From an uncultured Gammaproteobacteria bacterium (lineage in GTDB: Bacteria; Patescibacteriota; Patescibacteriia; UBA11705; JABHMO01), in NCBI GenBank assembly GCA_964590105.1, contig CAZPYM010000001.1, forward strand, positions 1,022 through 65,021: a stretch of 64,000 bases of DNA. Direction: 5' to 3'. The translations under genes were made by a program, and so were the position numbers. Positions within the stretch are counted from its first letter, which is position 1. Each line of letters begins with the position of its first letter. This document shows, piece by piece, positions 1-64,000 of this stretch. Below the pieces are notes generated by a model. The model was given only the letters and a program-made list of their open reading frames with translations, was not told the origin of the DNA and ran no database searches.

Positions 1-129
1 CATAGAAAATAAATGACGAATAAAATTATTCTAATTGTTCTGATTATACTGAATTTTGAATTTGGGATTTGGCGCTTGAGGCTTGTTTAGAATAATTAGG
101 TTAATTAGAATAATTAGAATAATTTGTTT

Positions 130-1086
130 TTATATAAATGCAAATATTTTTCCAATAAACAGAACGTAAAAAATCACCAGCATCCAGCCTTCCCAGCGGG
201 TGATTTGTTTGTCTTGGGTAATGAAGAAATAAAGCAAAGTGGCGATGATCATTATTGGCAAACTAAAAGTAATGATGGAGGTCGGGATAATTAGCGTGCC
301 AAACAGAGCCGGAATGCCCATGACAGCGAGCGCGTTAAAAATATTTGAGCCGAGAACATTGCCGACCGCCATTTCCGGCTTGCCGCGTCGGGCCGCGCTC
401 ACTGTAACAACGAGTTCCGGCAATGAAGTGCCGAGCGCCACGGCGCTGACAGCGATCACTTCCCGGCCGATGTTTAGAAGTTCGGAAAGCGCAATTACTG
501 AATCAATGGTGTATTTTGCGCCGACATAGAGGAAAAAAGCGCTGCCAAATAAAATAGCGAATGTTGACCAATGAATTTTTTTATTTTTTATTTCTCCTTT
601 AATTTCCTTTTTCATTTCCGCGTCGCCATTGCTTTCTGCTGATACTGTATATAGTAAATAAACAACAAGGCTGACCAGGCAGATGATCGCTTCGCTAAAA
701 GTAAATTTGCCGTCCCAGATCGTTATTGCCAGGAGAAACGCTGAGCCGACAAGCAAAGGAAGATCAACATGGATTAGCTCGTGCCCAATTTTAATTTTTT
801 TGCCAATAATGGCGGCCAGGCCGAGCACTAGGAAAATATTGGCGATATTGGATCCGACAACATTGCCGACCACAATTTCCGGGGCGCCCGCGAAAACAGC
901 AATAATTGAGGAAACAAGTTCAGGCAGAGAGGTGCCGATAGCCACAATGGTCACTCCGACAATAAAAGCGGGCATACCGAGCGCCAGCCCGATTTTTTCC
1001 GCCGCCTCAGTAAAATAATCCGAAGATTTGACCAGCACGGCCAGGCTGGCGATGAAGACGATTAGCCAAAAAATAGTTGGGAGCAT
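130..1086 (-). CDS. Ca2+/Na+ antiporter (CaCA family, YrbG-like)
   Basis: The duplicated 'GTSLPELVSS / GTSLPELVVT' alpha-repeat motifs are typical of the cation/Ca2+ exchanger family. About 10 TM helices. 318 aa. Confidence 0.85.
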   Translation of the reverse strand: MLPTIFWLIVFIASLAVLVKSSDYFTEAAEKIGLALGMPAFIVGVTIVAIGTSLPELVSSIIAVFAGAPEIVVGNVVGSNIANIFLVLGLAAIIGKKIKIGHELIHVDLPLLVGSAFLLAITIWDGKFTFSEAIICLVSLVVYLLYTVSAESNGDAEMKKEIKGEIKNKKIHWSTFAILFGSAFFLYVGAKYTIDSVIALSELLNIGREVIAVSAVALGTSLPELVVTVSAARRGKPEMAVGNVLGSNIFNALAVMGIPALFGTLIIPTSIITFSLPIMIIATLLYFFITQDKQITRWEGWMLVIFYVLFIGKIFAFI

Positions 1087-1203
1087 AGAATTATAAAATT
1101 ACAAATTACAAATAACAAATTGAGCGAATTGGCGAATTAGTGTATTCTGCGCCTGCCCCCCCTTGTCTCTAACGCCCCACGCTCCACAATTTCGGGAAAA
1201 TTA

Positions 1204-1680
1204 TTATTGAAACGTCCGGCTGATCCATTCGCCGACAAAGTGCGTGATTATAATTACGGCGACAACAGTTGCGAGGTGCTCGCCGATGACTTTGTAGGGT
1301 TTTGTTTTTTGCATTTTTGCGAGGTAATAACTGAAAACGCCTAAAAGTAAAATTCCCCAGGCAATACTTGCGATGATGGCGGTGTTTAGCGGCAGTAATA
1401 AAACAGGGACAATGAAAGTCATGGCAAAAATAAATTTCGCGAGAAATGTTGAAATGGTGGCGGTCCAGATTTGTTTTGGCGTATGATGATTTTCTGATTC
1501 TTCTGAAACGTGAATTCCGAGCGCGTCGGAAAAAGCGTCGGCAATGGCAATCGTTAAAATAGCGCCAATGATTATTAATTTCGAATGAGTGCCTGAATGC
1601 AGTCCGACCATGAGGCCGAGTGTGGTGATTACGCCGGAAGTGAGTCCGAAGCTGAAGCCGATTTTTAGAGAATGTTTCAT
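1204..1680 (-). CDS. VIT1/CCC1-family membrane protein (putative Fe/Mn transporter)
   Basis: 158 aa polytopic membrane protein. The 'GLTSGVITTLGLMVG' stretch resembles the VIT-family TM core. Family assignment by eye only. Confidence 0.55.
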   Translation of the reverse strand: MKHSLKIGFSFGLTSGVITTLGLMVGLHSGTHSKLIIIGAILTIAIADAFSDALGIHVSEESENHHTPKQIWTATISTFLAKFIFAMTFIVPVLLLPLNTAIIASIAWGILLLGVFSYYLAKMQKTKPYKVIGEHLATVVAVIIITHFVGEWISRTFQ

Positions 1681-1744
1681 ATGGGGAGGCGAGTAATTCA
1701 GTAATTAGGTAATTGGGAAATTATGTAATTGAGGGAACTGCAAG

Positions 1745-2257
1745 TTAATTTTTGAGTTTCCGCATCAGCGATTCAGCATCATCATCGTCATTGCCCGGCT
1801 TTGATTTGCCGTGGAACTTTTCTTTTAGCGTACTAGACAGCGCTTGACCAAAGCCGGCGGTCGACTGATTGGCGTTTTCTTCTATTGCCGCATCAATTCC
1901 TCGTCGGATTTCTATGCCGGTAACAACGGTTGATTGTACTTTTCTTCCCTTGCCCGGCGCTGTGATAATCGTGGCGGCCAATTCTTCGCCGACTTTCGCG
2001 ATTTGCCCTGAATCATGCAGAGGATATCCGACTTTAAAACCATCGGCTTTTTCATTATAAAGTTTTATTCCGCCGGCGCTTTTTGACTGGCGTAGCATGT
2101 ATCTGTTTCCGCTCCCGGTGGTAATGATTACTCTGTCGCCTGGCTGAATATCGCCCGCGGAAAGCGATTGCGGCCGCTCCACTTTGAATTGCTTGCCCTG
2201 AAATTCGCATGATTCCTCTTTCTTTTTTCCGGTGGAAGGAAAGTCAACTTTAGACAT
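1745..2257 (-). CDS. hypothetical protein
   Basis: 170 aa ORF with no antisense competitor of equal length and an acidic C-terminus. No recognisable motif. Confidence 0.5.
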   Translation of the reverse strand: MSKVDFPSTGKKKEESCEFQGKQFKVERPQSLSAGDIQPGDRVIITTGSGNRYMLRQSKSAGGIKLYNEKADGFKVGYPLHDSGQIAKVGEELAATIITAPGKGRKVQSTVVTGIEIRRGIDAAIEENANQSTAGFGQALSSTLKEKFHGKSKPGNDDDDAESLMRKLKN

Positions 2258-2351
2258 AAATGGGTTTTATGATTTATTAAAATGGAGATAACAAAGTAAT
2301 TATAGCAAATCGCGCCGTAAAATCAAAGTAATCGAAATTTTTATCTGCGTC

Positions 2352-2597
2352 TTGACAATGCCGGCAGGTTACGTTAATCTTAAGTGTTGGAAAACAACAT
2401 GGAGGGGTGATATGAACTGGGCCAGCGTGCTTTTCTGGGGAATTGCTTTTGTTGTAATAATGATAATCATCACTGTCTGGTGGGTAAAGCGGGATACCGG
2501 TGACAATGATTTTTCCGAAGTAGCGGAAAAAATTCAGCCGCCCGAAGCTGTTTCAAAAGACGGGCCGGTCGGGTACAATGGAACGCAGTTTCAGTAA
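2352..2597 (+). CDS. small single-TM hypothetical protein
   Basis: 81 aa with one hydrophobic helix (VLFWGIAFVVIMIIITVWWV). Weak call. Confidence 0.3.
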   Translation: MTMPAGYVNLKCWKTTWRGDMNWASVLFWGIAFVVIMIIITVWWVKRDTGDNDFSEVAEKIQPPEAVSKDGPVGYNGTQFQ

Positions 2598-2940
2598 ATG
2601 AAAATTATTCAAAAACATCGAAGCCAAGCTCGGTGTTTTTCATTTTGAAATTAAGTATAAGTTGATCGGATCATCCCGAGCAAAGCCGAGGTTTTTTTTG
2701 TTGGATTGGATTGGTTGAGGTATAATGTAAGAAATGGAAGAGGGGGCAGAAGGGGACACGAAAATGGAAATTAGAAACTAGAAATTAGGGTTGATTGGAG
2801 GATGGAGAAAATTGAAATTTGTTGCGAATGAATTTTTCCCAGCTTTATCTTGATCCTGAGCATAGTCGAAGGATAGCCGTGGGGATTCAGCGGCGGGATT
2901 AGGGATTCTCATTGGCGCGAAGGTTAGCTTGCCGCAAGGC

Positions 2941-2962
2941 GGCGGGATTCGGGAATCCCGCC
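2941..2962. repeat. GC-rich palindromic element (ggcgggattc-gg-gaatcccgcc), copy 1
   Basis: A 10-bp perfect stem. A second copy lies at 18171-18192 with the same downstream 'tacaNaagatgg'. A degenerate partial copy sits about 45 bp upstream. Confidence 0.7.
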
Positions 2963-3061
2963 TACACAAGATGGCTGACTTGGGATTTGACAAAAAACAT
3001 TGTATGTGCTATGATTGAGTATTAATAAAGCCTAGTATTATTCGCAAAATTTAGTCATTTT

Positions 3062-4264
3062 ATGAAGATAGCTTTCATTGGACAAAAAGGAATACCAATG
3101 AAGTTCGGCGGTGTGGAAAAGCACGTTGAACGATTGGCAGTGGGACTCGCAAAACGGGGTCACCAAGTTTTTGTTTACACGCGTCCGTGGTATACGCCGC
3201 GGAGTTTGAAAGTTTATCAGGGCGTAAAATTAATTAGCTTGAAATCAATAAAAACAAAAAACTTTGATGCCATTACGCATACTCTCAGGGCTTGTTTTCA
3301 TGCTTTGAAAAAAGATTACGATATTATCCATTTTCACGGCGTCGGACCTTCACTTCTAGCCTGGATTCCGCGCCTGTTCAAGCCGAGCGCCAGAATTATA
3401 ATTACTTTTCATTGCATTGATCGCAGGCATCAAAAGTGGGGTCGGTTCGCGCGTTTTATTTTATATCTGGGTGAAATTACGGCAGTGAAATTTGCTCACG
3501 AAACGATTACTGTTTCCAAAACATTGCAGATGTATTGCAGTGAAAAATATAATGCCAATACAACTTATATTCCAAATGGCATTGATTTGCCGAAAAAAAT
3601 TGTGGCAAATCAGATCAAGAAAAAATATGGCTTAAAAAAAGACGGATATATTTTATTTTTATCGCGTTTGGTGAAACACAAGGGCGCGCAATATTTGATT
3701 GACGCTTATAATCAACTTAAAACTGACCTGCCTTCGTCCAGCTTAGCGGGACTTCGGCAGGCAGGTAAAAAATTGGTGATTGCCGGAGGGTCAGCTTTTA
3801 CTGATGATTATATAAAAGAAATAAAAGAGCAAGCCAAGGGCAATCCGAATATTATTTTTACCGGCAATGTTACCGGCGGCAGTACGCTTTGGAAAGAGCT
3901 TTATTCAAATGCTTATCTCATGGTGCACCCTTCAGAGAGCGAGGGCTTGCCTATTGTGGTTCTGGAGGGAATGAGCTTCGGCCTCGGAGTACTGGTTTCA
4001 GATATTCCTGAAAACATGGAAGCAATTAACGGCGGCTTTGGATTTTCATTTTATAATAAAAACATTCAGGATCTAAAAGATAAACTTCAATATTTGTTTG
4101 ATTGTCCAGAGCTGGTAAAAAAAGTTGGCGCTGACGCCCGGGCGCATGTTGAGAAAAATTATAATTGGAAAGACATTGTGGTTTCAGTTGAGCAGGTTTA
4201 CGAAGAAGTCTTGGCTGATCACGCCCGCGTCGGCAGTCATCAGGTTCGGTGCGTGAAGTGTTAA
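3062..4264 (+). CDS. glycosyltransferase family 4 (GT1/GT4 fold)
   Basis: 400 aa. The N-terminal 'MKIAFIGQKGIP..GGVEKHV' and C-terminal 'ESEGLPIVVLEGMSFG' match the EX7E-type retaining GT4 motif. Confidence 0.85.
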   Translation: MKIAFIGQKGIPMKFGGVEKHVERLAVGLAKRGHQVFVYTRPWYTPRSLKVYQGVKLISLKSIKTKNFDAITHTLRACFHALKKDYDIIHFHGVGPSLLAWIPRLFKPSARIIITFHCIDRRHQKWGRFARFILYLGEITAVKFAHETITVSKTLQMYCSEKYNANTTYIPNGIDLPKKIVANQIKKKYGLKKDGYILFLSRLVKHKGAQYLIDAYNQLKTDLPSSSLAGLRQAGKKLVIAGGSAFTDDYIKEIKEQAKGNPNIIFTGNVTGGSTLWKELYSNAYLMVHPSESEGLPIVVLEGMSFGLGVLVSDIPENMEAINGGFGFSFYNKNIQDLKDKLQYLFDCPELVKKVGADARAHVEKNYNWKDIVVSVEQVYEEVLADHARVGSHQVRCVKC

Positions 4265-4302
4265 GGACTTAAGAAAATAAAAAATTAAAGAAATAAAAAA
4301 AT

Positions 4303-4325
4303 TTCCGCGGAAGCGGGAATTTTTG
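4303..4325. terminator. bidirectional rho-independent terminator candidate
   Basis: Hairpin ttccgc-ggaa-gcggga flanked by an A-tract upstream and a T-tract downstream. It lies between convergent genes 3062-4264 (+) and 4375-4671 (-). Confidence 0.5.
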
Positions 4326-4374
4326 TTTCATTTGTCTGATTTGTCAGGCGCGTTTTCCTCCGAGTTATTCGTGT

Positions 4375-4671
4375 TTAATTCGTGTCATTTGCATGTTTTG
4401 AGCTATTCGCGTTGTTAGTTTGTTCGCTGATTTTCCATTTGTCCACAAATTGCCCAATGCCTCGTTGTTCCATTTTGTTCTTGACAGTCGCGCGTTTTTG
4501 TGACCATTCTACCAGGCTTTCAAAGTTGATTTTATAGCGGCCTTGTACTACAATAAAGCGCAGTTCTTGGCTTTTGATCGCCCTTCGTATAGTATGCTGA
4601 TCTACACCAAAAAGTCTGGCAGCTTCAGAAACTGACACTCGGACTGGGTAGTTTGGTTTATTGTCAGGCAT
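4375..4671 (-). CDS. helix-turn-helix DNA-binding protein (excisionase/AlpA-like HTH)
   Basis: 98 aa. 'VSVSEAARLFGVDQHTIRRAIKSQEL' is a classic HTH_17/excisionase-type motif. Confidence 0.6.
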   Translation of the reverse strand: MPDNKPNYPVRVSVSEAARLFGVDQHTIRRAIKSQELRFIVVQGRYKINFESLVEWSQKRATVKNKMEQRGIGQFVDKWKISEQTNNANSSKHANDTN

Positions 4672-4771
4672 AGCGGGTATAAATCACAAATTACAAATAA
4701 CAAATTACAAACAATAAAGCATAAAGCTACAAATTATAAATAAATAATTACGGGAACATATTTGTAGTTGT

Positions 4772-4793
4772 TTGTATACACTAGTGTATACAA
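4772..4793. promoter_or_regulatory. perfect 22-bp palindrome (ttgtatacac|tagtgtatacaa), candidate operator
   Basis: Perfect dyad symmetry in the divergent intergenic region between the HTH gene (4375-4671 -) and the ECF sigma gene (5077 +). Confidence 0.45.
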
Positions 4794-5076
4794 CTGGGTC
4801 TATTTTGAGCATAATTTATCTATGGAAATATGTCAAGTTTTGGCTATCTATTACTGGTGCCAAGATAGGAGATTTTACAGTCAGCTGGTGCTTTTGAAGG
4901 CGCGGCTGACTGCTATGGGCTAAAAGCGCACTTGACTGCTAATTTTAGTAAAAAGACAGTTTGAATCACAGAATTTGTTACATGTGGATTAGGTGGATTT
5001 CCCCTTTACAAAGGCATTAAAACAGTGTATATTCTTGAACAGCTGTAACTATTATATATAATCAACGTCTAATAAG

Positions 5077-5634
5077 ATGAATAAAGCATCTCTCAAAGAA
5101 AAATACCTGATTTACAAGGTTCGTCAGAATAAGGACGCGGAAAGCTATGGCCAGTTGTACGATTATTATGTTGACCGGATTTTTCGGTTTATACTGTTCA
5201 AAGTGTCGTCCGTTGAAACAGCTGAGGATTTAACATCTGAAGTATTCCTGAAAACTTGGGAATACATTAATACTACGGACAAGAAGATCGGCAATCTGAA
5301 CGCCTTGCTTTACAAAGTGGCGAGGAACGCGGTCATAGATCATTATCGCAAAAAAAGAAATGATGTTATCGGTACGGACGAGGATTTCATGCATTCAATT
5401 GCTGACCATCGGATAAACATAGAAAAAGATGCAAACCTGAAAATTGAAATTCAGAGCATTGAAAAACATTTAGGAAAGTTAAAAGATATTTATCGCGAAG
5501 TAATTATTCTAAAATATATTGAAGAATTTTCTGTAACTGAAATAGCCGAGGTGATTGACAAGAGCCGCGGCAATGTGAGAGTTCTCTTGCACCGGGCATT
5601 ACAAGCATTAAAGGAAATAGCAGGCGAGGAATAA
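5077..5634 (+). CDS. RNA polymerase sigma-70 factor, ECF subfamily
   Basis: 185 aa. The region-2-like 'EDLTSEVFLKTWEYI' and region-4 HTH 'VIILKYIEEFSVTEIAEVIDKSRGNVRVLLHRALQALKE' are both present. Confidence 0.9.
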   Translation: MNKASLKEKYLIYKVRQNKDAESYGQLYDYYVDRIFRFILFKVSSVETAEDLTSEVFLKTWEYINTTDKKIGNLNALLYKVARNAVIDHYRKKRNDVIGTDEDFMHSIADHRINIEKDANLKIEIQSIEKHLGKLKDIYREVIILKYIEEFSVTEIAEVIDKSRGNVRVLLHRALQALKEIAGEE

Positions 5635-5710
5635 AACAAGTTGGCTAGTTTAAGCGGCAGTGGATGGGTCCAAGAACTGCTGAATAAACCAGCCAACTAA
5701 AAATTATTAC

Positions 5711-6901
5711 ATGCCAAATATTACCGAACAATTAAAACAGCTAAAGCAAGTCAAGCCAAGAAAAGAATGGGTTGATTCTGAACGCGAGCTTTTGTTGTCC
5801 CAGATTACCAGACAAACTGCAGTTAAACAGCAGTCTGTTTTTGTTAATAGCTGGTATCTGGCCAAGTCGCTCATGCCAGGCAGTTTGCTTCGTTTTGTTG
5901 CTCGCCCGGTCGGAGTTTTGACGGTGATTACATTATTCATTTTTAGCTCGGGAATTTTTGGCGTCAACGCGTCCAAAAATAGTTTGCCCGGCGATTTCCT
6001 TTATTCAGTGAAGCTGACCAGCGAAAAAGTTCAAGTCGGCTTTACTGTGGCAGAGGAAAAAAAGGCGCAAATGCATATGGGTTTTGCGGAGGAAAGAGTA
6101 AATGAGATTGAAGCGGTTTCCCAAAAGGCCATTACCCCGCAAAAGAAACAGGAAAAAATAGATGTTGCGGCCGCGGGCTTGAGCCAGGAAATGAAAAAAA
6201 CCCAGCAAACATTGGAACAAGTAAAGCAGGATTCGACCAAGTCAAAACTGATAGTGGAGGCAGTTCAAAAGGTTGATCAAAAAGCAGAAGAGCTGGGAGA
6301 TAGACTTGAACAGCAAAAACAAGAATTATTGCAAAATGATGTTTTGGTCGGGAAATCTATGGACATAGCCAAAGAAGCGACAGACGTAACCGCAGTGAAA
6401 GCAGTAGAAGTGATTGTAGACAAACGAGAAAAAGGCGATGTTAGCGTGACTGACAACGAATTGGTTGAAACAATCAATAAAAAAATTAATAAAGAACAAG
6501 AAAAAATAAAACAAGTTGAAACGCAGGTTAAAGAAGCGGCGCAGGGCCAGGCAAAGCTGATAGTGGATCAGGAAAAAGATGTTGAAACTTTGGCCGTTGA
6601 TCAGAAAAATGTTGACCAGAATATTATTCCAAATCAAGCAGAACAAAAATTAACCGAAGCAAAAGATTTTCTAAATCATGGGGATTTGGGATCTGCTTTG
6701 GAAAAAATAAAAGAAAGCGCCACTTTGACTCAAGAAGCAAAAGTCGGAGCGGAAACAATTGTCAGTCAAAATAAAGAAGCGGCCGAACAAGCAGAAGAGG
6801 TTGCAACGGACCCCTCCGAGATTTTACCAATAGAAGATAAAAACGCAGAAGGCGAGAAAGAGACGACTATTGAAAACAAGGGAACGTTGAAGGTGGAGTA
6901 A
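5711..6901 (+). CDS. putative membrane-anchored anti-sigma factor (coiled-coil, DUF5667-like)
   Basis: Lies immediately downstream of the ECF sigma gene. It has a roughly 60-aa N-terminal cytoplasmic part, one TM (VLTVITLFIFSSGIFGV), and a long Lys/Glu/Gln-rich extracytoplasmic coiled-coil. Confidence 0.5.
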   Translation: MPNITEQLKQLKQVKPRKEWVDSERELLLSQITRQTAVKQQSVFVNSWYLAKSLMPGSLLRFVARPVGVLTVITLFIFSSGIFGVNASKNSLPGDFLYSVKLTSEKVQVGFTVAEEKKAQMHMGFAEERVNEIEAVSQKAITPQKKQEKIDVAAAGLSQEMKKTQQTLEQVKQDSTKSKLIVEAVQKVDQKAEELGDRLEQQKQELLQNDVLVGKSMDIAKEATDVTAVKAVEVIVDKREKGDVSVTDNELVETINKKINKEQEKIKQVETQVKEAAQGQAKLIVDQEKDVETLAVDQKNVDQNIIPNQAEQKLTEAKDFLNHGDLGSALEKIKESATLTQEAKVGAETIVSQNKEAAEQAEEVATDPSEILPIEDKNAEGEKETTIENKGTLKVE

Positions 6902-7312
6902 CGGGTGAGACATTACAAAAAACAAATAACAAATTACAAACAAATTACAATACATAAATTACAATTACAAATAAACAATAAATTGTAAAAGAAAATGTCA
7001 ATAATGATGAATGAAGCGCAAATCGTTTCATAATAAAAAAGTGTTATTTGAAACTTTTGTTTTATAGCTTGTGATTTGTTGTTTTATGCATTATTGTTTG
7101 TAGTTTGTGTCTTGTAATTTGTAATTTATATAGAAGTCACTAATTAATTTTATAATATAAATCCTAAAGAACTCTCTCTAGGTTGTAGCGGTCAGAAAGG
7201 TCGGCCCGGTTTCCGGGTGGCGGCTACATAATAAAGTATATAATTGTCAGTGTTTAATTATTTCTCTTTTTGGGAAGCGATTAAACGTTGGCTAAAAGAA
7301 AACTATTTAAGT

Positions 7313-10300
7313 ATGAAAAAAGTTTTAACACTAGGTGTTGTTTTGACAACAATCTTGTGGACTATAGGGATTGCCGCTTTTGTTCCAGTTGCTTCTGCTG
7401 CCACTTTGTCAGCGGGCGATTTGATCAAAGCTAGCGGAGCCGCAGTATATTTTTATGCTGCTGACGGCAAACGCTATACATTCCCTACAGAATCCACATA
7501 CAAAACTTGGTACGCTGATTTTTCCAGCGTAAAAACCATTACTGATGATGAATTGGCGGCTATTACTTTGGCTGGCAATGTAGTTGTCCGTCCTGGCACC
7601 GAGCTTGTCAAAATCACCACAGTTCCAAAGGTTTTCGCTGTATCGCCAAATGGTAAATTATCCTGGGTCAAGACCGAGCCAGCTGCCAAGGCGCTTTATG
7701 GTGACAATTGGAACCAAAGGATAATTGATATTCCTGATGGATTTTGGGTAAATTATATAGATACAGGCGCTGAATTAAATGGCACAGCCTTCCCAGAAGG
7801 CCAACTTGTTTCTCCTACTGATTCCGCAAATATCTACTATGTAGGTGCTGAAGGCAAGTGGAACCTGATCAAGGACGAAGCTGCTTTTACAGCCAATAAA
7901 TGGGCTTGGGGAAATGTAGTTGAAACATCTATTGCAATGGTTGCCGACGGTACAGAAATTACTGCCGTTGTCAGCGCTAATATTGATGCTTCACAAGGTG
8001 GCGGAGGTGGAACCGGGGTTGTTGTAGTTGCCGCTGGCAGTCTGTCAGTTGCGCTTAATACCACTACTCCTGCCGTTACTACTATTCCAACCAATGCAAC
8101 AGCCGCGGCCGCTAATGTCCCATTCACTTATGTGGACTTTACTGCCGGCAGTTCAGCTGTTACAGTTACTGGTTTGAAAGTAACCAGGACCGGACTAAGT
8201 CAGAACGCCGCTTTTGCAGCTATCAAGCTGTTTGATGGCGATACTCAAATTGGCACCAGCCAATCATTGAATTCATCAAACCAGGCTGTCTTCAATAATA
8301 TTTCTTTTGAAGTTCCTGCCAACAGCACAAAGACGCTGACTCTTGCGGCCACTATGACTCTTTCCGCGGCCTACACCAATCACATTCTTGCTTTGGGAAT
8401 TGCCGCAGCTAGCGATATTACAACTACTGCTACTCTTTCCGGTTTATTCCCTGTTACAGGCAATTCAATGACATTGAATTCCAGCATCACAATCGGTACA
8501 GCTACCCTTGCTAATGGTTCACTTGGAACAAGAAATACCACGAACCTAACTGTTGACACTGATGCCAAAGATGTTCGGTTCACACAGGTTAAGATTAGCG
8601 GCGGTTCTGGTGAGGCCGTAACTGTAAAATCAGTTACAGCTCTAAAGAATGGAACAGCGGCTAGCGCTGACATAACAAATATTCGTTTGGTCAATGACAC
8701 AACAGGCGAAACATTGAAGACTGTTACTACCCTGGATTCTTCAGGCAGAGCTGTTTTCAGCGGATTAAATGTTGCGATTGCCAAGGGCGAGTTTGTGGAA
8801 TTGTCAGTTTTGGCTGACATGAACAATTCCGGAGCCGGTCGAACAATAGCGTTTGACCTGTATGATGGTAATGCCTTTACAATTTCTGTTGTTGGCAATA
8901 CCTATGGATTTGGCATTACGCCGACTTCATCCGGAACAAACTTCTGCGGTGGCACTCCTTGGAACTGCACAGCGCAGACTATTAATCAGGGTTATTTGAC
9001 AGCCAGTTTGAGCGCCAATACTCCTGCCACAGGTAATGTCGCGCTTGGAGCTTCCAAAGTTCCATTGCTGAAATATAATCTGACTGCAGGTGGTGAAGGT
9101 ATCAATGTAACTTCAACTTTGTTGACAATTACAACCGGTACTGCCGAATTGAGCAAGATTACCCAGATTTCGATTTATGACAAGGATGATAAGATCGTAG
9201 CCGGACCGCAGGATGCTACAACAGCTTCCGCCGGTTCACAGAATTTGACCTTTACTGACGCTTATACAGTTCCGGCTGGTATTAACGAATATACCATATA
9301 CGCCAACACAGCCAGCGACATGTCAGCTCTTGATACTGTTTACGTTGCTTTGACTGTTAATGGTATTACTGCCAAAGGCGCTGATTCAGGCAAAACTACC
9401 TACACTACTTCAGCCGGTGCTACTGTTCCGCCTGCTTCTGTCATAACTGGCAAAACGCAGACGATCAAAGGACCGACTTTGAGAGTTATTACTGCCGCGA
9501 CTCCTATTGCTTCAACTTTTGTGGTAAATTCACAAGATGTTGACTTGGCTTACTTTGATTTGGATGCTACTGCTGGTGGTGAAGACATGAAAATAACTTC
9601 ACTTGTTGTTACTCAGACAGCCGTCACCCCGGCAAATCTATTGAATCTTGAATTGTGGGGCGATGCTGATAATACTGATGCTGACAATACAGTTGCTAAA
9701 CTGGGAACAACCAGCTCAACAGCTACTGGCGCCGCTACTAACACCTTTACTTTTCAAGTTCCTTTGAAGATTAGTAAATCAAAGATTAGCAGACTGACCT
9801 TGAAGGGTGATGTTATCGGAACAAGCGGAACAAACTTGTTCAAGATTGTTTCTGACAATGCTACAGCTGTTGGTTGGACAACAGGACAGACTGCTAGCAA
9901 GACTTACAGTGGAACTGGCCAGGCTCATACTTTGACAGCATCTGGTTCTTTGATAGTAACTGCTGCTGCTGGTAGAGCTGCTGCTGCTCAATTTGTAGCC
10001 GGCGCTACCGGTCAGTCAATGATGAGCTACAAGTTCCAAGCAACAAACGAAGAAGTCAGTGTAACTGATTTCTACATTGCCACAACCGGCACAGCGGCAA
10101 ACGCTAATATTGGCGTAGTCAAGCTTTATCTTGACGGCGCGCAAGTCGGTTCACTCAATGGTTATTCGCTTGACGCATATGGAATTGCTCACATTGTTCT
10201 AGACAGCGGAGTATTCACTGCCAAGAAGAGTCCTAGCTATACAACTTTGGATATTAAGGTTGACTTGGCTAGCAAAGATAACTTGGCTGATATATCTACC

Positions 10301-11179
10301 ATTGAGATCGGATTAGGCGACTCTGACGGTGATGATTCAGTTCTTGGTTATAACAGTGAATTTGATGGTGAATGGGGCGCAAATGGCGCTGCTGCTGCTG
10401 GCAGTTATTTAATAGTAGCTACTGGCATAAGTTCAGGCGCGACCGTTACTCCTGCTAATATTACTTCTACTGGCGCTGCAGGTGGTACTGTTGTGGCTTC
10501 TTACGTCAATTACCTGTATGACGGTATTCCAATCGTTACAGCCAATACAAGCACTCCTAGCGGTACAGCAATTGCTGGCGCGAACAAGGAAGTGTTCAGA
10601 TTTGACGTTGAGGCTGTTGGCGATGATGTCAGTATTGATGAGTTGGAATTCTGCGTGGGCGGTACTGCGACAAACAACGGCAATTTCGCGGCTGGTGCAG
10701 GTGATGTAACTCTAATGAGTTCTGACCTGAATACCACTTATGCGACTTTGACTCAAGCTTTGTTTGACGCTTATTGGACAGCTTCTGCGTTAGGAGCCGG
10801 GGTCTATCAGCCATTGGCTCCAGATAATGCGGCTGGTTCAACTTGTTTCTCACTTGGTGGCACAGCAGGGGTAACTTCCAAGACAACCACTATGGTTGAT
10901 TGGACTAACTCAGTTGACCCTGTAATTGCTGCAGGTACTACGTCGACCTTTAGATTGTTCGGTGACACAACCGGTATTGCGACAAACGAAACATTGCAGA
11001 TCAGTTTGAAAGCTAATCCAACAGCTGCATATCAGACTACGGCCGCTGGTTTGGAATGGTATAACACATCTGCTGGAATCGTTGATAACTTTACCTCTGG
11101 TTCTGAGAGTGTTGCCGCAGCTGAAGGCGCAACTCTGACAAAGAATCTACCTATCCAAGGTGGAGCACTTGTCTACTAA
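7313..11179 (+). CDS. large secreted surface (S-layer/adhesin-like) protein, Thr/Ala/Gly-rich
   Basis: The longest ORF starts at 7244, but the ATG at 7313 gives a canonical signal peptide (MKKVLTLGVVLTTILWTIGIAAFVPVASAA). There are about 1290 aa of repetitive T/A/G/S-rich beta-rich sequence. The N-terminal domain is homologous to the C-terminus of the 12442-14028 protein. Confidence 0.8.
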   Translation: MKKVLTLGVVLTTILWTIGIAAFVPVASAATLSAGDLIKASGAAVYFYAADGKRYTFPTESTYKTWYADFSSVKTITDDELAAITLAGNVVVRPGTELVKITTVPKVFAVSPNGKLSWVKTEPAAKALYGDNWNQRIIDIPDGFWVNYIDTGAELNGTAFPEGQLVSPTDSANIYYVGAEGKWNLIKDEAAFTANKWAWGNVVETSIAMVADGTEITAVVSANIDASQGGGGGTGVVVVAAGSLSVALNTTTPAVTTIPTNATAAAANVPFTYVDFTAGSSAVTVTGLKVTRTGLSQNAAFAAIKLFDGDTQIGTSQSLNSSNQAVFNNISFEVPANSTKTLTLAATMTLSAAYTNHILALGIAAASDITTTATLSGLFPVTGNSMTLNSSITIGTATLANGSLGTRNTTNLTVDTDAKDVRFTQVKISGGSGEAVTVKSVTALKNGTAASADITNIRLVNDTTGETLKTVTTLDSSGRAVFSGLNVAIAKGEFVELSVLADMNNSGAGRTIAFDLYDGNAFTISVVGNTYGFGITPTSSGTNFCGGTPWNCTAQTINQGYLTASLSANTPATGNVALGASKVPLLKYNLTAGGEGINVTSTLLTITTGTAELSKITQISIYDKDDKIVAGPQDATTASAGSQNLTFTDAYTVPAGINEYTIYANTASDMSALDTVYVALTVNGITAKGADSGKTTYTTSAGATVPPASVITGKTQTIKGPTLRVITAATPIASTFVVNSQDVDLAYFDLDATAGGEDMKITSLVVTQTAVTPANLLNLELWGDADNTDADNTVAKLGTTSSTATGAATNTFTFQVPLKISKSKISRLTLKGDVIGTSGTNLFKIVSDNATAVGWTTGQTASKTYSGTGQAHTLTASGSLIVTAAAGRAAAAQFVAGATGQSMMSYKFQATNEEVSVTDFYIATTGTAANANIGVVKLYLDGAQVGSLNGYSLDAYGIAHIVLDSGVFTAKKSPSYTTLDIKVDLASKDNLADISTIEIGLGDSDGDDSVLGYNSEFDGEWGANGAAAAGSYLIVATGISSGATVTPANITSTGAAGGTVVASYVNYLYDGIPIVTANTSTPSGTAIAGANKEVFRFDVEAVGDDVSIDELEFCVGGTATNNGNFAAGAGDVTLMSSDLNTTYATLTQALFDAYWTASALGAGVYQPLAPDNAAGSTCFSLGGTAGVTSKTTTMVDWTNSVDPVIAAGTTSTFRLFGDTTGIATNETLQISLKANPTAAYQTTAAGLEWYNTSAGIVDNFTSGSESVAAAEGATLTKNLPIQGGALVY

Positions 11180-11205
11180 TTACTGCTAGAAATTCAGATA
11201 TTGGA

Positions 11206-11236
11206 AAGGGTCCCGCCATCGGCGGGACCCTTTTAT
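11206..11236 (+). terminator. rho-independent terminator
   Basis: aagggtcccgcc-atc-ggcgggaccctt has a 12-bp GC stem followed by ttttatt. It lies directly after the stop at 11179. Confidence 0.8.
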
Positions 11237-11394
11237 TATTGGAAAATATGTTATATAATGAAATTAAGAAACTGGAAACTGGAAATTGGGGTTGATATTG
11301 AAAGTTGGGATTTGTTTTAATTTCCGCTTTTCATTGGTTTATTTCTCACCCATTTACCTAGTTACATAAGTACTTAATTTCTTTATTCAATTTT

Positions 11395-12054
11395 ATGAAA
11401 AAACGAAACATTGCGATAATCATTGTTGTGATTATCCTGGTAATAGGAGGATTGGTTTTTGTTAAGCTTCATGGCGCTGATTTGCAGGTCAGCGAGTTGA
11501 TGAAAATAAATACTACGCTTGAAATGAATGAGGCTCAACAGGCATTGTTTAGTGAACTGGAAGGTAATCTTAAAAATGACCCAAGTGATTACAGTTCGTT
11601 ATTTAAATTAGCTAGACTAAAGCAGGACATGCTTGATTTTGATGGCGCGGCTGAGCTGTATAATAAACTTTTAGAAACAAAACCGGGCGATACTTTGGTT
11701 ATGAATAATCTGGGTTCAATATATTATGATTCCAAGCAGTATGACAAAGCCGAAGAACTACAATTACAAATTATTGCGAAAACGCCTAAATGGATAGGTG
11801 CATACAAGGAATTGATGATGATTTATCGATATCAGTTAAAAGACAAGGCGCCGACTTTAGAAGATAAATTGCTTTATGGCTATAATAATTTTGCCGAGTA
11901 TAAACTTGATTTTACCAGTATGTTGTCTGTTTATTATGATGAAATAATGAATGATCCTATGAAAGCAAAGCCGTACTATGAAGAGCTGGCAGAATTACTT
12001 CCGGAAGATGCACAGGTCCAGGCGCGGTTGATTGAGATAAAGAATATAAAGTAG
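11395..12054 (+). CDS. tetratricopeptide (TPR) repeat protein, N-terminal TM anchor
   Basis: 219 aa. N-terminal hydrophobic helix, then TPR-like repeats (AAELYNKLLETKPGD..; YDKAEELQLQIIAKTP..). Confidence 0.7.
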   Translation: MKKRNIAIIIVVIILVIGGLVFVKLHGADLQVSELMKINTTLEMNEAQQALFSELEGNLKNDPSDYSSLFKLARLKQDMLDFDGAAELYNKLLETKPGDTLVMNNLGSIYYDSKQYDKAEELQLQIIAKTPKWIGAYKELMMIYRYQLKDKAPTLEDKLLYGYNNFAEYKLDFTSMLSVYYDEIMNDPMKAKPYYEELAELLPEDAQVQARLIEIKNIK

Positions 12055-12199
12055 TAGCGGCGCGGATTGGGAGACGGAATTTAATCCGAATGTTCGTGTG
12101 CTGAAATTAGAAAATTTATATTTTAAATCCGAATAATAACGCAAATAATTTAAAATAATTTTACTTGTTGCATGGAAATTTGGATTTGCAGTCGGCTAT

Positions 12200-12345
12200 G
12201 CAAAATTGCGCTATGACGAAGCGCGGCGCGCGTTAACAAAGGGCGAACGACCCCGCCGTAGGCGGGGGAGAGAGACCGGCCGGCCGCCAGGCCCATTTCT
12301 TCCCCTCCCGCGGGGAGGGGGCAGGGGGGGGGGCTGGGCTACCTG
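12200..12345. other. GC-rich structured island with G10 homopolymer and G-quadruplex-type G-runs
   Basis: Nested GC hairpins (ccccgcc-gta-ggcgggg; cccctccc-gc-gggagggg), a G10 run at 12324-12333, and four or more closely spaced G3+ runs. It sits in an otherwise AT-rich intergenic region upstream of the 12442 gene. Confidence 0.6.
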
Positions 12346-12441
12346 CCTGCAAAGCAAGTAAAGGGCAAAGAGCATGAAACTTTAAGAGTGGAACTTAGAA
12401 ATTTACAAATATAAATATAAAAAAATGAAAAATACGCATTT

Positions 12442-14028
12442 ATGATTAAAAAAATTACATTTTTATTGGTCATTGCTCTCATGATGTTTCCTTTTCTTGG
12501 CAAGGCGTCAAATGTGGTTATTGTTAATTTAAATCAGGTCAGCATGGAAACTTATTTTTATCCGTTGACTTTTGACAACCTGGCGCTGGACTTTTCAGTT
12601 GTGCCGGCGCAGAGCGATGTCTTGCAGACTTTGGTCATAAAAAATTATGGTAGCGCTCGGTTTAATTATGAAATTGAAAAATTGGTTTTGTGGTCAAGCG
12701 CCGGAAGTGATTTTATGGGATTCGCCGTTGACACCAAGCTTGGCGAAGCGACTTATGATTCTGGCAATCAAGTCTGGGTATTCAAATCTCTGAATGCCAC
12801 TGTGCCACTTAGCGGCAAGCGATTTTTTGTAACAGCTGAAACCAAAAAGAACGGTAGCGATAGCAAAACTTTTCAGTTTTTAATGCCGGCATATTCTGAT
12901 GTGGACGCTGATGGTGTTTATGATATGGGAGATACGGGGATGTTTTTTGAATCAAAAACTATTTTGCCGGAATCAGGATTATTGAACATTGATTTTGCCA
13001 CATATAAAGCAACTACCCATGATTCGTCCGGCCCGGTGACAGTTATTACTAATCTAAAAAATGGACAAACAATAACCAACTCCACTGATTTTACCATCAC
13101 AGGAGAGTCAAGAGATCAGGGCGGCTCAAACCCTGATACGCTGGAGGTTTGCATTGATGGGGGCTGCGCCAGCGCGACTAATACTAGCTCGTATTTTTTG
13201 AAATGGAAATATGACTGGACAGATATTAGCGATGGCAGTCATTCCATTTATACAAAAACCAAAGATTCGAATAACAATTTGACAACTTCAGCCACTATGA
13301 CAGTGACTAAAACAACAGTTCAAGTGGTATCAACCGCCAATTCGATCGTGTCTTTGAATAAATCTGCAGCCAAGGCGGACGGCAGCGATTCGATTCTTGT
13401 TACCGCTATAATCAAGGATTCAAACAAGCAGGCAATGCAGGGAAAAACAGTTTATTTTTCTGAATTTACTGCCGGCGGAGTCGGCGTGGTTGACAGCGAA
13501 AAAGTTACTGATGCCAGTGGGCAGGTAGTTTTTAGCGTCAAATCTTCAGCGGTCGGGACTTTTCGGGTCAGCATTATTGTTGAGGGCGGCAGTATTATAG
13601 ATGATAATATCCAGATACAGTTCATCAAAGCCGCGTCGGAAGCAATCAGTTATACTGATGGTGAATTTATCAAATTGGCTGATCAAAAAGCAGTTTATTT
13701 TCTTGACAAAAAAAATATTCGCCATGCCTATCCTTCGCAGGCGATTTGGGAGAGCTATTGGGGAAATGATTTTTCGTTTGTAAAAATTGTAAGCGCGGAC
13801 GCGATGGCCGGTTATTCTCTCGGCGTAAATGTGCCATTCAAAGCCGGCATTCTGATGAAAATCCCGTCTGTGGCAAAGGTTTATAAAGTTGAAGCCAATG
13901 GCGTTATCCATTGGATCAAGACAGAAGCAACCGCAAAAAGTTTGTACGGCAATGGCTGGGCCGCGCTGGTAAAAGACTTGTCAGAAGCGTTTTTTACGGA
14001 TTATACGGTGGGGGCGGATATTGATTAG
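12442..14028 (+). CDS. secreted protein with bacterial Ig-like (Big_1-type) domain
   Basis: Signal peptide (MIKKITFLLVIALMMFPFLGKASN). A Big_1-like segment 'VSLNKSAAKADGSDSILVTAIIKD..GKTVYF..DASGQVVFSVKS..GTFRVSII'. The C-terminal domain is homologous to the N-terminus of the 7313-11179 protein. Confidence 0.8.
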   Translation: MIKKITFLLVIALMMFPFLGKASNVVIVNLNQVSMETYFYPLTFDNLALDFSVVPAQSDVLQTLVIKNYGSARFNYEIEKLVLWSSAGSDFMGFAVDTKLGEATYDSGNQVWVFKSLNATVPLSGKRFFVTAETKKNGSDSKTFQFLMPAYSDVDADGVYDMGDTGMFFESKTILPESGLLNIDFATYKATTHDSSGPVTVITNLKNGQTITNSTDFTITGESRDQGGSNPDTLEVCIDGGCASATNTSSYFLKWKYDWTDISDGSHSIYTKTKDSNNNLTTSATMTVTKTTVQVVSTANSIVSLNKSAAKADGSDSILVTAIIKDSNKQAMQGKTVYFSEFTAGGVGVVDSEKVTDASGQVVFSVKSSAVGTFRVSIIVEGGSIIDDNIQIQFIKAASEAISYTDGEFIKLADQKAVYFLDKKNIRHAYPSQAIWESYWGNDFSFVKIVSADAMAGYSLGVNVPFKAGILMKIPSVAKVYKVEANGVIHWIKTEATAKSLYGNGWAALVKDLSEAFFTDYTVGADID

Positions 14029-14131
14029 CGGTAGCTGAAGGGACAGGACAGAATTTAATTCTGTCCTTACTGTTCTGACTGTCCTTATGAGGGGGCGAGA
14101 GGCAAGCAAAAAGTTATCCACAGTTGAATAA

Positions 14132-14167
14132 AAGATGTTGAGGCGACTCGACATCTTTTTTGTTTTT
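14132..14167 (+). terminator. rho-independent terminator candidate
   Basis: aagatgt..(12-nt loop)..acatctt hairpin followed by tttttgtttttt. An extra AT hairpin at 14049-14071 (aggacagaat-tta-attctgtcct) sits directly after the stop. Confidence 0.55.
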
Positions 14168-14326
14168 TAAAAAATGCCTCTGTAAAAACGCGAAAATTTT
14201 TGACGAGGCGGGTCGACAAGATTTGGTTGTGGGTTAAATGTTGGGTTGAGATAATAAAGTAGTAATTGATGGTGGCGTTTTCGTTATTGTGTCGTCGCGC
14301 CTCACTTCGTTCGGTGCTTCTCGCAA

Positions 14327-14413
14327 TGACAAAGGTGGACGGCACGGCGATGATTGCGACAACGCCACATTGTCATTGCGAGGAGCCGCGCGCAGCAGCG
14401 GCGACGAAGCAAT
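14327..14413. repeat. left inverted-repeat arm of the 'ctcgcaatgaca' element flanking GIY-YIG gene
   Basis: Long hairpin ctcgcaatgacaaaggtgg...ccacattgtcattgcgag. The terminal segment 'gtcattgcgaggagccgcgcgcagcagcggcgacgaagcaatc' is the reverse complement, at about 85% identity, of 14769-14815 on the other side of the GIY-YIG ORF. Confidence 0.7.
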
Positions 14414-14476
14414 CACGCCCCCATTAGCGCTTTCTAAAAGGGTGGCGTCATAATCGCTTCCTGAAAAATATAAGTT

Positions 14477-14776
14477 ATGAGGCGAAGATTATACAGCACA
14501 TATATACTGGCGAATAAAACTAATTCAGTTCTATATACCGGTGTGACTAATAATTTAAATGTAAGAATTTGGCAACATAAAACTAAATTGAACCCAAAAT
14601 CTTTTTGTGCCAGATATAACGTTAATAAATTAGTTTATTATGAAAATTACCAATACGTAATGGATGCGATCAGAAGGGAAAAGCAAATTAAAGCTGGTTC
14701 GAGGAGAAAGAAGGAGCAATTGATTCAGAGAGAGAATCCTAATTATGATGATCTTTATGAAGAATGGCTGGAATGA
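14477..14776 (+). CDS. GIY-YIG nuclease superfamily protein (YhbQ/UPF0213-like)
   Basis: 99 aa. 'YSTYILANKTNSVLYTGVTNNLNVRIWQHK' is the GIY-YIG core and 'DAIRREKQIKAGSRRKKEQLI' is the C-terminal helix typical of YhbQ-type proteins. Confidence 0.8.
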   Translation: MRRRLYSTYILANKTNSVLYTGVTNNLNVRIWQHKTKLNPKSFCARYNVNKLVYYENYQYVMDAIRREKQIKAGSRRKKEQLIQRENPNYDDLYEEWLE

Positions 14777-14788
14777 GATTGCTTCGTC

Positions 14789-14988
14789 GTTCCGCTCCGC
14801 GTGACTCCTCGCAATGACAGAGGGGAGAAGGTGGCTCCGCGTGACTTCTCGCAATGACAGAGGGGATAAGGTGGCTCCGCGTGACTTCTCGCAATGGCAG
14901 AGGGGAGAAGGTGGCTCCGCGTGACTCCTCGCAATGACAGAGGGGAGAAGGTGGCTCTGCGTGACTTCTCGCAATGACAGAGGGAATC
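14789..14988. repeat. tandem array, 5 x 40-bp unit (ggtggctccgcgtgacttctcgcaatgacagaggggagaa)
   Basis: Five head-to-tail copies with 1-3 substitutions each and no spacers. They share the 'ctcgcaatgaca' core with the inverted copies at 14327-14413. The array lies between the GIY-YIG gene and the RAYT-like gene. Confidence 0.9.
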
Positions 14989-15087
14989 GGGTTGCTTTCG
15001 CAGGATTCCTTGCAGTCATTACAGAGGGCGCTTGATGTGCGGTTAATTTAAACTAAACTAGGCGAAATAATTAATTAACCAAAATGT

Positions 15088-15804
15088 ATGAAAAAAGAAA
15101 AACCAATCGCCCCGGCTTTAGAGGGTGAAAAAAAATCCGAAGCAAAACCAAAGTACGACAAGCCGTTTCGCCAGCCAGGCGGAGTGTACTTTCACTACGG
15201 CGAAGTGATCGGGCACAAAAATGTTTTCGTGACAAAAGAATACATGGATTTGCTGGTCAATGCTTTCAAGCTGGCAGAACTGAAGCAGGATATAAAAAAC
15301 CTTGCCTATGTGATCATGCCAAACTTCTTTTTCTGGATGTTTCGTCTGCCGGAAAAAATGGATAATCCCGCTGATATTTATGGCGAAGTCAAGGGCCAAG
15401 TGGCCACGGAAGTGATGAAATATTTACGCAAGGAAATCAAGGAAGGCGCTTTTGATTTGCTCGACATCTTTAAACCAAATGACAGGGTCGGTCGCTCGTT
15501 GCCGCAGAAAATATTATGGAGCTTCGAAGAGCAGGCCAAAGCATTTGAAAATAATAAGCGCTACAAAATTTGGACGCCAAAAACGCGGACCTGCCCGATT
15601 GATAATGATGAAAAATTGCGCGCGAAATTGGCGCAAATCAAAAAAGCGCCGGTGAGCGATCGCTGGAGACTGGTGGAGTCGGCGGAAAAATACCCGTACC
15701 TTTATCTGTCCGAGGAAGTAGCTACGCTTGGCGAGGCCGGAGTTGATCTGGCGTCGTTTTGCCCGGTTATTCAGGTCAATGAATCAGTTGAAGTAAAAAC
15801 CTAG
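15088..15804 (+). CDS. IS200/RAYT-like (COG1943-type) transposase-related protein with degenerate HUH motif
   Basis: 'NLAYVIMPNFFFWMFRLPE' aligns with the family consensus 'AYVLMPNHYHLLLETPE', so both HUH histidines are replaced by Phe. 'RYKIWTPK' sits where the family has 'RYKAVLV', and 'EKYPYLY' near the C-terminus is also family-like. The catalytic-Tyr region is divergent. Family assignment by eye. Confidence 0.45.
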   Translation: MKKEKPIAPALEGEKKSEAKPKYDKPFRQPGGVYFHYGEVIGHKNVFVTKEYMDLLVNAFKLAELKQDIKNLAYVIMPNFFFWMFRLPEKMDNPADIYGEVKGQVATEVMKYLRKEIKEGAFDLLDIFKPNDRVGRSLPQKILWSFEEQAKAFENNKRYKIWTPKTRTCPIDNDEKLRAKLAQIKKAPVSDRWRLVESAEKYPYLYLSEEVATLGEAGVDLASFCPVIQVNESVEVKT

Positions 15805-15918
15805 TTTAGTTAATTCTGCCTAGCGGTGGAAGAACTAATTAATAACCCTGGGGCCGGCGGATTATATAGCGAATTTTATGGGAATTGCGTGTGACTCGCC
15901 GGCCCCTTTGAAAAATAT

Positions 15919-18165
15919 ATGAAATATATAGTTTGTTTAATGTTGATGTTTTTCTTGACAATTCCTTTTGACTTATTATTCCGTCAGGCGTGGGCGCAGG
16001 TTCCCTTGTGTTCAAATACCATAACAGACAGTCTTATTTATCAATACATTGTAATTGGTTGCGGTGAGAACCCGTGTCAAAGTTGGTTGAAGGATTTGTT
16101 GGAAAATATTGAAACAAGTGAAACCCCAAATCAGTCTTCGCAAAGCTTAGCCGGTTCAGGGCAAGCAGATGAAACAAGTGAAACGGATTTAATTTCGCAG
16201 GTGATTTTTGTGGACGGCGAAATCTTTTCACCGGCGGAAACGCTTGAAAAAGCGGAAGATAGTATAGAGGGTGAAAAATCCCTCGACTCCCCCGCACTTG
16301 GCGAAGTCGCTCGGGATGACAATGAGGTGGAACAAGAAGAGGCACAAGGTATTACGGCTAACCTAGTTGAAATTGGGCCAAAACAGATCAGAATCAATGA
16401 AATTGTTGCCGTGCCAATTGCGGGACAAAATGAGTGGGTTGAGCTTTTTAATACTTTGGATTTTGCGGTTGACCTTGACGGTTGGCAGTTGATTGAAGGC
16501 GCAGGAAAAAAAACAGAATTGTCCGGACAGATTCAGCCCGGCGGATATTTGGTTTTTGATAAAAATAATTTGAATAACAGTGGCGACGTTGTTGTTTTGC
16601 AAAATTCCGCTGGCCAGGAAATTGACCGGGTGAGCTATGGTGACTGGGAAGCGGCGACAGCGCCGGCAGCTCCGAGCGGCAATTCAATTGGTTTATTTGG
16701 CAATGAATACAAGGAAACCGAAGTTGTAACGCCGGAGCAGAAGAATGTTTTTCAGTTAGAGGTGGAAGAGGTGGAAGAGGTGGAAGAGGTGGAAGAAGTG
16801 GAAGAAGTTGATCCAGTTGATCAAGTTAACCAAGTTGATCAAGTTAACCAAGTTGATCAAGTTAACCAAGTTGATCAAGTTAATCAAGCGGATCAAGCGG
16901 AGCAAATTGGAACAATAGAAGAAAAAGCCGTTGAATATCAGTATTCAGACAAAATAATAATCAATGAATTTTTGGCGGATCCGCTTGGAAGCGATGACGC
17001 GGAATGGATTGAACTTTACAATAGCGGGGCTGAAGATGTGAATTTATTCGGCTGGAAGTTGGATGACGCAGAGGGCGGCAGTAAAGTGTTTGAAATAAAA
17101 GATCAGATTATTATCAAAGAAAATGATTACCTGATATTTTCGAAAGAAGAAACAGGTTTGGTCCTGAATAATTCATCAGATCGAATCGCTCTCATTGATC
17201 CGGCTGGCAAAATAGTCAGTTCAATTGAATACCAAAATCCGAAAGAAAATTACAGCAGGGCATTGATTGATGACGAATGGCAGGATACATCAATATTAAC
17301 CCCCGGAAAAAAGAATGAAAAACCCGGCTTGCAAATGGCGCAATTTATTGGCAAGGAAAGCGAGGAAAATAGCAAAATCCAAGCAAGTTCTTTATCAGCC
17401 GTCAAAATATATGATTTAAATGAAGTCAGGGATTTGCCCTTGAAAACAAAAGTTATAACCAGGGGGCAAGTGGCCGTACTGCCGAATGTTTTCAGTAAAA
17501 ATTTGATCTATCTGGCCGGTAGCGGCATGCAGATATCTTTTTCCAAAGCAGACTGGCCGGAAATGAACATCGGCGACCTGGTGGAAATTGAAGGCACTCT
17601 TTCGGAAAGTTATGGAGAAAAAAGAATTTTATTGAAAGATAAGCAGGAAATTAAAATTATTGAAGCCGGCGATTTGCCGGCGCCGCATTTAATTGATTCA
17701 AGGCAAATCACAGAAGATGTTGAAGGTTTTTTTGTCCAGATTGAGGGGACTTTGGTAGAAAAAAATGCCAGCAAGATGACTTTTGCTGATGAATATGGGG
17801 AATTCTTTGTTTATCTGAAACAGGGAGCGCAAATTAGTTCAAAAATTCTGAGTTTGAATGATAAAATTCAAATCACGGGAATAGTTAGTCAATATAATGA
17901 TGAATATCGGATTTTGCCGAGAAGCCAGAATGATCTGGTGAATTTTACTTGGTTGGAGAATCCGGTGGCGGGTGAAGTTCAGCAGGGCGAGCAGCAAATT
18001 CCGGCTAGTTCAAGCAGGATTAAAATACTGTGGGGATTACTGACCGGTTTTGTGATCTTGTGTTTTTGCAATTTGTATTTTCTTTGGCAAAAAAAAGCGC
18101 AGGTCGCAGAAAAATTTCAAGCTTTGAGAAAAATAGTTGTCCATAGGTGGAGGCCGGAACCTTAG
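15919..18165 (+). CDS. secreted/membrane-anchored protein with two lamin-tail domains (LTD)
   Basis: Signal peptide. Two LTD motifs ('IRINEIVAVP..NEWVELFN..DLDGWQLIEG..GGYLVFD' and 'IIINEFLADP..AEWIELYN..NLFGWKLDD..NDYLIFS'). An internal EVEEV.../QVDQVN repeat linker. A C-terminal TM helix. The gene ends in TAG. Confidence 0.8.
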   Translation: MKYIVCLMLMFFLTIPFDLLFRQAWAQVPLCSNTITDSLIYQYIVIGCGENPCQSWLKDLLENIETSETPNQSSQSLAGSGQADETSETDLISQVIFVDGEIFSPAETLEKAEDSIEGEKSLDSPALGEVARDDNEVEQEEAQGITANLVEIGPKQIRINEIVAVPIAGQNEWVELFNTLDFAVDLDGWQLIEGAGKKTELSGQIQPGGYLVFDKNNLNNSGDVVVLQNSAGQEIDRVSYGDWEAATAPAAPSGNSIGLFGNEYKETEVVTPEQKNVFQLEVEEVEEVEEVEEVEEVDPVDQVNQVDQVNQVDQVNQVDQVNQADQAEQIGTIEEKAVEYQYSDKIIINEFLADPLGSDDAEWIELYNSGAEDVNLFGWKLDDAEGGSKVFEIKDQIIIKENDYLIFSKEETGLVLNNSSDRIALIDPAGKIVSSIEYQNPKENYSRALIDDEWQDTSILTPGKKNEKPGLQMAQFIGKESEENSKIQASSLSAVKIYDLNEVRDLPLKTKVITRGQVAVLPNVFSKNLIYLAGSGMQISFSKADWPEMNIGDLVEIEGTLSESYGEKRILLKDKQEIKIIEAGDLPAPHLIDSRQITEDVEGFFVQIEGTLVEKNASKMTFADEYGEFFVYLKQGAQISSKILSLNDKIQITGIVSQYNDEYRILPRSQNDLVNFTWLENPVAGEVQQGEQQIPASSSRIKILWGLLTGFVILCFCNLYFLWQKKAQVAEKFQALRKIVVHRWRPEP
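16753..16905 (+). repeat. in-frame coding tandem repeats (9-bp gaggtggaa x5, then 18-bp caagttgatcaagttaac x~4)
   Basis: They encode EVEEVEEVEEVEEVEEV and DQVNQVDQVNQVDQVNQVDQVNQ in the LTD protein linker. All are multiples of 3. Confidence 0.9.
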
Positions 18166-18170
18166 CTGGC

Positions 18171-18235
18171 GGCGGGATTCAGGAATCCCGCCTACAGAAG
18201 ATGGAGTCAGGCGCGCTTCCGGAAGCGCGCCTGAC
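18171..18235. repeat. GC palindromic element copy 2 (ggcgggattc-ag-gaatcccgcc) plus adjacent 30-bp perfect palindrome
   Basis: The first hairpin at 18171-18192 matches 2941-2962. The second hairpin, gtcaggcgcgcttcc|ggaagcgcgcctgac, lies at 18206-18235. Both sit directly after the stop of the LTD gene. Confidence 0.75.
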
Positions 18236-18314
18236 TGTTGCCACCGTTTTAGCGGGCCGGAGCCTCTAGACATCGTTTTAGAAATTCGGTTCGTGGCTTT
18301 CATGTGTATAAACT

Positions 18315-18343
18315 TTGTTGATGTTTAAAATTTGTGGTATAAT
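18315..18343 (+). promoter_or_regulatory. sigma70-like promoter candidate (ttgttg -35 / 17 bp / tgg-tataat extended -10)
   Basis: Sequence match upstream of the first gene of the T4SS-like operon (start 18365). Confidence 0.45.
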
Positions 18344-18364
18344 TTGATTGAAACTAAATAGAAC

Positions 18365-21253
18365 TTGATGCGTAGTCATTTGAAGAAAATCTGGCTTAGT
18401 TTTAAAAGTAATCTCAAGCGGTTTTTTGGGGTTGTTAATTTTGTTTTTGTTCCGAAACGTCGGGCTTTCAGAATAGGATTAGTTTTGACTATCCTGATTA
18501 GCGTTTTTCTTGTTGGCACATCTGTCTATGCTGCAGGCGACATAAGCGACAAAATCCTGGATTTTTTCAACTGGGTTCTTTTCTATATTGCCATGGCGCT
18601 CGGCTGGGTTGCTCTAAAAGTATTTGCCTTGGTTATCATTGTCAGTTCATATAATAATTTTGTCACTTCAGCCGCCGTCACCAAGGGCTGGGTTTTGATC
18701 AGGGACGTGTGCAATTTGTTCTTTGTCCTGATACTTTTGGTGATTGCTTTTAACATTATTCTCGGCGTAGAAAAATATTCGCCAAAGAAAATGTTGTTCA
18801 ATGTTGTTATTGCCGCGATCTTGGTGAATTTTAGTAAATTAATTTGCGGGTTGGTAATCGATTTTGGCCAGGTGGTCATGATGACTTTTGTTAATGGCTA
18901 TTCAGCAACAGCCGGCGCGAATTTAGTTGAGGGGCTTGGTTTGAATTATCTTTTAAAAATGAGTGGAGACAATGCCTCGGGGGGGGCGAAGCAAATTGAG
19001 GCGCCGACCAATCTTAGTATTTTCATTGCCTTATTTATAGCGATATTTATTTTGATAATGACAATTTTTGTAACGATTTTCATTCTGGCGCTTCTGGTTA
19101 TGCGCATTGTTCAATTATGGATTTTAGTGGTTTTGTCGCCGGCCGCTTTTATGCTTGAGGCGATTCCTATCGGCGGCATGCAGAAAAGAGCTGGCGACTG
19201 GTGGAGCAAATTCGGCTGGACAGTGGCGGTTGGGCCTTTTATGGCTTTTTTCCTCTGGCTTAGTTTGCTGGTGATGTCAGATCCAGGGAAAAACATGCTG
19301 GCGGATAACATGAAGACCGCGGATGAATTGCAAGCAAAATCAGCCGGATCTACTGTGTCTGGGATTTCGCATCTGGATAAACTCGCTCAGTCGGCTATTG
19401 GACTAGCGCTACTTATGGCTAGTTTAGTGATCGCGCAGGAAGCGGGCGGAGTGGTTGGCGGGGCAGCTGGAAAATTTCAAGGGTATACTGGTAAGATCGC
19501 CAAATCAGTGGGCGGAAGGATGACCGGTTATAACGCGGGTAGAGATAGAGGCGTTGCCATGTATAAGGGATATGCTGAAAAACAGGGCGCAAAAAAAGCA
19601 GAAACAATGGCAAAATATTCAAGGGTGGGAGAAAAAGCGTTTGCGGCTAAAGAGAGCGGTATCCGAGGTTTAAAAAGAACTGCGGCTTTGCCATATACAG
19701 CGGGAAAAATGCTAGCTAAAGGGGGCGCTAAGGGCGCTAAATGGGGCGGTAGAAAGATTGCTGAAACTAAGACAGGAAAAGCTGTTGCTGCAACATATCA
19801 AAAAGTTAAAGGAAAGGCTGGTGGCGCTTTAGCGAATGCAAAGGGGAAAATTGGTGATCGTTTGGCGCAATTGCCTGGAGCTGAATTTGCGGGAAAAGCC
19901 ACAAGAGCTGTTGGAGGTTTTGTTGGAGAAAAAGCAAAGGAGGTCTGGGCAAAGACTGACAAGGCCGGCGTGAGAAATTTGGTAGCCGCTGATGCTGTTG
20001 ATCAGTCAATTCTAAAAAAAGCCAGAGAACAGGGTGGTGAAAATTTATCTGCCAGAAATATCAATAAAGAAGAAGATTTGCGTCGAGTTCTTAATGATGG
20101 CGGCGAAAATAAAGGTTCCAGAGTGGCCGCAGCTATGAAACTTGCCAAAGCCGGTGTCATAGAAAGTCCGAAAGAAGCAAAGCTGATAAGATCTCTGACC
20201 AAGGGAGACAGGGAAGCTTCAGATACAGTACGAGAAGATTTAATGAAGAAACAAGCCAATCATGCTTTTAATATGGATGATCCGAGAGAAGTTGATACAC
20301 TCCATGAAAAAATAAAGAACGGCGACATTGATATAACAAAACAGAACGCATCGGCCTACGGCGACGCCCGGTTTATGCAGGTGAGCAGAGAGGCTCTGGG
20401 TGATAAAGTTTTCGGCAAGAAAATTGGCGAAGTAGCCAAGCGTTCGGCGGAGCACAAAGAAACGGCTACCGGAACGGTCCGCGATATGGCCCAGAGCCAG
20501 CACGCTGAAATAGCGAGATTGCAGTCACTTGCCGCAGATGGAAATCAACCGGAAGCAAAACGTCAAGAAGCGGAAGCAGCTCTTCCAGAAAAGCAAAAAT
20601 CAGCTGATGATTTCAGAAGAACAGTGGCTGAAGTTACTAATGATTTAAATGAGGCTTTTGGCGCTAGAAATGTTGACGGAAGTTTAAACAAGGTGGATGG
20701 CAAGGTTAAAATCGATCCTTCTCAAGAGGCAAATATGGGACAATATATTAGAGGGCTTTCAGGAAAAAGACTGGCTGATTTTGATATGAAGGAAGACGCT
20801 CTTAGCCATATTGCAGTCAATGTGAGCGTTCAACAGCTGGCAAATTTGGCGATGTCAAATGAACCTGGTTCAAATGACAAGGTCCAGCAAATAGTAGAAA
20901 GGATCCATGAAGTAGGCGATACAAAACGCATTACCCAAGTTGCCGGTAATCAAGTGGTAATGGATGCTTTGGGTCAAGAAATAAGAACAAAAGTTGAGGC
21001 CGTTAAAGCGGCTACGCCAGCGCCAACACCGGCAGGTGTTAAAACGGCCGGTGCCGTCGCGCCAGCAGGAGGCGCAGCAACTGCGCCGACAGAAGGCGCA
21101 TCAGCCGCTCCGGCAGAAGGTGCAACAGCCGCAGAGCCGGCAAAGTCACCACTTATAGTTGGCGCAAGTGATGCTGATTTTAATAAAGCAAAACAGGATA
21201 TGAATAAAGCCGGCGGATTTGAGTCAGCGCTCCGCGGCGGCAAAGTGTCATAA
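18365..21253 (+). CDS. VirB6/PrgH-like polytopic membrane protein with long Lys/Ala/Gly-rich C-terminal extension
   Basis: 962 aa. Six or more TM helices in the first 320 aa, at the position of a VirB6 homologue in a Gram-positive-type T4SS operon. It is followed by a roughly 640-aa hydrophilic tail full of 'AGKxAKxG' repeats and an Ala/Pro-rich C-terminus. Confidence 0.5.
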   Translation: MMRSHLKKIWLSFKSNLKRFFGVVNFVFVPKRRAFRIGLVLTILISVFLVGTSVYAAGDISDKILDFFNWVLFYIAMALGWVALKVFALVIIVSSYNNFVTSAAVTKGWVLIRDVCNLFFVLILLVIAFNIILGVEKYSPKKMLFNVVIAAILVNFSKLICGLVIDFGQVVMMTFVNGYSATAGANLVEGLGLNYLLKMSGDNASGGAKQIEAPTNLSIFIALFIAIFILIMTIFVTIFILALLVMRIVQLWILVVLSPAAFMLEAIPIGGMQKRAGDWWSKFGWTVAVGPFMAFFLWLSLLVMSDPGKNMLADNMKTADELQAKSAGSTVSGISHLDKLAQSAIGLALLMASLVIAQEAGGVVGGAAGKFQGYTGKIAKSVGGRMTGYNAGRDRGVAMYKGYAEKQGAKKAETMAKYSRVGEKAFAAKESGIRGLKRTAALPYTAGKMLAKGGAKGAKWGGRKIAETKTGKAVAATYQKVKGKAGGALANAKGKIGDRLAQLPGAEFAGKATRAVGGFVGEKAKEVWAKTDKAGVRNLVAADAVDQSILKKAREQGGENLSARNINKEEDLRRVLNDGGENKGSRVAAAMKLAKAGVIESPKEAKLIRSLTKGDREASDTVREDLMKKQANHAFNMDDPREVDTLHEKIKNGDIDITKQNASAYGDARFMQVSREALGDKVFGKKIGEVAKRSAEHKETATGTVRDMAQSQHAEIARLQSLAADGNQPEAKRQEAEAALPEKQKSADDFRRTVAEVTNDLNEAFGARNVDGSLNKVDGKVKIDPSQEANMGQYIRGLSGKRLADFDMKEDALSHIAVNVSVQQLANLAMSNEPGSNDKVQQIVERIHEVGDTKRITQVAGNQVVMDALGQEIRTKVEAVKAATPAPTPAGVKTAGAVAPAGGAATAPTEGASAAPAEGATAAEPAKSPLIVGASDADFNKAKQDMNKAGGFESALRGGKVS

Positions 21254-21278
21254 GTAAAGAAAGTATAATCAAGGAACA

Positions 21279-22829
21279 ATGAATTCAAAGACAAAACCAA
21301 CAAAACCATTAGCGCAAATATTGCCACTAAATGTTGCCGCGGCGCTGAATGTTGATTTTGGTGGTCAAACTAATGTTGAGATAGCCGGAAAATTTGGCTT
21401 ATCAGTCGGGCAACTGGCAAGAATGACTGGACTCATCGGCGAGATTTATAATAAAAAAATACCAGTTGGTCAGATTGATTTTGAGCTGGCCTCGCGTTTG
21501 GGTTTGGCAAAAGATAAAGTTGCAAAACTTGCTTTGGAAATTTGCGGTAAACGATTAATGATTGTTAATACGGTCTGGTTTGACGGCGCAGTAGGGAAGA
21601 AAATCAAAGAACTTGGTGGTGTGGCGGATGATTATAATGAATTTATTGCTGAATATGTGGAAAATGTTATCAGCGAAAAAGCAGAAGAAACGGCTACGCA
21701 AAGAATAGAGCAAGAAGAGGAAAAAATTACATTGAAAAAAGCTATAAAGAAAAAGATTGAAGAGGATCCAATTATGTTGAAAGATCCGCTTGCAGAAAAG
21801 CAATCGCTGAAAAAAGTTTTTGGCACTAATGTTGTACATGTATTAAGTTCAGGGGATTATAGATTGAAAATAGAATTAAATATCCGATTGATCACTTTGT
21901 TATTAAACGATGAGCCGGAGCAGGTTTTTCACAAAGAACTTCTGACTGCCCTGTACAACAATCATGAAGTTTTAACTAGTAAAAGAATATTATTAAAAGA
22001 CGAAAAAGTTGAGCCGACTATTAGCAACTGGTTAAAAGATTATGTCGGGTCAGTCGGACAGGATGAAACCGGTAGCGCCATTCAAAAAGCCCAGTACTTT
22101 ACTTCGTCGCCTAATATCCGAGCATTACTAAAAGAAGAAAAAGAGTTGGTCGACGGATTATTTAAATTTTATATTGCTTTGCAGAATTTTTATAGCAATG
22201 TCAGAAAAATGGACATGGAAGATATTTATATTTTTCCTTTTACTCCAAAAGAACAAGAGTCTTTATTAAAAGAAATTAGCGAACTTGAATCGGAAGAAGA
22301 AGAAGAAATTGCGTCGGTTGAAGGAGAAAAAGCAGAAGTAGGGACGATTAACATAATGGAACTATATCAGGACAAACCTGACGATCGTCAGAAAATTGAT
22401 GAGGAAAAGCAAAAGATTGTTCAAAATACGCGTAAAGAATATGACAAGATCGCGGATGCGATGGAGCCATTTTTATTAAATCGAAAGAAGCATAGTATTT
22501 TAGCGTGTCTTGAGCTTTTGGTTGAAACGGGCGCTCTCGATAATATGCTCGGCCAGGATGAGCGTTATCAGGGGTTTTTGTCTGGCTATTTCAAACGCAA
22601 CAATTTGCAGGCAGAAGACGAAAAGTTCAAAAAAGATCCGTATCAGGCAAAATACGTGCAAGCATTTTTACGATTTGTGTTTTTGGAAAGACTTGGCCTG
22701 GCGCCCGAAGAAGGCGCGCGGATCGCTGCCAATTATTCCAATATTTTTCGCAATAAAGGCGCGATTCGATATTCGCAACTAGCTTATTTGGATTTAAGCG
22801 ATAATAAATTTAAGTGGAGTGAATTGTAG
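21279..22829 (+). CDS. hypothetical protein (T4SS-like operon member)
   Basis: 516 aa, cytoplasmic-looking, Glu/Lys-rich. It sits 25 bp downstream of the VirB6-like gene. No recognisable motif. Confidence 0.6.
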   Translation: MNSKTKPTKPLAQILPLNVAAALNVDFGGQTNVEIAGKFGLSVGQLARMTGLIGEIYNKKIPVGQIDFELASRLGLAKDKVAKLALEICGKRLMIVNTVWFDGAVGKKIKELGGVADDYNEFIAEYVENVISEKAEETATQRIEQEEEKITLKKAIKKKIEEDPIMLKDPLAEKQSLKKVFGTNVVHVLSSGDYRLKIELNIRLITLLLNDEPEQVFHKELLTALYNNHEVLTSKRILLKDEKVEPTISNWLKDYVGSVGQDETGSAIQKAQYFTSSPNIRALLKEEKELVDGLFKFYIALQNFYSNVRKMDMEDIYIFPFTPKEQESLLKEISELESEEEEEIASVEGEKAEVGTINIMELYQDKPDDRQKIDEEKQKIVQNTRKEYDKIADAMEPFLLNRKKHSILACLELLVETGALDNMLGQDERYQGFLSGYFKRNNLQAEDEKFKKDPYQAKYVQAFLRFVFLERLGLAPEEGARIAANYSNIFRNKGAIRYSQLAYLDLSDNKFKWSEL

Positions 22830-22904
22830 GGGCGGGGAGTAGTAATTAGTAAGTAGTGAGATCTTCACTCACCATTCACCACTTTTCACTCGTTTCTGTT
22901 TAAT

Positions 22905-24113
22905 ATGCTAAACGATTATATATTAGTAAAAGACAAAGACGGCGAGCTGAAATATTTCAAGGACGGCAAATTTTTTAGTGTTGAGGAAATCGCCGAACAA
23001 AACAAGCAACGGGTTTTGCAAGCCCGGGAGCCAAAAAAGAAAGAATTAAAGCCTGACTTTACTTTGGAAACGCAAAAAAAAGCTGCTGTCAAGCCGATAA
23101 TTATTAAAAAAGAACAAGAAAAACCAATAATTATTGAAAAAGTACCTAAAAAATCAAGCGCCATTGAAAAAGCGCTGGAAAAAACGGTGCGTCCGCTAAT
23201 TCCGCCATTGCCTGCTCATGAAATTGAGTTTGAACAATTGGCCGGCGAAGATGATTTCAATAGCAAAAGATTGGCGGAACAAAAGCTTGTCGGCGTTAAA
23301 GTTGACGAGGCAATAAAAAAATTAAAAATTCAATTCAGCGATCCGCAGATCGAGAGCCGTTTCCGAAATATTTTAACCACTTTTTTCCGCGGAGTCCGAA
23401 CTGTGAGAGAACTCGGTTATATGCTTGGATTGCCGAAAGTCAGCGGAGGATTGGAATTACCAAAAGATAAAATAAGTTTAATATTGGCGGTTTTGGAACA
23501 AGAGCTCGTGGAAATGAACAAAGAGCGCCGTCAGATCGCGGCCAGAATAGAACAAAAGCCGGTTGATTTGGAGCACCGGCTGGAGCCGCCGCCGCCCTTG
23601 ATTATTAAAAAACCTGAGGATCGTTCAGCGGTTGAAAAAACAGCCCGCCGGCTTCAATCCTCTCCGTCTTTGATTAGGAATGAAGTTGGCGCAGATTTAA
23701 GCAGGACTCGCGTTAGCCGGCCGCAACCCGCTCTGCAAAAAAATGTTTTTGCACCGCGGCCAAGAATTGAAGACATGAAGGGGAATCGTCAATTAATCGG
23801 ACCGGTTGAAGAATTGGAAACCATGGAGCTAGGCGATTTTCGTCGGCTTGGCCGAGAAGAACAGGAAATAAAAAAACACTTGCTGGAAAAATTCAAGGTG
23901 CTTGCCGACCAGTCGTTATTAAAAAAATTACAAGGATTAAAAGCCTGGAAATCTTCACCTGTGTATAAAATATATTTATCGATGACTGTTGCAGGGATTA
24001 GAAACAGAGTGCCTCTTTCTCAGGTAATTGAAGATCGTCAATTAAATCATCAAGCGACGTTGACGTTAAGCGAATATGAAATGATTGGACAGCTGAATCA
24101 GGAATTGGAGTAG
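22905..24113 (+). CDS. hypothetical protein (T4SS-like operon member)
   Basis: 402 aa, with a Lys/Pro/Ile-rich N-terminus. No recognisable motif. Confidence 0.6.
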   Translation: MLNDYILVKDKDGELKYFKDGKFFSVEEIAEQNKQRVLQAREPKKKELKPDFTLETQKKAAVKPIIIKKEQEKPIIIEKVPKKSSAIEKALEKTVRPLIPPLPAHEIEFEQLAGEDDFNSKRLAEQKLVGVKVDEAIKKLKIQFSDPQIESRFRNILTTFFRGVRTVRELGYMLGLPKVSGGLELPKDKISLILAVLEQELVEMNKERRQIAARIEQKPVDLEHRLEPPPPLIIKKPEDRSAVEKTARRLQSSPSLIRNEVGADLSRTRVSRPQPALQKNVFAPRPRIEDMKGNRQLIGPVEELETMELGDFRRLGREEQEIKKHLLEKFKVLADQSLLKKLQGLKAWKSSPVYKIYLSMTVAGIRNRVPLSQVIEDRQLNHQATLTLSEYEMIGQLNQELE

Positions 24114-24211
24114 CAATAGAAAAGAAACTGGAAACTGGAAATTAGGGTTTATTGGAGAAAAGAAAAGCCCTGAATTATGCTTGGTAATATTAGATACGAG
24201 AAACAAAAATT

Positions 24212-24658
24212 ATGCAGCAATTTATCGTGCCCCAATTTATTGATGTGGAAGATAAAATTATTGGCCCGATCACTACGCGGCAATTTGTTATTGTGTTGGT
24301 CGGAGCGCTCGTAACTTTTATTTTATTTAAATTATTAGCTTTTGCGTATTTTGTTTTATCAGCCATCGTGGTGATGCCACTTGCGGCGATGCTGGCTTTT
24401 GCTCGGGTCAATGGCCGACCGGTTCATTTTTTTCTGTTGAATTTTCTTCAGACCTCAAAAAGATCAAAGTTGCGCGTTTGGAATAGAGAAGCGTATGTGA
24501 ATGTAGTCCAGGTGGTGGAAAGCCAAATTAAAGAAAAACCAAAGGTGCAGGCAGTCAAAGCAGCTGTTTCCGGTTCCCGTCTGCGCGATATTTCGCTGGT
24601 GGTAAATACTGGTGGCATTTATCAGGGTGAAGAGATTGCGAATGATTTATCTCAATAA
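24212..24658 (+). CDS. PrgI/VirB3-like small membrane protein
   Basis: The N-terminal 'VPQFIDVEDKIIGPITTRQFVIVLVGALVTF' matches the PrgI/TcpE-family signature (xPkdl..yedk..G.lt.RQ..) followed by two TM helices. It lies directly upstream of the VirB4 genes, as in Gram-positive T4SS operons. Confidence 0.55.
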   Translation: MQQFIVPQFIDVEDKIIGPITTRQFVIVLVGALVTFILFKLLAFAYFVLSAIVVMPLAAMLAFARVNGRPVHFFLLNFLQTSKRSKLRVWNREAYVNVVQVVESQIKEKPKVQAVKAAVSGSRLRDISLVVNTGGIYQGEEIANDLSQ

Positions 24659-24770
24659 TAATTTTAATTAAATAATTTCTTCCCCGCTTTAGCGGGATCT
24701 CCTACGTTGGCAGACGGTCAGACTAAGGCCTGCTTGTCGACAGGCAGGCCTGGCGGAAATTAAATTATAT

Positions 24771-25451
24771 ATGCACAGCAAAAAATTAGCCGGCAACAAA
24801 ATAACTCAGTCAACGCAATTATTTTTGGACATTGCCGAAATAAAAAATGACGCCGTGATTTTAAAAGACGGAACTTTGCGAGCGGTTCTGATGGTTTCGA
24901 GCATTAATTTTGCCCTAAAATCAGAAGATGAGCAAAATGCATTGGTTTCTGCTTATGTTACTTTTTTGAATTATTTGAATTTTCCAATTCAGATTGTAAT
25001 TCAATCCAGAAAGCTGGACATTGATGCCTATATCAAGAGAATCGAGGAGGCAGAGAAGAATTTAACTAATGATTTGCTTCGGCGACAGATTGTCAATTAC
25101 AAAGCATATATTAGAGAGCTGGTGGAGCTGGGTGATATTATGAGCAAGCATTTTTTTATTGTGGTGCCGTACAGCCCGCTCGATAGCTCGAAAAGCAGTT
25201 TTTCCAGCCGGTTGTCCGCGGTTTTTACTCCGGCCAAAGTGATCCAACTCAAACAAGAAAGATTTGAAAAATACGCGCATGAATTAAACCAGCGGTTGGA
25301 GCATGTCAACATGAACATTTCCTCTCTCGGCCTCACGACTGCGCGCCTTGATACGCAGAGCTTGATAGAGCTTTATTACAACGTTTATAATCCGGCCATT
25401 GCCAGAAGTCAAAAACTGGTTGATTTGGAAAAATTAAGAGTTGAACACTAA
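24771..25451 (+). CDS. VirB4/TraE-like N-terminal domain (separate ORF)
   Basis: 'LFLDIAEIKNDAVILKDGTLRAVLMVSSINFALKSEDEQNALVSAYVTFLNYLNFPIQIVIQSRKLD' resembles the N-terminal domain of Gram-positive VirB4 homologues. It ends in TAA 30 bp before the ATPase ORF. Confidence 0.5.
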   Translation: MHSKKLAGNKITQSTQLFLDIAEIKNDAVILKDGTLRAVLMVSSINFALKSEDEQNALVSAYVTFLNYLNFPIQIVIQSRKLDIDAYIKRIEEAEKNLTNDLLRRQIVNYKAYIRELVELGDIMSKHFFIVVPYSPLDSSKSSFSSRLSAVFTPAKVIQLKQERFEKYAHELNQRLEHVNMNISSLGLTTARLDTQSLIELYYNVYNPAIARSQKLVDLEKLRVEH

Positions 25452-25483
25452 TAATTTGAATAAAATAATTGAAAGAATAAAAT

Positions 25484-27379
25484 ATGTTTAAACCAGAAGA
25501 TGTCAAGAAAGCTCCGATAATTTCTGCGCCAATAGCGGTGCCGGAGACTTCTGAGCTACAAAAGACACAAAAAACAGAGCAAGAGGTGGTTGTTCAAAAA
25601 GTGACCATGGAGCAGGAAAAAACTTATAGGGGCGGATTGACATCGGTCCTCGACATTATTGCCCCGGCTGCTTTTGAAGTGACCCCCGATTCTGTGCGGA
25701 TAGGCGGTTTATTTGCCAGAACATTATTTGTAATGACTTACCCCCGCTATATTGCTGTCGGCTGGTTTGCCCCGATTCTTAATTATAATGCCACGCTTGA
25801 TGTAAGTATGTTTTTTTATCCGATGGAGTCTCCGGTTGTTTTAAAACAGTTGAGAAATAAGGTCGGAATTCTGACCGCCCAACTTACTACTGACGCGGAA
25901 AAAGGAGCACCGCGCGATCCAATGAGGGAAACAGCGTTGCGCGATATTGAAAAACTGCGCGATGATTTGACTCAAGGAGTGGAAAAATTTTTCCAGTTTT
26001 CGCTCTATATCACGCTTTATGAAAAAGACATGAAAGCCCTTGATATGCTAACCGAAGATATAGAAGCTGTGCTGGGTACGCGTTCGATCTTGTCAAAAAG
26101 AACTTTTTATCAGGCGGAACAGGGGTTCAGTTCAACCGCGCCTCTTTGCAATGATGAACTGATGATTACCGCCAATCTTAATTCCTCGCCGATTGCCGCT
26201 TCTTTTCCTTTTATTTCCTCGGAACTGACTTCAGATGAAGGAATTTTATTTGGCATCAATCGCCACAATAATAGCTTAATTCTTTTTGACCGGTTTTCTT
26301 TGCAAAATGCCAATTCTTGCGTATTTGCCACTTCCGGCGCCGGTAAAAGTTATACAATCAAACTGGAAGTTTTGCGCAGTATGATGCTCGGCACGGATGT
26401 GATCATTATTGATCCGGAAAGAGAATACAAGAATTTAGCTTCAGCTGTCGGCGGTACCTATATTAATATTTCACTTAATTCGGAAAGTAAAATTAATCCA
26501 TTTGATTTGCCGAGAAAAATGGGCGATATGAGTACGGCAGACATCATCCGGAGCGCTGTCATTACTTTGAAGGGGCTAATGCGCATCATGATCGGTGATA
26601 TGACCCATCAGGAGGATTCAATCATGGATCGAGCCTTGATTGAAACTTACGCGAAAAAAGATATTACTCCGGAAGCTGATTTGGAGAAAATTGAACCGCC
26701 GATTATGCAGGACCTCTATGAGGTGCTTGACGGCATGGAGGGCGCGTCGGATCTGGCGCTCCGGTTGAAAAAATTTACTACCGGCACTTTTTCCGGTTTG
26801 TTCAATTCGCCGACAAATGTGGACATGAATAATCAGCTGGTTTGTTTCACTGTTCGGGATTTGGAAGATGAACTTCGGCCAATGGCGATTTACAATATTG
26901 TTAATTATATTTGGAATGTTGTCCGCTCGGAAATTAAAAAAAGAATATTGGTAATTGACGAGGCCTGGTGGCTGATGCAGCACGAGGATTCGGCGCGATT
27001 CATTTTTGCGCTAGTAAAAAGATGTCGCAAATATTACCTTGGCGTGACTACGATTACGCAGGATGTAAATGATTTTTTGCTTTCACAGTATGGGCAGGCT
27101 ATTGTTACCAATTCAGCCCTAAAAATACTTTTGAAACAAGCGCCGTCTTCAATGGAATTGGTGCAAAAAGTTTTCCAGCTTACCGAAGGTGAAAAATATC
27201 TGCTTCTGGAGTGTAATATCGGCGAAGGAATATTTTTTGCCGGTAATCGGCACGCGGCTATTCGAGTAGTGGCTTCAGGTCTTGAAGACCAGCTGATCAC
27301 GACTGATCCGCGTCAGCTTTTGGAACAAGAAAAAAAGCAAAAGCAGGCTACGGAAGACGAAGCAGAGGTAGCAGTGTAA
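25484..27379 (+). CDS. virB4: VirB4/TraE/PrgJ-like type IV secretion ATPase
   Basis: Central 'FARTLFVMTYPRYIAVGWFAPIL' CagE/TrbE/VirB4 signature. Walker A 'ATSGAGKSY'. Walker B 'RILVIDEAWWLMQ'. 631 aa. Confidence 0.85.
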   Translation: MFKPEDVKKAPIISAPIAVPETSELQKTQKTEQEVVVQKVTMEQEKTYRGGLTSVLDIIAPAAFEVTPDSVRIGGLFARTLFVMTYPRYIAVGWFAPILNYNATLDVSMFFYPMESPVVLKQLRNKVGILTAQLTTDAEKGAPRDPMRETALRDIEKLRDDLTQGVEKFFQFSLYITLYEKDMKALDMLTEDIEAVLGTRSILSKRTFYQAEQGFSSTAPLCNDELMITANLNSSPIAASFPFISSELTSDEGILFGINRHNNSLILFDRFSLQNANSCVFATSGAGKSYTIKLEVLRSMMLGTDVIIIDPEREYKNLASAVGGTYINISLNSESKINPFDLPRKMGDMSTADIIRSAVITLKGLMRIMIGDMTHQEDSIMDRALIETYAKKDITPEADLEKIEPPIMQDLYEVLDGMEGASDLALRLKKFTTGTFSGLFNSPTNVDMNNQLVCFTVRDLEDELRPMAIYNIVNYIWNVVRSEIKKRILVIDEAWWLMQHEDSARFIFALVKRCRKYYLGVTTITQDVNDFLLSQYGQAIVTNSALKILLKQAPSSMELVQKVFQLTEGEKYLLLECNIGEGIFFAGNRHAAIRVVASGLEDQLITTDPRQLLEQEKKQKQATEDEAEVAV

Positions 27380-27402
27380 AAAATAAAATAAAATTTTGAC
27401 TT

Positions 27403-27984
27403 ATGTCCAATAGAGCAAAAGTAATCACAATTATCGTTGTCGGATTATTGGTTATCGCCGGGATAATTTATTTTTTCGTGCGTTCTGAAATGGAGCAAAA
27501 AGGCGTGAAGATGATAGATGAAAATGCGCCAGTGCCTCAGGCGGAAAACACTTTAGGCCAGGAGCCGGCGATCAAAGTTGCGCCGCCCACAAAAGAAGAA
27601 AAGCAGGCTTCCTCAGTAAAAGCAGTGGCGCAGACTTTTGCCGAAAGGTTTGGTTCATATTCAAATCACGCCAAGTATAAGAACTTTGACGAACTTTACT
27701 CCATGATGACTGCCGGAATGGAAGATTGGGTTAAAAACACATATATTCCCCAGTTAAATAATGAGCATAGTTCTGAAGGATTTTATTATCAGATCACCAC
27801 GGAAGCGCCGGTAGTAAATATCGTCGCGCAAACAGAAACAGCGGTAAAGGTTTTGCTTTCAACGCAGAGAAGGGAGCAATCAGGCGAGCAGAGTTCGGAA
27901 TTTTTGCAGGATTTGGAGCTGACTTTGGTGAAACAGGGTAATAATTGGTTTGTTGATGCGGCATTCTGGCAAGAAAGGGAGTAA
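27403..27984 (+). CDS. VirB8/PrgL-like bitopic membrane protein (candidate)
   Basis: 193 aa. One N-terminal TM, then a roughly 150-aa periplasmic domain of the size and Trp/aromatic pattern of NTF2-like VirB8. The call rests on position in the operon plus topology. Confidence 0.35.
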   Translation: MSNRAKVITIIVVGLLVIAGIIYFFVRSEMEQKGVKMIDENAPVPQAENTLGQEPAIKVAPPTKEEKQASSVKAVAQTFAERFGSYSNHAKYKNFDELYSMMTAGMEDWVKNTYIPQLNNEHSSEGFYYQITTEAPVVNIVAQTETAVKVLLSTQRREQSGEQSSEFLQDLELTLVKQGNNWFVDAAFWQERE

Positions 27985-28004
27985 AGTGTTTTTGCCCTAT
28001 AGGA

Positions 28005-28724
28005 ATGAAAAGCAATTGTAAAATAGTGTTCAATAAAATTTGGGAAAATGCGCTTGACTGTATTTTCCCAAAAGAATGTTATGATTGTGGAAAAGAGGGG
28101 GAATATTTATGCCCCTCTTGTTTTGATAATATTCAGTTGATTGAAAATTTCCCCTGTTTCTTTTGCAATGAACCTGGACACGACAGGGGCGTTTGTTCGG
28201 TTTGTTCGGCCAAGACGCAAATTGACCGGGCGATCGTGGCGGCAACTTATCTGAATAATTTAACCGGCAAGCTGGTGGAGGAATTTAAATACAATTTTGT
28301 TGAAGATTTAAAAAATATTCTGGTTAAGATTTTACAGCGGCAGATTGATCGCCGGCAGCTGGCAGGCGTTTTTTGGAACCACGTTTTGCTTCCGATACCT
28401 CTTCACAAAAAACGCCTGGCCGAGCGCGGGTTCAACCAATCCGCCGAGCTTGCCAAAGGGCTCCGGATAAAATATAATTGCACAGTGGATGAGAGCCTTT
28501 TGAAGCGGGCGAAAAACACCAGCCAGCAGGCCAAGCTGAACCGCGAACAGAGGCTGGACAATCTGCAAAACGCCTTTGTATTTAATCTAAAAAAACAACC
28601 GCCGGAAAGAGTAATTTTGCTTGACGATGTGCTGACCACAGGCGCGACTTTTTGCGAGGCGGCCAGAGTTTTAAAAGAAAGAGGCGTAAAAGAGGTGATT
28701 TGTCTGGCGATTTGCCATGGATAG
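28005..28724 (+). CDS. comFC: ComF family protein (ComFC, PRTase-type competence protein)
   Basis: N-terminal double CxxC zinc finger. 'PLHKKRLAERGFNQSAELA' and the PRTase motif 'VILLDDVLTTGATF'. Confidence 0.85.
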   Translation: MKSNCKIVFNKIWENALDCIFPKECYDCGKEGEYLCPSCFDNIQLIENFPCFFCNEPGHDRGVCSVCSAKTQIDRAIVAATYLNNLTGKLVEEFKYNFVEDLKNILVKILQRQIDRRQLAGVFWNHVLLPIPLHKKRLAERGFNQSAELAKGLRIKYNCTVDESLLKRAKNTSQQAKLNREQRLDNLQNAFVFNLKKQPPERVILLDDVLTTGATFCEAARVLKERGVKEVICLAICHG

Positions 28725-28909
28725 AAATTTCAATAATCAAATCCAATATGACGGAGCGCTCCGGTTTGTTGATGGCGAGAGTTCAGGCATTGAGGTTTTT
28801 TCTTTAGCAGAGTTAAAACAAGAAATAAAAGAAAAACCGGAAAAGTTTACAGAAGACATTAAATACATGATGATAAAATTTAATAAATATATTAAAGCAA
28901 TTAAATAAA

Positions 28910-30001
28910 ATGAAAATAATTTTTGTCGGAGGCGGCACAATCGGATCAGTCAGTCCATTACTGGCGATCAAAGACAAGTTGATCGAGCAAAAAATTTGTT
29001 CAGATTTTTTGTGGATTGGCACAGAGGGCGGGATTGAAAAGCAGATTATCGAAAAGGAAAAATTGCCTTATTTTAGCGTAAAATGTGGTAAAATTAGAAG
29101 ATATTTTTCTCTCAAAAATTTTTCTGCGCCATTTTTAACTCTGTTTGGAGTTTTTCAGTCGCTGAAAATTATTTGGAAATACAAGCCTGATGCCGTGCTG
29201 TCCGCCGGCAGTTTTGTGGGCGTGCCGGCAGTGATTGCCGCGAGAATTTTGCGGCGCAAAACATTTATTCATCAGCAGGATATCCGGCCGGGCCTTGCCA
29301 ATAAACTTTGCGCGCCGTGGGCCACAACAGTCACTGTTAGCTTCGAACAGTCAAAAAAATATTTTTCAGCGGCCAAGACCATTGTGACTGGTAATCCGGT
29401 CAGAGAGAAAATATTTAATGGGAGGAAAGACGAAGCAATAAAAAAATTTGGTTTGGAGGCTGATCTGCCGACACTACTTATTATGGGCGGAAGTTTGGGG
29501 GCGGAAAAACTGAATGAGCTGGTATTTGGCGCCGTACCGTATTTAATAGATTTTTGTCAGATAATTCATATTACTGGCATGGGACAGATTATTGACTGGG
29601 AGGACAAAGAAAAATTTGGCGTCAGGGCGAGCCGCTATCATTCAATCGAATATTTATATGATGATTTAGTCGAGGCTTATGCAGTTGCGGATCTGGTTGT
29701 CTGCCGCTCCGGCATGTCAACGCTGACCGAACTCGCGGCGCTCAAAAAAGCCATTGTTACGATTCCTATTCCCGACAATCAGCAAGAAGAGAACGCCCAA
29801 TATTTTGACAGCAAAAACGCGATTGTTATTTTGGATCAGGAAAAAACCTCGAGCAATGATTTTTTCATTATTATCAAGGGGTTAATGGAAAATGTTAATA
29901 GTTTGGAGCGGCTGCGGGACAATATTGCTCCCGTTATGATCAGCGAGGCAACAAAACGATACGTTGATTTGTTAGTTTCCTCGCTTACAGCAAAAAAATA
30001 A
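28910..30001 (+). CDS. murG: undecaprenyldiphospho-muramoylpentapeptide beta-N-acetylglucosaminyltransferase MurG
   Basis: 'MKIIFVGGGTIGSVSPLLAI' and the C-terminal 'LIMGGSLGAEKLN..ADLVVCRSGMSTLTELAALKKA' GT28 motifs. Confidence 0.9.
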   Translation: MKIIFVGGGTIGSVSPLLAIKDKLIEQKICSDFLWIGTEGGIEKQIIEKEKLPYFSVKCGKIRRYFSLKNFSAPFLTLFGVFQSLKIIWKYKPDAVLSAGSFVGVPAVIAARILRRKTFIHQQDIRPGLANKLCAPWATTVTVSFEQSKKYFSAAKTIVTGNPVREKIFNGRKDEAIKKFGLEADLPTLLIMGGSLGAEKLNELVFGAVPYLIDFCQIIHITGMGQIIDWEDKEKFGVRASRYHSIEYLYDDLVEAYAVADLVVCRSGMSTLTELAALKKAIVTIPIPDNQQEENAQYFDSKNAIVILDQEKTSSNDFFIIIKGLMENVNSLERLRDNIAPVMISEATKRYVDLLVSSLTAKK

Positions 30002-30010
30002 GAGTATTGT

Positions 30011-30652
30011 ATGAATAAAAACAATGAGTTTCATTTGCGTGAAAATGAAAAAATAATCGAGGAAGTTTATCACCATTTAGTCATTGTTGTACCGCATTTA
30101 ATCGTGGCGCTTCTGATTATAATTCTAAATTTTTTTCTAATGTATTTTTTATTTTTGCAAGGCTGGTGGGGCGTTGCTTTATTTGTGGCAGTCATTCTCC
30201 TTGTGGTTTTTTATGTCCTGCGGCTATTTTTCCTTTATCGCAAAAACAAATTTTTAATTACCAATAAAAGGATCGTTGATTTTGAACAGCCAGGTTTTTT
30301 TGAGAAGTTTATTAATGAATTTCCTTTTCCAAAAATTGTAGAGGTCAAAGCGATTGTCAAGGGTGTCTGGCCGACCATTTTTCGCTACGGAAATTTAAAA
30401 TTAATGCTAGCCGAAGACTTGGGTCCATTCGAGCTTTACAAAATATCCAATCCTGCCAAATTGCAATATTTAATAAATGAAATGCTGCAAAGTAATGAGG
30501 CTAGCGAGGCGGCAAAAGCGTCAAAATGCGTTGATTCGATTTCAATGGTAATGGCGGAGATTTCACTCCTGACTACCAATGAGAAAGAGGAAATTATCCG
30601 GAGGATAGAACAGCAGCTCCTGGATGGCAGGGGCAAGGTTGGCGCGGAATAA
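30011..30652 (+). CDS. membrane protein with bacterial PH-like (YdbS/DUF304-type) domain
   Basis: Two TM helices followed by 'FLITNKRIVDFE', which is typical of bPH_2 domains. Confidence 0.5.
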   Translation: MNKNNEFHLRENEKIIEEVYHHLVIVVPHLIVALLIIILNFFLMYFLFLQGWWGVALFVAVILLVVFYVLRLFFLYRKNKFLITNKRIVDFEQPGFFEKFINEFPFPKIVEVKAIVKGVWPTIFRYGNLKLMLAEDLGPFELYKISNPAKLQYLINEMLQSNEASEAAKASKCVDSISMVMAEISLLTTNEKEEIIRRIEQQLLDGRGKVGAE

Positions 30653-30702
30653 CGAATAAATTATAGGTTTTTAATAATTTAATTCCTGTGCTATAATATT
30701 TT

Positions 30703-31128
30703 ATGAGAAAAGAAATTCGTCAGAAAAAACAGAGGAGTTTTTTTTCGAGTTTTGCCATAGTTTTTGGGATCATTTTCTTGGCTGTGCTCTGCCTGGGTAT
30801 AGTGCAGGAATACGCAAAGCGGAGTGAACTGGACCGGGAAGTTGCCGGCCTGGAGCAGGAACTGGAAAAATTGAAATTTCAGAAAAATAATTTTTTGAGT
30901 TCTATTGAAACATATCAGACTGAATTTTTTGTCGAGCAGGAGGCCAGAACAAAATTCAATCTCAAAAAACCCGGCGAAAAAGTTTCTGTTATTCCGACTC
31001 AGGGAATTGGATTAGTCAGTAGTGGCAATAATCAGCTGGCGGCAAACGGGCAAGACTCTTTTACTGTGACTGAATCAGCCTTGCAGAATGCGCTTAATTG
31101 GTGGGATTATTTTTTCAAGCAAACTTGA
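30703..31128 (+). CDS. septum formation initiator (FtsB/DivIC-like) protein
   Basis: 141 aa. Single TM, then the coiled-coil 'REVAGLEQELEKLKFQKNNFLSSIETYQTEFFVEQEARTKFNLKKPGEKV', which is typical of FtsB/DivIC. Confidence 0.6.
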   Translation: MRKEIRQKKQRSFFSSFAIVFGIIFLAVLCLGIVQEYAKRSELDREVAGLEQELEKLKFQKNNFLSSIETYQTEFFVEQEARTKFNLKKPGEKVSVIPTQGIGLVSSGNNQLAANGQDSFTVTESALQNALNWWDYFFKQT

Positions 31129-31269
31129 AAGAATAAGAAATTAATAAATTAAAAATTAAGAAATTAAGAAAACAAGAAAACAAGAAATTGGGAAGCCTGA
31201 TAGTTAGAAATAATAAAACACCTGGCCGTCTCGCCAAGGCGAGGGCGGAGGGAATAAAAAAAATAATTT

Positions 31270-32319
31270 ATGGAAACAGAAAATGGACATGGGGCTTGCG
31301 AGCATCATGAGCATCACGCTCATAATGATGATAAAAATTCATCGGAGCATAACAGTGGCAGTCAATGGGAAAAATTAGCCCAGCGAGGTGAAGTTTTGGC
31401 CGCCGGCATTGGGAAGAAAATAAAAAAAACTAATAAAAAAATTGTTCTGCTGATAGTGAGCATTTTGGTTTTAATTGTCTGCGCGCTCGGAGCGGCTGGT
31501 TTTGGCGTTTATTATTTCAAATGGAACAACAGTTTTATAAATGGCGTGACGAAAGTCCTGCCTTATCCGGCCGCGATTGTTGACGGTCGGATTATTACTT
31601 ATCAGGATTGGCGATATGAAGTGGAAGCGGTGACCAAGTTTAGCCAGAAAAAATTTGGGGAAGCCAAGCCGCAAGAAATCGAAAAAGAAGTTTTGGATAA
31701 ATTAATTTATCAAATGATATTTAAAAAAATTGCCAGAGAATATAAGATTGAAGCGCTGGATGCGGATGTTGAAAAAAGTTTAGAACAAATTGAGAGCCAA
31801 ATGGGCGGAAAAGAAGAAACAGAAAAAGCGGTTGCGGATTTTTTTGGCTGGGATATGGCGACTTTCAAAGAGAGAATTGTCCGGCCGGAAACATTAAAAC
31901 AAAAGCTTTATGAAGGGCTCGGCCAGTCAGAAAAATTTTTGAAGCAAACGGAAAAAAGGGCTCAGCAAGTGTTAAAAGAGGTGAAAGCCGGGGACAAAAG
32001 CTTTGAAGAACTGGCCACGGAATATAGTGAGGATCCTGGTTCAGCGGAAAATGGCGGTGATTTGGGTTGGTTCCCAAAAGGGGTGATGGTCAAGGAATTT
32101 GAAGACGCGGCCTTTGCCTTGAATTCGGGAGAAGTCAGCGATTTGATTAAAACGGATTATGGCTATCATATTATAAAATTGAAAGACCGGCGGCAGTCAG
32201 AAGAAGGTGAGGAAGAAATAAATGCCAGCCATATTCTGATCCGTTTTACTGATTTTGATAAGTATTTGACAGAGTATGAAAACAAGGCAACAATTTATAA
32301 ATTTGTTGCCTTGGATTAG
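31270..32319 (+). CDS. PpiC-type peptidyl-prolyl cis-trans isomerase (PrsA/SurA-like), membrane-anchored
   Basis: Parvulin motif '[47 protein letters not shown]'. N-terminal His-rich tail, then a TM helix. Confidence 0.8.
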
Positions 32320-32365
32320 TTTACTAAATAATTCTTACTTAAGGCTGAGACTGTTTTCTGAAAAA

Positions 32366-32440
32366 TGGAGCCGACCGTGGGAATCGAACCCACGACCTAC
32401 GCGTTACGAGTGCGTTGCTCTACCACTGAGCTAGGTCGGC
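32366..32440 (-). tRNA. tRNA-Thr (anticodon CGT)
   Basis: The reverse complement folds as a cloverleaf: acceptor GCCGACC/GGTCGGC, T-arm GTGGG-TTCGATT-CCCAC, anticodon loop CTCGTAA. CCA is encoded. Confidence 0.8.
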
Positions 32441-32465
32441 GTCAGTTAAATAATAATAGATTTAA

Positions 32466-33239
32466 ATGAATTGCGCAAATATAGAGAGAAAATATTGGTT
32501 GGCGTCAGGAGTGATTGCTCTTTTTGCTTGTCTTGTGGCTGGCGGAGCGGCAATGGCTATGACTGTAACGCTGATTACTGATATTAATATTGATCAGGCA
32601 ACGATTTCCCGCGGTTATACCGTGACTAGCAATGATCAAAATTTCCGTTTGGGAATTTATCCGGAAGTATTGGCCGAAGAAACAAGAGTTGTCATTAAGC
32701 AGTACGATTGCGAGTTATTTGAATATCCTGAAAATTGGCTACCGGCGAGTGATGTGTATGAATTTGATATTTTTAATAAGCAGGCATTTAAAAATGAAAA
32801 ACCGCTAAAAATCAGAATTAAAACTTTGGACCAAACAAATAATCTAAAAAAAATATTTTTTTGGAACGGAGTTCTGAGTGAATGGGTCGAATTGCCGTCT
32901 GAAGTCGGCGACTCGGAAACCATGAAATCAATTTTACATTTGCCGTACGCCAAGATGATTGTTCTGGAAAATAAAAACATCTTACAAATCGGCGACGCCA
33001 GCTGGTATGGATACAAGGGGTGCCTGTGCGCGGCTTCGCCTGATTATGAAAAAGGAACCATGCTCAATGTTAAAGACTTGGATAGCGGCAAAGAAGTTGT
33101 CGTCAAGGTGAATGATTACGGACCTGACCGCTCGCTTTTTCCAAATAGAGTGGTTGATCTGGACAAAATCGCATTTCAAAAACTTGGTAAATTGAGTTGT
33201 GGGATTTTGCGCAATGTTTTGGTGACAAAAGTAAATTAA
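32466..33239 (+). CDS. RlpA-like double-psi beta-barrel (DPBB) domain protein
   Basis: The C-terminal 'GDASWYGYKGCLCAASPDYEKGTMLNVKDLDSGKEVVVKVNDYGP' matches the RlpA/expansin-like DPBB signature. N-terminal TM. Confidence 0.7.
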   Translation: MNCANIERKYWLASGVIALFACLVAGGAAMAMTVTLITDINIDQATISRGYTVTSNDQNFRLGIYPEVLAEETRVVIKQYDCELFEYPENWLPASDVYEFDIFNKQAFKNEKPLKIRIKTLDQTNNLKKIFFWNGVLSEWVELPSEVGDSETMKSILHLPYAKMIVLENKNILQIGDASWYGYKGCLCAASPDYEKGTMLNVKDLDSGKEVVVKVNDYGPDRSLFPNRVVDLDKIAFQKLGKLSCGILRNVLVTKVN

Positions 33240-33280
33240 AAATTTTTCATGGTAGTGTTTCAAAAAATTAAAACAAAATT

Positions 33281-33961
33281 ATGATAAAATTTCATCAAGT
33301 GACAAAATACTACCCGCCGGACACCTATGCGCTCAAAGGTGTTAGTTTGCGAGTGACGCCTGGGGAATTTGTTTCAATTATTGGACAAAGTGGCAGTGGA
33401 AAAACGACGTTGGTAAAATTGTTAACAGCTGAAGAGAGATTGACTAATGGCAGTATTGATATCAGCGGCTGGGATATTTCCAATATTAATTACCGGGAGG
33501 TACCGATATTGCGGCGTCAGATTGGCGTTATTTTTCAGGATTACAAATTACTGCCACAAAAAACTGTTTACGAAAATATTGCTTTTGCGCTCGAAGCCTG
33601 CGGCGCATCGAATTCAAAAATAAAAAAAATTGTTCCGCAAATACTAAGGGTTGTGAATTTGGGACACAAGGTGGACAAATATCCGCGCCAGCTTTCCGGC
33701 GGTGAACAACAGCGGGTGGGGATTGCGCGGTCTTTGATTCACAGGCCAAAAATTTTAGTGGCGGATGAACCAACCGGTAATTTGGATTTGGCGAATACAA
33801 AAGAAATTATTGAATTATTGCAAAAAATAAATGAGCTCGGAACAACAGTATTATTAGTAACTCATAATCGGGATGTAGTGAACATGTTGAAGAAAAGAGT
33901 CGTTGTACTTGACCGCGGACAAGTTGTCAGCGATCAAAAAGTTGGACGTTATGTGATCTAA
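33281..33961 (+). CDS. ftsE: cell division ATP-binding protein FtsE
   Basis: Walker A 'GQSGSGKTT', ABC signature 'LSGGEQQRVGIARSL', Walker B 'ILVADEPTGNLD'. Immediately upstream of ftsX. Confidence 0.9.
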   Translation: MIKFHQVTKYYPPDTYALKGVSLRVTPGEFVSIIGQSGSGKTTLVKLLTAEERLTNGSIDISGWDISNINYREVPILRRQIGVIFQDYKLLPQKTVYENIAFALEACGASNSKIKKIVPQILRVVNLGHKVDKYPRQLSGGEQQRVGIARSLIHRPKILVADEPTGNLDLANTKEIIELLQKINELGTTVLLVTHNRDVVNMLKKRVVVLDRGQVVSDQKVGRYVI

Positions 33962-33980
33962 AAAAATAAATATAAAATTT

Positions 33981-34895
33981 GTGAATCATTCTTCTCTTCG
34001 AGTATTAAAATACGCTTTTCAGGATTTCGGACGTAATATCTGGCTTTCAATTGTGACGATTACCGTTTTGGTTTTAGCTTTGCTGTCTGTGAATATTCTG
34101 ATTTCTTTGAATGCGATTTCAGATAGCATCGTGGGGTCAGTCAAAGACAGGGTAGATGTGAGTGTTTTTTTCAAAAAAGAAACTCCCCAGGCTACGGTTG
34201 ATAATTTTCAGGAAAAAATAAGAGTTTTGCCGGAAGTCAAAGAAGTCGTCTTTATTGCCAAGGATCAGGCGTTGGTTGAGTTTACGGAAAAACACCGCGA
34301 TGACCCGGCCATTCTTGAAGCGTTAAAGGAAGTGGAGAAAAATCCTTTGATGGATGCGCTCATTATCAAGGCGCAAAACACTGAAGATTATCAGCAAATA
34401 TTAACGATCTTGAATTCAGCGGAAAATCAGGAAATTATTAAATATCAAAATTACACTGATCATCGGAAAATCATCGACCGCATCACTGTTATCAGCGATA
34501 AAGTCGGGAAAGTCAGCCTTGGGCTTACGGGGATTTTTTCTTTGATAGCGATTTTAATTGTTTTTAATGCTATTCGCGTGACAATTTATACGCACCGCGA
34601 AGATATTGGAGTAATGCGTCTGGTCGGAGCCAACAATTCATTTATTCGGGCGCCGTTTCTTTTGGAAGGAGTTCTGTATGCTGTTTTCGCCAGTTTAATA
34701 ACCGTGCTTTTGCTTTATGCGATTTTTGGCGCGATCGGCCCGTACCTTAGTTCATTCCTGGAAACATATAATTTTAATCTGGTGGAATACTATAATAGCA
34801 ATTTTGTTGAAATAGTTGTCCCGGAGCTTTTAGCGGTTATTTTACTTAATGTTGTGAGCAGTAGTATTGCCGTTGGGCGGTATTTAAAGGTTTGA
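33981..34895 (+). CDS. ftsX: cell division permease FtsX
   Basis: GTG start. TM1, a large extracytoplasmic loop, and three C-terminal TMs (FtsX fold). Paired with ftsE. Confidence 0.85.
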   Translation: MNHSSLRVLKYAFQDFGRNIWLSIVTITVLVLALLSVNILISLNAISDSIVGSVKDRVDVSVFFKKETPQATVDNFQEKIRVLPEVKEVVFIAKDQALVEFTEKHRDDPAILEALKEVEKNPLMDALIIKAQNTEDYQQILTILNSAENQEIIKYQNYTDHRKIIDRITVISDKVGKVSLGLTGIFSLIAILIVFNAIRVTIYTHREDIGVMRLVGANNSFIRAPFLLEGVLYAVFASLITVLLLYAIFGAIGPYLSSFLETYNFNLVEYYNSNFVEIVVPELLAVILLNVVSSSIAVGRYLKV

Positions 34896-35018
34896 CATAA
34901 GCGAGAAAATAAGCTAAAGTTGACGCGCGCAAATGGAAAATAGTTATTTATAATTGCTTGTTAAGATGAATCCTGAATTTTTGTTGAATCTTGAATTTTG
35001 AGTTTAGGGTTTTATTGT

Positions 35019-35254
<236 letters not shown>

Positions 35255-35275
35255 GCCAGGCATAAAATTATTAGT

Positions 35276-35554
35276 ATGGGTTATTTTGTATATTTTGCGC
35301 GTTGTCAGGATAAGAGTTTGTATATCGGTTGTACTGATGATCCGAATCAACGATTAAAGCGTCATAATAGAGGTGAAGGAAGCGAATGGATTAAACAGCA
35401 TGGTCCGGCAGAAATAGTATATTTTGAAGAATAGGATACTCTTATTGAAGCGAGAAGAAGAGAGCGGCAAGTAAAAAAATGGAGTCGAGTCAAGAAAGAA
35501 AATTTGATTAAGTGGGGGCATCCAATTCCCGAAAAATTGAAGGAGAAAAAATAA
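35276..35554 (+). pseudogene. GIY-YIG (YhbQ-like) nuclease gene interrupted by in-frame TAG at 35435
   Basis: 'MGYFVYFARCQDKSLYIGCTDDPNQRLKRHNRG..GPAEIVYFEE' up to the TAG, then in the same frame 'DTLIEARRRERQVKKWSRVKKENLI...', which is the conserved C-terminal helix of the family. The TAA stop abuts tRNA-Ser(TGA). Confidence 0.6.
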
Positions 35555-35646
35555 GGAGAGATGGCTGAGCGGTTGAAGGCGACGGTCTTGAAAACCGTTG
35601 AACCTGTCAAAGGGTTCCGTGGGTTCGAATCCCACTCTCTCCGCCA
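35555..35646 (+). tRNA. tRNA-Ser (anticodon TGA), class II
   Basis: GGAGAGA acceptor, anticodon stem ACGGT/ACCGT with loop CTTGAAA, long variable arm, T-arm GGTTCGAATCC. CCA is encoded. Confidence 0.85.
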
Positions 35647-35776
35647 TAAACCACTTACCCCTTCGGGGTTATAGTAGTCCACCGAATAAGCAGTAATAAT
35701 TTCTAAAAATAAGACAAAAATAAAAAGCCCCGCACTAGTCCTCGCTCTGCTCGGACGGTTCAGGGCAAGCAAAAAT

Positions 35777-36298
35777 ATGAAAAAGCATTTAATTCGCCTC
35801 CTAACGCCACATATACCGGAGGATGTTGGCGACGTTCATGTCAGTTGGGAGTTTCCGGAGTATGTTCAAATGCCTCGGACTCGCCTGTGGTATATAATTG
35901 TCTCTATTGTCTTGGCTTTGCTGGTCCTTTACGCTGTTCTCACCGCTAATTTTCTGTTCGCCATTATTCTGCTTCTTGGCGCTTTTATTTTGATTTTTCA
36001 GTATTTTCAACAGGCGAGGACTATCCCTGTAGTTATTGCGGAGGATGGAGTGATCGTGGACAGCCAGTTTTTTCCGTACCGTATACTGACAAGTTTCTCA
36101 ATTATTTACGAGCCGCCCGAGATCAAAATGCTGTATTTGGATTTCAGAAGCGACATGCGTCAGAGTCTGCCTATCCCGTTGGAAGATATTAATCCTTTGA
36201 AGGTCAGAGACGCTCTGCTTAATTACCTCGATGAAAATGTTGAACGTGAAGAAGAAGAGCTTGGTGAAACATTTGAAAGAGTTTTTCGGCTGCGTTAA
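35777..36298 (+). CDS. hypothetical membrane protein
   Basis: 173 aa with two adjacent TM helices after residue 40. No motif recognised. Confidence 0.5.
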   Translation: MKKHLIRLLTPHIPEDVGDVHVSWEFPEYVQMPRTRLWYIIVSIVLALLVLYAVLTANFLFAIILLLGAFILIFQYFQQARTIPVVIAEDGVIVDSQFFPYRILTSFSIIYEPPEIKMLYLDFRSDMRQSLPIPLEDINPLKVRDALLNYLDENVEREEEELGETFERVFRLR

Positions 36299-36374
36299 AT
36301 AAATAGAATTTAATTGCTATTATTGCAATCTTTTGTGCTGTTTTAATTTTACTTTGAAAAGTTGAATTTTTTTT

Positions 36375-36449
36375 GTCCCCGTAGTTCAACGGATAGAATG
36401 TGAGCTTGCGGAGCTTAAGATCCAGGTTCGATTCCTGGCGGGGGCACCA
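36375..36449 (+). tRNA. tRNA-Arg (anticodon GCG)
   Basis: Cloverleaf: acceptor GTCCCCG/CGGGGGC, D-stem GTTC/GAAT, anticodon stem TGAGC/GCTTA with loop TTGCGGA (U33, G37), T-arm CCAGG-TTCGATT-CCTGG. CCA is encoded. A20 and C35 fit Arg identity. Confidence 0.7.
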
Positions 36450-36515
36450 AAATCAGTGGACGGCGCAGTGCGCCGACAACGAAAAAGCTGGTCAATTTTT
36501 TGAAAGTAAGATTTT

Positions 36516-36642
36516 GGTGTGTCTTTACGGTTTGGCTTGAACTCATTTGATTCGAAACTTCTGACCGAAACCAATCCCCCCGCCGCTCGCAAAGCTCGCG
36601 TGCCAAGCAAAAACATTTTCTTTGCATTTTTTGATTTCGCGC
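36516..36642. repeat. left copy of ~130-bp inverted repeat pair
   Basis: This is the reverse complement, at about 80% identity, of 39236-39376. The conserved blocks are gcaaagaaaatgtttttgcttggcaYgcgagctttgYgagcg and aatgagttcRagccaaRcYgtaaagacacac. Confidence 0.8.
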
Positions 36643-36690
36643 ACCACCCTCAAATTTTTTTTAATTAAGAAAAAGAAAATATTTTTCCCT

Positions 36691-37293
36691 ATGGAACAGA
36701 AAAACAATGTGTGGATAATCGCTCTCACCATCATCGTCACTACAGTTGTGGTCGGTGGTGGAGTTTACCTGTGGCAACAAAACAAGGTTGTTCAGAAAGT
36801 AGTTATAGAGGTAGCAACTGATACAGCTGCGAACAAAGGGGAGCCAAAAGAACCTCTCACTTATTCAACAAGTGGCGTTTCCGTTTCTGTTTCCAAAGAG
36901 ACGGCACCATTTGGTTTCACCGCTGACCAGTTGGTATCAAGGGCGGAAGAGTGCGGCAACGAACAGACGGTAAGTTATTTTAATAGCATAGTTTCAAAAT
37001 TTAGCGGTGCAACTAGAAGCGTGTACAATTTTAAATACACTGGAGCAAGTCAAGGATCTGACACTTTTGTCGTAACACTTTTGCCAAACAAAACGGGTTA
37101 CTCCTCTCTTGATGAGTTCAAAAAAGATTTTGATCAGTGTTACGCCGGTGGAGACGCTTATCCTAAAATGCTCAATGATGATTGGATCCTTTTTGTCAAT
37201 TCCTGCGGAACTGGTTTTAGTGATGGCTCGGGTAACCCAATTGGATGCCAGGAAGTCCGAGATGTGATTGAACCAACATTAAAGCTCAACTAA
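36691..37293 (+). CDS. hypothetical membrane-anchored secreted protein
   Basis: Start set at the internal ATG (MEQKNNVWIIALTIIVTTVVVGGGVYLW), downstream of the inverted repeat. One TM, then a roughly 170-aa extracytoplasmic domain. Confidence 0.5.
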   Translation: MEQKNNVWIIALTIIVTTVVVGGGVYLWQQNKVVQKVVIEVATDTAANKGEPKEPLTYSTSGVSVSVSKETAPFGFTADQLVSRAEECGNEQTVSYFNSIVSKFSGATRSVYNFKYTGASQGSDTFVVTLLPNKTGYSSLDEFKKDFDQCYAGGDAYPKMLNDDWILFVNSCGTGFSDGSGNPIGCQEVRDVIEPTLKLN

Positions 37294-37462
37294 AGATAAG
37301 GAACAAGGTTTAGCTGTTCAATTTGATTTATTAAAAGCTTAATTACAGTTATTGTCGCGCAATTTAGAGTGCTAGCCGGTGTTGCCGGATTATGTTTTGG
37401 AAATGGAAAATCGTGGAGAATCTATTTGGCAAGCTAAGGAAAAGATTTATTAACGCAAAAAT

Positions 37463-38122
37463 ATGAAAAAAATATTATATTTATCAATAGCCGTTTTTAT
37501 AACTGTTTTTATGGTCGGGTGCAGTCTACTGCCATCTTCAAAAAATATTGATGTTCCTTTTACATCCCAGGCGCCAGCCGGCAATTGGTCTGAACCGTGG
37601 AAAAACGCGTGTGAAGAAACTTCAATTTATATGGTTAGTAGTTTTTATGCTGATGATACAATCAAACGCGCCGAGGCTATTGAGAGGATTAAAGAAATAA
37701 TCGCCGCAAAAAATGCCGAATTTCAAATAAGTAAGGACGAGTCTTTACAAAAAATTTCAGAATTAATTATGTTGTTGGGGCTTCCTTGGGAAACAGAGAT
37801 AATAGAGAATCCTCCCATTGAAGATGTAAAAATACAGCTAGCTAATAATCAACCAATTATTGCCCCGGTTTTTGCGCCAGCTTTGGGCATTGCTGAAGAT
37901 GGTCCTGATTATCATGTTATGGTAATAACTGGGTATGATGACGCGACTAATGAATTTATTGTAAATGATCCAGCTCTAAAAAATGGTAAAGGAATCCGTT
38001 TTAAATATGATATCTTTATGAAAGCGATTCATGATTTAAACCAAACAAATTATAAGGCTGGTAAAAAAGCTTTGCTTTTTACTAAACTAAAAACAGGAAC
38101 CGATTGGTTCAATCTAAATTAA
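37463..38122 (+). CDS. lipoprotein with papain-like (peptidase C39-like) domain
   Basis: Lipobox (FMVGCSLL). Candidate catalytic Cys in 'WKNACEETSIYMV' and His in 'DYHVMVITGYDD', arranged like C39_2-type peptidases. Confidence 0.5.
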   Translation: MKKILYLSIAVFITVFMVGCSLLPSSKNIDVPFTSQAPAGNWSEPWKNACEETSIYMVSSFYADDTIKRAEAIERIKEIIAAKNAEFQISKDESLQKISELIMLLGLPWETEIIENPPIEDVKIQLANNQPIIAPVFAPALGIAEDGPDYHVMVITGYDDATNEFIVNDPALKNGKGIRFKYDIFMKAIHDLNQTNYKAGKKALLFTKLKTGTDWFNLN

Positions 38123-38138
38123 TTAAAATTTACGTCTT

Positions 38139-39044
38139 ATGAAAAAGTTTATTACATTGGTAGTTCTGTCGTTTGGAATTGTCTTTCTCGTCGGTTGTAG
38201 TCAACAGCCAATTACGCCAGTTCAACCAATTGAACCGGCCACTTCAATTCCAGTCGTCGTAGCGCCACCGTCAACCCTGCCCAATCAAGATATTAACTAC
38301 GAAAATCAAACTTTTGGTTTTACTTTAACTTTTCCGCAAACATGGGAGGGGTTTAATACTTCTGAACTGACATATGATAGTTACAGTAGTGTTTGTTTTA
38401 GCTTCAAAAAACCACAGCCGTTTTGTATATTTCAAATAACCAAATTTACCAAAAATCAGTGGGAGCAAGTAAAGTTTAAAGATACGAAAAATATCTTGTC
38501 GGAAACTGCTGATTTGGTTACTATTTGTGATGGATGTTGCGAACAGGGCGGTGATACAACTGGCGGCGGACAATTTGATCAATTCCAAATTGAAAGATGT
38601 AAGGAAGTGCCAAATATTATAAAAACCTATACTCAAATTGCCCAGGTTACAAACAAAATTAATGTCTTTGTGTCATTTCCCAATAATCAACTTTACCCAA
38701 ACATGTTGGATTGCGCGAAAGTCTTTGGAACCCCCCGAACAATTGATGAAACATTGGCAGTCGGTAGAGCCGCCCTTGAAGAGTTGTTTAAAGGGCCAAC
38801 GGCGCAAGAAACAAAAGATGGGTATTTTACCAATATACCCGCGGGCGTTAAAATTCAAAAATTAACCATAGAAAATGGTTTGGCAGAAGTTGACTTGAGC
38901 AATGAACTTCAACAGGGAGTCGGCGGATCATGCCGCGTTGACTCCATCCGAGCAGAGATTACAGAAACGCTTAAACAATTTCCAACCGTGCAATCTGTTA
39001 CCATCTCTATTAATGGCAAAACTGAAGATATTTTGCAGCCTTAA
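38139..39044 (+). CDS. lipoprotein with C-terminal GerMN domain
   Basis: Lipobox (FLVGCSQQ). The C-terminal 'AALEELFKGPTAQETKDGYFTNIPAGVKIQKLTIENGLAEVDLSNEL' resembles a GerMN (sporulation/germination) domain. Confidence 0.6.
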   Translation: MKKFITLVVLSFGIVFLVGCSQQPITPVQPIEPATSIPVVVAPPSTLPNQDINYENQTFGFTLTFPQTWEGFNTSELTYDSYSSVCFSFKKPQPFCIFQITKFTKNQWEQVKFKDTKNILSETADLVTICDGCCEQGGDTTGGGQFDQFQIERCKEVPNIIKTYTQIAQVTNKINVFVSFPNNQLYPNMLDCAKVFGTPRTIDETLAVGRAALEELFKGPTAQETKDGYFTNIPAGVKIQKLTIENGLAEVDLSNELQQGVGGSCRVDSIRAEITETLKQFPTVQSVTISINGKTEDILQP

Positions 39045-39235
39045 TATTTTTGCGTCAGATTTCAAAATCCACGTTTGGATGATGTGGGTTTTTGAAATTA
39101 TTTGTTTCCACCTATAAAAATGGACCGCTATATACATCGCAAGCATTCCTAACAAAAATTCAGAGGATGATAATTTCGTGCCACGCAGTCTATCCGCGTC
39201 GCCCACAAACCATAATTGGAAAAAATTGGGGGTGG

Positions 39236-39376
39236 CGCTCGAAATTCAAAAACGCAAAGAAAATGTTTTTGCTTGGCATGCGAGCTTTGTGAGCGACGGC
39301 GGGGCTGGCTTTTTTGGTCTAGTTTCGCTCAGCTGTTTTTGATAAAATGAGTTCGAGCCAAGCTGTAAAGACACAC
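39236..39376. repeat. right copy of ~130-bp inverted repeat pair
   Basis: See 36516-36642. Together the two copies bracket three secreted-protein or lipoprotein genes. Confidence 0.8.
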
Positions 39377-39502
39377 TAGGAACCACTTGTCCCTTCGGGG
39401 CGCGGGTTCATGCTTGGCCTATATTTGAACAAAGTGAGTAGCTAGACTTGAGTAAAAGAAAAACTGACAATAGGCAGTTTTTTTTGATTAGCGCGAAGAA
39501 TA

Positions 39503-41584
39503 ATGGTAAAATATAATGGTTATAAAGATAATATGGATCTGCAAACGCCGATCAGCGAACTCACGCGCGTGGGCAAAACTACGGCCGCGCGTTTGAAAAA
39601 TCTTGGCATGCAAACAATTCAGGATCTAATTTTTTATTTTCCGTTCCGTTATGAAGATTTTAGTTTAATTAAAGATATCAATGAGCTGATTCCAAATGAG
39701 CCGGTGACAGTCAGGGGTAAAGTGCAATTAATCGCCAACCGAAGAAGTTTTCGTAAAAGAAAAATTGTTACAGAGGCTTTGGTTACTGACGAAACCGGCA
39801 GTGTCAAGGTGATCTGGTTTAATCAGCCATTTATTTCGAAAATAATTAAAGTCGGAGATGAGGTTTTTTTGTCTGGAAAATTGGATGAAGAGCGCTTGCA
39901 GTTTGTCAGTCCTGAATATGAAAAAGCAAAAGCCAATTCTTTGACTGTGCATACGGCCAGATTGGTCCCGATTTATCATTTGACGCAGGGAGTAACGCAA
40001 AAGCAGTTGCGTTTTCTGATCAGCCAAACCGATAAAGTGATTTTGCAAATTGAAGATTATCTGCCCGAAGAAATTATCAGCAAATATAAGTTTTTGCGGC
40101 TAAATAAAGCTTTGTTTAATATTCATTTTCCTTCAGGTAAGCAAAACGCAGAAGCAGCCAGAAAGAGATTGCAATTTGACGAACTTTTCTTGATCCAATT
40201 GGGGATTCAAAAATTAAAAAAAGAACTTCAGCAAAACAAATCGTCAAAAATAAAATTTCTGGAAAAGCAGACAAAAGATTTTGTGGCAGATCTTCCGTTT
40301 AAGCTAACCAATGCCCAAAAAAAATGTTCATGGGAAATAATTCGGGATCTGGAGAAAGCCAGGCCTATGAACCGTTTGTTGGAGGGCGATGTCGGGTCAG
40401 GCAAAACAGTAGTCGTGGCGCTGGCTATTCTGAATGCAGTCCTCAATGGCTACAAAGTTGTAATGATGGCGCCAACGGAAATTTTAGCGATTCAGCATTA
40501 TCAAACATTACAAAAATTATTCGCAAAACAAAAATTTTCCATTGCTTTATTCACCGGGAGTAGGCAGGAGGTTAACGGAGAAAAGGCAGGAAAAAAACTT
40601 CTTTTGCAAAAGCTTGCACTTGGTGAATTTGATATTGTTATTGGAACACAGGCCTTAATCCAGGAAAACGTCAAAATAAAAGATTTAGGGCTAGTGGTAG
40701 TGGACGAACAGCACCGGTTTGGCGTCAGCCAGCGGAAATCATTGGTTCAACGCGGGAAAAAGGATTATCTGCCGCACTTTCTTTCTCTGACCGCCACGCC
40801 AATTCCGCGCACTTTAGTTCTAACTTTGTACGGCGACCTGGATTTGTCAATAATCAATGAAATGCCGCCGGGCCGCAAACCAGTAATCACCCGCGTTGTT
40901 TATGAACAGCAGAGGTTGCAGACCTATGAATTTATCCGCCAGCAGGTGCGGTCAGGTCGGCAGGTATTTGTAATTTGTCCTTTAATTGATCCTTCCGACA
41001 GCATGGGGGTAAAATCAGTAAAACAAGAATTTGAAAGGTTGGACAAGCAGGTTTTTCCGGATTTAAAAATTAGCTTAATGCACGGACGGTTAAAACCAAA
41101 AGAAAAAGAACAGGCAATGAAGGAGTTCAATGAGGGAAAATCAAATATTTTGGTGTCCACTTCAGTGATTGAAGTCGGGATTGACATACCGAACGCCGTG
41201 ATTATGATGATCGAAGGCGCGGACAGATTTGGCCTGGCTCAATTGCATCAATTTCGCGGACGGGTCGGTCGGGGAGAGCATCAATCTTATTGTTTTGTTT
41301 TCAGCGAGAGTAATTCACCGGTAACAAAAAGGCGCCTGAAATATTTTGAAGAATGTTCTGATGGTTTCAAGCTGGCGGAAAAAGATCTTGAATTGCGAGG
41401 TTCTGGTGAAGTGTACGGCACCAGACAATCCGGCTTGCCAGATTTGAAAATTGCCAGCCTGACTGATGTGGCGCTGATTCAGGTCGCTCAGACCGAGGCG
41501 CTGGCGCTTGTTGAACAGGATAAAATCAGCGTTGCGTTGGAAAAGGTTTTAGCTAAACAAAATTTAAGTTTGCATTTTGAATAA
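39503..41584 (+). CDS. recG: ATP-dependent DNA helicase RecG
   Basis: 693 aa. Wedge/OB N-terminus, helicase motifs 'EGDVGSGKT', 'VVVDEQHRFG', 'QLHQFRGRVGRG'. Confidence 0.9.
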   Translation: MVKYNGYKDNMDLQTPISELTRVGKTTAARLKNLGMQTIQDLIFYFPFRYEDFSLIKDINELIPNEPVTVRGKVQLIANRRSFRKRKIVTEALVTDETGSVKVIWFNQPFISKIIKVGDEVFLSGKLDEERLQFVSPEYEKAKANSLTVHTARLVPIYHLTQGVTQKQLRFLISQTDKVILQIEDYLPEEIISKYKFLRLNKALFNIHFPSGKQNAEAARKRLQFDELFLIQLGIQKLKKELQQNKSSKIKFLEKQTKDFVADLPFKLTNAQKKCSWEIIRDLEKARPMNRLLEGDVGSGKTVVVALAILNAVLNGYKVVMMAPTEILAIQHYQTLQKLFAKQKFSIALFTGSRQEVNGEKAGKKLLLQKLALGEFDIVIGTQALIQENVKIKDLGLVVVDEQHRFGVSQRKSLVQRGKKDYLPHFLSLTATPIPRTLVLTLYGDLDLSIINEMPPGRKPVITRVVYEQQRLQTYEFIRQQVRSGRQVFVICPLIDPSDSMGVKSVKQEFERLDKQVFPDLKISLMHGRLKPKEKEQAMKEFNEGKSNILVSTSVIEVGIDIPNAVIMMIEGADRFGLAQLHQFRGRVGRGEHQSYCFVFSESNSPVTKRRLKYFEECSDGFKLAEKDLELRGSGEVYGTRQSGLPDLKIASLTDVALIQVAQTEALALVEQDKISVALEKVLAKQNLSLHFE

Positions 41585-41591
41585 AAAAATT

Positions 41592-41617
41592 ACTACCATG
41601 ATACATATCATGGTAGT
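41592..41617 (+). terminator. hairpin terminator candidate after recG
   Basis: Perfect hairpin actaccatgat-acat-atcatggtagt followed by gaggggttttggg. Confidence 0.45.
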
Positions 41618-41641
41618 GAGGGGTTTTGGGACTGAATATTC

Positions 41642-42085
41642 TTGACGCAGTTTTTTTACTGTGATACCATTTTTTCACAGTTCTTTTTTTTAATGCAGGG
41701 AGGGGAAATGCAATCAGGATCGGTCTGGTGTCCGAAATGTAGGATGCAAGTGAAGGAGATTGAACAATCAGTGAATTTTTGTAATCAGAGAGTTCATAAG
41801 GCCTGTCTTTTGAAAGAGGGAGTGAACCTCATCGGCAACATGTTTCATTCCGATAGTGAAATGATTGCCCTGTGTCGCAAAGTAAAAGGGAATTGGACCG
41901 CTTTTGGCCAGCTTGCTCTCGAGGCATATCGTCGAGTTTGCTGGGACGCCGAGGTCTTCCCGGAGAGCCGGCAATTTGTATTTGACATCCTGCGTCAATG
42001 CTTTTGTCAGATTCTGGAAGGAGCTTTTGACGAATCAGACGAAGTTATCCCCATGACAGTCAAAGCAGGATCAGAACAAAATTAA
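41642..42085 (+). CDS. hypothetical Cys-rich protein
   Basis: 147 aa containing 'CPKCRMQV' and several other Cys. The start is uncertain. Confidence 0.35.
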   Translation: MTQFFYCDTIFSQFFFLMQGGEMQSGSVWCPKCRMQVKEIEQSVNFCNQRVHKACLLKEGVNLIGNMFHSDSEMIALCRKVKGNWTAFGQLALEAYRRVCWDAEVFPESRQFVFDILRQCFCQILEGAFDESDEVIPMTVKAGSEQN

Positions 42086-42100
42086 TCCTAAAAAACTAAA

Positions 42101-42130
42101 ACTGACCGCCCTCGAGCGATCAGTTTTTTC
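42101..42130. terminator. bidirectional rho-independent terminator
   Basis: actgaccgcc-ctcgag-cgatcagt hairpin followed by tttttt. It lies between convergent genes 41642-42085 (+) and radA (-). Confidence 0.6.
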
Positions 42131-42151
42131 TTTTTCCCATTATTGGCGGAA

Positions 42152-43495
42152 TTATTTAATCAGTTCTTTGATGTTTTTTGCTTTGGTAATTTTTATTTTA
42201 TAATTTTTTGATAATTTGACATCTGGAATAATGATTTGCTGGAAGCCCAGTTTTTCCGCTTCAGAAATTCTTTTTTCTATATTAGAAACTGGTCTTATTT
42301 CTCCGCCAAGTCCGAGTTCTCCGAGAGCCAGTGTATCTTTTGGAATAATATAATTTTTCAACGCCGAGCTGATTGCAAGCGCAACTGCCAGATCAACGGC
42401 CGGTTCTGTTATTTTGAATCCACCAACAATATTCAGATGAATGTCTTGATTATTGAGATTCAAATTTGCCCGTTTGAACAAGACTGCGGCGATCATTTGT
42501 AGTCTATTTAAATCATAGCCTGATGTTTTGCGTTGCGGATAGCCGAAGATAGTCGGCGTAACTAGAGCCTGAACTTCAACCAAAAAAGCGCGCGTGCCCT
42601 CCATAAAACAACTGATTACCGAGCCGGCAATATTTTGGTTTGAATCGGATAAAAATGCTTTAGTCGGATCTTTTACTTCAATTAATCCGGCGCTAGTCAT
42701 TTCCAAAACCCCGATTTCATTGGTGGAGCCAAATCTGTTTTTGGTACTCCGTAGAATTCTGTAACCGTGGAACTTGTCTCCTTCGAGATACAAAACAACA
42801 TCAACCAAGTGTTCCAGCGTTTTTGGCCCGGCTACCGAACCGTCTTTAGTCACATGTCCGGTAATAATAACCGGCACATGGGTGGTTTTTGCCGCTTCAA
42901 GGAGCTTTACTGTGCAGGCACGGATTTGCGAAACATTGCCGGCTTCTGATTCAACATCACTCGAATAAATTGTTTGAATGGAATCGATAACAGCAATCCG
43001 TGGTTTTAATTGATGAATGGCCGCAGAAATTTGCTCAACATTTGTTTCGGAAAGGAATTTTAGTTTGTCGGCCTTGTAATTTAGCCGATCCATTCTGAGT
43101 TTAATTTGTTGGGCGGATTCTTCGCCGGAAATATAAAGAAGATGCTCTCCTGCCCCTTCCAATTGTTTTAGAATTTGCAGGACAAGCGTTGATTTGCCAA
43201 TACCGGGTTCGCCGCCAATCAGTATTATGCTTCCTCTGACTATCCCGCCACCAAAGATTTGATCTATTTCATTTAGGCCGAGTTTTATACGTTCAAAATT
43301 TTTTGATGATATCTGATTAAAATCCACTAACTTTTTATTATCAAAGGCGATTGTTTTACTTACTTTTACCTTTTCACTTTGACCATGTGACTCTTCAACT
43401 GTTCCCCATGCTCCACAACTCAAACAACGCCCAGACCATTTTGGAAACTGGGCGTCGCATTTGGAGCAAAAATAAATTATTTTCTGGCTTGTCAT
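42152..43495 (-). CDS. radA: DNA repair protein RadA/Sms
   Basis: N-terminal C4 zinc finger (CSKCDAQFPKWSGRCLSCGAW), Walker A 'GGEPGIGKSTL', KNRFG motif, Lon-like C-terminus. Confidence 0.92.
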   Translation of the reverse strand: MTSQKIIYFCSKCDAQFPKWSGRCLSCGAWGTVEESHGQSEKVKVSKTIAFDNKKLVDFNQISSKNFERIKLGLNEIDQIFGGGIVRGSIILIGGEPGIGKSTLVLQILKQLEGAGEHLLYISGEESAQQIKLRMDRLNYKADKLKFLSETNVEQISAAIHQLKPRIAVIDSIQTIYSSDVESEAGNVSQIRACTVKLLEAAKTTHVPVIITGHVTKDGSVAGPKTLEHLVDVVLYLEGDKFHGYRILRSTKNRFGSTNEIGVLEMTSAGLIEVKDPTKAFLSDSNQNIAGSVISCFMEGTRAFLVEVQALVTPTIFGYPQRKTSGYDLNRLQMIAAVLFKRANLNLNNQDIHLNIVGGFKITEPAVDLAVALAISSALKNYIIPKDTLALGELGLGGEIRPVSNIEKRISEAEKLGFQQIIIPDVKLSKNYKIKITKAKNIKELIK

Positions 43496-43517
43496 GAATC
43501 GACTTTAACACCATTTA

Positions 43518-45122
43518 TTATGGCATGCAAACATGTTGCATTAAATCACAGATTGGCCCGATTGGAGCATTTATACAATCATCATCATCTTCGCAACTGC
43601 CGGGAGTAAGTTCGCATTTGCCTGATTGGCAGGTTTCCCAAGCTTGGCAGGCGGGAGTACATGTAAGGCTTTGTCCAGCAGGGTCATAACATTTATGGTT
43701 AATAACATCGCAAGTGCTTTTTGCGGGATCGACAAGACAATCTCCATCATTATTGCACGCGCCAGTTTTTGGATAGCAGCTACCCTCGTCACATATTTCC
43801 CAGCTAGCACAGACTGGCACACAAGGAATATAAAGTTTTCCGCATTTACCAGGAGTCCATGTGCTGCCGGAGGCGCCACCTTTGGTAGTCATGTTTTTGT
43901 ATTGATCTCGATTGGCTGTAAATACAGAGCACCAGTCTTCTGTGATTGTTTCTTTAAGTTTGTCAGTTTTTCCAGTTGTGGCGTTTTTTGCGGTGGCAGT
44001 GCAACAACCTTGAGGCGCTGGGGTTTCTGTAGGTGAAGGATAGAATACCACACCCCAAGTTGGACCGATTGCTAGTTTTGTCCAAGCTTGGTTATAGCCA
44101 CACCCATCAGATTTGAAGTGACCGGAGGCTGGACCTTCGCCGATTATCAATGAGCAAAAGTTGCAGCCATTTGGATCTGCCATGGCATCGTCGACTTTTT
44201 TTTGACAGCCTTTAAATCGACTATAACCTTCTGCACCGGATTGAAATTCCATTCCATCGCCCAGTGATACGCCCACATGACCGAATTTCCAAAGTAGTCC
44301 GACGGGCAGGTTGTTTTTATTTGCCGATGTAACTACTTCCGTAATCCACCCTTTATTTTCTGCATTTTTCCCAGATTGTTGAGCGCTACCATTATAGGGT
44401 AGGTCGCAACCGATATATTTGAGAAACTTGGTGGCGGTGTATGCGCAATGACAAGGCCCCATGCAGATATTTAAGTCATGTAATTTTTGCGCTGCATCTT
44501 GAGCTGCTTTTTTTGAACAAGGAGGAAGAGTATTTGGCCCGATTAAATCTTCTATTTCATTTCCCGCGCCGAGTGGAGCTGTCATCGAGGCTGGTGGTTC
44601 TTCTGAAAAATCCTCGACTTGTTTAACTGTTTCAGTGTTTAGGCCACTCAATTTAACTAGATTTGGATTAATAATACTCAAAACTAAGTGCGCGCACATG
44701 AGTACGGCCAGACCGGTAATGGCGCCGAAAATCATTGTATTGGCTTTTTTAACATTTGCCGGTATGCCGCCGGCTGTCAGGTATAATATGCCTCCAATCA
44801 TTAAAATTACAACAGCAAAAATTGATCCTAGCGTAATGCTGTATTTATAAATTGCCACCATATACTCGGCAATCCATGGAATAGAAACAGTTTCTCCCGG
44901 GGTAAATTCATAAGTAGCAAGGCTAGGCATCCCTGGAATAGGAATGTTAATTTTTGGCGCGTCCATTTGTTGCTTGGGGGCGGGTGTTTGGGCAAAACAA
45001 ATCAGGGGCAGTAGAATAAAACTGGCGATTATAAAAACAATGAATAAACGCCCGGGCTTTATTTTTGAGAATGTTTTCATATTTTGTTTTAGCAAAACAG
45101 GAGTTGATTTTTGTCTGCCCAC
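43518..45122 (-). CDS. secreted Cys-rich protein with two-helix hydrophobic module and CHAP-like peptidase domain
   Basis: Signal peptide. Conserved module 'PKINIPIPGMPSLATYEFTPGETVSIPWIAEYMVAIYKYSITLGSIFAVVILMIGGILYLTAGG...TMIFGAITGLAVLMCAHLVLSIINPNLVKLSG'. CHAP-like Cys ('GPCHCAYTATKFL') and His ('KFGHVGVSLGDG'). The C-terminus carries 14 or more Cys in 'C-x4-DC-x5-8-CD' modules. Confidence 0.6.
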   Translation of the reverse strand: MGRQKSTPVLLKQNMKTFSKIKPGRLFIVFIIASFILLPLICFAQTPAPKQQMDAPKINIPIPGMPSLATYEFTPGETVSIPWIAEYMVAIYKYSITLGSIFAVVILMIGGILYLTAGGIPANVKKANTMIFGAITGLAVLMCAHLVLSIINPNLVKLSGLNTETVKQVEDFSEEPPASMTAPLGAGNEIEDLIGPNTLPPCSKKAAQDAAQKLHDLNICMGPCHCAYTATKFLKYIGCDLPYNGSAQQSGKNAENKGWITEVVTSANKNNLPVGLLWKFGHVGVSLGDGMEFQSGAEGYSRFKGCQKKVDDAMADPNGCNFCSLIIGEGPASGHFKSDGCGYNQAWTKLAIGPTWGVVFYPSPTETPAPQGCCTATAKNATTGKTDKLKETITEDWCSVFTANRDQYKNMTTKGGASGSTWTPGKCGKLYIPCVPVCASWEICDEGSCYPKTGACNNDGDCLVDPAKSTCDVINHKCYDPAGQSLTCTPACQAWETCQSGKCELTPGSCEDDDDCINAPIGPICDLMQHVCMP

Positions 45123-45223
45123 CCCTGCGAGATTTAGTCAGAATTATTTTTCTTCTGGCCACCTCACCGTCGAAAATTTGGTTTATTTCCTTAATTCAAT
45201 TTTTGCTCTCCCTTATGTTTTTG

Positions 45224-48200
45224 TTAATGACACTTGCCGGTATGTATATCTGTGCTGCAAATGAGGCTTGTAATGATATCGTGCGGGGTGTATGGAGCGA
45301 GACAGCTTCCGCCCGATGACCAGCTACCAAATAAACTGTCGCAAGTTGGTTTGTTAACGCTTATACCGTTTTGGGCCGCACTGACATCATTTGTTTTATA
45401 TTTGGAATGAAGTATTAAATCAGATTTACAACAACCCAGGGTTGTATCTGCCGGATTAATAACTGGAAAGAAGATAGCATTGACTCCCTTGATTCTGTTG
45501 TTTTTGGTATATGCGATGCATTGATTTTTTTCACCTTGAAATCCACCGTCACCATCTGGGGTTTCTCCACAGTTAAAAACTGAACGATGAACATCGACGG
45601 CGTTCATGTTTGGAATATTCATTCCTCCTTGCAGGCAGGCGGTTTTCATTTGCGGCGTGGCATTTTTTGCGCAGGTTGTTTTTTGCGCTTGGCTACAGCC
45701 ACTTGATTGGCAAGCACTAAAGACAGTTGATGATTCTACATCACCGCCTTGGCCGGTTGAAATTGATACATGCTGGACTGCATTAAAACCTCCGCTATAC
45801 AAAAGACCAACCGGCATTTGAGAATAGTAGTTTTGTGCCGCCCCTCCTTTGCCGCCGACAATTAGTCCTTTCCAGCCAAGCGCTGTCAATTGATCTTTGG
45901 CGCTACCAATAGATCCGAACCCTGGAATTTTACACCCGGCGTTACGGATAATCCTGGAGGCGATAAGAGCGCAGGTATTTGGTGCAGTAACAATATGTGA
46001 ATTTCCCCAAAGCATAGCGGTGCTTTTAATTTGTTCCGGGGTACAAGAAAGTTTGGCATCATAGCAGCCATTAGTTGAATATGGTGAAAGATCAAGAGCA
46101 CCTGCATGACAGGCGCCCGCAGTAACGGTGGCTGGACCAGAGGGTGCGCCAGGATCAGAAGTTAGCAATTCAGGCACTTTTCCATAATTTCCTTTTTGAT
46201 ATATGTATACAATGTCATAAACGCCACAGGCATCCCATAAGTCCGTTTCAGTAGCTGTTTTGGCATCTCCGCCGCATTCATTTTTAGTTTTATGACTGGG
46301 ATCATGTATTTGGTAAGTTGTTCCGTCATAATTGGCAACTACAATATAATGTCCGCCAGCAGTGAAAGGGCAACAAGGCGCTTTATTACCAGCTTTATCT
46401 TTGGTTTTAACATGAAAAATTATTGGAATACCTTTGCTTAAGAGTTGTTTAATTTCAGCTTTGTTCGATTGGCTCATTTGTTTGGCGTCTAGTCCGTTGC
46501 CTTTGGTAAAAGCCTCTATGCCCTTGTTATCCACGCCGCAACAAGTAGGCGCAGAAGTCCCTGCTACACTACCGGCCGGAGACCGTATGCCATTCTCCTG
46601 AACCCATCTGGCGACATCAGGAGGAATGACGCTTAGGCCATTAAAAGTGGCGACCATGGCGGTTGATGTTAATCCACAGCCAGAAGCTTGGATATTGTTT
46701 ACATTACGATTGGTTGTGCCGGTTACATTTTTACAGTATGCCACAAAATTATTTTTACCGTATGGATTTTTTTCGCACCAGGCGGCATCTTTTAAGTTTG
46801 GGTTTTTGCACATCTCTGATACATGATAGGTTGCTTCAATCGCTTCACAATTACTTTTTTCTCTGCAAACGGTTATCCCTTTTTCTTGTCCCGCTGGCCA
46901 GGGTAAAGTACTTACTCCCGGAAAGGTGGGTTTATATCCTTTTGGAATTCCGCAAGATAATGTTTCTCCGTCAACTTTACTGTCTTGATAGCTACATTTA
47001 TTGCCGGTCAGAGGAAAACAGGCCCATTTGCTATCAAATTGATAGTAATAAGGTAAATTTCCCGGTGTAGACAAGGTTGGATTGACCGTTGCAATGGAGC
47101 CCCATTCGCCCTCAATAATATTACCAATTGGCTTGACGGTTTCTATTGTTGTCCCACTCAGCTTCACTAGATTTGGATTGATAATATTTAAAATAAGGTA
47201 CGCACTCAGGAGAACAACTATTCCGCTGACAGCGCCGAACATCATGGTCTTTCCCTTTTGAATAAATTCACTGCTCCCGCCTGATGTAATATAGATAATT
47301 CCGCCAAACATAAAAATTAAAACAGCCAGAATTGCGCCGAGAATGATTGCATAGCTGTACACTGCAACAATATATTGAGCAATCCATGGAATTGAAACTG
47401 TCTCTCCGGCAGTATATTCTTGAGTTTCAAAATCTGCCAGTCCGGGGATAGGTATGTTGATTTTTGGTTTGACCATTTGCAGCTTCGCAGCAGCGGCGGG
47501 TGTTGACGTTCCTGATGTCGGAGCAGTAGGAGCAACTGGCGCAGCCGCTGGCTCAGTGCATTTGCCGGCTGTTGACGGCGGAGTAACTTCGCATTTTCCA
47601 GACTGGCAAGCGGCTTCATTGTTTATATTGCAGTCTGCATCTTTGCCAAGTTTGTCAACACAAAGTCCGGAATCCAAGCCTGTTCCGTCTGCGCAGTATT
47701 TTCCGTCCGGACATTGATCGTTTTTTTTGCAAATACAAATATCCTGTGGCGCGTTTGGTGGAATAATTTTATTTTCACAAATGCCGGAAATACAATGAGT
47801 TATATCGGTAGGGCATTGCTGGCCAATAGCGATTTTATCAACGCATGATTTGTCTGCATTGTTGCAATATTGATTGCCGGGACAATTGGCATCTGAAGTA
47901 CAGCCGCCGGCGCCGGCTGCTTCCAGCTTTGCCGCTTCTTCTGCCGTGAGTGGCAGGAGTATTGCTCCTTTGGAACTTTCGCAATAATGAAGGTCAAAAG
48001 ATTCGGGTGCTCCATCCTTGCATTCCCATATTTCGTTTGGATCGGAAATCCCGCCATTTAGCAGTGAAGCCTCAAGTTCGCAGTCATTTTGTGTTTTGCA
48101 AACGCAGAAATTGTCTCCCGCAACTGTCAGCGAGCTGTCTTCACAATCTCCTGAGGCGCATTCGGAGGTAGGAAGATCTAAATTGTTTGTGCATTTTTCG

Positions 48201-48310
48201 CCTATATTCAGTTTTGGATCTTCGGCCAGAGTTATAGTCGGAAATAAAAAAACAATCGCGCAAAATAATATCAGGGAGTATTTTATGTTTGTTTTTAGAG
48301 AAGAACTCAT
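45224..48310 (-). CDS. large secreted Cys-rich protein with the same hydrophobic module and two CHAP/C39-like domains
   Basis: 1028 aa. Signal peptide. About 250 aa of Cys-rich repeats. The module 'KPKINIPIPGLADFETQEYTAGETVSIPWIAQYIVAVYSYAIILGAILAVLIFMFGGIIYITSGG...NPNLVKLSG' is about 60% identical to that of the neighbouring 534-aa protein. Papain-like Cys/His pairs ('ASGCGLTSTAMV'...'GGHYIVVANYDG'; 'CALIASRIIRNAG'...'VQHVSIST'). Confidence 0.6.
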   Translation of the reverse strand: MSSSLKTNIKYSLILFCAIVFLFPTITLAEDPKLNIGEKCTNNLDLPTSECASGDCEDSSLTVAGDNFCVCKTQNDCELEASLLNGGISDPNEIWECKDGAPESFDLHYCESSKGAILLPLTAEEAAKLEAAGAGGCTSDANCPGNQYCNNADKSCVDKIAIGQQCPTDITHCISGICENKIIPPNAPQDICICKKNDQCPDGKYCADGTGLDSGLCVDKLGKDADCNINNEAACQSGKCEVTPPSTAGKCTEPAAAPVAPTAPTSGTSTPAAAAKLQMVKPKINIPIPGLADFETQEYTAGETVSIPWIAQYIVAVYSYAIILGAILAVLIFMFGGIIYITSGGSSEFIQKGKTMMFGAVSGIVVLLSAYLILNIINPNLVKLSGTTIETVKPIGNIIEGEWGSIATVNPTLSTPGNLPYYYQFDSKWACFPLTGNKCSYQDSKVDGETLSCGIPKGYKPTFPGVSTLPWPAGQEKGITVCREKSNCEAIEATYHVSEMCKNPNLKDAAWCEKNPYGKNNFVAYCKNVTGTTNRNVNNIQASGCGLTSTAMVATFNGLSVIPPDVARWVQENGIRSPAGSVAGTSAPTCCGVDNKGIEAFTKGNGLDAKQMSQSNKAEIKQLLSKGIPIIFHVKTKDKAGNKAPCCPFTAGGHYIVVANYDGTTYQIHDPSHKTKNECGGDAKTATETDLWDACGVYDIVYIYQKGNYGKVPELLTSDPGAPSGPATVTAGACHAGALDLSPYSTNGCYDAKLSCTPEQIKSTAMLWGNSHIVTAPNTCALIASRIIRNAGCKIPGFGSIGSAKDQLTALGWKGLIVGGKGGAAQNYYSQMPVGLLYSGGFNAVQHVSISTGQGGDVESSTVFSACQSSGCSQAQKTTCAKNATPQMKTACLQGGMNIPNMNAVDVHRSVFNCGETPDGDGGFQGEKNQCIAYTKNNRIKGVNAIFFPVINPADTTLGCCKSDLILHSKYKTNDVSAAQNGISVNKPTCDSLFGSWSSGGSCLAPYTPHDIITSLICSTDIHTGKCH

Positions 48311-48362
48311 ATTTGTTTTGCGGGATTAAGATTTATTTTAGTTTAGTTTTACATTTTGTGAA

Positions 48363-49640
48363 TTATTTTAACTTCATCAAATGCACTTCATGCGTTTCTT
48401 TGTCGGTAAAGTATAGGTTTGAGCCGTCTTCGGAAACCTGCATTTGTTCGATTGTAAAGCCGTATTGCGGCTCGGCGATGAAGCTTTTGACTCCGGTTTG
48501 CAGATTGACTTTGTAAATATAATCCGGAATATCATCCGCCAGGCGGGGAACTAAACCGGCGCCGTAAGGCATTTCTTTTGGCACGGCGCAATACATAATA
48601 TCGGCTGACTCAAAGGTGCATTTGCTGGCCCAGGTATTGAGCTTCAGGCTGTTGTGATTGTAGCCGACACTGTCGCCGACCGCATCAACAACATGGAGCA
48701 GAGGTTTATGGTCACTGAAAGCGTTTTGTGCGCTGTAAACAAGCTTTGAACCATCGGGCGTCCAGGCGGTTTCCAGCGCGTAGCCATTGACAGTAATCGC
48801 TTTGAATTTTTCATCGTATTGTCCGACGAAATATAGCTTGGCCGTGGAGCCTGTCTCGCCGGTTTTGTACTGAGCGATCATTTTGTTATTTGGTGACCAG
48901 TCAATTTTAAAATCTTTGTAATCATCGCCCATGTATTCAAGATAATTTTGTCCGGATCCGTCGGCATTGGCAATGCCCATGAAACGATATTCTTTGTTTT
49001 GATTTAAATCTTTGAAAGCGATTTTACTGCCGGTCGGGCTGAAACTGAAATCACTCCAGTCTTTTGGCAAGGATATTTGTTTTTCAGTTTTGAAGTTAAA
49101 TAAGATATTACTGCTATCCGGAAATTCCAAAATTGCTTGATCTTTTGTCGGGCTCCAGGCAATATTCTGGACATCTTTGTAGGTTTTGTCAGACAAAGAT
49201 ACTTTATTGCCGCGGTCGTCAACTGTATAGAATTTTCCAGAATCAGCATTGTAAATCATGGCGTTGTCACCGGTAGAATCAAGAGTAATCTTTGCGGCCG
49301 GCTCATAATCAAGCGTTATCACTTTTGTCAGGCCGCCCTTGGCAATTTGATCCACTTGCACGCCTAATGGTTCAGCCGGAATTTTAGTAACTGCCTTGGG
49401 CGTGACTTTTTCAACGCCGATTTTTTCTTCGCCGACCTCTTCGCCGACTAAACCAGGTTGAAGACCTTCATCTGCTCCGGGTAGCTGGCCGATCACGCCT
49501 TCTTCTGGCGCAGGCAGGGCCGGGGGCAGGGCTGGTTTGAAGAACAAAGAATAGATAAAATAAGCAATGACAAGACAAATTACAATAAAACCGGCAATAA
49601 TCGCGATTTTTTTCCAATCAACATTCTGAAGATTAAACAT
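48363..49640 (-). CDS. membrane-anchored PD40/TolB-like beta-propeller repeat protein
   Basis: N-terminal TM, then a Pro/Gly/Glu linker. Repeated 'WSPTKDQAILEF', 'FSPTGSKIAFK', 'WSPNNKMIAQYK', 'WTPDGSKLVYSA' PD40-type blades. Confidence 0.6.
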   Translation of the reverse strand: MFNLQNVDWKKIAIIAGFIVICLVIAYFIYSLFFKPALPPALPAPEEGVIGQLPGADEGLQPGLVGEEVGEEKIGVEKVTPKAVTKIPAEPLGVQVDQIAKGGLTKVITLDYEPAAKITLDSTGDNAMIYNADSGKFYTVDDRGNKVSLSDKTYKDVQNIAWSPTKDQAILEFPDSSNILFNFKTEKQISLPKDWSDFSFSPTGSKIAFKDLNQNKEYRFMGIANADGSGQNYLEYMGDDYKDFKIDWSPNNKMIAQYKTGETGSTAKLYFVGQYDEKFKAITVNGYALETAWTPDGSKLVYSAQNAFSDHKPLLHVVDAVGDSVGYNHNSLKLNTWASKCTFESADIMYCAVPKEMPYGAGLVPRLADDIPDYIYKVNLQTGVKSFIAEPQYGFTIEQMQVSEDGSNLYFTDKETHEVHLMKLK

Positions 49641-49670
49641 AAGTTTATTTTTATTATTATTTGATTGTTG

Positions 49671-51395
49671 TTAGAAAAGTTGCGTGATAAAGTCAAAAAG
49701 AGTATCAAGGTCAATTATTTCCCCGAGAAGCTTGGCCGTAAAAAACAGAACGATTAAGACCATGATAAAAGGCAAAAGCATTTGAATTATGGTTAGGATA
49801 CAACTGCATCCCAGGCAACAGCAAAATATCCGGTCGGTTGTTTTTCCTTTATCTTTGAAAAATTCATCGAGAAAATCAGGGATCATGAACATGCCCTTTA
49901 GATTTAGGATTATTCTAATCAACGTTCCCACTGCCGGAGCAACCGGAATGCAACATTTGCCCTTGAGCATTCGTCCGAGAGTTTTTTGTAAGCCCTTGGC
50001 TTTTGATCCTTGCGAAGCGCTTGCGGCGGCCTCGGCGGCTCGCGCTTTTAGTCCTTTTCCTTTTTCTTGTTGCGACCTGGCTTCCTGCTGGTTGCGTTGT
50101 AATTCTCTTTTCTTGGCGTCTTGTTCTTGTGGTGAAACAGTGTCTAGCTTTTGAGCGGGACCTTTTCCTTTCGGTTGAACGAGTGAAGGCGCTCCGGGCG
50201 GTGTTTTACTGCCTGCGTCTTCACCGATTTTTGACGTTGCTCGACCGCCCATTGTTTTCTCCCATTTTTTGTTCATCGCTGCTTCTTTTCTTGCTCCAGC
50301 TTGATTCATTTTAGTCATGGAACCTGGAACTGATTTTCCGCCGGGTTTTGTTAATTGCTCCATTTCTTTTTTTCGCTGTTCGTCAATTGGTTTTTGGCGG
50401 TCAATTCTTGACTTAGCGGCTTTTTCAAAATTAATGTCGCCGGTGGCTTTGCCACCTAATGGTTCTGCAAATCTTGGCTTCGCGCCGTTTTGAGCTTTTG
50501 TTTCTGGCTTTTGGTTTTGTTGGCGCTTGAGTTCACGTTTTATGCCCTGTTGATATTGAGCAAGTGGCGTTGCTTTGATTTTAGGGTTTTCTTCTTGATT
50601 TTTCTGTTGCGCTTGCGCGTCAGCCTGCTTTTTCTGTGCTTTGCCCTTTTCTTTCACTTTATCGCCGGCTTTTTCAATTTTTTTACCAGCCTTTTCAACT
50701 CCCTTGCCGGCTTTATCTACACCTTTACCAGTTGCTTTAGCTCCCTTCCCACCCAAACCCGCAAGTTTGCCGACTGCTGATAACGGAACACCAACGATAG
50801 CCCCTAATTTAGTTGCACTTAAGGCTTTGCCAGCTGCATCAAGTCCTTTACCTGCTACTTCTAATCCTTTACCTGCTACTTCTACGCCTTTGCCCGCTAC
50901 TTGTACGCCTTTGCCCGCTACTTTCATTCCTGTGCCCGCTGCTTTTGCTCCTTGCCCCGAGGCTTTCTTTACTTGACCGGATTTTGATTTAGGGCTTTCT
51001 GGTTGTGTGTTTTGATTAGACAAATGTTCATTTGCCGCGCTGGCATTTTCAGGTGTTATCCCTTCCTTATTTATTTTGTTTTCTGGGTCTTGTGAATCCT
51101 GTTGTTGTTCTAGTCCTTGTGCGGATTCATCTCTAGCACGTTGCTTGTATTGTTCCATTGTGTCGCCGGTTCTTTCCATTTCTGATTTAGTTCTGTTAAC
51201 GGCCTCCTCTCTTTGTGGTGCTAATGGCTTGTAACCCTCAACAGTGTCTTTAAATTCAGCATCCTGTTTTTTTAGTGCCTCTGGGTCTCTTTGCATCAAA
51301 CTAAGATCACGTTGACGTGAAAACTTTTGTTTAGTTTCTTCTCTTGATTTTTGTAGAGACGCAAGAGTTTTATTTTTATCTGATTGATTTGTCAT
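49671..51395 (-). CDS. Lys/Gly/Ala-rich protein with C-terminal multi-TM/Cys-rich membrane anchor
   Basis: 574 aa. A hydrophilic N-terminus with (V/L)AGKG(V/L)(E/Q/D) heptad-like repeats. The C-terminal 'CCIPVAP...FCCCLGCSCILTIIQMLLPFIMVLIVLFF' is hydrophobic. Composition resembles the tail of the 18365 protein. Confidence 0.5.
   Translation of the reverse strand: MTNQSDKNKTLASLQKSREETKQKFSRQRDLSLMQRDPEALKKQDAEFKDTVEGYKPLAPQREEAVNRTKSEMERTGDTMEQYKQRARDESAQGLEQQQDSQDPENKINKEGITPENASAANEHLSNQNTQPESPKSKSGQVKKASGQGAKAAGTGMKVAGKGVQVAGKGVEVAGKGLEVAGKGLDAAGKALSATKLGAIVGVPLSAVGKLAGLGGKGAKATGKGVDKAGKGVEKAGKKIEKAGDKVKEKGKAQKKQADAQAQQKNQEENPKIKATPLAQYQQGIKRELKRQQNQKPETKAQNGAKPRFAEPLGGKATGDINFEKAAKSRIDRQKPIDEQRKKEMEQLTKPGGKSVPGSMTKMNQAGARKEAAMNKKWEKTMGGRATSKIGEDAGSKTPPGAPSLVQPKGKGPAQKLDTVSPQEQDAKKRELQRNQQEARSQQEKGKGLKARAAEAAASASQGSKAKGLQKTLGRMLKGKCCIPVAPAVGTLIRIILNLKGMFMIPDFLDEFFKDKGKTTDRIFCCCLGCSCILTIIQMLLPFIMVLIVLFFTAKLLGEIIDLDTLFDFITQLF
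50848..50975 (-). repeat. in-frame 21-bp coding tandem repeats (~6 units, encode VAGKG(L/V)E)
   Basis: cctttRccYgctacttStaNN units read on the plus strand, inside gene 49671-51395. Confidence 0.75.
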
Positions 51396-51418
51396 CTGAA
51401 GTTACTTTTTGAGCCAAT

Positions 51419-53839
51419 TTATTTAACTATAATTTTGTTTTGATGTTTACTTAAGTTTAGAGTTTTCTTTTTTTGTGTCATCAGTGTTTCCATTAGATTA
51501 TTTTCAATCTGCTGTTTGATAATATTTTGCACGGCTCTTGCCCCGCTGTTCTCGGCGGCCGCCTGTTTTGCCAGGAAGGCGACAATGGGCGAAGAAAATT
51601 TTAGAGCAACATTTTTTTTCTGAAGTTTTTTAAGAAGAATATTTAATTCTTTTCTGGTTATTGCTTCCAGGTCTTTGGCGGTGAGAGAATTAAAAATAAT
51701 TATGTTATTGATCCTGTTGATAAGTTCAGGTTTGAATTGTTTTTTTAGTTCAGGTAAATGCGCGGAAAGTTTATTGGTATTTTCTTCCGATGAATTGAAT
51801 CCCAGAGTGCCGGCAGACAGTTTATCAGCCAAAATATTTGAGGTCATGAAGATGATGGCGTTTTTGAAATTTATTTTTTTGCCGGCGCTGTCAGTCAGGT
51901 GGCCGTGCTCAAGTATTTGCAATAATAAATCCAGCACGTCAGGATGAGCTTTTTCGATCTCATCCAGGAGCAGGATGCAGTGCGGATTTTTTCTAACTAA
52001 ATCAGTAAACTTATTTGCTTCGCGATAGCCGACATAGCCGGCCGGCGCGCCAATCAGTTTGCTGGATTGAAATTTTTCATTGAATTCCGACATGTCCAGT
52101 TGGATGAATGCTTCGCTGTCTTTGAACATCAGTGCGGCTAATTCCCTGACCAGCGAGGTTTTTCCGCTACCGCTCGGGCCAAGCAGGAGAAAGCTGGCCA
52201 ATGGCCGATTTTCGTCAGCCAGTCCCAATTTGGCATGTGAAATCGTTTTGATGACTTGTTGAATTTGTTCATCTTGGCCGATAATAATTTTTTTCAATTG
52301 ATTGCTGATTTTTCCGAGCCGCCGGTATTCATCCTCTGTTAATTCGGCAATCGGGATTTTTGTTTTTTGTGAAACCATGTTCAGAATGTCTATTTTGGTA
52401 ACTTTTGAATGGTTTGCCTTGTGGATAAGTTTTTCGCTCAGTTTTTTTAATTCAGCCGCTAGGCCTTGTTCAGTTTGCTTGATTTTAATGGCTTGATTAA
52501 AATTTTCCGACAAAACAGCTTGTTCTTTTTCAACGCGAGCTTTTTCCAGCTGATCTTCGAGTAGCAATCGGCGGCGGAATAATTTGTCGCGTGACTGATA
52601 TTTGATTTTTACTTTGGCTGCGGCTTCGTCGATTAGATCAATGGCTTTGTCGGGAAATAATTTATCCTGAATGTAGCGCTGGCTAAGGGTTACCGCCGCT
52701 TCGAGAGCGTCATCGGTAAATTCAACTTGGTGAAAATTTTGATAGTTTTGTTTTACTCCGCGCAGGATTTCCAGCGTTTGTTCCGGCGTTGGCTCAGACA
52801 AATATATTGGCTGGAAGCGTCGGTCCAGCGCCGGGTCGGTTTCAATATGCTTTTTGTATTCATTCATGGTGGTGGCGCCGATACAGCGCAGGCGGCCGCG
52901 CGACAGCATTGGTTTCAGCAGATTGGCCGCATCCATCGTGCCTTGGGCAGAACCTGCGCCCATGATATTGTGAAGCTCGTCGATGAAAAGGATAATATTG
53001 GGATTTGATTCAACTTCGTCCATAATCATTTTGAGCCGATTTTCAAATTCTCCGCGATACATAGTGCCGGCAACAATAAGGCCGAGATCAAGGTTTAAGA
53101 TTTTTTTATTTAATAATATTGAAGGCGCGCTTTTTTCCATTATTTTTCTCGCCAATCCTTCAACTATCGCTGTTTTGCCGACTCCGGCGTCGCCAAGGAG
53201 CACAGGATTGTTTTTGTCTTTACGACAAAGAATCTGAATTAGGCGTTGTATTTCTTCTTCTCTGCCGATCACCGGATTGAGATCTTTTTGATTTTGCTCG
53301 TTGGTCAGATCGGTTGTAAAACAATCAAGCGCGGTTGGAGCTTGATTATTAGCTTGAGGGATATTTATATTTTGGGGATTTAATTTAAAAATTTTAGAAA
53401 AATTGGGAATATGGGAACTGCTTTTAAAAACCGTAACTAAATGTTTTTTAATTTTTTCTTTTTGCCAGTTGGCAGGTACTATTTTGTCAACCGGTAATTC
53501 AAGAAGCGCAGACAAAAGGTGCTCTGTGCCAATGTAATGATGTTTGTGTTGATAAGCAATATTTGCCGCGCGTTGAAAAGATTGTTTGGTTTCATTGCTC
53601 ATGGCTGGTATAAAATTTGAATCAGTTTTTAGAACAGATGATTTTTCTTGTTTGGCAATTGGTTTTAATTGGGCTAAGATATCAAAAGCTAAACAACCTT
53701 TGGTTTTTTCGAGCGCGCTAAGTAAATGTTTTGGATAGAGCTCAGCCGCGCCCGCCAGCTGGCATATTTGAACAGCCCGGCGAATGGTCTCAATAAGTTT
53801 TTCAGAAAAGGCGAGCATATGGCAAGTATAATTCGACAA
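51419..53839 (-). CDS. ATP-dependent Clp protease ATP-binding subunit (ClpC-like class I AAA+)
   Basis: 806 aa. Clp-N domain, two AAA+ modules (Walker A 'LLGDAGVGKTAI' and 'LLLGPSGSGKTSL'). No long ClpB-type M-domain. Confidence 0.85.
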   Translation of the reverse strand: MSNYTCHMLAFSEKLIETIRRAVQICQLAGAAELYPKHLLSALEKTKGCLAFDILAQLKPIAKQEKSSVLKTDSNFIPAMSNETKQSFQRAANIAYQHKHHYIGTEHLLSALLELPVDKIVPANWQKEKIKKHLVTVFKSSSHIPNFSKIFKLNPQNINIPQANNQAPTALDCFTTDLTNEQNQKDLNPVIGREEEIQRLIQILCRKDKNNPVLLGDAGVGKTAIVEGLARKIMEKSAPSILLNKKILNLDLGLIVAGTMYRGEFENRLKMIMDEVESNPNIILFIDELHNIMGAGSAQGTMDAANLLKPMLSRGRLRCIGATTMNEYKKHIETDPALDRRFQPIYLSEPTPEQTLEILRGVKQNYQNFHQVEFTDDALEAAVTLSQRYIQDKLFPDKAIDLIDEAAAKVKIKYQSRDKLFRRRLLLEDQLEKARVEKEQAVLSENFNQAIKIKQTEQGLAAELKKLSEKLIHKANHSKVTKIDILNMVSQKTKIPIAELTEDEYRRLGKISNQLKKIIIGQDEQIQQVIKTISHAKLGLADENRPLASFLLLGPSGSGKTSLVRELAALMFKDSEAFIQLDMSEFNEKFQSSKLIGAPAGYVGYREANKFTDLVRKNPHCILLLDEIEKAHPDVLDLLLQILEHGHLTDSAGKKINFKNAIIFMTSNILADKLSAGTLGFNSSEENTNKLSAHLPELKKQFKPELINRINNIIIFNSLTAKDLEAITRKELNILLKKLQKKNVALKFSSPIVAFLAKQAAAENSGARAVQNIIKQQIENNLMETLMTQKKKTLNLSKHQNKIIVK

Positions 53840-54001
53840 GCTGGATTATTGTTATATTAATATCAAAATATCATTAGAACAACGAAACTGTTTTAATGCG
53901 CAGCTGTTTATATTTTTCTGCTAATATTGTATAATTAACAATGTTAAAAGTCAAAGAAAAAAGTTGATAAATAATCTAATAACTAAGGTTTTAAAAAAAA
54001 C

Positions 54002-55126
54002 ATGAAAAACAAGTATCTGGTAGGCGTTTTTTTGCTTTTAATTCTCTTTGTTCCATTGGCGGCGGGAGCTGTCGGATCCATGGATGAGAATATTTTTATT
54101 ACTAGGGAGCAAATCATTGATTACAATTATTGGCGGCTGGCTGGTACCCTCGATATTTCCGGAACAATGAAAAAAGATGTGGTGGCTCTGGCCGAGTCAG
54201 TAGTGATAGACGGCGTTATTGAGGGCGATCTGATCGGCGCGGCCAATACTTTGATAATTAATGGAGAAGTGAAAGGCAATGTGCGTTTCGTAGCCGAGAG
54301 TATCAAAATAAACGGTATAGTGGGCAAGAATTTGCTAACTGCAAGTTCATATTTGGAAGTGAATAAACCTGTCGGTTGGGGCATTACTGCTGCGGCTAAT
54401 GATTTTATTTTGAATTCCGAACAGCCGGCTGATGTGAATTTTTACGGACAGAATGCGCAGATCAAGAATAATATTGGCGGTAATTTATTTTTAAATACCG
54501 GCGAAAACGGCCAGGTGGCTTTTTCCGACGACATTCAGGTCGGTGGAGACTTTGAATACTCGCCAACCAAACAGTCGATGGAAAATTTTGACAAGGTGTT
54601 GGTCGCCGGCCAGTCAAAACAATTGGAAAGTAATAGGGGACAGGGATTACTTGGCGCGGAGTGGAATTATATTTATCTGTACAGTCGTTTGATTTATTTC
54701 TTCGGTTTGTTGCTGATTGGCTATATTTGTTTGAGCTTTTTACCGCGTCTAACCGGCGCCTTGGCTGAGATTGTTTCGGCCAAGCCGTTAATTTGCTTTA
54801 ACAGGGGATTCTGGTGGTTGATTTTAACTCCCCTTGCCTGTTTAGTCGCCGCCCTCACAATTATTGGTCTGCCTTTGTCTATGATTGTCGCCGGTTTATA
54901 TGTAATCGCATTTTATATTTCAAAAGTATTTGCCGGGCTGGCGATTGGTTTGTATTTATTCAAAAAACAAGAGCAAGGCAAAAATAAATTCTGGCCCATG
55001 TTCCTGGGTTTATTTATCGTTGTTGTTCTGATTTCCTTACCTTTTGTGGGCTTTTTGTTCAGCTTAATTGTCGGGACTATGGGAATGGGCGCGGTTTATT
55101 TATTAATTAGAAAACCAGTAAAGTAA
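54002..55126 (+). CDS. membrane protein with bactofilin-like (polymer-forming) beta-helical repeats
   Basis: Signal/TM. Repeated 'V.IDG.IEGDLIGAANTLIINGEVKGNVRFVAESIKINGIVGKNL' left-handed beta-helix-like units. Four C-terminal TM helices. Confidence 0.5.
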   Translation: MKNKYLVGVFLLLILFVPLAAGAVGSMDENIFITREQIIDYNYWRLAGTLDISGTMKKDVVALAESVVIDGVIEGDLIGAANTLIINGEVKGNVRFVAESIKINGIVGKNLLTASSYLEVNKPVGWGITAAANDFILNSEQPADVNFYGQNAQIKNNIGGNLFLNTGENGQVAFSDDIQVGGDFEYSPTKQSMENFDKVLVAGQSKQLESNRGQGLLGAEWNYIYLYSRLIYFFGLLLIGYICLSFLPRLTGALAEIVSAKPLICFNRGFWWLILTPLACLVAALTIIGLPLSMIVAGLYVIAFYISKVFAGLAIGLYLFKKQEQGKNKFWPMFLGLFIVVVLISLPFVGFLFSLIVGTMGMGAVYLLIRKPVK

Positions 55127-55271
55127 TGAAATTAATTAAGTTAATTAATTTAATCAGGTTAACTAAGTTAATTAACTAATTAACAAATCTCCGCCAAAGG
55201 CGGCGTCACCTATGGCGCAAACGAATTAACCAATACCTGTCCGTCCTTGGCGGAAATAAAACAATAAAATT

Positions 55272-56609
55272 ATGTCTATTGATGAGACAATTTTCAAAGC
55301 TTACGATTTCCGCGGGATATATCCGACGCAATTTAATGAAGAAATAATGGCGCGTATCGGTCGGGCGTTTGTACAGTATTTTAATATTAAGGAATTAATG
55401 GTTGGTCGGGATATGCGTATTTCCGCGCCGCAAATGTCAGACGCTTTTATTGCGGGCGCAGTAAAGCAGGGAGCAAAAGTAATTAAACTCGGACTTATCA
55501 GTACGGATACGCTTTATTTCGGAGCCGGCAAGTACAATTCTTACGGCGCCATGATAACAGCTTCGCACAATCCAAAAGATTATATCGGCGTAAAATTTTG
55601 CCGGCCTGGCGCAGAGCCGATTGGCCGCGATTCCGGACTTTTGGAAATTCAAAAACTTGTTCTTGATAATGAATTTGTGGCGACTGAACAAGGTTTTGTT
55701 GAGGAAAAACAAAATATATTAAAGGAATTTGCTGAACATTGTCATGGGTTTATTGATAAAGAAAAAATAAAGCCGCTCAAAATTGTTGTTGACGCTGGTA
55801 ATGGCATGGCCGGGAAAATTGTGCCGGAAGTTTTTGCCGGATTACCGTGTGAAATTATTCCGCTTTATTTTGCACTCGACGGCAATTTTCCAAATCATCA
55901 GCCAAGCCCGATTGAACTGGAAAACAATCTTGATTTGATCGCCAAAGTGAAAGAAGTCAATGCTGATTTGGGATTGTCTTTTGACGGCGACGCTGACCGA
56001 GTATTTTTTATTGATGAAAAAGGTGAAATGATTGACAGCTCGTGGATTACGGCTATGATTGCCAAGAAAATGCTGGAAAAAACTCCGGGCGCCACTATTA
56101 TATATAATGTGGTTGTAAGTAAGGCTGTGCCGGAATTGGTGGGAAAAATGGGCGGCAAGTCGTTTATGAGCAAAGTTGGACATTCGTATATTAAGCAGGA
56201 CATGAAAGAAACCGGCGCGGTTTTTGCCGGCGAACATTCGGGACATTACTATTTCAAGGAAAATTTTCGCGCGGATAGCGGGATTATTGCTGCTTTGATT
56301 GTGATTCAGATGCTTAGCGAAGCAAATAAGCCATTTTCAGAATTGATTCGAGAGTTTCAAACATATTTTAAAATTGAAGAAACAAATTCAAAAGTTGAAA
56401 GCGTTGAGGCAACTTTAAATAAACTCAAGGAAAAATTCAAAGCAAATATTACGCAGGAATTTGATGGCATCACTTTTGACTTCGTCGATTGGTGGTTCAA
56501 TGTTCGGCCGAGTAATACTGAGCCGGTTTTGCGTTTGAACCTGGAAGCGAAGACAAAAAAAGTAATGGAAGAAAAAATAGCTGAAATATTAAAAATAATT
56601 CGGAAATAA
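55272..56609 (+). CDS. phosphoglucomutase/phosphomannomutase family protein
   Basis: Active-site loop 'ITASHNPKDYIGVKF', Mg-binding 'FDGDADR', sugar-binding 'GEHSGHYYF'. Confidence 0.85.
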   Translation: MSIDETIFKAYDFRGIYPTQFNEEIMARIGRAFVQYFNIKELMVGRDMRISAPQMSDAFIAGAVKQGAKVIKLGLISTDTLYFGAGKYNSYGAMITASHNPKDYIGVKFCRPGAEPIGRDSGLLEIQKLVLDNEFVATEQGFVEEKQNILKEFAEHCHGFIDKEKIKPLKIVVDAGNGMAGKIVPEVFAGLPCEIIPLYFALDGNFPNHQPSPIELENNLDLIAKVKEVNADLGLSFDGDADRVFFIDEKGEMIDSSWITAMIAKKMLEKTPGATIIYNVVVSKAVPELVGKMGGKSFMSKVGHSYIKQDMKETGAVFAGEHSGHYYFKENFRADSGIIAALIVIQMLSEANKPFSELIREFQTYFKIEETNSKVESVEATLNKLKEKFKANITQEFDGITFDFVDWWFNVRPSNTEPVLRLNLEAKTKKVMEEKIAEILKIIRK

Positions 56610-56691
56610 GCGGATAATTCGGAGGAAGAAGAGGATTAAAGAAGATTGAAAAAGATAGTTTGTTGAAAGGTGAGATAAAATAGCTAAAATT

Positions 56692-56733
56692 AAAACAGCC
56701 TGGGGCGCGGTGGCGTGGGGCTGTTTTGTTTGT
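56692..56733. terminator. bidirectional hairpin terminator candidate
   Basis: aaaacagcc..(GC-rich loop)..ggctgtttt followed by gtttgttt. It lies between the convergent pgm-like gene (+) and gene 56737 (-). Confidence 0.5.
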
Positions 56734-56736
56734 TTA

Positions 56737-57027
56737 CTATATGGGTTTGATCCAGCTTTCGTTTTCAGCGAGAAAGCCTGTAACACGATCATAGGCGGCC
56801 ATGTGATCATCCGGCGCGACTTCGCGCAAAAGATCGTGAAGCGCGCAGCTTAATTCGGAACTGGTATGCGGGGATAGCAGGATTACCTCTTGCTCCATTT
56901 TGGGAAAGCCGTTCTCATACAGAATTTTGATTCTGAGGCAAAGAGTCGGCTCTACTTGCCGATGAAATTCACTGAGTTCTACTTCGCAGCCTTCTCGTGG
57001 TGGCAAAAGAATTACTCTGACTGCCAT
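56737..57027 (-). CDS. hypothetical small protein (partner A of two-gene minus-strand cassette)
   Basis: 96 aa starting from the internal Met (MAVRVILLPP..). It lies 17 bp downstream of 57045-57350. No motif recognised. Confidence 0.4.
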   Translation of the reverse strand: MAVRVILLPPREGCEVELSEFHRQVEPTLCLRIKILYENGFPKMEQEVILLSPHTSSELSCALHDLLREVAPDDHMAAYDRVTGFLAENESWIKPI

Positions 57028-57044
57028 GTTCTTCCCTCCATTGG

Positions 57045-57350
57045 TTATACTCTCACGAAATACGGCCATTCGATTACGATTGCGCGAATAATCTTGAGGG
57101 CTTCTTCCGGATTCCAAATGCCTTCAAGTGCTTTATTAAACTTCAGTTGAAGTCTCCACAAACAAGAATTGAGCCTGTCTGCGCGAGTTGTCGCGACAAA
57201 TTCAGCCAGAATATCAGGCGGTAATGGTAGTCTTTTGTTAATCTTGAGCAATTGTATTATTATCACTGCTGTTAAGTTGTGGCATACGCGATCCGGAATG
57301 ATACGAAGTTCCCATACATTCAGAGAAGCGCTGACGGTAGCTTTTCCCAT
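57045..57350 (-). CDS. hypothetical small protein (partner B)
   Basis: 101 aa starting from MGKATVSASL. It is co-oriented with partner A and tightly spaced, between the convergent pgm and murI genes. Confidence 0.4.
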   Translation of the reverse strand: MGKATVSASLNVWELRIIPDRVCHNLTAVIIIQLLKINKRLPLPPDILAEFVATTRADRLNSCLWRLQLKFNKALEGIWNPEEALKIIRAIVIEWPYFVRV

Positions 57351-57612
57351 GTGTTTACCCCCATGCAATGATTCGCACTTGGAAATATCTTGATTCGGTT
57401 TCCAGTGTTACGGAAATGCCATTATTCATGAGGCCTCCTTTGATTGTTAGTGAACAAATATTATTAGAATTTACATTGTTTAGTTAATTTTGTCAAGGAG
57501 AGGTGTTTTTTATTTTATTGATTTTTTATGCTTTTACAATTATACTGAAGAAATAGTAATCGGGTGTTTTGTCTTGTTGCCTTATTCCGCCTTATTTAGC
57601 CATATTATAATT

Positions 57613-58476
57613 ATGATAGGAATTTTTGACAGCGGTCTTGGCGGTTTGACCGTATTAAAAGAGATTAAAAAAGTTTTGCCGGAATACGATTATCTGTACC
57701 TTGGCGATACGCTTCATCTTCCATATGGAAACAGATCTGACGGGGGTGTTTATGATTTAACAAAAAATGCCTGCGATTATTTATTTGAACAAGGATGTAA
57801 ATTAATTATCATTGCCTGTAATACGGCAACGGCAAAGGCGCTAAGAAAATTGCAAACAGAGTATTTGAAAGAAAGACAAACAGCACAAGGGGAACAGGTT
57901 AATATTCTTGGAGTGGTGAGACCGATGGTTGAAGCGGTGGCAAAAATTGGAAAGAAAAAAGTCGGGGTGATTGGAACAAGGGGAACTGTTAATTCTAAAA
58001 TTTATATGCTAGAATTGAAAGAGCAAAGAGAAAATCAAGATTCAAGCGTCAAGCTTCAAGAACAACAAGCAGTAAAAAACAAATTTGAAATTTTTCAAAA
58101 CTCGTGTCCATTGCTCGTGCCGTTGATCGAAGAGGGCTGGCTCAAACGAAAAGAATTAAAATCCATTTTAAGATATTATTTGCGGCCGCTAAAGTCGGCG
58201 CAGGTGGAAGTTTTAATTCTTGGCTGTACTCATTATCCTTTGTTGTTAGAACAAATCAAAAATATTATGGGGCGGCGTTGTCAGGTTCCCAATCCCGGAG
58301 AGATTGTAGCTAAGTCATTGAAAGATTATTTACAAAGGCATTCTGAAATTGAGAATGGCCTGGAAAAAAATTCGCAAACAAAATATTTGGTAACTGATTT
58401 AAATGATAATTTTCAACAACTGGCCCGCCGGTTTTTGGGGCAGGAGATTGAAATTCGACAGATAGATTTAAAATAA
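57613..58476 (+). CDS. murI: glutamate racemase MurI
   Basis: Start set at the internal ATG that gives 'MIGIFDSGLGGLTVL'. Catalytic motifs 'IACNTATA' and 'LGCTHYPLL'. Confidence 0.9.
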   Translation: MIGIFDSGLGGLTVLKEIKKVLPEYDYLYLGDTLHLPYGNRSDGGVYDLTKNACDYLFEQGCKLIIIACNTATAKALRKLQTEYLKERQTAQGEQVNILGVVRPMVEAVAKIGKKKVGVIGTRGTVNSKIYMLELKEQRENQDSSVKLQEQQAVKNKFEIFQNSCPLLVPLIEEGWLKRKELKSILRYYLRPLKSAQVEVLILGCTHYPLLLEQIKNIMGRRCQVPNPGEIVAKSLKDYLQRHSEIENGLEKNSQTKYLVTDLNDNFQQLARRFLGQEIEIRQIDLK

Positions 58477-58501
58477 ATTAAATAATACAAAAAAATAAAT
58501 T

Positions 58502-59665
58502 ATGCTTTTTACGATTGTTGTTTTCGTCATTATACTCGGTCTTTTGGTTTTTGTGCATGAACTTGGACATTTTGCCACCGCGCGCAAATTAGGCGTTAAA
58601 GCGGAGGAATTTGGTTTTGGCTTTCCGCCGAGAATTTGCGGCTGGAAAAAAATAAACGGTAAAAGAATATTTTTTCTCGGCAACAAGGACATTGAACATA
58701 TTAAGTCAGAAGATACTGTTTATTCTTTTAATTGGATCCCGCTTGGTGGCTTTGTGAAAATTAAGGGCGAAGACGGAGAAAATAAATCTGATCAGGATAG
58801 TTTTGCTGGCAAAAAAATTTGGAAGCGCGCAGTTATCCTCAGCGCCGGTGTTTTTATGAACGTTGTTTTGTGCGCAGTCTGCCTGATGATTGCTTTTTCG
58901 CTCGGCGCACCGCAAGTGGTGGACGGGATGGACACCGGCGCGGTCATTGAAAATCAAAAAATTCAGGTGGTATCCTTGACCGCGTTTTCGCCGGCCAAGG
59001 AAGCCGGTGTGAATTTGGGCGACGCGATTTTAAAATTAGATGATCAGCAAATAACTTCAATTGAACAGATTCAGGAATATGTTTCTGCTCGAGACGGTCA
59101 ATCAATTCAGTTAACCGTAGAAAGATATGGAGAAGAATTGACTATCGCCGTGGTGCCTCAGATGGTGGAAGAAATAAAAAATGCAGGGTTGGGGGTCGGT
59201 CTTGCCGAAACCGGCATAGTTTCATATCCGTGGTACAAAGCAATCTGGCTCGGAATCAAAGGAACATATTTCATGGCCGTGAAAATTATTGTGGCTTTTG
59301 CCTTGGTTATCAAGAACGCGGTAACCGGCCAGCCTCTTGGCGTGGATGTAGCCGGACCGGTGGGTATTGCCGTCATGACCGGACAAGTGGCGCGCATGGG
59401 ATTTATTTATATTTTACAATTTACTGCTTTGCTTTCACTGAATCTGGCAATTATTAATTTTTTGCCATTTCCCGCGCTTGACGGCGGGCGGGTGCTTTTC
59501 CTGATTATAGAAAAAATAAAAGGCAGCGCAGTCAATCAAAAAGTTGAGCAGATAGTACATACAATTGGGTTTGTTTTGTTAATGGTTTTAATTATAGTTG
59601 TAACTGGTCGCGATATTTATAAGTTTAAAGAATTTTTTGTTGAGCTATGGCAAAAAATAATTTAG
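58502..59665 (+). CDS. rseP: RIP metalloprotease RseP (site-2 protease, M50)
   Basis: 'HELGHF' zinc motif in TM1, a PDZ domain, and 'LNLAIINFLPFPALDGGRVLF' (LDG motif). Confidence 0.85.
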   Translation: MLFTIVVFVIILGLLVFVHELGHFATARKLGVKAEEFGFGFPPRICGWKKINGKRIFFLGNKDIEHIKSEDTVYSFNWIPLGGFVKIKGEDGENKSDQDSFAGKKIWKRAVILSAGVFMNVVLCAVCLMIAFSLGAPQVVDGMDTGAVIENQKIQVVSLTAFSPAKEAGVNLGDAILKLDDQQITSIEQIQEYVSARDGQSIQLTVERYGEELTIAVVPQMVEEIKNAGLGVGLAETGIVSYPWYKAIWLGIKGTYFMAVKIIVAFALVIKNAVTGQPLGVDVAGPVGIAVMTGQVARMGFIYILQFTALLSLNLAIINFLPFPALDGGRVLFLIIEKIKGSAVNQKVEQIVHTIGFVLLMVLIIVVTGRDIYKFKEFFVELWQKII

Positions 59666-60234
59666 CGGAAAAACCAAAACCAATTCAAGCCGAAGCATTG
59701 CCGGAGCATCGCGAGCGGGCAGTGCCGGATTTGGAATTGATTGAAAATAAAATCGTGAAAATTAAGGATTATATTGAAAAAGCTGACAGTCTTTTGGCTT
59801 GGCAAATAAATCCGGAATCAGTGAAAATGCCAAGTGATTATAATGATCCTGAAAAATTAGCCGTTGCTAATAATAACAAACTTCGCACAAACTGGTTTTC
59901 TCGTTGCTTTGAATTAATGCAGACTCTTGGTGAGAAATTGGAAATTAATAATAGTGACGCTTTTGCTTTGTGGGCGGAATTGAGAGAGCTTTTGAAAGAA
60001 GAAGGAAAAGTCAGCAAAGATGAAGTTGACAATTCATTAACAAACTACGGTATTCAAATCTTGAACGACCCAAAAGCCTTGGCTGAGTTGGCGGCTCAAG
60101 GGAAAAAGAAAGCGGCGCAACAATTTGTTGAGCAAAAAACTAAGTTTGTAGTCAAATTTGAAAAATTGTTAGCACATTATCTGGAGGCCCTGGAACAGTT
60201 AAAAATGCGTTATGAAAAAGACAAGGAAGTGTAA
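59647..60234 (+). CDS. hypothetical protein
   Basis: 195 aa, soluble, Lys/Glu-rich. It overlaps the rseP stop by 19 bp. Confidence 0.5.
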   Translation: MAKNNLAEKPKPIQAEALPEHRERAVPDLELIENKIVKIKDYIEKADSLLAWQINPESVKMPSDYNDPEKLAVANNNKLRTNWFSRCFELMQTLGEKLEINNSDAFALWAELRELLKEEGKVSKDEVDNSLTNYGIQILNDPKALAELAAQGKKKAAQQFVEQKTKFVVKFEKLLAHYLEALEQLKMRYEKDKEV

Positions 60235-60967
60235 ATTTAATTTACAAGGAGTTGCGATCATTGTTTTGTTAGCGCTTCTTGTATTTTTTTTAATGTTTTC
60301 CGCCTACATTTACTTTGATATAAAAAAAGTGGAGCAAGGTGTTTTCAATTTATATCAGCAAATGAAAACCACCAATGACAAGATTACTCAATTTTCAGTT
60401 TCCGATGAGGAAGTGGCGCAAAAGTCAATGAAATTTACCGAGGCGACCAAGCAATGGCGGATTTATCAGAATAGCGATCATCTTTTCCAATTCAAGAGTC
60501 CGGCAAATTGGGGCAGTTTTATTTTCGAAACCCGAGATGATAAAAAAGTCGAATATTATTCCGGGCAAAGACTATATGGCGGGTTTACGAATGCCGCCAG
60601 CAGTAATTCTCTGGATTTAATGCTCGTGACTTATGATTTTTCTCTGCCGTCGAAAATTGATTATGCCAGTAGGGAAGTACAACAAGCGGTGGAAAAAAGC
60701 GAGGACGGCGAGTGCCCGCATGATTTGTTTGAGAGTCTGAAAAAATTAAACATCGGGGAGATTAGAAATTGTTATGTTCAGGAGAATATTTTAAATCAGA
60801 AATTTATTGTATTTCATTACGTGCAGGTTTTGCCTGATATCGCCGGGATTAATGACGAGGTTATTGCTGTGTGTCCGCGCGGCGATTATTATATAAAAAT
60901 TGATCTGCCAAATGAAATCAGCCCGGAAATAGAGTACTTTATCCAGAGTGTTGTTTTCTTGAATTAA
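60212..60967 (+). CDS. hypothetical membrane-anchored protein
   Basis: 251 aa with an N-terminal TM (VAIIVLLALLVFFLMFSAYIYF). Confidence 0.5.
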   Translation: MKKTRKCKFNLQGVAIIVLLALLVFFLMFSAYIYFDIKKVEQGVFNLYQQMKTTNDKITQFSVSDEEVAQKSMKFTEATKQWRIYQNSDHLFQFKSPANWGSFIFETRDDKKVEYYSGQRLYGGFTNAASSNSLDLMLVTYDFSLPSKIDYASREVQQAVEKSEDGECPHDLFESLKKLNIGEIRNCYVQENILNQKFIVFHYVQVLPDIAGINDEVIAVCPRGDYYIKIDLPNEISPEIEYFIQSVVFLN

Positions 60968-61232
60968 AAAAAGTGGTATAATGAAAATAATAAATTACAA
61001 ATTACAAAATACAAATTACAAAATACAAATTACAAGGTAAAAGGGAAAAGGGCGGAAATTACAAATAATAAAGAGAAAATCACAAATAAGAAATTAAAAA
61101 AATAAAAAAATATTAGTTTCGCGCGGAATGACAATAAAGAGAAATAAATACTTAGTCGCTGTTGTGAAAGCATTTTACAGTTTAGCAATTTAACAATTTA
61201 GTAATTTAAATCTCGCCTTATAATTTTCATTT

Positions 61233-61994
61233 TTGTTCATTATGCCAAAATCAAAACAAACAAAAACCAAAAAAACAGTTCAAACAAAATCAAAGCCGGA
61301 AAAACTAAAACCAGCGGAAACTGACGATCAAATTAGAATCCGATTATTAAAAACAGAAGTTCATTATTTCAAGGGGCTCGCTATTTCAATCACAGTACTC
61401 ATAATGTGCGTATTTGTGGCTTTTGGCGTGCTTTTCAGCGCCATGTATTTGGAGGCGCGAGCTACCAGAGTGATATTTCAGTATGCTCTAAGAGATATTT
61501 TGAGAGACGGTTTGTCAATAGCTGCGCCAGGTATTAATGAGCAAGATGCAACAGCTGATGACTTGGGCGACGAGGAGGTGTGCTGTGATACCGGTGAAGA
61601 TGAAATCGTGGCTGACGAGGATGTTGGCTGGCTCTGGTTTTCCAAATACGGATTTACCGCTCATTTCCCAAATAGCTGGACATATTTTGACCGTCCGTAT
61701 GAAAAACAAGTTTATTTTTTTGCCGATGGCGTAGTCCGGCCGGACAATTCAGCTGACATTGGCGACTTTGTGGCCGCAGTTGTGGAGAGGGACAAATACA
61801 AAGACGATTATCAGGGAACGCTTGCGACGATTGGCAACAAGATTGGGTATTCCTATGACCTGAGTAATTTACGGGTTGTAGTAGTTCCATTCGACAAAAA
61901 TTACGTTGAATTGAAGTTCAATCAAAAAAATCCGTTTTTGACTGACGAGCTGATCAAGCAGTTTTTGGCCAGGTTTGAATTTAGTGAAAAATAA
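61233..61994 (+). CDS. hypothetical membrane-anchored protein
   Basis: 253 aa. Lys-rich N-terminus, one TM, an acidic region, then a roughly 130-aa C-terminal domain. Confidence 0.5.
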   Translation: MFIMPKSKQTKTKKTVQTKSKPEKLKPAETDDQIRIRLLKTEVHYFKGLAISITVLIMCVFVAFGVLFSAMYLEARATRVIFQYALRDILRDGLSIAAPGINEQDATADDLGDEEVCCDTGEDEIVADEDVGWLWFSKYGFTAHFPNSWTYFDRPYEKQVYFFADGVVRPDNSADIGDFVAAVVERDKYKDDYQGTLATIGNKIGYSYDLSNLRVVVVPFDKNYVELKFNQKNPFLTDELIKQFLARFEFSEK

Positions 61995-62108
61995 TAGTTT
62001 AAAGTTATAGGGCCGAGTTATACAGACTCGGCCTTTTGTATTTCTAGAATATATCAAAGGAATCTGCTATAATATACCCAGGTAATAACAATTTAAATTA
62101 ATATTAGT

Positions 62109-63101
62109 ATGATTAAAATCGCGATTAACGGTTTTGGCCGTGTCGGTCGAGCTGCATTTAAAATTGCGCTTGCCAAAAAGAATTGTCAGATTGTGGCTAT
62201 CAATGATCTGGGGGATATTAACAATCTGGCTTATCTTTTGAAGTATGATAGTGTTTATCGTCGTTATGATCGTTCTGTCAGTGTGAGTGGCAATAATCTG
62301 GTTGTGGCCGGGAAAAAGTTTCCGGTTTATGCTATTGCTGAGCCGGAAAAATTACCCTGGAAAAAACACAAGGTTGATGTGGTTCTGGAGTGTACCGGCG
62401 TATTTACAAAAAAAGAAGATGCTAGTAAGCATTTAAAAGCCGGCGCAAAAAACGTAATCATTTCTGCGCCAACCAAGAGTGAAGGCGTGGCAACCATTGT
62501 CCGCGGAGTGAATGACAAGAACGCCAAAAAAGAAAAATTAATGGCCAATGCTTCTTGCACCACTAATTGCGTGGCGCCGATAATGGCGGTTTTGGAAAGC
62601 GCTTTTGGAATTGAAAAGGCTTTGTTGACCACTGTGCACGCCGTGACAGCCAGCCAGCGCGCAGTCGATCTTCCTTATGCGAAAAATTGGCGCGAGGGCA
62701 GAGCGGCCGGCATTAATATTATTCCGTCAACAACCGGAGCGGCGATCGCTACTGCTTTAACCTTGCCAAGTCTGAAAGACAAGTTTGACGGCGTGGCCTT
62801 GCGCGTGCCGGTAATTTGCGGCTCTATTTCCGATATTGTTGTTTTGTTGAAAAAAAATGTAACGGTTGAGCAGGTGAATGGCGCTTTCAAGCGTGCGGCT
62901 AAAAGCCCGATTTACAAAGGAATCCTAGTGGCGTCAGACGAAGAACTGGTTTCTTCTGACATTCTTGGCACTTCAGCTTCAGCAATTGTTGATCTGAAAT
63001 TTACGCGAGTCGTGGGCGGCAATTTAGTGAAGGTTTTGGCCTGGTACGACAATGAATGGGGATATTCAAACAGGCTGGTGGAAATGGCGGAGAGGATTTA
63101 A
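62109..63101 (+). CDS. gap: type I glyceraldehyde-3-phosphate dehydrogenase
   Basis: 'MIKIAINGFGRVGR' Rossmann motif and catalytic 'ASCTTNCVAP'. Confidence 0.92.
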   Translation: MIKIAINGFGRVGRAAFKIALAKKNCQIVAINDLGDINNLAYLLKYDSVYRRYDRSVSVSGNNLVVAGKKFPVYAIAEPEKLPWKKHKVDVVLECTGVFTKKEDASKHLKAGAKNVIISAPTKSEGVATIVRGVNDKNAKKEKLMANASCTTNCVAPIMAVLESAFGIEKALLTTVHAVTASQRAVDLPYAKNWREGRAAGINIIPSTTGAAIATALTLPSLKDKFDGVALRVPVICGSISDIVVLLKKNVTVEQVNGAFKRAAKSPIYKGILVASDEELVSSDILGTSASAIVDLKFTRVVGGNLVKVLAWYDNEWGYSNRLVEMAERI

Positions 63102-63268
63102 ATACTAATGAGCGGAGCGCGAATGATACAAATATGCGAATGACGCGAATTGGAAAAGTCAATTAGAGAACTGGAGAATTAGTGAATTAAGGAAAGTGAA
63201 TTAAGTGAATTTAGATTCCTGAATTGAACTTTGTTTAACCTCTTAATTTTATTGTTTTTTTGATTTTA

Positions 63269-64000
63269 TGTTTTATTACTTCATTACAGGCATAGCCGGA
63301 CTTTGCATTGGCAGTTTTCTGAATGTTGTTATTTGCCGTCTGCCGGAAAAAAAGTCGATTGCGAAAGGGCGATCGGCATGCCCGCATTGCAAGGAAAATT
63401 TAAAAGCCCGCGACCTTGTCCCGCTACTTAGTTTTTTGCTTTTAAAAGGAAAATGCCGCCAATGCCATAAAAAAATTTCCTGGCAATATCCTTTGGTTGA
63501 GTTTTTCACCGGTGCGATCTTTGTTTTTCTGGCCTGGCATCATCTGGCGGATCAGGTTTTGGCCAATCCGTTTTTTTTCCGCGATTTGGTCTTTGCCGCC
63601 GGCTTAATTGTTATTTTTACAACTGATTTGCGTTTTTATTTAATTCTGGACGCGGTGACAATTCCGCTGGCTGTATTTGCTTTTGCGGTTAATTTTTTTC
63701 TGTTAAGCACTTCAGCCAACTATTTGCAGGTTGCCATGAATTTAATTATTGCGGGCGCGGTTGGCGGCGGGATATTTTTGCTTCAGCATTTGATTTCCAA
63801 AGGAAAATGGGTTGGCGCGGGCGATATCAGGCTCGGCGTGCTGATGGGCTTTATGCTCGGCTGGCCGAGTATCGGCGTGGCTCTTTTCCTGGCCTATATT
63901 GCTGGCGCGGTTGTCGGCATTATTCTGGTAATCTGTAAAAAGAAAAAAATGCAGAGCCAGTTGCCATTTGGCGTTTTCTTGAGCCTGGCAACTTTTGTAA
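63269..64000 (+). CDS. pilD: prepilin peptidase (A24 family, PilD-like), 3'-partial at window edge
   Basis: This ORF runs off the window end, so it is missing from the ORF track. It has an N-terminal CxxC...CxxC zinc finger (CPHCKENL..CRQCHKKISWQYPLVE) and the A24 catalytic region 'GAGDIRLGVLMGFMLGW'. Confidence 0.8.

Follow-up and report, generated by a model that had tools for sequence, protein, structure and literature searches.

The 64-kb stretch of Patescibacterium DNA analyzed here (the window) contains a gene for a small GIY-YIG nuclease that is enclosed by hairpin-forming repeats and followed by a tandem array and a RAYT-like ORF. In window positions, the features of the locus are as follows.

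14285-14331, minus strand: U1, a degenerate full repeat unit with a decayed right half, which forms the upstream hairpin with U2.
14371-14414, plus strand: U2, a full unit and the left inverted arm, which ends 62 nt before the ATG.
14477-14776, plus strand: probable ssn-type gene, a 99-aa single-domain GIY-YIG nuclease ORF (Pfam PF01541).
14777-14819, minus strand: U3, a full unit and the right inverted arm, which begins immediately after the TGA stop.
14794-14984, minus strand: tandem array with a 40-bp period and 4.8 copies.
14990-15024, minus strand: U4 (GGTTGCTTTCG...TTGCAGTCATTACA), a heavily decayed unit that closes the array; a sixth direct-repeat copy lies at 15018-15028.
15088-15804: RAYT-like ORF with a 238-aa product, 64 nt downstream of the repeat block.

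The left arm reads TGTCATTGCGAGG...GACGAAGCAATC and the right arm GATTGCTTCGTCG...CCTCGCAATGACA, and an inverted-repeat search pairs the two over 26 nt at 88% complementarity and a further 13 nt at 100%. An earlier reading of the locus from sequence only had described the GIY-YIG ORF as bracketed by near-identical inverted sequences; inverted units of about 44 nt do lie on both sides of the gene, with exact coordinates that are shifted by 3-8 nt from those given in that reading. The additional hairpin that it placed upstream of the gene was also recovered. Its arms (14316-14332 and 14370-14386, 17 nt, 94% complementary) are nested in a weaker outer pair (14282-14298 and 14401-14417), and the segment 14270-14450 folds as ssDNA at -45.1 kcal/mol (z = -3.5), with none of 200 shuffles as good. 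The repeat core, CTCGCAATGACA, is present seven times in the 64 kb when up to one mismatch is allowed, compared with a chance expectation of 0.34 (0 of 100 shuffles reach seven). All seven copies fall within 14320-14979, in agreement with the earlier statement that the remaining 63 kb hold no other copy. The GC content is 32% in the ORF, 58-59% in the repeat blocks, and 41.6% in the window.

The three full units share a common design when written in the sense of the published SRM repeats discussed below. U1 (minus strand) reads TTTGTC-ATTGC-GAGAAG...GACGACAC-AATAA-C, U2 (plus strand) T-GTC-ATTGC-GAGGAGCCGCGCGCAGCAGCGGCGACGAA-GCAAT-C, and U3 (minus strand) C-TGTC-ATTGC-GAGGAGTCACGCGGAGCGGAACGACGAA-GCAAT-C; the TCA that comes next is the complement of the stop codon. 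A TGTC tag marks U1, U2, and U3. Of the four extra array copies, three have it as well and one has TGCC. The palindrome foot of the window units is a 5-bp ATTGC/GCAAT pair that encloses an interior of 27-29 nt and is followed by a CAC or CTC tail, and the interiors of U1, U2, and U3 differ from one another. Rfam searches of the window and of 20 related loci, at gathering and E-value thresholds, gave no match to the repeat.

The tandem array, which the sequence-only reading had counted as five copies of a 40-bp unit, amounts to 4.8 copies with 94% matches. Each extra copy consists, in SRM sense, of a 14-nt flank (CACCTTCTCCCCTC), the GTC tag, the left half of the palindrome, and the loop. The right half is missing (no GCAATC); the extra copies are therefore reiterated 5' half-repeats, situated on what would be the cleavage side of U3. 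The array folds no better than its shuffles (z = +0.86). Assemblies of the same species carry 2, 5, or 6 copies, numbers that come from short-read assemblies (k = 141 against a 200-bp array) and may reflect assembly collapse.

The RAYT-like ORF matches NCBIfam model NF047646 (REP-associated tyrosine transposase) at 56 bits (E = 3.7e-15), below the curated cut-off of 80, and it has no Pfam match and no PDB relative. Its family comprises 41 members, all from Patescibacteria, and does not conserve the HUH motif: the corresponding position reads NFFFW in the window protein, and of 13 family members, 3 retain the first H alone. The gene is a fixed member of a conserved block ordered TPR, Big_1, slot, RAYT-like, LTD, and TrbL-like, in which the slot is the position of the nuclease gene with its repeats.

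GIY-YIG is the sole domain of the 99-aa nuclease (PF01541, E = 3.5e-15, residues 6-80). An AF2 model of the protein (pLDDT 94.5) finds its best structural matches in the UPF0213 protein BH0048 (1zg2) and the nuclease domain of Slx1, not in UvrC. Foldseek comparisons with the Slx1/UPF0213 structures (1zg2, 4xlg, and 6seh), the nearest solved folds, give a probability of 1.0 and TM-scores of about 0.56-0.61, and the sequence match to 1zg2 has E = 3.5e-4. Slx1, however, depends on Slx4 and on a RING domain and is a nuclease of branched dsDNA that lacks sequence specificity, and UPF0213 is a separate subfamily. The GIY-YIG homing endonucleases (I-TevI and Seg) share the catalytic domain and are likewise encoded by small, selfish-looking genes, but they have a separate DNA-binding domain and cut dsDNA; the window nuclease has no match in PHROGs and no homolog in phage records. 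Searches of NCBIfam and PADLOC also returned no match. A second GIY-YIG-like ORF is associated with a repeat that had no further occurrence in any of the retrieved loci.

The closest counterpart in the literature is the Ssn family of single-domain GIY-YIG, site-specific ssDNA endonucleases (Chenal et al., Nat Commun 2025, PMC11893778). These enzymes target a hairpin repeat (NTS/SRM), which they bind exclusively in single-stranded form, cutting immediately to its 5' side, with biochemical evidence for repeat recognition in four homologs, and ssn genes are typically flanked by their own NTS/SRM repeats (PMC11893778). The sequence-only reading had held that a GIY-YIG gene in such a setting is not a described arrangement; the NTS-ssnA-NTS arrangement described in that paper shows otherwise. 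A literature search for GIY-YIG genes with REP, RAYT, or MITE-type repeats yielded nothing relevant apart from the Ssn paper. The published BrickBuilt MITE of P. gingivalis and conserved MITEs were also considered and are unrelated. Mutation of Y6, Y17, or E64 abolishes cleavage by SsnA. In the repeat, cutting depends on the three bases that precede the palindrome on its 5' side and binding on the C that follows it; activity is set by sequence and not by hairpin shape alone (PMC11893778).

We compared the window protein with the 94-aa SsnA ortholog of N. gonorrhoeae, which stands in for the N. meningitidis reference. The two are 44% identical over 88 of the 94 aa (pairwise E = 2e-22; E = 4e-13 by tblastn against 7.3 Gb). 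This match to the gonococcal ortholog lies within the blastp limits used for Ssn proteins (E < 1e-10 and at least 75% coverage), and the 99-aa protein, close to the roughly 95-100 aa of the family, lies within their size limit (a single-domain GIY-YIG protein of fewer than 150 aa). Residues Y9, Y20, and E68 align with Y6, Y17, and E64 of SsnA and are invariant in 18 homologs. Similar to published ssn genes, the window gene is flanked on both sides by units with a GTC tag, a palindrome that starts with AT, and a following C. The sequence shows that the window protein is homologous to SsnA, with the cleavage-essential residues and the key repeat determinants retained.

The window repeat nevertheless departs from the published one in several respects. 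Where the published repeat has a stem of 8 bp and a loop of 4 nt, the window units have the 5-bp foot and the 27-29-nt interior. The published SRM search sequence, HGTCWYN(0-2)YYVSBRHN(0-5)WNVSBRGN(0-2)RNCYNB, has no match anywhere in the window and matches only 2 of the 80 closest-homolog loci, whereas the Neisseria and Azospirillum controls do match. The host is a Patescibacterium, and the text of the Ssn paper names neither Patescibacteria nor Bacteroidota. Tandem arrays of 5' half-repeats are absent from that paper, and the window has one repeat locus in 64 kb, in contrast to the hundreds of copies in pathogenic Neisseria. Against an Ssn assignment also stands the identity to a characterized SsnA, which is only 44%; as activity depends on sequence and not on hairpin shape alone, cleavage of the ATTGC variant is a prediction. 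Weighing these points together with the data from other genomes below, we consider it likely that ORF 14477-14776 encodes a member of the Ssn family with the flanking units as its cognate, Ssn-related hairpin repeats.

To gain a broader view of the association, we turned to 80 genomes from many phyla that encode the closest homologs. The gene-plus-repeat arrangement recurs throughout this sample, which supports the earlier view of the gene and its flanking inverted REP-like repeats as one unit. The density of the 8-mer TCGCAATG is 5.8 per kb up to 200 bp from the gene and 0.17 per kb beyond 600 bp. This 8-mer is present in 114 of 159 gene flanks (72%) but in only 19 of 196 other non-ORF segments (10%; Fisher p = 5e-35, a 24-fold odds ratio). 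This frequency of about 70% is shared with the Ssn data set, where the published SRM motif gives 71% (PMC11893778). Of about 196 ATTGC...GCAAT sites next to homologous genes, 163 have one strand with GTC on the 5' side and C on the 3' side, and the base preceding GTC is C or T in 136 of the 163. Tag and tail bases are conserved among the repeats of relatives while the interior varies freely. As a point against the Ssn assignment, the orientation of the units is mixed across the 80 loci, and upstream units lie about equally often on either strand.

The repeats also follow the lineage of the protein. Flanking repeats are specific to N. gonorrhoeae (CGTCATTCCCGCG...), A. lipoferum (CGTCATCCCCGCG...), S. 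meliloti (CCTCATCCCTGTG...), and Planktothrix (TGTCATTCTGAG...), and the Spirosoma and Aeromonas homologs are flanked by their own variants as well. The Photobacterium homolog has NTS-like units downstream only. In plasmid records searched by tblastn, the Neisseria, Sinorhizobium, and Azospirillum homologs are flanked by dRS3-like repeats. Beyond the sampled genomes, the repeat is found in at least 120 IMG/VR contigs, where many relatives have a CCA tail (cgtcattgcgagcgaagcgaagcaatcca). None of the at least 120 viral-contig loci listed encodes a GIY-YIG homolog, which shows only that repeats far outnumber genes and is not evidence against the association. Gene-less pairs of units that have the outward-facing orientation of the window cassette and a 12-33-nt spacer account for 48 of 145 units.

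Neisseria dRS3 is the core of the NTS. It is listed as CGTC-1 among the CGTC-tagged REPs in a study that found no dedicated transposase for these REPs (Di Nocera et al., BMC Genomics 2013, PMC3733652). The window repeat resembles them in having a CGTC/TGTC tag at one end, a stem that starts with AT, and paired units, and its relatives share their CCA tail. The CGTC families differ from it in their 8-9-bp stems and 4-5-nt loops, compared with the 5-bp foot, long interior, and CAC/CTC tail in the window. We infer that SRMs and CGTC-tagged REPs are the same elements, a connection of our own, as the Ssn paper does not cite Di Nocera et al.; it would link SRMs to repeats that were without a dedicated enzyme as of 2013.

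A further reading, which adds to the Ssn explanation and does not exclude it, is that the locus is an active selfish element: an IS-like or homing cassette that inserts copies of itself and of gene-less repeat pairs at new sites, with Ssn as its transposase or homing enzyme. The terminal inverted repeats, with their tags facing outward, fit such an element, and Chenal et al. (PMC11893778) remarked on the IS-like architecture. So do the common gene-less pairs, the spread of the repeat through viral contigs, the low GC content of the ORF relative to the window, and the closest relatives (about 55-68% identity), which include many from other phyla. The A. lipoferum gene separates sufB from sufC and has repeat pairs on either side. 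The empty-site comparison proposed earlier also points this way, in that the syntenic slot is empty in one relative (L209) and holds another small gene in three others (L208, L211, and L212); these are distant relatives, with neighboring proteins that are 54-62% identical. Among contigs of the same species, seven of seven carry the cassette and none offers a close empty-site allele, and a metagenome scan for other alleles of the slot added no contig.

Several observations weigh against this selfish element. We see no target-site duplication at the cassette, only one copy in 64 kb, and no near-identical copy in another context, the best non-self match among 5.8 billion proteins being 60% identical. 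The three full units, with their different interiors, are not recent copies of each other. Several Flavobacterium loci share the sequence directly downstream of the gene, which suggests, at the level of sequence, an orthologous position and vertical descent. The REP/RAYT and REPIN systems (Nunvar 2010; Bertels and Rainey 2011) are comparable in their single gene, their inverted hairpin repeats that also occur as gene-less inverted pairs, and an enzyme that works on ssDNA hairpins beside a short tag. They differ in fold (HUH/Y1 versus GIY-YIG) and in tag (GTAG versus GTC), and transposition has been shown for no Ssn. On balance, we view active self-copying as unlikely.

Much less probable still is an incidental or regulatory origin, in which the repeats would be terminators, mRNA-stabilizing hairpins, or local duplications around a dispensable gene and would go unrecognized by the protein. 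REP-type elements are frequent in 3' UTRs, base pairing of the arms across the mRNA is conceivable, the array varies in copy number among assemblies, and the window holds no further copy, all of which would suit such an origin. However, the 24-fold enrichment over other non-coding segments spans many phyla, the tag and tail are conserved while the interior is not, the palindrome co-varies with the protein lineage, and recognition has been demonstrated biochemically in four homologs (PMC11893778); in addition, no Rfam family matches.

The idea that the repeats are REP elements of the adjacent RAYT-like protein, raised by the sequence-only reading, would make the GIY-YIG gene a passenger. It draws on the proximity of that ORF and its subthreshold NCBIfam match, but it is largely refuted and scarcely credible, given the missing Pfam and PDB relatives, the unconserved HUH motif, the restriction of the family to Patescibacteria, the GTC rather than GTAG tag, the presence of repeats on one side of the ORF only (no core lies downstream of 15804) where RAYTs have both flanks, the orthologs in the conserved block of L208-L212 with no core nearby, and the absence of any homolog of the protein from the 80 GIY-YIG loci and the at least 120 repeat-bearing viral contigs listed.

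Under the favored Ssn assignment, homology to the characterized enzymes predicts how the system would operate. Once DNA uptake, replication, or repair leaves the repeat single-stranded, it would fold into a hairpin with the ATTGC/GCAAT foot. The nuclease would bind this hairpin on one strand only, reading GTC on the 5' side and C on the 3' side of the palindrome, and would cut a few nucleotides 5' of the tag; dsDNA and RNA would not be substrates. By analogy with Neisseria, its role in the Patescibacterium may be to restrict or shape the recombination of incoming repeat-bearing ssDNA. The genome-wide, many-copy role of the Neisseria repeats may not apply here, with one repeat locus in 64 kb.

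As the general arrangement has already been published, the main value of these results lies in the correct filing of the locus as an ssn gene with cognate repeats, in place of a RAYT/REP system or an undescribed cassette. What may be new is the ATTGC-foot repeat that escapes the SRM motif, the Patescibacterium host, and the array of 5' half-repeats that recurs elsewhere. At 78 of the 80 closest-homolog loci, the repeat goes undetected by the SRM motif, and surveys based on this motif alone would miss this class of repeats. The locus also provides a candidate new enzyme/site pair, T-GTC-ATTGC...GCAAT-C, in which long variable interiors appear to be tolerated. Such a pair could be useful because Ssn enzymes are under development as site-specific ssDNA cutters.

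The half-repeats of the array may bear on how the repeats multiply. Runs of at least two tags with no intervening right half number 61, from 40 sources, and 50 of these end with a tag that does have a right half. In the window, the 40-bp array could be a by-product of repeated cutting and repair, or of slippage, beside U3. We put forward, as a doubtful proposal, a joint interpretation in which the ATTGC-foot repeat and the about 55-68%-identical nucleases of Bacteroidota, Patescibacteria, and other phyla form a separate, very widespread Ssn/repeat specificity class missed by the SRM motif, and in which the half-repeats beside a complete unit were left behind when Ssn cuts were repaired or copied incorrectly. 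If this interpretation were true, it would provide the first sequence-level evidence that Ssn activity generates and spreads its own repeats, and the CGTC-tagged REPs would have in Ssn their long-sought enzyme. Arrays of half-repeats located on the side of cleavage offer a testable hint on repeat multiplication, and the same array design also adjoins the Planktothrix gene.

All the elements that the sequence-only reading placed at this locus, namely the GIY-YIG gene, its inverted arms, an upstream hairpin, and a 40-bp array, are present in the sequence as claimed. The arms are indeed inverted, although the coordinates proposed for them were wrong by a few bases. The features are as follows.

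14285–14331, minus strand: third, decayed repeat unit (U1), forming a nested hairpin with the left arm U2
14371–14414, plus strand: left unit (U2), TGTCATTGCGAGG...GACGAAGCAATC, with 62 nt between its end and the ATG
14477–14776, plus strand: GIY-YIG ORF, 99 aa (Pfam GIY-YIG, E = 3.5e-15)
14777–14819, minus strand: right inverted unit (U3), GATTGCTTCGTCG...CCTCGCAATGACA, its first base directly after the TGA stop
14794–14984, minus strand: tandem array, 40-bp period, 4.8 copies, 94% matches (Tandem Repeats Finder)

An inverted-repeat search found two complementary stretches between the left and right arms, one of 26 nt (88%) and one of 13 nt (100%). As single-stranded DNA, the upstream U1/U2 hairpin folds at −45.1 kcal/mol (z = −3.5), a value equalled by 0 of 200 shuffles. 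The 12-mer core of the repeat occurs 7 times in the 64-kb window against 0.34 expected, every time at the cassette locus. GC content is 32% in the ORF, 58 to 59% in the repeat blocks, and 41.6% in the window.

The Ssn family, defined by Chenal et al. (Nat Commun 2025; PMC11893778), comprises single-domain GIY-YIG proteins of ≈94 aa (CDD cd10448). SsnA of N. meningitidis binds the Neisseria repeat NTS (CGTCATTCCCGCGMAVGCGGGAATCYRG, extended dRS3) as single-stranded DNA only and on one strand only, and cleaves a few nucleotides to its 5′ side; each of the substitutions Y6A, Y17A, and E64A abolishes cutting (PMC11893778). Cutting is governed by three bases 5′ of the palindrome and binding by the C that follows it, and the enzyme lowers transformation of Neisseria by NTS-bearing DNA (PMC11893778). 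Ssn-related hairpin repeats (SRMs), of which NTS is the Neisseria version, lie near homologs in 71% of regions and on both sides in 42%, and the authors remark that NTS-ssnA-NTS is insertion-sequence-like and resembles REP/RAYT (PMC11893778).

Over 88 aa, the window protein shares 44% identity with the SsnA orthologue of N. gonorrhoeae (E = 2e-22). Its residues Y9, Y20, and E68 align to the essential Y6, Y17, and E64 of SsnA and are invariant in 18 homologs, and the structures nearest to its AF2 model (pLDDT 94.5) are UPF0213 BH0048 and Slx1. Read in SRM-sense (GTC tag, palindrome, C), the plus strand gives T-GTC-ATTGC-(29 nt)-GCAAT-C for U2, and the minus strand gives T-GTC-ATTGC-(29 nt)-GCAAT-C-TCA for U3, the final TCA being complementary to the stop codon. 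The published degenerate SRM search sequence, which matched the Neisseria and Azospirillum controls, has 0 matches in the window and matches 2 of 80 loci carrying the gene; the window repeat escapes it because its foot, ATTGC, contains a G and its interior is long. Judging from these alignments, we file the protein as a probable Ssn-family member and, since the published sequence is unmatched in the window, the repeat as a putative SRM variant outside that motif. Reading the locus as a cassette with REP-like ends was right, but the arrangement had been wrongly called undescribed, as repeat-flanked ssn genes (NTS-ssnA-NTS) are published (PMC11893778). What may be new in the window is the Patescibacterium host, the undescribed repeat variant, and the recurrent half-repeat array, the latter two of which merit a short follow-up.

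The association between the GIY-YIG gene and the repeat is a specific one. Our sample of 80 GIY-YIG loci, on contigs at one genome per species, spans Bacteroidota, six Patescibacteria lineages, Gammaproteobacteria, Acidobacteria, Chlorobiota, Ignavibacteria, a cyanobacterium, Dehalococcoidia, Verrucomicrobia, and Balneolaceae. Up to 200 bp from the gene, the 8-mer TCGCAATG has a density of 5.8 per kb, versus 0.17 per kb beyond 600 bp; it is found in 114 of 159 gene flanks versus 19 of 196 of the remaining non-ORF segments in these loci (odds ratio 23.6, Fisher p = 5e-35). Single units, pairs, or clusters lie upstream of the gene in these loci, and GATTGC often abuts the stop codon, as it does in the window. 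The ends of the unit are invariant and its interior is free; interiors are significantly self-complementary in ≈30% of cases, with sequences unrelated to one another. Beside homologous genes, ATTGC...GCAAT carries GTC 5′ and C 3′ on one strand at 163 of ≈196 sites.

Gene and repeat are both widely distributed. Thousands of relatives of the window protein, at 55 to 68% identity, occur in Bacteroidota, Patescibacteria, Clostridia, Spirochaetes, and other groups. An exhaustive search among cluster representatives gives 2,411 at E ≤ 1e-10, and the translated repeat forms an N- or C-terminal extension of some database proteins (e.g., CHCEEERRSNL, SLRAERSNP). The repeat family is very widespread, with the pattern GATTGCTTCGTCG-N8-30-CTCGCAATGAC present in at least 120 stretches in IMG/VR contigs alone. 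Among the listed IMG/VR matches, 48 of 145 units form inverted pairs with tags outward and a 12- to 33-nt spacer, for example cgtcattgcgagcgaagcgaagcaatccag...ctgGATTGCTTCG...CTCGCAATGAC. None of the 120 repeat-bearing IMG/VR loci among the matches listed has a GIY-YIG homolog, which means that repeats are far more numerous than genes.

A tblastn search of plasmid records, some of them mislabelled chromosomes, returned homologs of 40 to 53% identity in, for example, N. gonorrhoeae, S. meliloti, and A. lipoferum, each flanked by the species' own tagged palindrome (CGTCATTCCCGCGCAGGCGGGAATC, CCTCATCCCTGTGCTCGTCACAGGGATCC, and CGTCATCCCCGCGAAGGCGGGGATCCAG, respectively). Further palindrome variants flank the gene on both sides in Planktothrix, Spirosoma, and Aeromonas, and NTS-like units on the downstream side only in Photobacterium. 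CGTC-tagged REPs, defined by Di Nocera et al. 2013 by a CGTC/TGTC tag, an AT-starting stem, and a CCA tail, are paired into dimers and found in five phyla; explicitly, no dedicated transposase was found for them (PMC3733652). In Azospirillum lipoferum 4B (NC_016623.1, 254018–257284), the Ssn homolog has one complete inverted repeat pair per side and lies between sufB and sufC of an otherwise standard suf operon. That of a Planktothrix agardhii plasmid (NZ_LR882964.1, 18256–19713; 53% identical) has an MmeI-type restriction-modification gene on one side and DISARM drmA on the other; TGTCATTCTGAG...AGAATC units flank it, and both arms carry arrays of 23-nt half-units.

Each extra 40-bp copy in the window array reads CACCTTCTCCCCTC-TGTC-ATTGC-GAGAAGTCACGCGGAGC in SRM-sense, that is, flank, tag, and left hairpin half; the right half, GCAATC, is missing. 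Relative to the complete unit U3, the copies are on the 5′ side, which is where Ssn enzymes cut. The design recurs: we found 61 runs of at least two tags without an intervening right half, in 40 sources and with periods mostly of 20 to 30 nt; a right half completes the last tag in 50 of them. Regularly spaced arrays of at least three copies occur near the gene in 9 of 80 loci, and the word "tandem" is absent from the Ssn paper (PMC11893778). We infer that cutting and repair may have left the half-repeat arrays behind as by-products. The window array has 5 copies, against 6 (L001) or 2 (L205 and L206) in other assemblies of the same species, a difference that may reflect either genuine variation or collapse of the array in short-read assembly.

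The cassette occupies an intergenic slot in a syntenic block that runs TPR, Big_1, slot, RAYT-like gene, LTD, TrbL-like, and further type-IV-secretion-like genes, with the RAYT-like gene as a fixed member. In the window and L205 to L212, the block also adjoins PrgI, TraC-like, and VirB4-like genes. In the window and all same-species contigs, the slot is taken by the GIY-YIG cassette; in the related genomes L208, L211, and L212 it contains a 23S_rRNA_IVP (PF05635) gene of 123 to 126 aa, and in L209 nothing. The slot looks like a landing site for small genes flanked by repeats. The 23S_rRNA_IVP gene (L208 5500–5960; L211 5480–5960; L212) lies between AT-rich inverted repeats of its own, e.g., GTAAAAGTTAAAAGT / ACTTTTACCTTTTAC.

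That the cassette is actively mobile we consider unlikely. Its architecture is IS-like, its composition is foreign to the window, gene-less repeat pairs are common, relatives differ in slot occupancy, and other phyla supply many of its nearest relatives. However, no near-identical copy was found elsewhere (the best non-self match is 60% identical), the cassette has a single locus in 64 kb, the interiors of the three full units there differ, and no target-site duplication was seen. The placement of the Azospirillum copy within suf is a further point for mobility; a further one against it comes from several Flavobacterium loci that share identical sequence directly 3′ of the gene, which, as judged from this flanking sequence, suggests an orthologous position.

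The proposed link to a neighboring RAYT fails, and that gene is rejected as part of the cassette: the ORF at 15088–15804 reaches 56 bits against the RAYT model of NCBIfam (cut-off 80), its family does not conserve the HUH motif (NFFFW in the window; NFFFW or NFFYW in the family), it is fixed in the block, no repeat core lies near its orthologues in L208 to L212, and no homolog occurs in the 80 GIY-YIG loci. It has no match in Pfam and no relative in the PDB. The family, with 41 members in Patescibacteria only, appears to be a relative of Y1 transposases that has been domesticated or inactivated and that lies in a type-IV-secretion-like locus.

Between two tRNA-Ser genes is a second, distant GIY-YIG-like reading frame at ≈35276–35530 (window 35107–35530), which shares 32% identity with the first and, being interrupted by an in-frame TAG, is probably a pseudogene. 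Upstream of it are two copies of a different ≈55-nt hairpin repeat (CTCGCTACGCTCGCTCGTnGTCTTCGACCAGGCATTGAAAGACGAGTCGAGTG), the first beginning at the tRNA 3′ end; this repeat is absent from all other loci fetched for comparison. Just 5′ of the Big_1 gene, a GC-rich intergenic island (12204–12377; 67% overall and up to 78%, in surroundings of 42%) contains a 10-G run and several short hairpins (CCCGCCGTAGGCGGG, CCCCTCCCGCGGGGAGGGG). The perfect 22-nt palindrome GGCGGGATTCnGGAATCCCGCC occurs twice (2941–2962 and 18171–18192), each time followed by TACAnAAGATGG, with none expected by chance; it has no GTC tag, its second copy starts 6 nt past the LTD gene stop, and it may be a terminator-type repeat. 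The LTD-domain protein itself (15919–18165) carries short in-frame tandem repeats at 16756–16905 (EEVEEV..., VDQVNQ...).

Follow-up and report, generated by a model that had tools for sequence, protein, structure and literature searches.

What does a transposase-like protein do once the residues needed for cutting DNA have gone, and why would its gene be kept? This question is raised by a single open reading frame, here called dRAYT, in the window, that is, the whole 64,000-nucleotide stretch of patescibacterial DNA that we analysed. REP-associated tyrosine transposases (RAYTs) are the textbook example of 'domesticated' bacterial transposases, and all characterised RAYTs that we know of retain the catalytic HUH and Tyr residues. 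A sequence-only reading of the window had described this ORF as a RAYT/IS200-like protein in which both HUH histidines are Phe, and had proposed a catalytically dead, possibly domesticated derivative that perhaps binds the repeats beside it. In current annotation pipelines such proteins are labelled 'hypothetical' by NCBI and 'REP element-mobilizing transposase RayT' by IMG, and the IMG name overstates what the sequence is capable of.

dRAYT is a homologue of REP-associated tyrosine transposases

15088..15804, + strand: dRAYT ORF (ATG start, 238 aa), a catalytically inactivated RAYT/TnpA_REP homologue according to profile, family alignment and Foldseek

The NCBIfam model NF047646 ('REP-associated tyrosine transposase') matched residues 27-204 of dRAYT with E=3.7e-15 and 56 bits, covering positions 5-145 of the 146-position model (141/146). 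Since this score falls under the curated equivalog cutoff of 80 bits, the protein would not be automatically named as a RAYT equivalog. The same model was matched by all of the aligned relatives (27/27; best E=8.5e-19). The Pfam comparison that had been suggested for Y1_Tnp (PF01797) gave a divided result, with no match for the window protein and weak matches in 8 of the 27 relatives (best 4e-5). A search of the PDB with the single sequence returned no match; the family profile retrieved E. coli TnpA_REP (4ER8, E=3.2e-5), pairing 'vvLPEHMHCiW' with 'vimPnfFyWlF' and 'vdYIyiNPvkhgW' with 'levikkaPvseRW'. PHROGs yielded only a weak match to a family of unknown function, and PADLOC found nothing.

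The structure prediction led to the same protein. The AF2 model (pLDDT 81, pTM 0.77) has the topology beta-alpha-beta-beta...beta-alpha of a Y1 HUH fold, and its best Foldseek match was 4ER8_A (E=2.4e-8, TMt 0.69), followed by 28 structures that are all IS200/IS605 TnpA proteins (ISDra2/IS200/IS608). These results confirm that dRAYT is a true homologue of the RAYT/TnpA_REP proteins, and the similarity in the HUH strand is not due to chance; a merely coincidental resemblance, the outcome that would have undone the sequence-only reading, does not agree with the significant NF047646 match. The protein is basic (pI 8.9; family median 9.2), begins with a disordered, Lys-rich tail (residues 1-25) and carries no signal peptide.

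The active site is lost throughout one monophyletic family

The active site of E. coli TnpA_REP is formed by H59, H61, Y115, N119 and H123 (PMC3479197). The alignment with this genuine RAYT showed that the His and Tyr positions are replaced, the five residues corresponding to F80, F82, Q183, A187 and D190 of dRAYT.

15322..15336, + strand: former HUH strand N79-F80-F81-F82-W83 (NFFFW), corresponding to E58-H59-M60-H61-C62 of E. coli TnpA_REP
15391..15393, + strand: codon of K102, which is invariant in the family and aligns with K81 of E. coli TnpA_REP
15628..15663, + strand: former catalytic helix L181-R192 (LAQIKKAPVSDR), with Q183, A187 and D190 at the positions of Tyr115, Asn119 and His123

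The codons at 15322-15336 thus bear out the proposed change of both histidines to Phe, and in the catalytic-Tyr region, noted as divergent, Q183 stands in the Tyr column and A187 in that of N119. In place of the His-hydrophobic-His metal-binding motif dRAYT has F80-F81-F82, and among 44 family members the first His is present in nine, the second in one and both in none. Helix alpha-D likewise has no Y-x-x-x-N-P motif in dRAYT, and the catalytic Tyr is found only in the basal member P0044. As judged from the alignment, both metal-binding histidines, the nucleophilic Tyr and one further metal ligand have been lost. The first-His column varies between F, Y and H across the family and the Tyr column is hypervariable (Q/R/T/L/V/I/M/S/C/A/F/K), which indicates a released constraint and not a new catalytic residue. 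There is a small chance of a non-canonical activity based on conserved acidic residues, D190 (E or D across the family) among them.

The loss is common to one family. In an NJ tree the dead proteins are monophyletic, their sister group being the intact RAYT-like proteins P0048/P0186/P0045, and about 100 more distant relatives retain HxH plus YxxxNP. Among the residues of the hairpin contact, K81 of E. coli TnpA_REP, located in the helix that inserts into the REP hairpin's minor groove, corresponds to the invariant K102, R97 to K165, and R46 to K/R/Q. Both the RAYT fold and conserved basic residues of the helix that binds the hairpin are retained in dRAYT.

dRAYT is conserved at a fixed position in a chromosomal block

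5077..12054, + strand: upstream part of the conserved block (from the comparison of orthologous loci)
5077-5634, + strand: ECF sigma
5711-6901, + strand: DUF5667 protein
7244-11179, + strand: giant protein, 1311 aa
11395-12054, + strand: TPR protein
12442..14028, + strand: secreted Big_1/Invasin_D3 protein, 528 aa, upstream syntenic neighbour
15919..18165, + strand: LTD x2 + DUF5689/OB-like protein, 748 aa, downstream syntenic neighbour
18365..28724, + strand: T4SS core and competence gene
28005-28724, + strand: ComF-like gene, downstream of VirB4

The relatives of dRAYT fall into 41 clusters with 45-63% identity, all with intact ORFs, and 32 residues are invariant in the family alignment. The dN/dS ratio was 0.04 at a dS of 0.90, a figure taken from one pair only (L005 vs L013, the sole pair close enough to measure). 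Across orthologous loci the identity of dRAYT (39-59%) equals or exceeds that of its neighbours Big_1 (36-45%) and LTD (33-45%). The order Big_1, dRAYT, LTD/OB is the same wherever the flanking sequence is long enough to assess it, and dRAYT is always separated from the LTD gene by 24-266 nt. The surrounding block consists of the ECF sigma gene and giant surface proteins, followed by the T4SS core and ComF, and all the loci with this fixed synteny are from Falkowbacteria-like Patescibacteria. The window holds one RAYT-like ORF. We conclude that dRAYT is single-copy in the available sequence and under strong purifying selection, and that its position is fixed between the Big_1 surface-protein gene and the LTD/OB gene within a conserved chromosomal block. 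This supports the view that the gene is not a decaying pseudogene but a conserved domesticated derivative. The earlier suggestion of a catalytically dead, domesticated protein is consistent with the residue loss, the 41 clusters, the dN/dS of 0.04 and the fixed synteny.

The LTD/OB neighbour has a signal peptide and a C-terminal TM helix; ComEA-type HHH and SNase domains occur in its paralogues. No RAYT neighbour was found beside the more distant LTD/OB paralogues that we checked. Downstream, the T4SS block encodes proteins of 962, 516 and 402 aa, PrgI/VirB3, a TraC-like protein, the VirB4 ATPase, a 193-aa protein and the ComF-like protein. The L008 orthologue of the 962-aa protein has a weak precomputed TrbL_3/VirB6-like Pfam match, and the window's own 962-aa protein gave none. 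No relaxase was detected among the window proteins scanned, and an Rfam scan of the window returned four tRNAs only.

Within 10 kb of the T4SS cores of more distant Patescibacteria dRAYT is absent, and it is therefore not a general T4SS component. A conserved terminator-like hairpin and an extended -10 promoter lie between the LTD gene and the T4SS core, which associates dRAYT more closely with the sigma/surface-protein unit than with the T4SS. We also considered whether intact relatives occupy the same T4SS locus and rejected this, as P0048/P0186 are found in a PGA_cap - RAYT - KsgA synteny. The Peribacteria relative (L019) is located elsewhere, outside the dRAYT-type T4SS locus.

The adjacent repeats belong to an inserted GIY-YIG element

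14266..15019, + strand: inserted Ssn-like element, not part of the dRAYT unit
14316-14386: inverted repeat pair of the GIY-YIG element
14477-14776, + strand: GIY-YIG gene, 99 aa (PF01541, E=3.5e-15)
14794-14984: 40-bp tandem array, 4.8 copies

As had been described, dRAYT lies between the 40-bp tandem array (14794-14984) and a GC-rich region, the latter being the hairpin at 15848-15907. The array stops about 100 bp upstream of the dRAYT start codon. In the 64 kb, CTCGCAATGACA-type repeats are confined to the two flanks of the GIY-YIG gene. Gene and repeats together form an insertion particular to the window genome; the corresponding place in orthologous loci is empty or holds a 23S_rRNA_IVP gene. 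L007 has two GIY-YIG paralogues at other intergenic sites, each with its own repeat type and palindromes. Because the 40-bp repeats belong to an independently inserted GIY-YIG element and are missing from the orthologous loci, they are not the target of dRAYT, and we rejected the proposed link between the two.

The element resembles the arrangement of the Ssn nucleases, whose paralogues have their own cognate repeats (PMC11893778), in being a small single-domain GIY-YIG protein with its own hairpin repeats on both sides. A scan of both window strands with the published degenerate SRM pattern (HGTCWYN(0-2)YYVSBRH...) gave 0 matches, and the GIY-YIG repeats share only the TGTCAT head with it.

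Search for a cognate DNA element

15848..15907, + strand: GC-rich stem-loop with a 10-bp perfect stem (GGGGCCGGCG/CGCCGGCCCC), ending 11 nt before the LTD start codon

The DNA fold of this stem-loop has an energy of -15.5 kcal/mol (z=-3.6). Downstream of dRAYT, 11 orthologous loci were examined; 10 have a hairpin at this place and L017 has none, and the hairpin sequence is not conserved. Since hairpins of -25 to -45 kcal/mol occupy 8 of the 11 intergenic gaps of the cluster, the one at 15848-15907 is not distinctive; it is probably a generic intergenic hairpin, and we rejected it as a specific cognate site.

GTAG-tagged hairpins were found in the window at 2941-2974 and 18171-18204 (12 kb upstream and 2.4 kb downstream of dRAYT), in two copies in L013 and at five sites in L010 (detections on both strands merged). 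They were rejected as a cognate REP family, as their density per 10 kb is the same with and without dRAYT (0.50 in dRAYT loci, 0.42 in dRAYT-free T4SS loci). dRAYT is not flanked by cognate REP/BIME hairpins with a 5' GTAG-type tag, and no species-specific repeats recurred consistently at fixed places in the orthologous loci. Thus, among intergenic hairpins, GTAG hairpins and recurring repeats, no cognate DNA target for dRAYT was found. TAATTA(AT) boxes flank the gene in 9 of 13 loci against 0.8 expected from a whole-locus background that is mostly coding. This motif resembles a -10 or AT-rich intergenic signal.

Possible functions of dRAYT

Loss of the catalytic residues together with strict conservation at a single position makes it probable that dRAYT now binds nucleic acid without cutting it. 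We consider it likely that dRAYT is an exapted, catalytically inactivated Y1 HUH transposase of the RAYT/TnpA_REP branch that serves its own locus as a non-cleaving nucleic-acid binder. Having lost the residues described above, it would no longer be able to cut or join DNA; aromatic residues (F/Y) would stand in for the histidines on the old active-site sheet, and the protein would bind single-stranded or hairpin nucleic acid without cleaving it. The predicted fold and a few aligned residues (K102, K165) suggest this binding. In serving its host locus, dRAYT may act on structured intergenic hairpins in a regulatory role; alternatively, it may work with the relaxase-less T4SS/ComF machinery, handling single-stranded DNA for it. 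A more specific form of the latter, to which we give only a small probability, is that dRAYT is the DNA-recognition component of that apparatus in Patescibacteria and, together with the surface LTD/OB protein, a relative of ComEA-type DNA receptors, pilots or protects single-stranded (hairpin) DNA entering or leaving the cell. If true, this would be a new route by which a selfish transposase becomes part of the machinery for host interaction or DNA uptake in ultra-small epibiotic bacteria.

The fold could also have been re-used away from nucleic acids, for example in a protein-adaptor or chaperone role towards the secreted proteins LTD or Big_1 or towards the ECF sigma/anti-sigma pair. The strict adjacency of dRAYT to the LTD gene (24-266 nt in every locus), the search for a cognate DNA element that found none, and the family-invariant motifs KNVFVT and RS(x)P, which lie outside the RAYT-conserved regions, speak for such a role; the basic pI, the Lys-rich tail and the retained hairpin-contact lysines speak against it, and we know of no precedent for a RAYT fold acting in this way. 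Weighing these points, we regard it as unlikely. It is very improbable that dRAYT binds the 40-bp tandem repeats or the CTCGCAATGACA palindromes, as a RAYT does with its flanking REPs. The array ends only about 100 bp before the dRAYT start codon and RAYTs are classically flanked by their own REPs (PMC3479197; PMC6006769), but synteny contradicts the idea: in the 64 kb the repeats are found only to either side of the GIY-YIG gene, no other species has gene and repeats at the orthologous position, and the L007 paralogues come with palindromes of their own, as in the Ssn nucleases (PMC11893778).

An enzyme that is still active through other residues, a cryptic and divergent relaxase or transposase that would be the 'missing relaxase' of the patescibacterial T4SS, seems to us just as hard to sustain. 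The HUH fold belongs to a superfamily common with the conjugative relaxases, the gene lies inside a T4SS-containing block, several Tyr and acidic residues are invariant in the family, basal P0044 still has the canonical Tyr, and the authors of PMC12102498 allow for 'very different relaxases yet to be found'. Alternative catalytic residues might be sought among Y34, Y74, Y202 or Y204 and E64, D68 or D190. However, four of the five alignable active-site residues are replaced, the variability of the His and Tyr columns points to released constraint, Y202 and Y204 fall in the non-catalytic 'DWPWSS' segment of RAYTs, and most of the patescibacterial T4SS loci examined have no dRAYT. Least credible is a non-functional relic of a RAYT insertion, kept by chance or by operon read-through. 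The catalytic residues are indeed lost, and Quentin et al. 2018 discarded Y1 sequences without core motifs as probably non-functional (PMC6006769), but the ORFs are full-length and intact in 41/41 clusters across about 40-60% divergence, 32 residues are invariant, the dN/dS of the one pair is 0.04, and the gene is conserved as well as its neighbours or better.

The protein is small and looks soluble, so its binding specificity is directly testable and might reveal the nucleic acid, if any, of its locus. This locus lies in a region thought to be most important for the epibiotic lifestyle of Patescibacteria.

Comparison with known systems

The neighbouring element, and not dRAYT, resembles the Ssn GIY-YIG ssDNA nucleases with their SRM repeats (PMC11893778): its protein of about 99 aa is likewise flanked by its own hairpin repeats, these begin with TGTCAT (compare CGTCAT in the Ssn NTS), and GIY-YIG paralogues bear their own repeat variants. 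Unlike the Ssn/SRM systems, the window has no matches to the degenerate SRM pattern.

The downstream genes correspond to the MPF_FATA-like chromosomal T4SS (Quinonero-Coronel et al. 2025, PMC12102498), with PrgI/VirB3, TraC-like and VirB4 followed by comF, as in class ABY1. The T4SS of Patescibacteria are mostly without a relaxase, ABY1-class loci include comF, recG and radA, and no HUH, transposase or RAYT-like gene is mentioned in these loci (PMC12102498). Unlike the general MPF_FATA-like genes, dRAYT is limited to one sub-clade and belongs to the upstream sigma/surface-protein unit. It also lacks the three-His site and Tyr that conjugative HUH relaxases (MOB) combine with a T4SS, and its best structural matches are Y1 transposases, not relaxases.

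The IS200/IS605 TnpA proteins (ISDra2, IS608, IS200) share the Y1 HUH fold with dRAYT (Foldseek E 1e-5 to 1e-3). Unlike them, dRAYT has no IS ends, no tnpB and no catalytic residues; it is not multicopy, and its position is syntenic. It does not behave as a mobile unit, with one copy in the window, identical chromosomal neighbours and no TnpB-like gene beside it.

E. coli TnpA_REP (4ER8; NF047646, COG1943) is the best match by both profile and structure. The two proteins have in common the order of beta-sheet and helices and the segments GG-x-YF, MPN, W-x-P-K/R, NPV-like and (D/E)YP(Y/W), and dRAYT keeps in part the basic residues of the hairpin-binding helix. In contrast to TnpA_REP, HUH has become F/Y/H-F-Y/F in the dRAYT family, the Tyr nucleophile is gone and N119 is Ala; dRAYT is about 70 residues longer, with a helical insert at about 107-160 besides the Lys-rich N-terminal tail, and its orthologous loci have no conserved flanking REP/BIME repeats, whereas RAYT genes classically have their own REPs on their flanks (PMC3479197; PMC6006769).

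With the single-copy, vertically transmitted RAYTs that count as domesticated (TnpA_REP class 2, Quentin et al. 2018, PMC6006769; REPIN-RAYT, PMC3337134) dRAYT shares its single copy and fixed position, and the sister group P0048/P0186 resembles them too in its conserved PGA_cap - RAYT - KsgA synteny. In the RAYTs of class 2 and of the REPIN-RAYT systems the HUH and Tyr residues are present, and these proteins are believed to remain active on REP/REPIN DNA, unlike dRAYT, which has neither the catalytic residues nor a linked REP population. A whole clade that lacks the catalytic residues, and yet is under purifying selection and locked in position, makes a clean case of exaptation of a Y1 HUH pseudo-enzyme.

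A RAYT-like gene encoding a protein of the Y1/HUH fold

The ORF of dRAYT, a homologue of the REP-associated tyrosine transposases (RAYT, TnpA_REP), lies exactly where the sequence-only reading had placed it.

15088-15804, + strand: dRAYT ORF, ATG start, 238 aa
15322-15336, + strand: dRAYT codons reading NFFFW
15628-15663, + strand: dRAYT codons reading LAQIKKAPVSDR

A Pfam search with this protein gave no match, and the NCBIfam model NF047646 (REP-associated tyrosine transposase) aligned over nearly its whole length with residues 27-204 (E = 3.7e-15), at 56 bits, which falls below its curated cutoff of 80 bits. A search of 5.8 billion clustered proteins yielded 41 dRAYT clusters (45-63% identity), all from Patescibacteria/Falkowbacteria MAGs or metagenomes. 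All 27 aligned relatives matched NF047646 (best 8.5e-19), and eight of them also showed a weak match to Pfam Y1_Tnp. The alignment profile matched E. coli TnpA_REP (PDB 4ER8) with E = 3.2e-5. In the AlphaFold2 model built from the alignment (pLDDT 81, pTM 0.77), the predicted order of strands and helices is that of the Y1 HUH enzymes, with an additional helical insert. When this model was compared with the PDB using Foldseek, the top match was 4ER8_A (E = 2.4e-8, TM 0.69 normalised to the target), and the next 28 were all IS200/IS605 TnpA structures. Given the NF047646, profile and Foldseek matches, the proposed homology to Y1/HUH transposases holds. NCBI lists members of the family as 'hypothetical protein', and IMG as 'REP element-mobilizing transposase RayT'.

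The active site has been lost in the whole family

The metal ligands of E. coli TnpA_REP are H59, H61, N119, H123 and E161, and its nucleophile is Y115 (PMC3479197). The active-site positions were mapped with a HMMER alignment and a MAFFT alignment of 147 sequences.

Active-site positions of E. coli TnpA_REP and the corresponding residues of dRAYT
H59: F80
M60: F81
H61: F82
Y115: Q183
N119: A187
H123: D190

The core family has 44 members. Their residue is F, Y or H at the first His position (H in 9/44), and at the second Y, F, L, N, M, C, Q, S or H, with H only in the relative P0018; both histidines occur together in none. The Tyr column is hypervariable, and P0044 alone has the Tyr. When 1.84 billion representatives were searched, 475 matches were obtained and, outside the core family, essentially every full-length one retains MPxHxH and Y-I-H-x-N-P. 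In a neighbour-joining tree, the catalytically dead family forms one clade, in which P0044 and P0049 branch first and whose sister group consists of the intact proteins P0048, P0186 and P0045. Judging from these sequences, a single recruitment event would be the simplest history, in which the second His may have been lost at the base and the Tyr soon after, the first His position thereafter drifting among aromatic residues and His.

P0048 and P0186, the closest relatives with HxH and Tyr, come from two metagenomic lineages (loci L047, L048 and L049) that are 58% identical to each other. In both, the gene is single-copy and has the same neighbours (PGA_cap - RAYT - KsgA - ... - >3000-aa protein), which makes it a second fixed RAYT, one that still looks catalytically competent.

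dRAYT is conserved and fixed in place

All members of the family are full-length, and 32 residues are invariant. The sole pair close enough for an unsaturated dN/dS, that of loci L005 and L013 (94% amino-acid identity), gave a dN/dS of 0.04 with a dS of 0.90, a sign of purifying selection. Flanks were fetched for eleven distinct orthologues from NCBI, ENA, JGI and Logan assemblies, as well as for GTDB species representatives, and tblastn served to place the window neighbours in these loci. Wherever the flanks were long enough, the same order of genes was seen: GT4 glycosyltransferase, (HTH_17), ECF sigma, DUF5667, a 1200-1400-aa protein, (TPR), Big_1, dRAYT, the LTD protein, proteins of ~960-1050, ~520 and ~400 aa, PrgI/VirB3, TraC-like and VirB4. 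The L008 orthologue of the ~960-1050-aa protein has a weak precomputed TrbL_3/VirB6-like Pfam match. Across the orthologous loci, identity is 39-59% for dRAYT and 33-45% for its neighbours Big_1 and LTD, and a search for a second RAYT-like ORF in the 64-kb window found none. dRAYT is thus conserved and fixed in place, neither decaying nor mobile.

VirB4 is directly followed in the window by two genes:

27403-27984: conserved 193-aa protein, family not known
28005-28724: ComF-like protein (double zinc ribbon and phosphoribosyltransferase)

The position of the latter agrees with the link to comF described for T4SS loci of class ABY1.

The TraC-like protein was used to recover 80 metagenomic loci, of which only four (L052, L055, L056 and L059) have a detectable dRAYT, all of the near clade (TraC-like identity of at least 68%); a fifth near-clade locus, L054, has the arrangement of L004, in which dRAYT would fall beyond the 10-kb flank. 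Around more distant T4SS cores, neither the LTD protein nor dRAYT was found within 10 kb. Therefore, dRAYT is specific to one lineage, where it has been added to the sigma/surface-protein unit upstream, and is not a universal part of the T4SS.

The adjacent repeats belong to a GIY-YIG gene

The gap between Big_1 and dRAYT contains the following features:

14316-14332 / 14370-14386: inverted pair of a TGTCATTGCGAG-type motif, upstream of the GIY-YIG gene
14477-14776: GIY-YIG gene, 99 aa, upstream of dRAYT (PF01541, E = 3.5e-15)
14794-14984: 40-bp tandem array, 4.8 copies, 94% matches, between the GIY-YIG gene and dRAYT

The inverted pair and the tandem copies carry the same TGTCATTGCGAG-type motif on either side of the GIY-YIG gene, and the seven copies of CTCGCAATGACA in the 64 kb all lie at 14320-14979, on both sides of this gene. 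The minus-strand ORF at 14630-15019 is a translation artefact of the repeats. The GIY-YIG gene and its repeats occupy this gap only in assemblies of the same organism (L001-L003); no gene is inserted there in L005, L006, L013 and L008, and L004 has a 23S_rRNA_IVP gene. Locus L007 has two GIY-YIG paralogues in other gaps of the cluster (7240-7860 and 13380-14110), one 42% identical to that of the window and flanked by the palindrome GTCATGGTTCGAGAGCCTCACCATGAC, the other 51% identical and flanked by TCGCAATGAC-type repeats. Since each has its own palindrome family on both sides, this suggests that nuclease and repeats move or co-evolve as a unit. The same arrangement has been reported for Ssn, a group of small ssDNA nucleases of the GIY-YIG type that each have hairpin repeats of their own on either side (PMC11893778), but the published degenerate SRM pattern has no matches here, the common part being the TGTCAT head only. 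The region 14266-15019 is an Ssn-like unit of nuclease and repeats that has been inserted between two genes of the cluster. As the repeats accompany the GIY-YIG gene and are absent from this gap in the loci of other species, the earlier suggestion that the dead RAYT binds the 40-bp repeats is not supported.

The gaps beside dRAYT are insertion hot spots for small selfish-looking genes: the GIY-YIG gene in the window, the 23S_rRNA_IVP (four-helix-bundle) gene upstream of dRAYT in L004 (9519-9899) and, directly 3' of dRAYT in L017 (~10600-10900), an ORF whose translation resembles the latter by eye.

Hairpins, promoters and other intergenic motifs

A GC-rich stem-loop (15848-15907) lies downstream of dRAYT. 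A GC-rich hairpin between dRAYT and the LTD start codon is present in 10 of the 11 orthologous loci examined (absent in L017), its sequence varies between species, and comparably strong hairpins occur in most intergenic gaps of the cluster. The 34-nt element GGCGGGATTCrGGAATCCCGCCTACAsAAGATGG has two exact copies in the window, at 2941-2974 (upstream of the GT4 gene) and 18171-18204 (between the LTD gene and the T4SS core). On the minus strand, GTAG stands immediately before a GC-rich hairpin, as is classical for REPs. L005, L007, L010, L012 and L013 have similar GTAGGG...CCCTAC palindromes at comparable places. T4SS loci lacking dRAYT have them too, at the same density (0.42 per 10 kb, against 0.50 in dRAYT loci). 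No dRAYT-specific link follows from any of these elements, and the search of these loci for a cognate nucleic-acid element identified no target.

Between the LTD gene and the T4SS core, a terminator-like hairpin is followed by a conserved extended -10 promoter (TGTGgTATAAT). The conserved promoter-like sequence TGTGTATAAACTTTGTTG ... TTTGTGgTATAAT (extended -10) sits just 5' of the 962-aa gene, after a strong hairpin (window ~18300-18345; L013 13000-13055; L008 12890-12945), so the T4SS core looks like a transcription unit of its own. TAATTAAT(T/A)AACC boxes bracket dRAYT (15068-15080 and 15836-15848); TAATTAAT occurs only five times in the 64-kb window, and 9 of 13 loci have TAATTA-type boxes on either side of the dRAYT orthologue. 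Such boxes might serve as -10 elements of dRAYT and the LTD gene, or as a common operator. AT-rich repeated motifs in the intergenic regions may likewise be shared regulatory sites:

1096-1121, 4686-4714, 6922-6943, 7112-7127: ACAAATTACAAATAACAAATTACAAACAA-type runs, near the sigma and giant-protein genes
11266-11287, 24122-24143: exact 22-mer AAGAAACTGGAAACTGGAAATT, upstream of the TPR gene and of prgI

The LTD gene contains (16758-16897) tandem repeats of 9 and 18 bp that keep the reading frame and give (EEV)n and (DQVNQV)n, a low-complexity linker whose length is likely to vary. In L008 (~9900-9920), a stretch of some 16 G residues precedes the dRAYT start by about 45 nt; it might be a tract for phase variation by strand slippage or an error of the assembly.

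Possible function of dRAYT

dRAYT is of cytoplasmic character and, unlike both neighbours, has no signal peptide. Its pI is 8.9 (family median 9.2), and a Lys-rich N-terminal tail is predicted to be disordered. According to the alignment, the basic residues with which E. coli TnpA_REP contacts the REP hairpin are kept in part.

REP-hairpin contacts of E. coli TnpA_REP and their counterparts in the dRAYT family
K81 (helix alpha-C, which inserts into the minor groove): K102, invariant
R97 (base contact): K165, part of the almost invariant W-x-P-K-T
R46 (contact): K, R or Q
K82 (critical contact): Gly in the window protein; the family consensus alone has Lys here

We consider it very probable that dRAYT is a RAYT that has been exapted and is catalytically dead. 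That it is a relic with no function is very unlikely, and a cryptic active enzyme is highly improbable. What the exapted protein does is a more tentative matter. It could well have kept the binding of single-stranded or hairpin nucleic acid and lost cutting, with aromatic residues now occupying the places where histidines would have faced the substrate. Such a binder might act in regulation via the locus hairpins or in the handling of ssDNA for the T4SS/ComF machinery. Several neighbouring features have to do with DNA: ComF is encoded downstream, the LTD neighbour has weak OB-fold and DUF5689 signals, and LTD paralogues carry ComEA-type HHH and staphylococcal-nuclease domains. In a survey of patescibacterial T4SS, relaxases were lacking, and comF, recG and radA were linked in class ABY1 (PMC12102498). 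An adaptor that does not engage nucleic acid appears unlikely beside the retained basic residues.

Comparison with known RAYTs

The same survey mentions no HUH, transposase or RAYT gene (PMC12102498). Characterised and surveyed RAYTs retain HUH and Tyr, and Quentin et al. discarded motif-less Y1 sequences as probably non-functional (PMC6006769). In the limited literature searched, we came across no account of a Y1 family that is conserved and yet catalytically dead, which is absence of evidence within that search. The dead-RAYT finding is solid and clean and its setting topical; the function is what we infer. dRAYT resembles RAYTs only in fold and, presumably, in binding, but their defining catalytic features are absent from it; therefore, it is a RAYT-derived pseudo-enzyme, and filing it as a transposase is unwarranted.

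Follow-up and report, generated by a model that had tools for sequence, protein, structure and literature searches.

What is a T4SS of the Gram-positive type doing in a chromosome next to genes for competence and recombination, if neither a relaxase nor a coupling protein is encoded beside it? The question arises from a stretch of DNA of 64,000 nucleotides (the window), for which a first-pass annotation had described an operon of nine genes at positions 18365-27984. The tight plus-strand cluster lies exactly there, but it consists of seven closely packed co-directional ORFs, with gaps of 23-112 nt, and comFC starts 20 nt past the end of the last of them. The features used in the following are:

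18206-18237, no strand: perfect palindrome of 32 nt, GC-rich, read directly, after the LTD gene
18315-18343, plus strand: promoter-like site with TTGTTG, a spacer of 17 nt and an extended -10 element TGgTATAAT
18365-21253, plus strand: VirB6-like protein, 962 aa, by profile-profile match
21279-22829, plus strand: u516, 516 aa, orphan cytosolic all-alpha protein, pI 5.3
22905-24113, plus strand: u402, 402 aa, orphan cytosolic protein, pI 9.5
24212-24658, plus strand: PrgI/VirB3-like protein, 148 aa, Pfam PF12666
24771-25451, plus strand: TrsD-like protein, 226 aa, NCBIfam matches to the VirB4 N-domain and TrsD
25484-27379, plus strand: VirB4 ATPase, 631 aa, NF045971 above cut-off
27403-27984, plus strand: PrgL/VirB8-like protein, 193 aa, by profile-profile match
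28005-28724, plus strand: ComF(C)-family protein, Pfam DZR_2 and Pribosyltran
39503-41584, plus strand: RecG helicase of the neighbourhood, Pfam RecG_wedge, DEAD, Helicase_C and RecG_dom3_C
42152-43495, minus strand: RadA/Sms-type protein of the neighbourhood, Pfam zinc ribbon, KaiC-type ATPase and ChlI/Lon_C
43518-48310, minus strand: two pilin-module proteins, 534 and 1028 aa, Pfam PF18895 below cut-off

The flanks had been given as a two-LTD surface protein upstream and comFC downstream, and Pfam recovered both, including the two LTD domains. The palindrome between the LTD gene and the cluster has the arms AGTCAGGCGCGCTTCC/GGAAGCGCGCCTGACT, and as a strong T-run is absent we can only infer a terminator-like role, in which it would set the LTD gene apart from the T4SS operon. 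A promoter proposed near 18315 could be located as well, with TTGTTG, the 17 nt spacer and TGgTATAAT at 18335-18343, but it stayed under the threshold of a consensus scan because its -35 element agrees at only 3/6 positions. RecG, RadA and a prepilin peptidase are all present as had been stated, the prepilin peptidase gene overrunning the right end of the window.

To which machinery the cluster belongs is indicated by its ATPase. VirB4 scores 355.6 bits against NCBIfam conju_CD1110 (NF045971, cut-off 325) over model positions 172-730 of 752 and 97.7 bits against Pfam P-loop_TraG, and it carries a Walker A motif (ATSGAGKS at residue 282) and a Walker B motif (ILVIDEAW), in agreement with the initial call. 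The initial list of components had however missed that VirB4 is encoded by two genes, a 226-aa N-domain and the 631-aa ATPase. The shorter product matches VirB4_plasma at positions 93-235 (E 2.5e-12), TrsD NF041427 (E 5e-6) and CD1110 at positions 19-97, all of them NCBIfam models and all matches being under the cut-offs. Judged from these matches, the product of 24771-25451 is a predicted TrsD-like, stand-alone VirB4 N-terminal domain and that of 25484-27379 a predicted CD1110 / MPF-FATA-type VirB4 ATPase without this domain. CD1110 (MPF-FATA) is the best curated family for VirB4, and its 80 closest relatives are all Patescibacteria MAGs, in which the split is retained without exception (80/80). 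These relatives include Falkowbacteria, Kuenenbacteria and Magasanikbacteria, which we take to belong to the class ABY1.

The PrgI/VirB3-like protein was likewise confirmed, as the signature MQQFIVPQFIDVEDKIIGPITTRQ is found in the 148-aa protein and Pfam PF12666 (PrgI) gives 39.2 bits at a cut-off of 27; its gene adjoins the VirB4 region and is present in 73/80 loci. Residues 32-365 of the 962-aa protein contain about 7-8 TM segments and are followed by a hydrophilic basic tail. The latter had been described as a Lys/Ala/Gly-rich tail of about 640 aa, of which the long hydrophilic tail stands, although it measures about 600 aa and is strongly A/K/G-rich only over about 270 aa (371-640). Using hhalign, the profile of its orthologs aligned to the MPF_T VirB6/TrwI profile over 75 columns (Prob 84.2%, E 7.3e-6), Pfam TrbL/VirB6 was found in 5/37 orthologs (best E 3.5e-4), and TrwI was its top match among 35 model T4SS proteins from pCF10 and R388, while a similarity to PrgH was not detected. 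We assign it with moderate confidence as a predicted extended VirB6-like polytopic membrane protein, and not more firmly because the window protein itself has no direct family match. The tail occurs in 36/36 orthologs and is net positive in 33/36, its sequence itself being poorly conserved. It is probably cytoplasmic, its topology being uncertain because a count of 7 or 8 TM segments would move it to the other side of the membrane.

The 193-aa protein is bitopic, a TM helix at its N-terminus being followed by about 120 aa of extracytoplasmic domain, and is present in 71/80 loci. A profile of 60 of its sequences matched the 7-sequence PrgL family over 106 columns (hhalign, Prob 88.5%, E 2.7e-6) and PrgL was also its top match among the same 35 model proteins, with no match found to the Gram-negative VirB8 protein TrwG. 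PrgL is a structural VirB8 homologue according to the part used here of a published survey of the Patescibacteria T4SS (PMC12102498), and the 193-aa protein is a predicted PrgL-like, candidate VirB8-like protein. It might be argued that the VirB6, VirB8 and TrsD calls are over-interpreted and that only VirB4 and PrgI are true T4SS parts, acting as a non-secretory membrane ATPase. The VirB6-like and VirB8-like window proteins indeed have zero Pfam, NCBIfam or PDB sequence matches, their calls are profile-profile matches at 84-88% probability and not above-threshold family matches, and the PrgH comparison was negative. We nevertheless find this argument very improbable, as the two targeted matches have E values about four orders of magnitude below those of 13 non-targeted control pairs (all E 0.09 or worse), each profile picks the correct protein among 35 with the expected domains covered, the gene positions agree with model systems and the same assignments are made in the portion of the survey considered (PMC12102498). 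The T4SS call had been made to depend on HMM support for VirB3, VirB6 and VirB8; VirB3 has it above the curated cut-off, and VirB6 and the VirB8-like protein have it as profile-profile matches.

Between VirB6 and VirB3 lie two genes for cytosolic proteins, the acidic all-alpha u516 and the basic u402. For u402 no match was found to Pfam, NCBIfam or PDB sequences. Its AF2 model (pLDDT 79 overall, >94 within domains) shows an N-terminal beta-hairpin module and two helical domains, at 115-214 and 300-402, with disordered linkers in between, and the best Foldseek hit of this model in the PDB has an E of 0.35. The protein u402 is found in 69/80 loci and its family comprises 2,608 clusters at 50% identity. 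The N-terminal module is common to u516 and u402, which suggests that both act together. That the two proteins and the VirB6 tail have no described counterparts had been claimed before; it holds for u516 and u402, neither of which matched a solved structure or a model T4SS protein, but not for the tail, as long VirB6 tails are known as 'extended VirB6' (PMC12857230).

Is the cluster then part of a mobile element? Its VirB4 family is named for conjugative elements, and a tyrosine recombinase is encoded about 3 kb beyond the left end of the window. We considered an ICE in decay or a conjugative element with relaxase, coupling protein and integrase outside the window. The recombinase is however a short XerC/D-type protein about 21 kb from the cluster. 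Pfam found no relaxase, VirD4 or integrase in 40 window ORFs (including all of at least 400 aa, with several of 120-330 aa outside the scan), as had been noted initially, and no relaxase or VirD4 was found among the called genes of the retrieved flanks, about 4 kb to the left (contig end) and 10 kb to the right. The GC content is uniform and the GC skew without discontinuity across the window, and the only tRNAs are located at 32-36 kb, none of them flanking the cluster, nor are repeat boundaries seen near it. Furthermore, the order of the genes and the housekeeping genes on either side are maintained in up to 80 species-level genomes, the compared loci being those of the closest VirB4 relatives (67-83% identity) and not of the entire class ABY1; co-conservation across related genomes had been proposed as a check and is borne out by this synteny. 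A relaxase is encoded near only 15 of the 2,474 virB4 genes from Patescibacteria, and T4CP homologues are encoded elsewhere in most Patescibacteria genomes, according to the part of the survey used (PMC12102498). A conjugative element or ICE is largely refuted by the synteny, the uniform GC and the locally missing relaxase and VirD4, and we regard it as very improbable, in line with the original view of a chromosomal locus. By analogy to most Patescibacteria, as far as they are covered in that part of the survey, the genome may carry the gene for a coupling protein at another site. We consider it likely that the locus represents a vertically inherited T4SS derived from the Gram-positive MPF-FATA conjugation machinery, whose relaxase and coupling protein were lost or never nearby.

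What such a system might do is suggested by its neighbours. The ComF(C) protein has a double zinc ribbon and a PRTase domain (Pfam) and matches TIGR00201 with an E of 1.2e-25, under the cut-off, and comFC is probably co-transcribed with the T4SS operon. ComF adjoins the T4SS in 40/60 related loci. In 45/51 loci a ComF or RadA gene (RadA in 13/51) follows downstream on the same strand at a distance of up to 2.5 kb, both proteins being assigned from their domain architecture and from family scores under threshold. In 14 related loci RecG is encoded no more than 10 kb away from the T4SS, and at least one of the three is inside the retrieved flank in 49/51, in differing gene orders. ComFA and ComEC were not found in the 64-kb window. 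The T4SS is tied to genes of competence and recombination more firmly than by synteny alone, since the association is seen in 45/51 loci despite rearrangements. The most likely role, held at somewhat less than even confidence, would be an uptake of DNA or nucleoprotein that feeds ComFC, RadA and RecG and not an export of plasmid DNA.

Next most likely, and still to be taken seriously although we would not bet on it, is a machine working outwards, which builds a surface structure or a VirB2-like pilus, or delivers proteins, in order to attach to a host cell and exploit it, with comF, radA and recG as mere conserved order in a streamlined genome. In model systems VirB4 drives pilus biogenesis, which speaks for such a function. 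The 534- and 1028-aa proteins combine a VirB2-like two-TM module with Cys-rich ectodomains, the modules being visibly alike, and the larger one also has a hydrolase-type, C39-like peptidase domain (Peptidase_C39_2, 58 bits); their T4SS_pilin scores (PF18895, E 9e-4 and 6e-4) are under the cut-off. They are encoded 16-20 kb from the cluster, but in 4 relatives a pilin module is found 0.2-4.3 kb downstream of the T4SS, and they may contribute to the surface of the machine. The LTD surface protein directly upstream would also fit, but only 9/80 loci retain its gene, and the strong hairpin lies between it and the operon. In Southlakia epibionticum ML1, an experimentally studied example, both the T4SS and its array of VirB2-like pilins are essential (Wang et al. 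2023, PMC10633639; PMC12857230), and deletion of comEC abolishes competence but not viability, so that the essential role does not run via ComEC-dependent transformation (PMC12857230). Against an outward function stands that the association with ComF, RadA and RecG outlasts rearrangement in 45-49 of 51 loci, compared to 9/80 loci in which MurG is kept as neighbour.

Our model for the uptake function builds on the component identities, the split VirB4, the conserved operon, the conjugation genes not found nearby and the comF/radA/recG linkage, and takes assembly, topology and function from model T4SSs by analogy. The extended VirB6-like channel, PrgI/VirB3 as anchor and the PrgL/VirB8-like protein as bitopic scaffold would form a translocon in the cytoplasmic membrane, with the TrsD-like N-domain and the VirB4 ATPase as a motor of two polypeptides and the distant pilin-module proteins perhaps as its surface part. 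DNA or nucleoprotein from a host cell or the environment would be taken up and handed over to ComFC, RadA and RecG, and u516 and u402 as lineage-specific additions, together with the basic VirB6 tail, might stand in for the coupling protein. Like the first-pass annotation, we would read the T4SS as one that has been turned to the uptake of DNA or to interaction with a host.

In comparison with known systems, pCF10 from the monoderm Enterococcus faecalis, the MPF-FATA prototype, shows the same VirB6-VirB3-VirB4...VirB8-like order (prgH-prgI-prgJ-prgK-prgL), a VirB4 of the same CD1110 family and PrgL as the counterpart of the 193-aa protein. The canonical pCF10 order that had been claimed is however not plainly reproduced, as the genes of the two unrelated cytosolic proteins separate VirB6 from VirB3 and the TrsD-like gene separates VirB3 from VirB4. 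In pCF10 VirB4 is one protein and the VirB6 tail is not extended as it is here, and pCF10 has the T4CP PcfC, the relaxase PcfG, the hydrolase PrgK and adhesins, which the window locus does not have nearby. Extended VirB6 proteins such as the Rickettsiales paralogs (PMC12857230) also have a polytopic core and a large hydrophilic C-proximal domain, and the Lys/Ala/Gly-rich, net basic tail is likened to them by architecture alone. The Saccharimonadia cluster contains a tandem pilin array and hydrolases, both of which are missing inside the window locus.

Helicobacter pylori ComB and the archaeal Ced system are VirB4-based DNA importers without relaxase or coupling protein, and in H. pylori ComFC acts downstream of uptake. 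The diderm ComB system includes VirB7, VirB9 and VirB10, homologues of which were not found at the window locus, and Ced consists of CedA and CedB; the window VirB4 reached 36.8 bits on the CedB model (cut-off 700) and 26 bits on CedD. By its subunits the window T4SS is thus unlikely to be a ComB or Ced system, which leaves the functional analogy unaffected. It is conceivable but rather unlikely that the ABY1 T4SS is a dedicated monoderm DNA importer of the ComB/Ced kind, in which the basic VirB6 tail, u516 and u402 would form a new substrate-handling module replacing coupling protein and relaxosome and feeding ComFC, RadA and RecG.

As far as it is described in the part of the survey used here, the cluster is the known chromosomal T4SS of the ultra-small ABY1 Patescibacteria, a real system already described by Quinonero-Coronel et al. 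2025 (PMC12102498). There, T4SS without relaxases but with TrsD and VirB8 homologues are reported in ABY1 together with a co-localisation of comF/recG/radA, and an import of DNA or macromolecules is hypothesised. Both systems have in common an MPF-FATA-type VirB4 with an adjoining TrsD-like gene, PrgI/VirB3, VirB6 and the VirB8/PrgL-like gene typical for ABY1, a chromosomal location with no relaxase or T4CP nearby and comF/recG/radA as neighbours. For the VirB2-like pilin-domain genes, which lie in the published system at a distance of up to about 20 CDS, the window offers candidates with PF18895 below cut-off, and the window locus differs in nothing of kind from this arrangement. In the same part of the account we found neither u516 and u402 with their common module nor the conserved basic VirB6 tail nor counts of ComF/RadA directly after the operon. 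Relative to it, u516 and u402, which match no solved structure, the module they share, the basic tail of VirB6 and the ComF/RadA link (45/51) are what the present analysis adds to the published system.

The cluster at 18365–27984 consists of seven co-directional plus-strand ORFs with products of 962, 516, 402, 148, 226, 631 and 193 aa, which are separated by 23–112 nt and followed 20 nt 3' by a gene of the ComF family. The first-pass annotation had counted nine genes and its list lacked the 226-aa ORF; apart from this, its observation of the cluster, its components and its context was largely right. Between the upstream LTD gene and the cluster, directly after the former, we found a perfect 32-nt GC-rich palindrome (18206–18237), which resembles a terminator, though without a distinct T-run. 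An extended −10 element (TGgTATAAT, 18335–18343) with a weak −35 at 18315 is located 20 nt ahead of the start codon, and a generic promoter and terminator scan was uninformative with counts not clearly above those in shuffled sequence. Further upstream, an intergenic 40-bp tandem repeat (14794–14984, 4.8 copies, 94% identity, GCTCCGCGTGACTTCTCGCAATGACAGAGGGGAGAAGGTG) precedes the genes for a 238-aa protein and the LTD protein and is not CRISPR-like, as it has no spacers. The LTD protein gene itself contains in-frame tandem repeats with 9-bp and 18-bp units (16758–16897).

The earlier assignment of the cluster to the T4SS was borne out by HMM and profile searches. The 148-aa product matches Pfam PrgI with 39.2 bits against a cut-off of 27, and the 631-aa product matches the NCBIfam VirB4 CD1110 family with 355.6 bits against a cut-off of 325, covering model positions 172–730 of 752 only. 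The 226-aa product hits the N-terminal regions of VirB4 models (E 2.5e-12) and TrsD (E 5e-6), both below the cut-offs, and this preceding ORF would supply the N-domain missing from the 631-aa VirB4. As the split was found in 80 of 80 related loci with varying gap length, we regard it as genuine and could rule out a frameshift as its cause. Neither the 962-aa nor the 193-aa protein has a direct family match in Pfam or NCBIfam. A profile of the 962-aa membrane core (37 sequences) aligned to an MPF_T VirB6/TrwI profile (8 sequences) over 75 columns (84.2%, E 7.3e-6) centred on conserved 'SPxAF...P...WW' helices, and five orthologs of the protein match Pfam TrbL/VirB6 directly. The VirB6 signal in hhalign appears only against this 8-sequence family profile, the comparisons with single sequences being not significant (PrgH E 0.19, TrwI E 0.05), and the VirB6 core had no match in a tblastn search of plasmids. 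A homolog search with the 193-aa protein alone found 4 proteins; its profile (60 sequences) aligned to the PrgL family profile (7 sequences) over 106 columns (88.5%, E 2.7e-6). These columns represent the entire extracytoplasmic domain of the 193-aa protein, and the match supports its homology to PrgL. The Gram-negative VirB8 protein TrwG gave no significant match to the 193-aa protein. PrgL is described as a structural VirB8 homologue in PMC12102498. Among 35 pCF10 and R388 transfer proteins the best match was PrgL for the 193-aa and TrwI for the 962-aa protein. Of all 15 pairs of profiles, the 13 untargeted ones gave E 0.09 or worse, except for one unexpected match between the families of the 516-aa (u516) and 402-aa (u402) proteins. 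Searching PDB chains with sequences and profiles of the 193-aa protein, the VirB6 N-terminal region, u516 and u402 returned nothing meaningful.

Scanning one genome per species yielded 435 loci with a VirB4 relative, of which the best 80 (67–83% identity) were used. These best 80 of 435 originate from MAGs labelled Falkowbacteria, Kuenenbacteria, Magasanikbacteria or Parcubacteria/Patescibacteria, which we take to be members of the GTDB class ABY1. According to tblastn with the window proteins, gene order and strand in these loci agree with those of the window. The upstream LTD gene and the downstream MurG are retained in only 9 of the 80 loci.

Proteins of the cluster and its ComF neighbour with their matches in the 80 loci; the counts are lowered because many relatives' contigs end early.
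18365–21253, plus strand, VirB6-like protein (962 aa): 39 of 80
21279–22829, plus strand, u516: 31 of 80
22905–24113, plus strand, u402: 69 of 80
plus strand, PrgI (148 aa): 73 of 80
plus strand, TrsD-like protein (226 aa): 80 of 80
plus strand, VirB4 ATPase (631 aa): 80 of 80
27403–27984, plus strand, VirB8-like protein (193 aa): 71 of 80
20 nt 3' of the cluster, ComF: 50 of 80

In 40 of the 60 loci with sufficient downstream sequence ComF is located directly 3' of the VirB8-like gene, and most loci without an adjacent ComF have a same-strand RadA within ~1 kb, behind which RecG follows. ComF or RadA was found within 2.5 kb in 45 of 51 related loci (~88%), and ComF, RadA or RecG inside the fetched flank in 49 of 51. 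This linkage is kept even where the gene order differs, which makes it a stronger pointer to functional coupling than mere synteny. The likeliest single role, which we propose tentatively, might be an import of DNA or nucleoprotein coupled to ComFC, RadA and RecG; a role as a pilus, in adhesion or in protein delivery comes a close second, being only slightly less probable. Import of DNA or other macromolecules has also been proposed by Quinonero-Coronel et al., and comF, recG and radA are common in ABY1 loci according to their article (PMC12102498).

A XerC/D-type tyrosine recombinase of 269–284 aa (12940–13749 of the fetched locus L082) is encoded just outside the window, ~3 kb beyond its left end. 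It adjoins DUF6390 and TspO genes ~21 kb from the T4SS, and nothing there indicates an att boundary. In the window, Pfam scans of 40 ORFs, including every ORF of at least 400 aa and part of those of 120–330 aa, found no relaxase, VirD4 or integrase, in agreement with the first-pass annotation, and gene calls in the flanks (~4 kb left, up to the contig end, and 10 kb right) found none either. GC content and skew are uniform across the window, and its tRNAs are found at 32–36 kb only. On these grounds, which cover the window and the fetched flanks, we rejected the ICE explanation and regard a conjugative or ICE origin of this locus as effectively excluded. The original interpretation as a T4SS not used for conjugation also survived the tests it had set itself, on a nearby relaxase or VirD4, on an ICE nature of the locus and on the HMM or profile support of the components.

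Several other features of the window were recorded. The minus strand (43518–48310) encodes two large proteins, secreted or membrane-bound, with a VirB2-like two-TM module (…KINIPIPG…ETVSIPWIA…INPNLVKLSG) that is nearly identical in both and fused to Cys-rich ectodomains, the 1028-aa protein having an additional domain of the C39-like peptidase type. Four relatives have the module 0.2–4.3 kb 3' of their T4SS operon. The same run of minus-strand genes includes one for a 574-aa protein without Pfam match (49671–51395, pI 9.8), whose (V/A)AGKG-type Lys/Ala/Gly repeats (50844–50957, 21-bp unit, 5.5 copies) resemble the VirB6 tail in composition and which has a Cys-rich hydrophobic C-terminus. Two candidate cell-wall hydrolases, which might take the place of VirB1, are encoded downstream of the T4SS: a DPBB_1 protein of the RlpA-like lytic transglycosylase type (32466–33239) and a small C39-like peptidase (37463–38122). 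In the region 5077–11179, genes for an ECF sigma factor and for a DUF5667 protein precede a 1311-aa ORF without Pfam match (7244–11179), which may encode a sigma/anti-sigma-controlled surface protein. The heptamer AAATTAC forms short tandem arrays in at least four of the intergenic regions (1096–1121, 4681–4751, 6912–6981 and 60985–61035), and these may represent a regulatory or a structural motif.

Both u516 (acidic, pI 5.3) and u402 (basic, pI 9.5) have zero TM segments and no sequence matches in Pfam, NCBIfam or PDB, and hhalign against the 35 pCF10 and R388 proteins revealed no likeness (E 0.03 or worse). The AlphaFold2 model of u516, based on a homologue alignment, is confident (mean pLDDT 84.8) and all-alpha with a C-terminal beta-hairpin, and the model of u402 (mean pLDDT 79.2) shows three modules above 90 with disordered linkers between them; the best Foldseek hit of the latter against the PDB had E 0.35. 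The structure check suggested earlier for these two proteins thus delivered confident models and no relative among solved structures, leaving both as confidently folded cytosolic proteins without a solved counterpart. The u402 family is large and unannotated, as its profile matches 2,608 clusters at 50% identity, 2,099 of them with E of 1e-30 or lower, in a set of 1.84 billion representatives. By hhalign (83.7%, E 8e-6; window 21279–24113, related loci L013–L079), the N-terminal ~100 residues of the u516 family are homologous to the module at the N-terminus of many u402-family proteins in other lineages; the u402 of the window starts with a beta-hairpin instead (ILVKDKDGELKYFKDGKFF). The two neighbouring orphan genes thus seem to have swapped domains, and such an exchange suggests that u516 and u402 act together.

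The 962-aa protein has ~7–8 hydrophobic segments in residues 32–365 followed by ~600 hydrophilic residues, with an A/K/G-rich stretch at residues 371–640. A tail of 199–875 aa is present in all 36 full-length orthologs and net positive in 33 of them. At its Ala/Pro-rich end the gene carries an in-frame tandem repeat (21058–21132, 24-bp unit, 3.1 copies). The tail had been thought to have no described counterparts, which does not hold, as VirB6 proteins with long hydrophilic extensions have been described as a class named 'extended VirB6' (PMC12857230). The feature therefore has a precedent in its general type, the tail found here being of a basic low-complexity type.

The system, its genomic context and its proposed function are already published. 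As far as the accessible text of the survey of 3,035 Patescibacteria genomes by Quinonero-Coronel et al. 2025 goes, the Patescibacteria VirB4 form a monophyletic clade nested in MPF-FATA, associated with TrsD, PrgI/VirB3, VirB6 and VirB2-like genes, with VirB8 homologues nearly restricted to ABY1 and relaxases being rare, and that text holds no mention of the orphan cytosolic subunits u516 and u402 or their shared module, of a class-wide basic VirB6 tail or of ComF/RadA linkage counts (PMC12102498). For the substrate-handling parts that the system lacks, the basic VirB6 tail, u516 and u402 offer concrete candidates. Patescibacteria T4SS are near-universal in a phylum holding a large share of bacterial diversity and essential in the single species tested: the T4SS of Southlakia is essential and has no recognisable coupling and relaxase proteins (Wang et al. 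2023, PMC10633639), and its essential role is independent of ComEC, because a comEC deletion is viable according to a 2025 FEMS review (PMC12857230). Next to these systems the 18365–27984 locus is no new kind of system, and it sharpens the functional question for ABY1.
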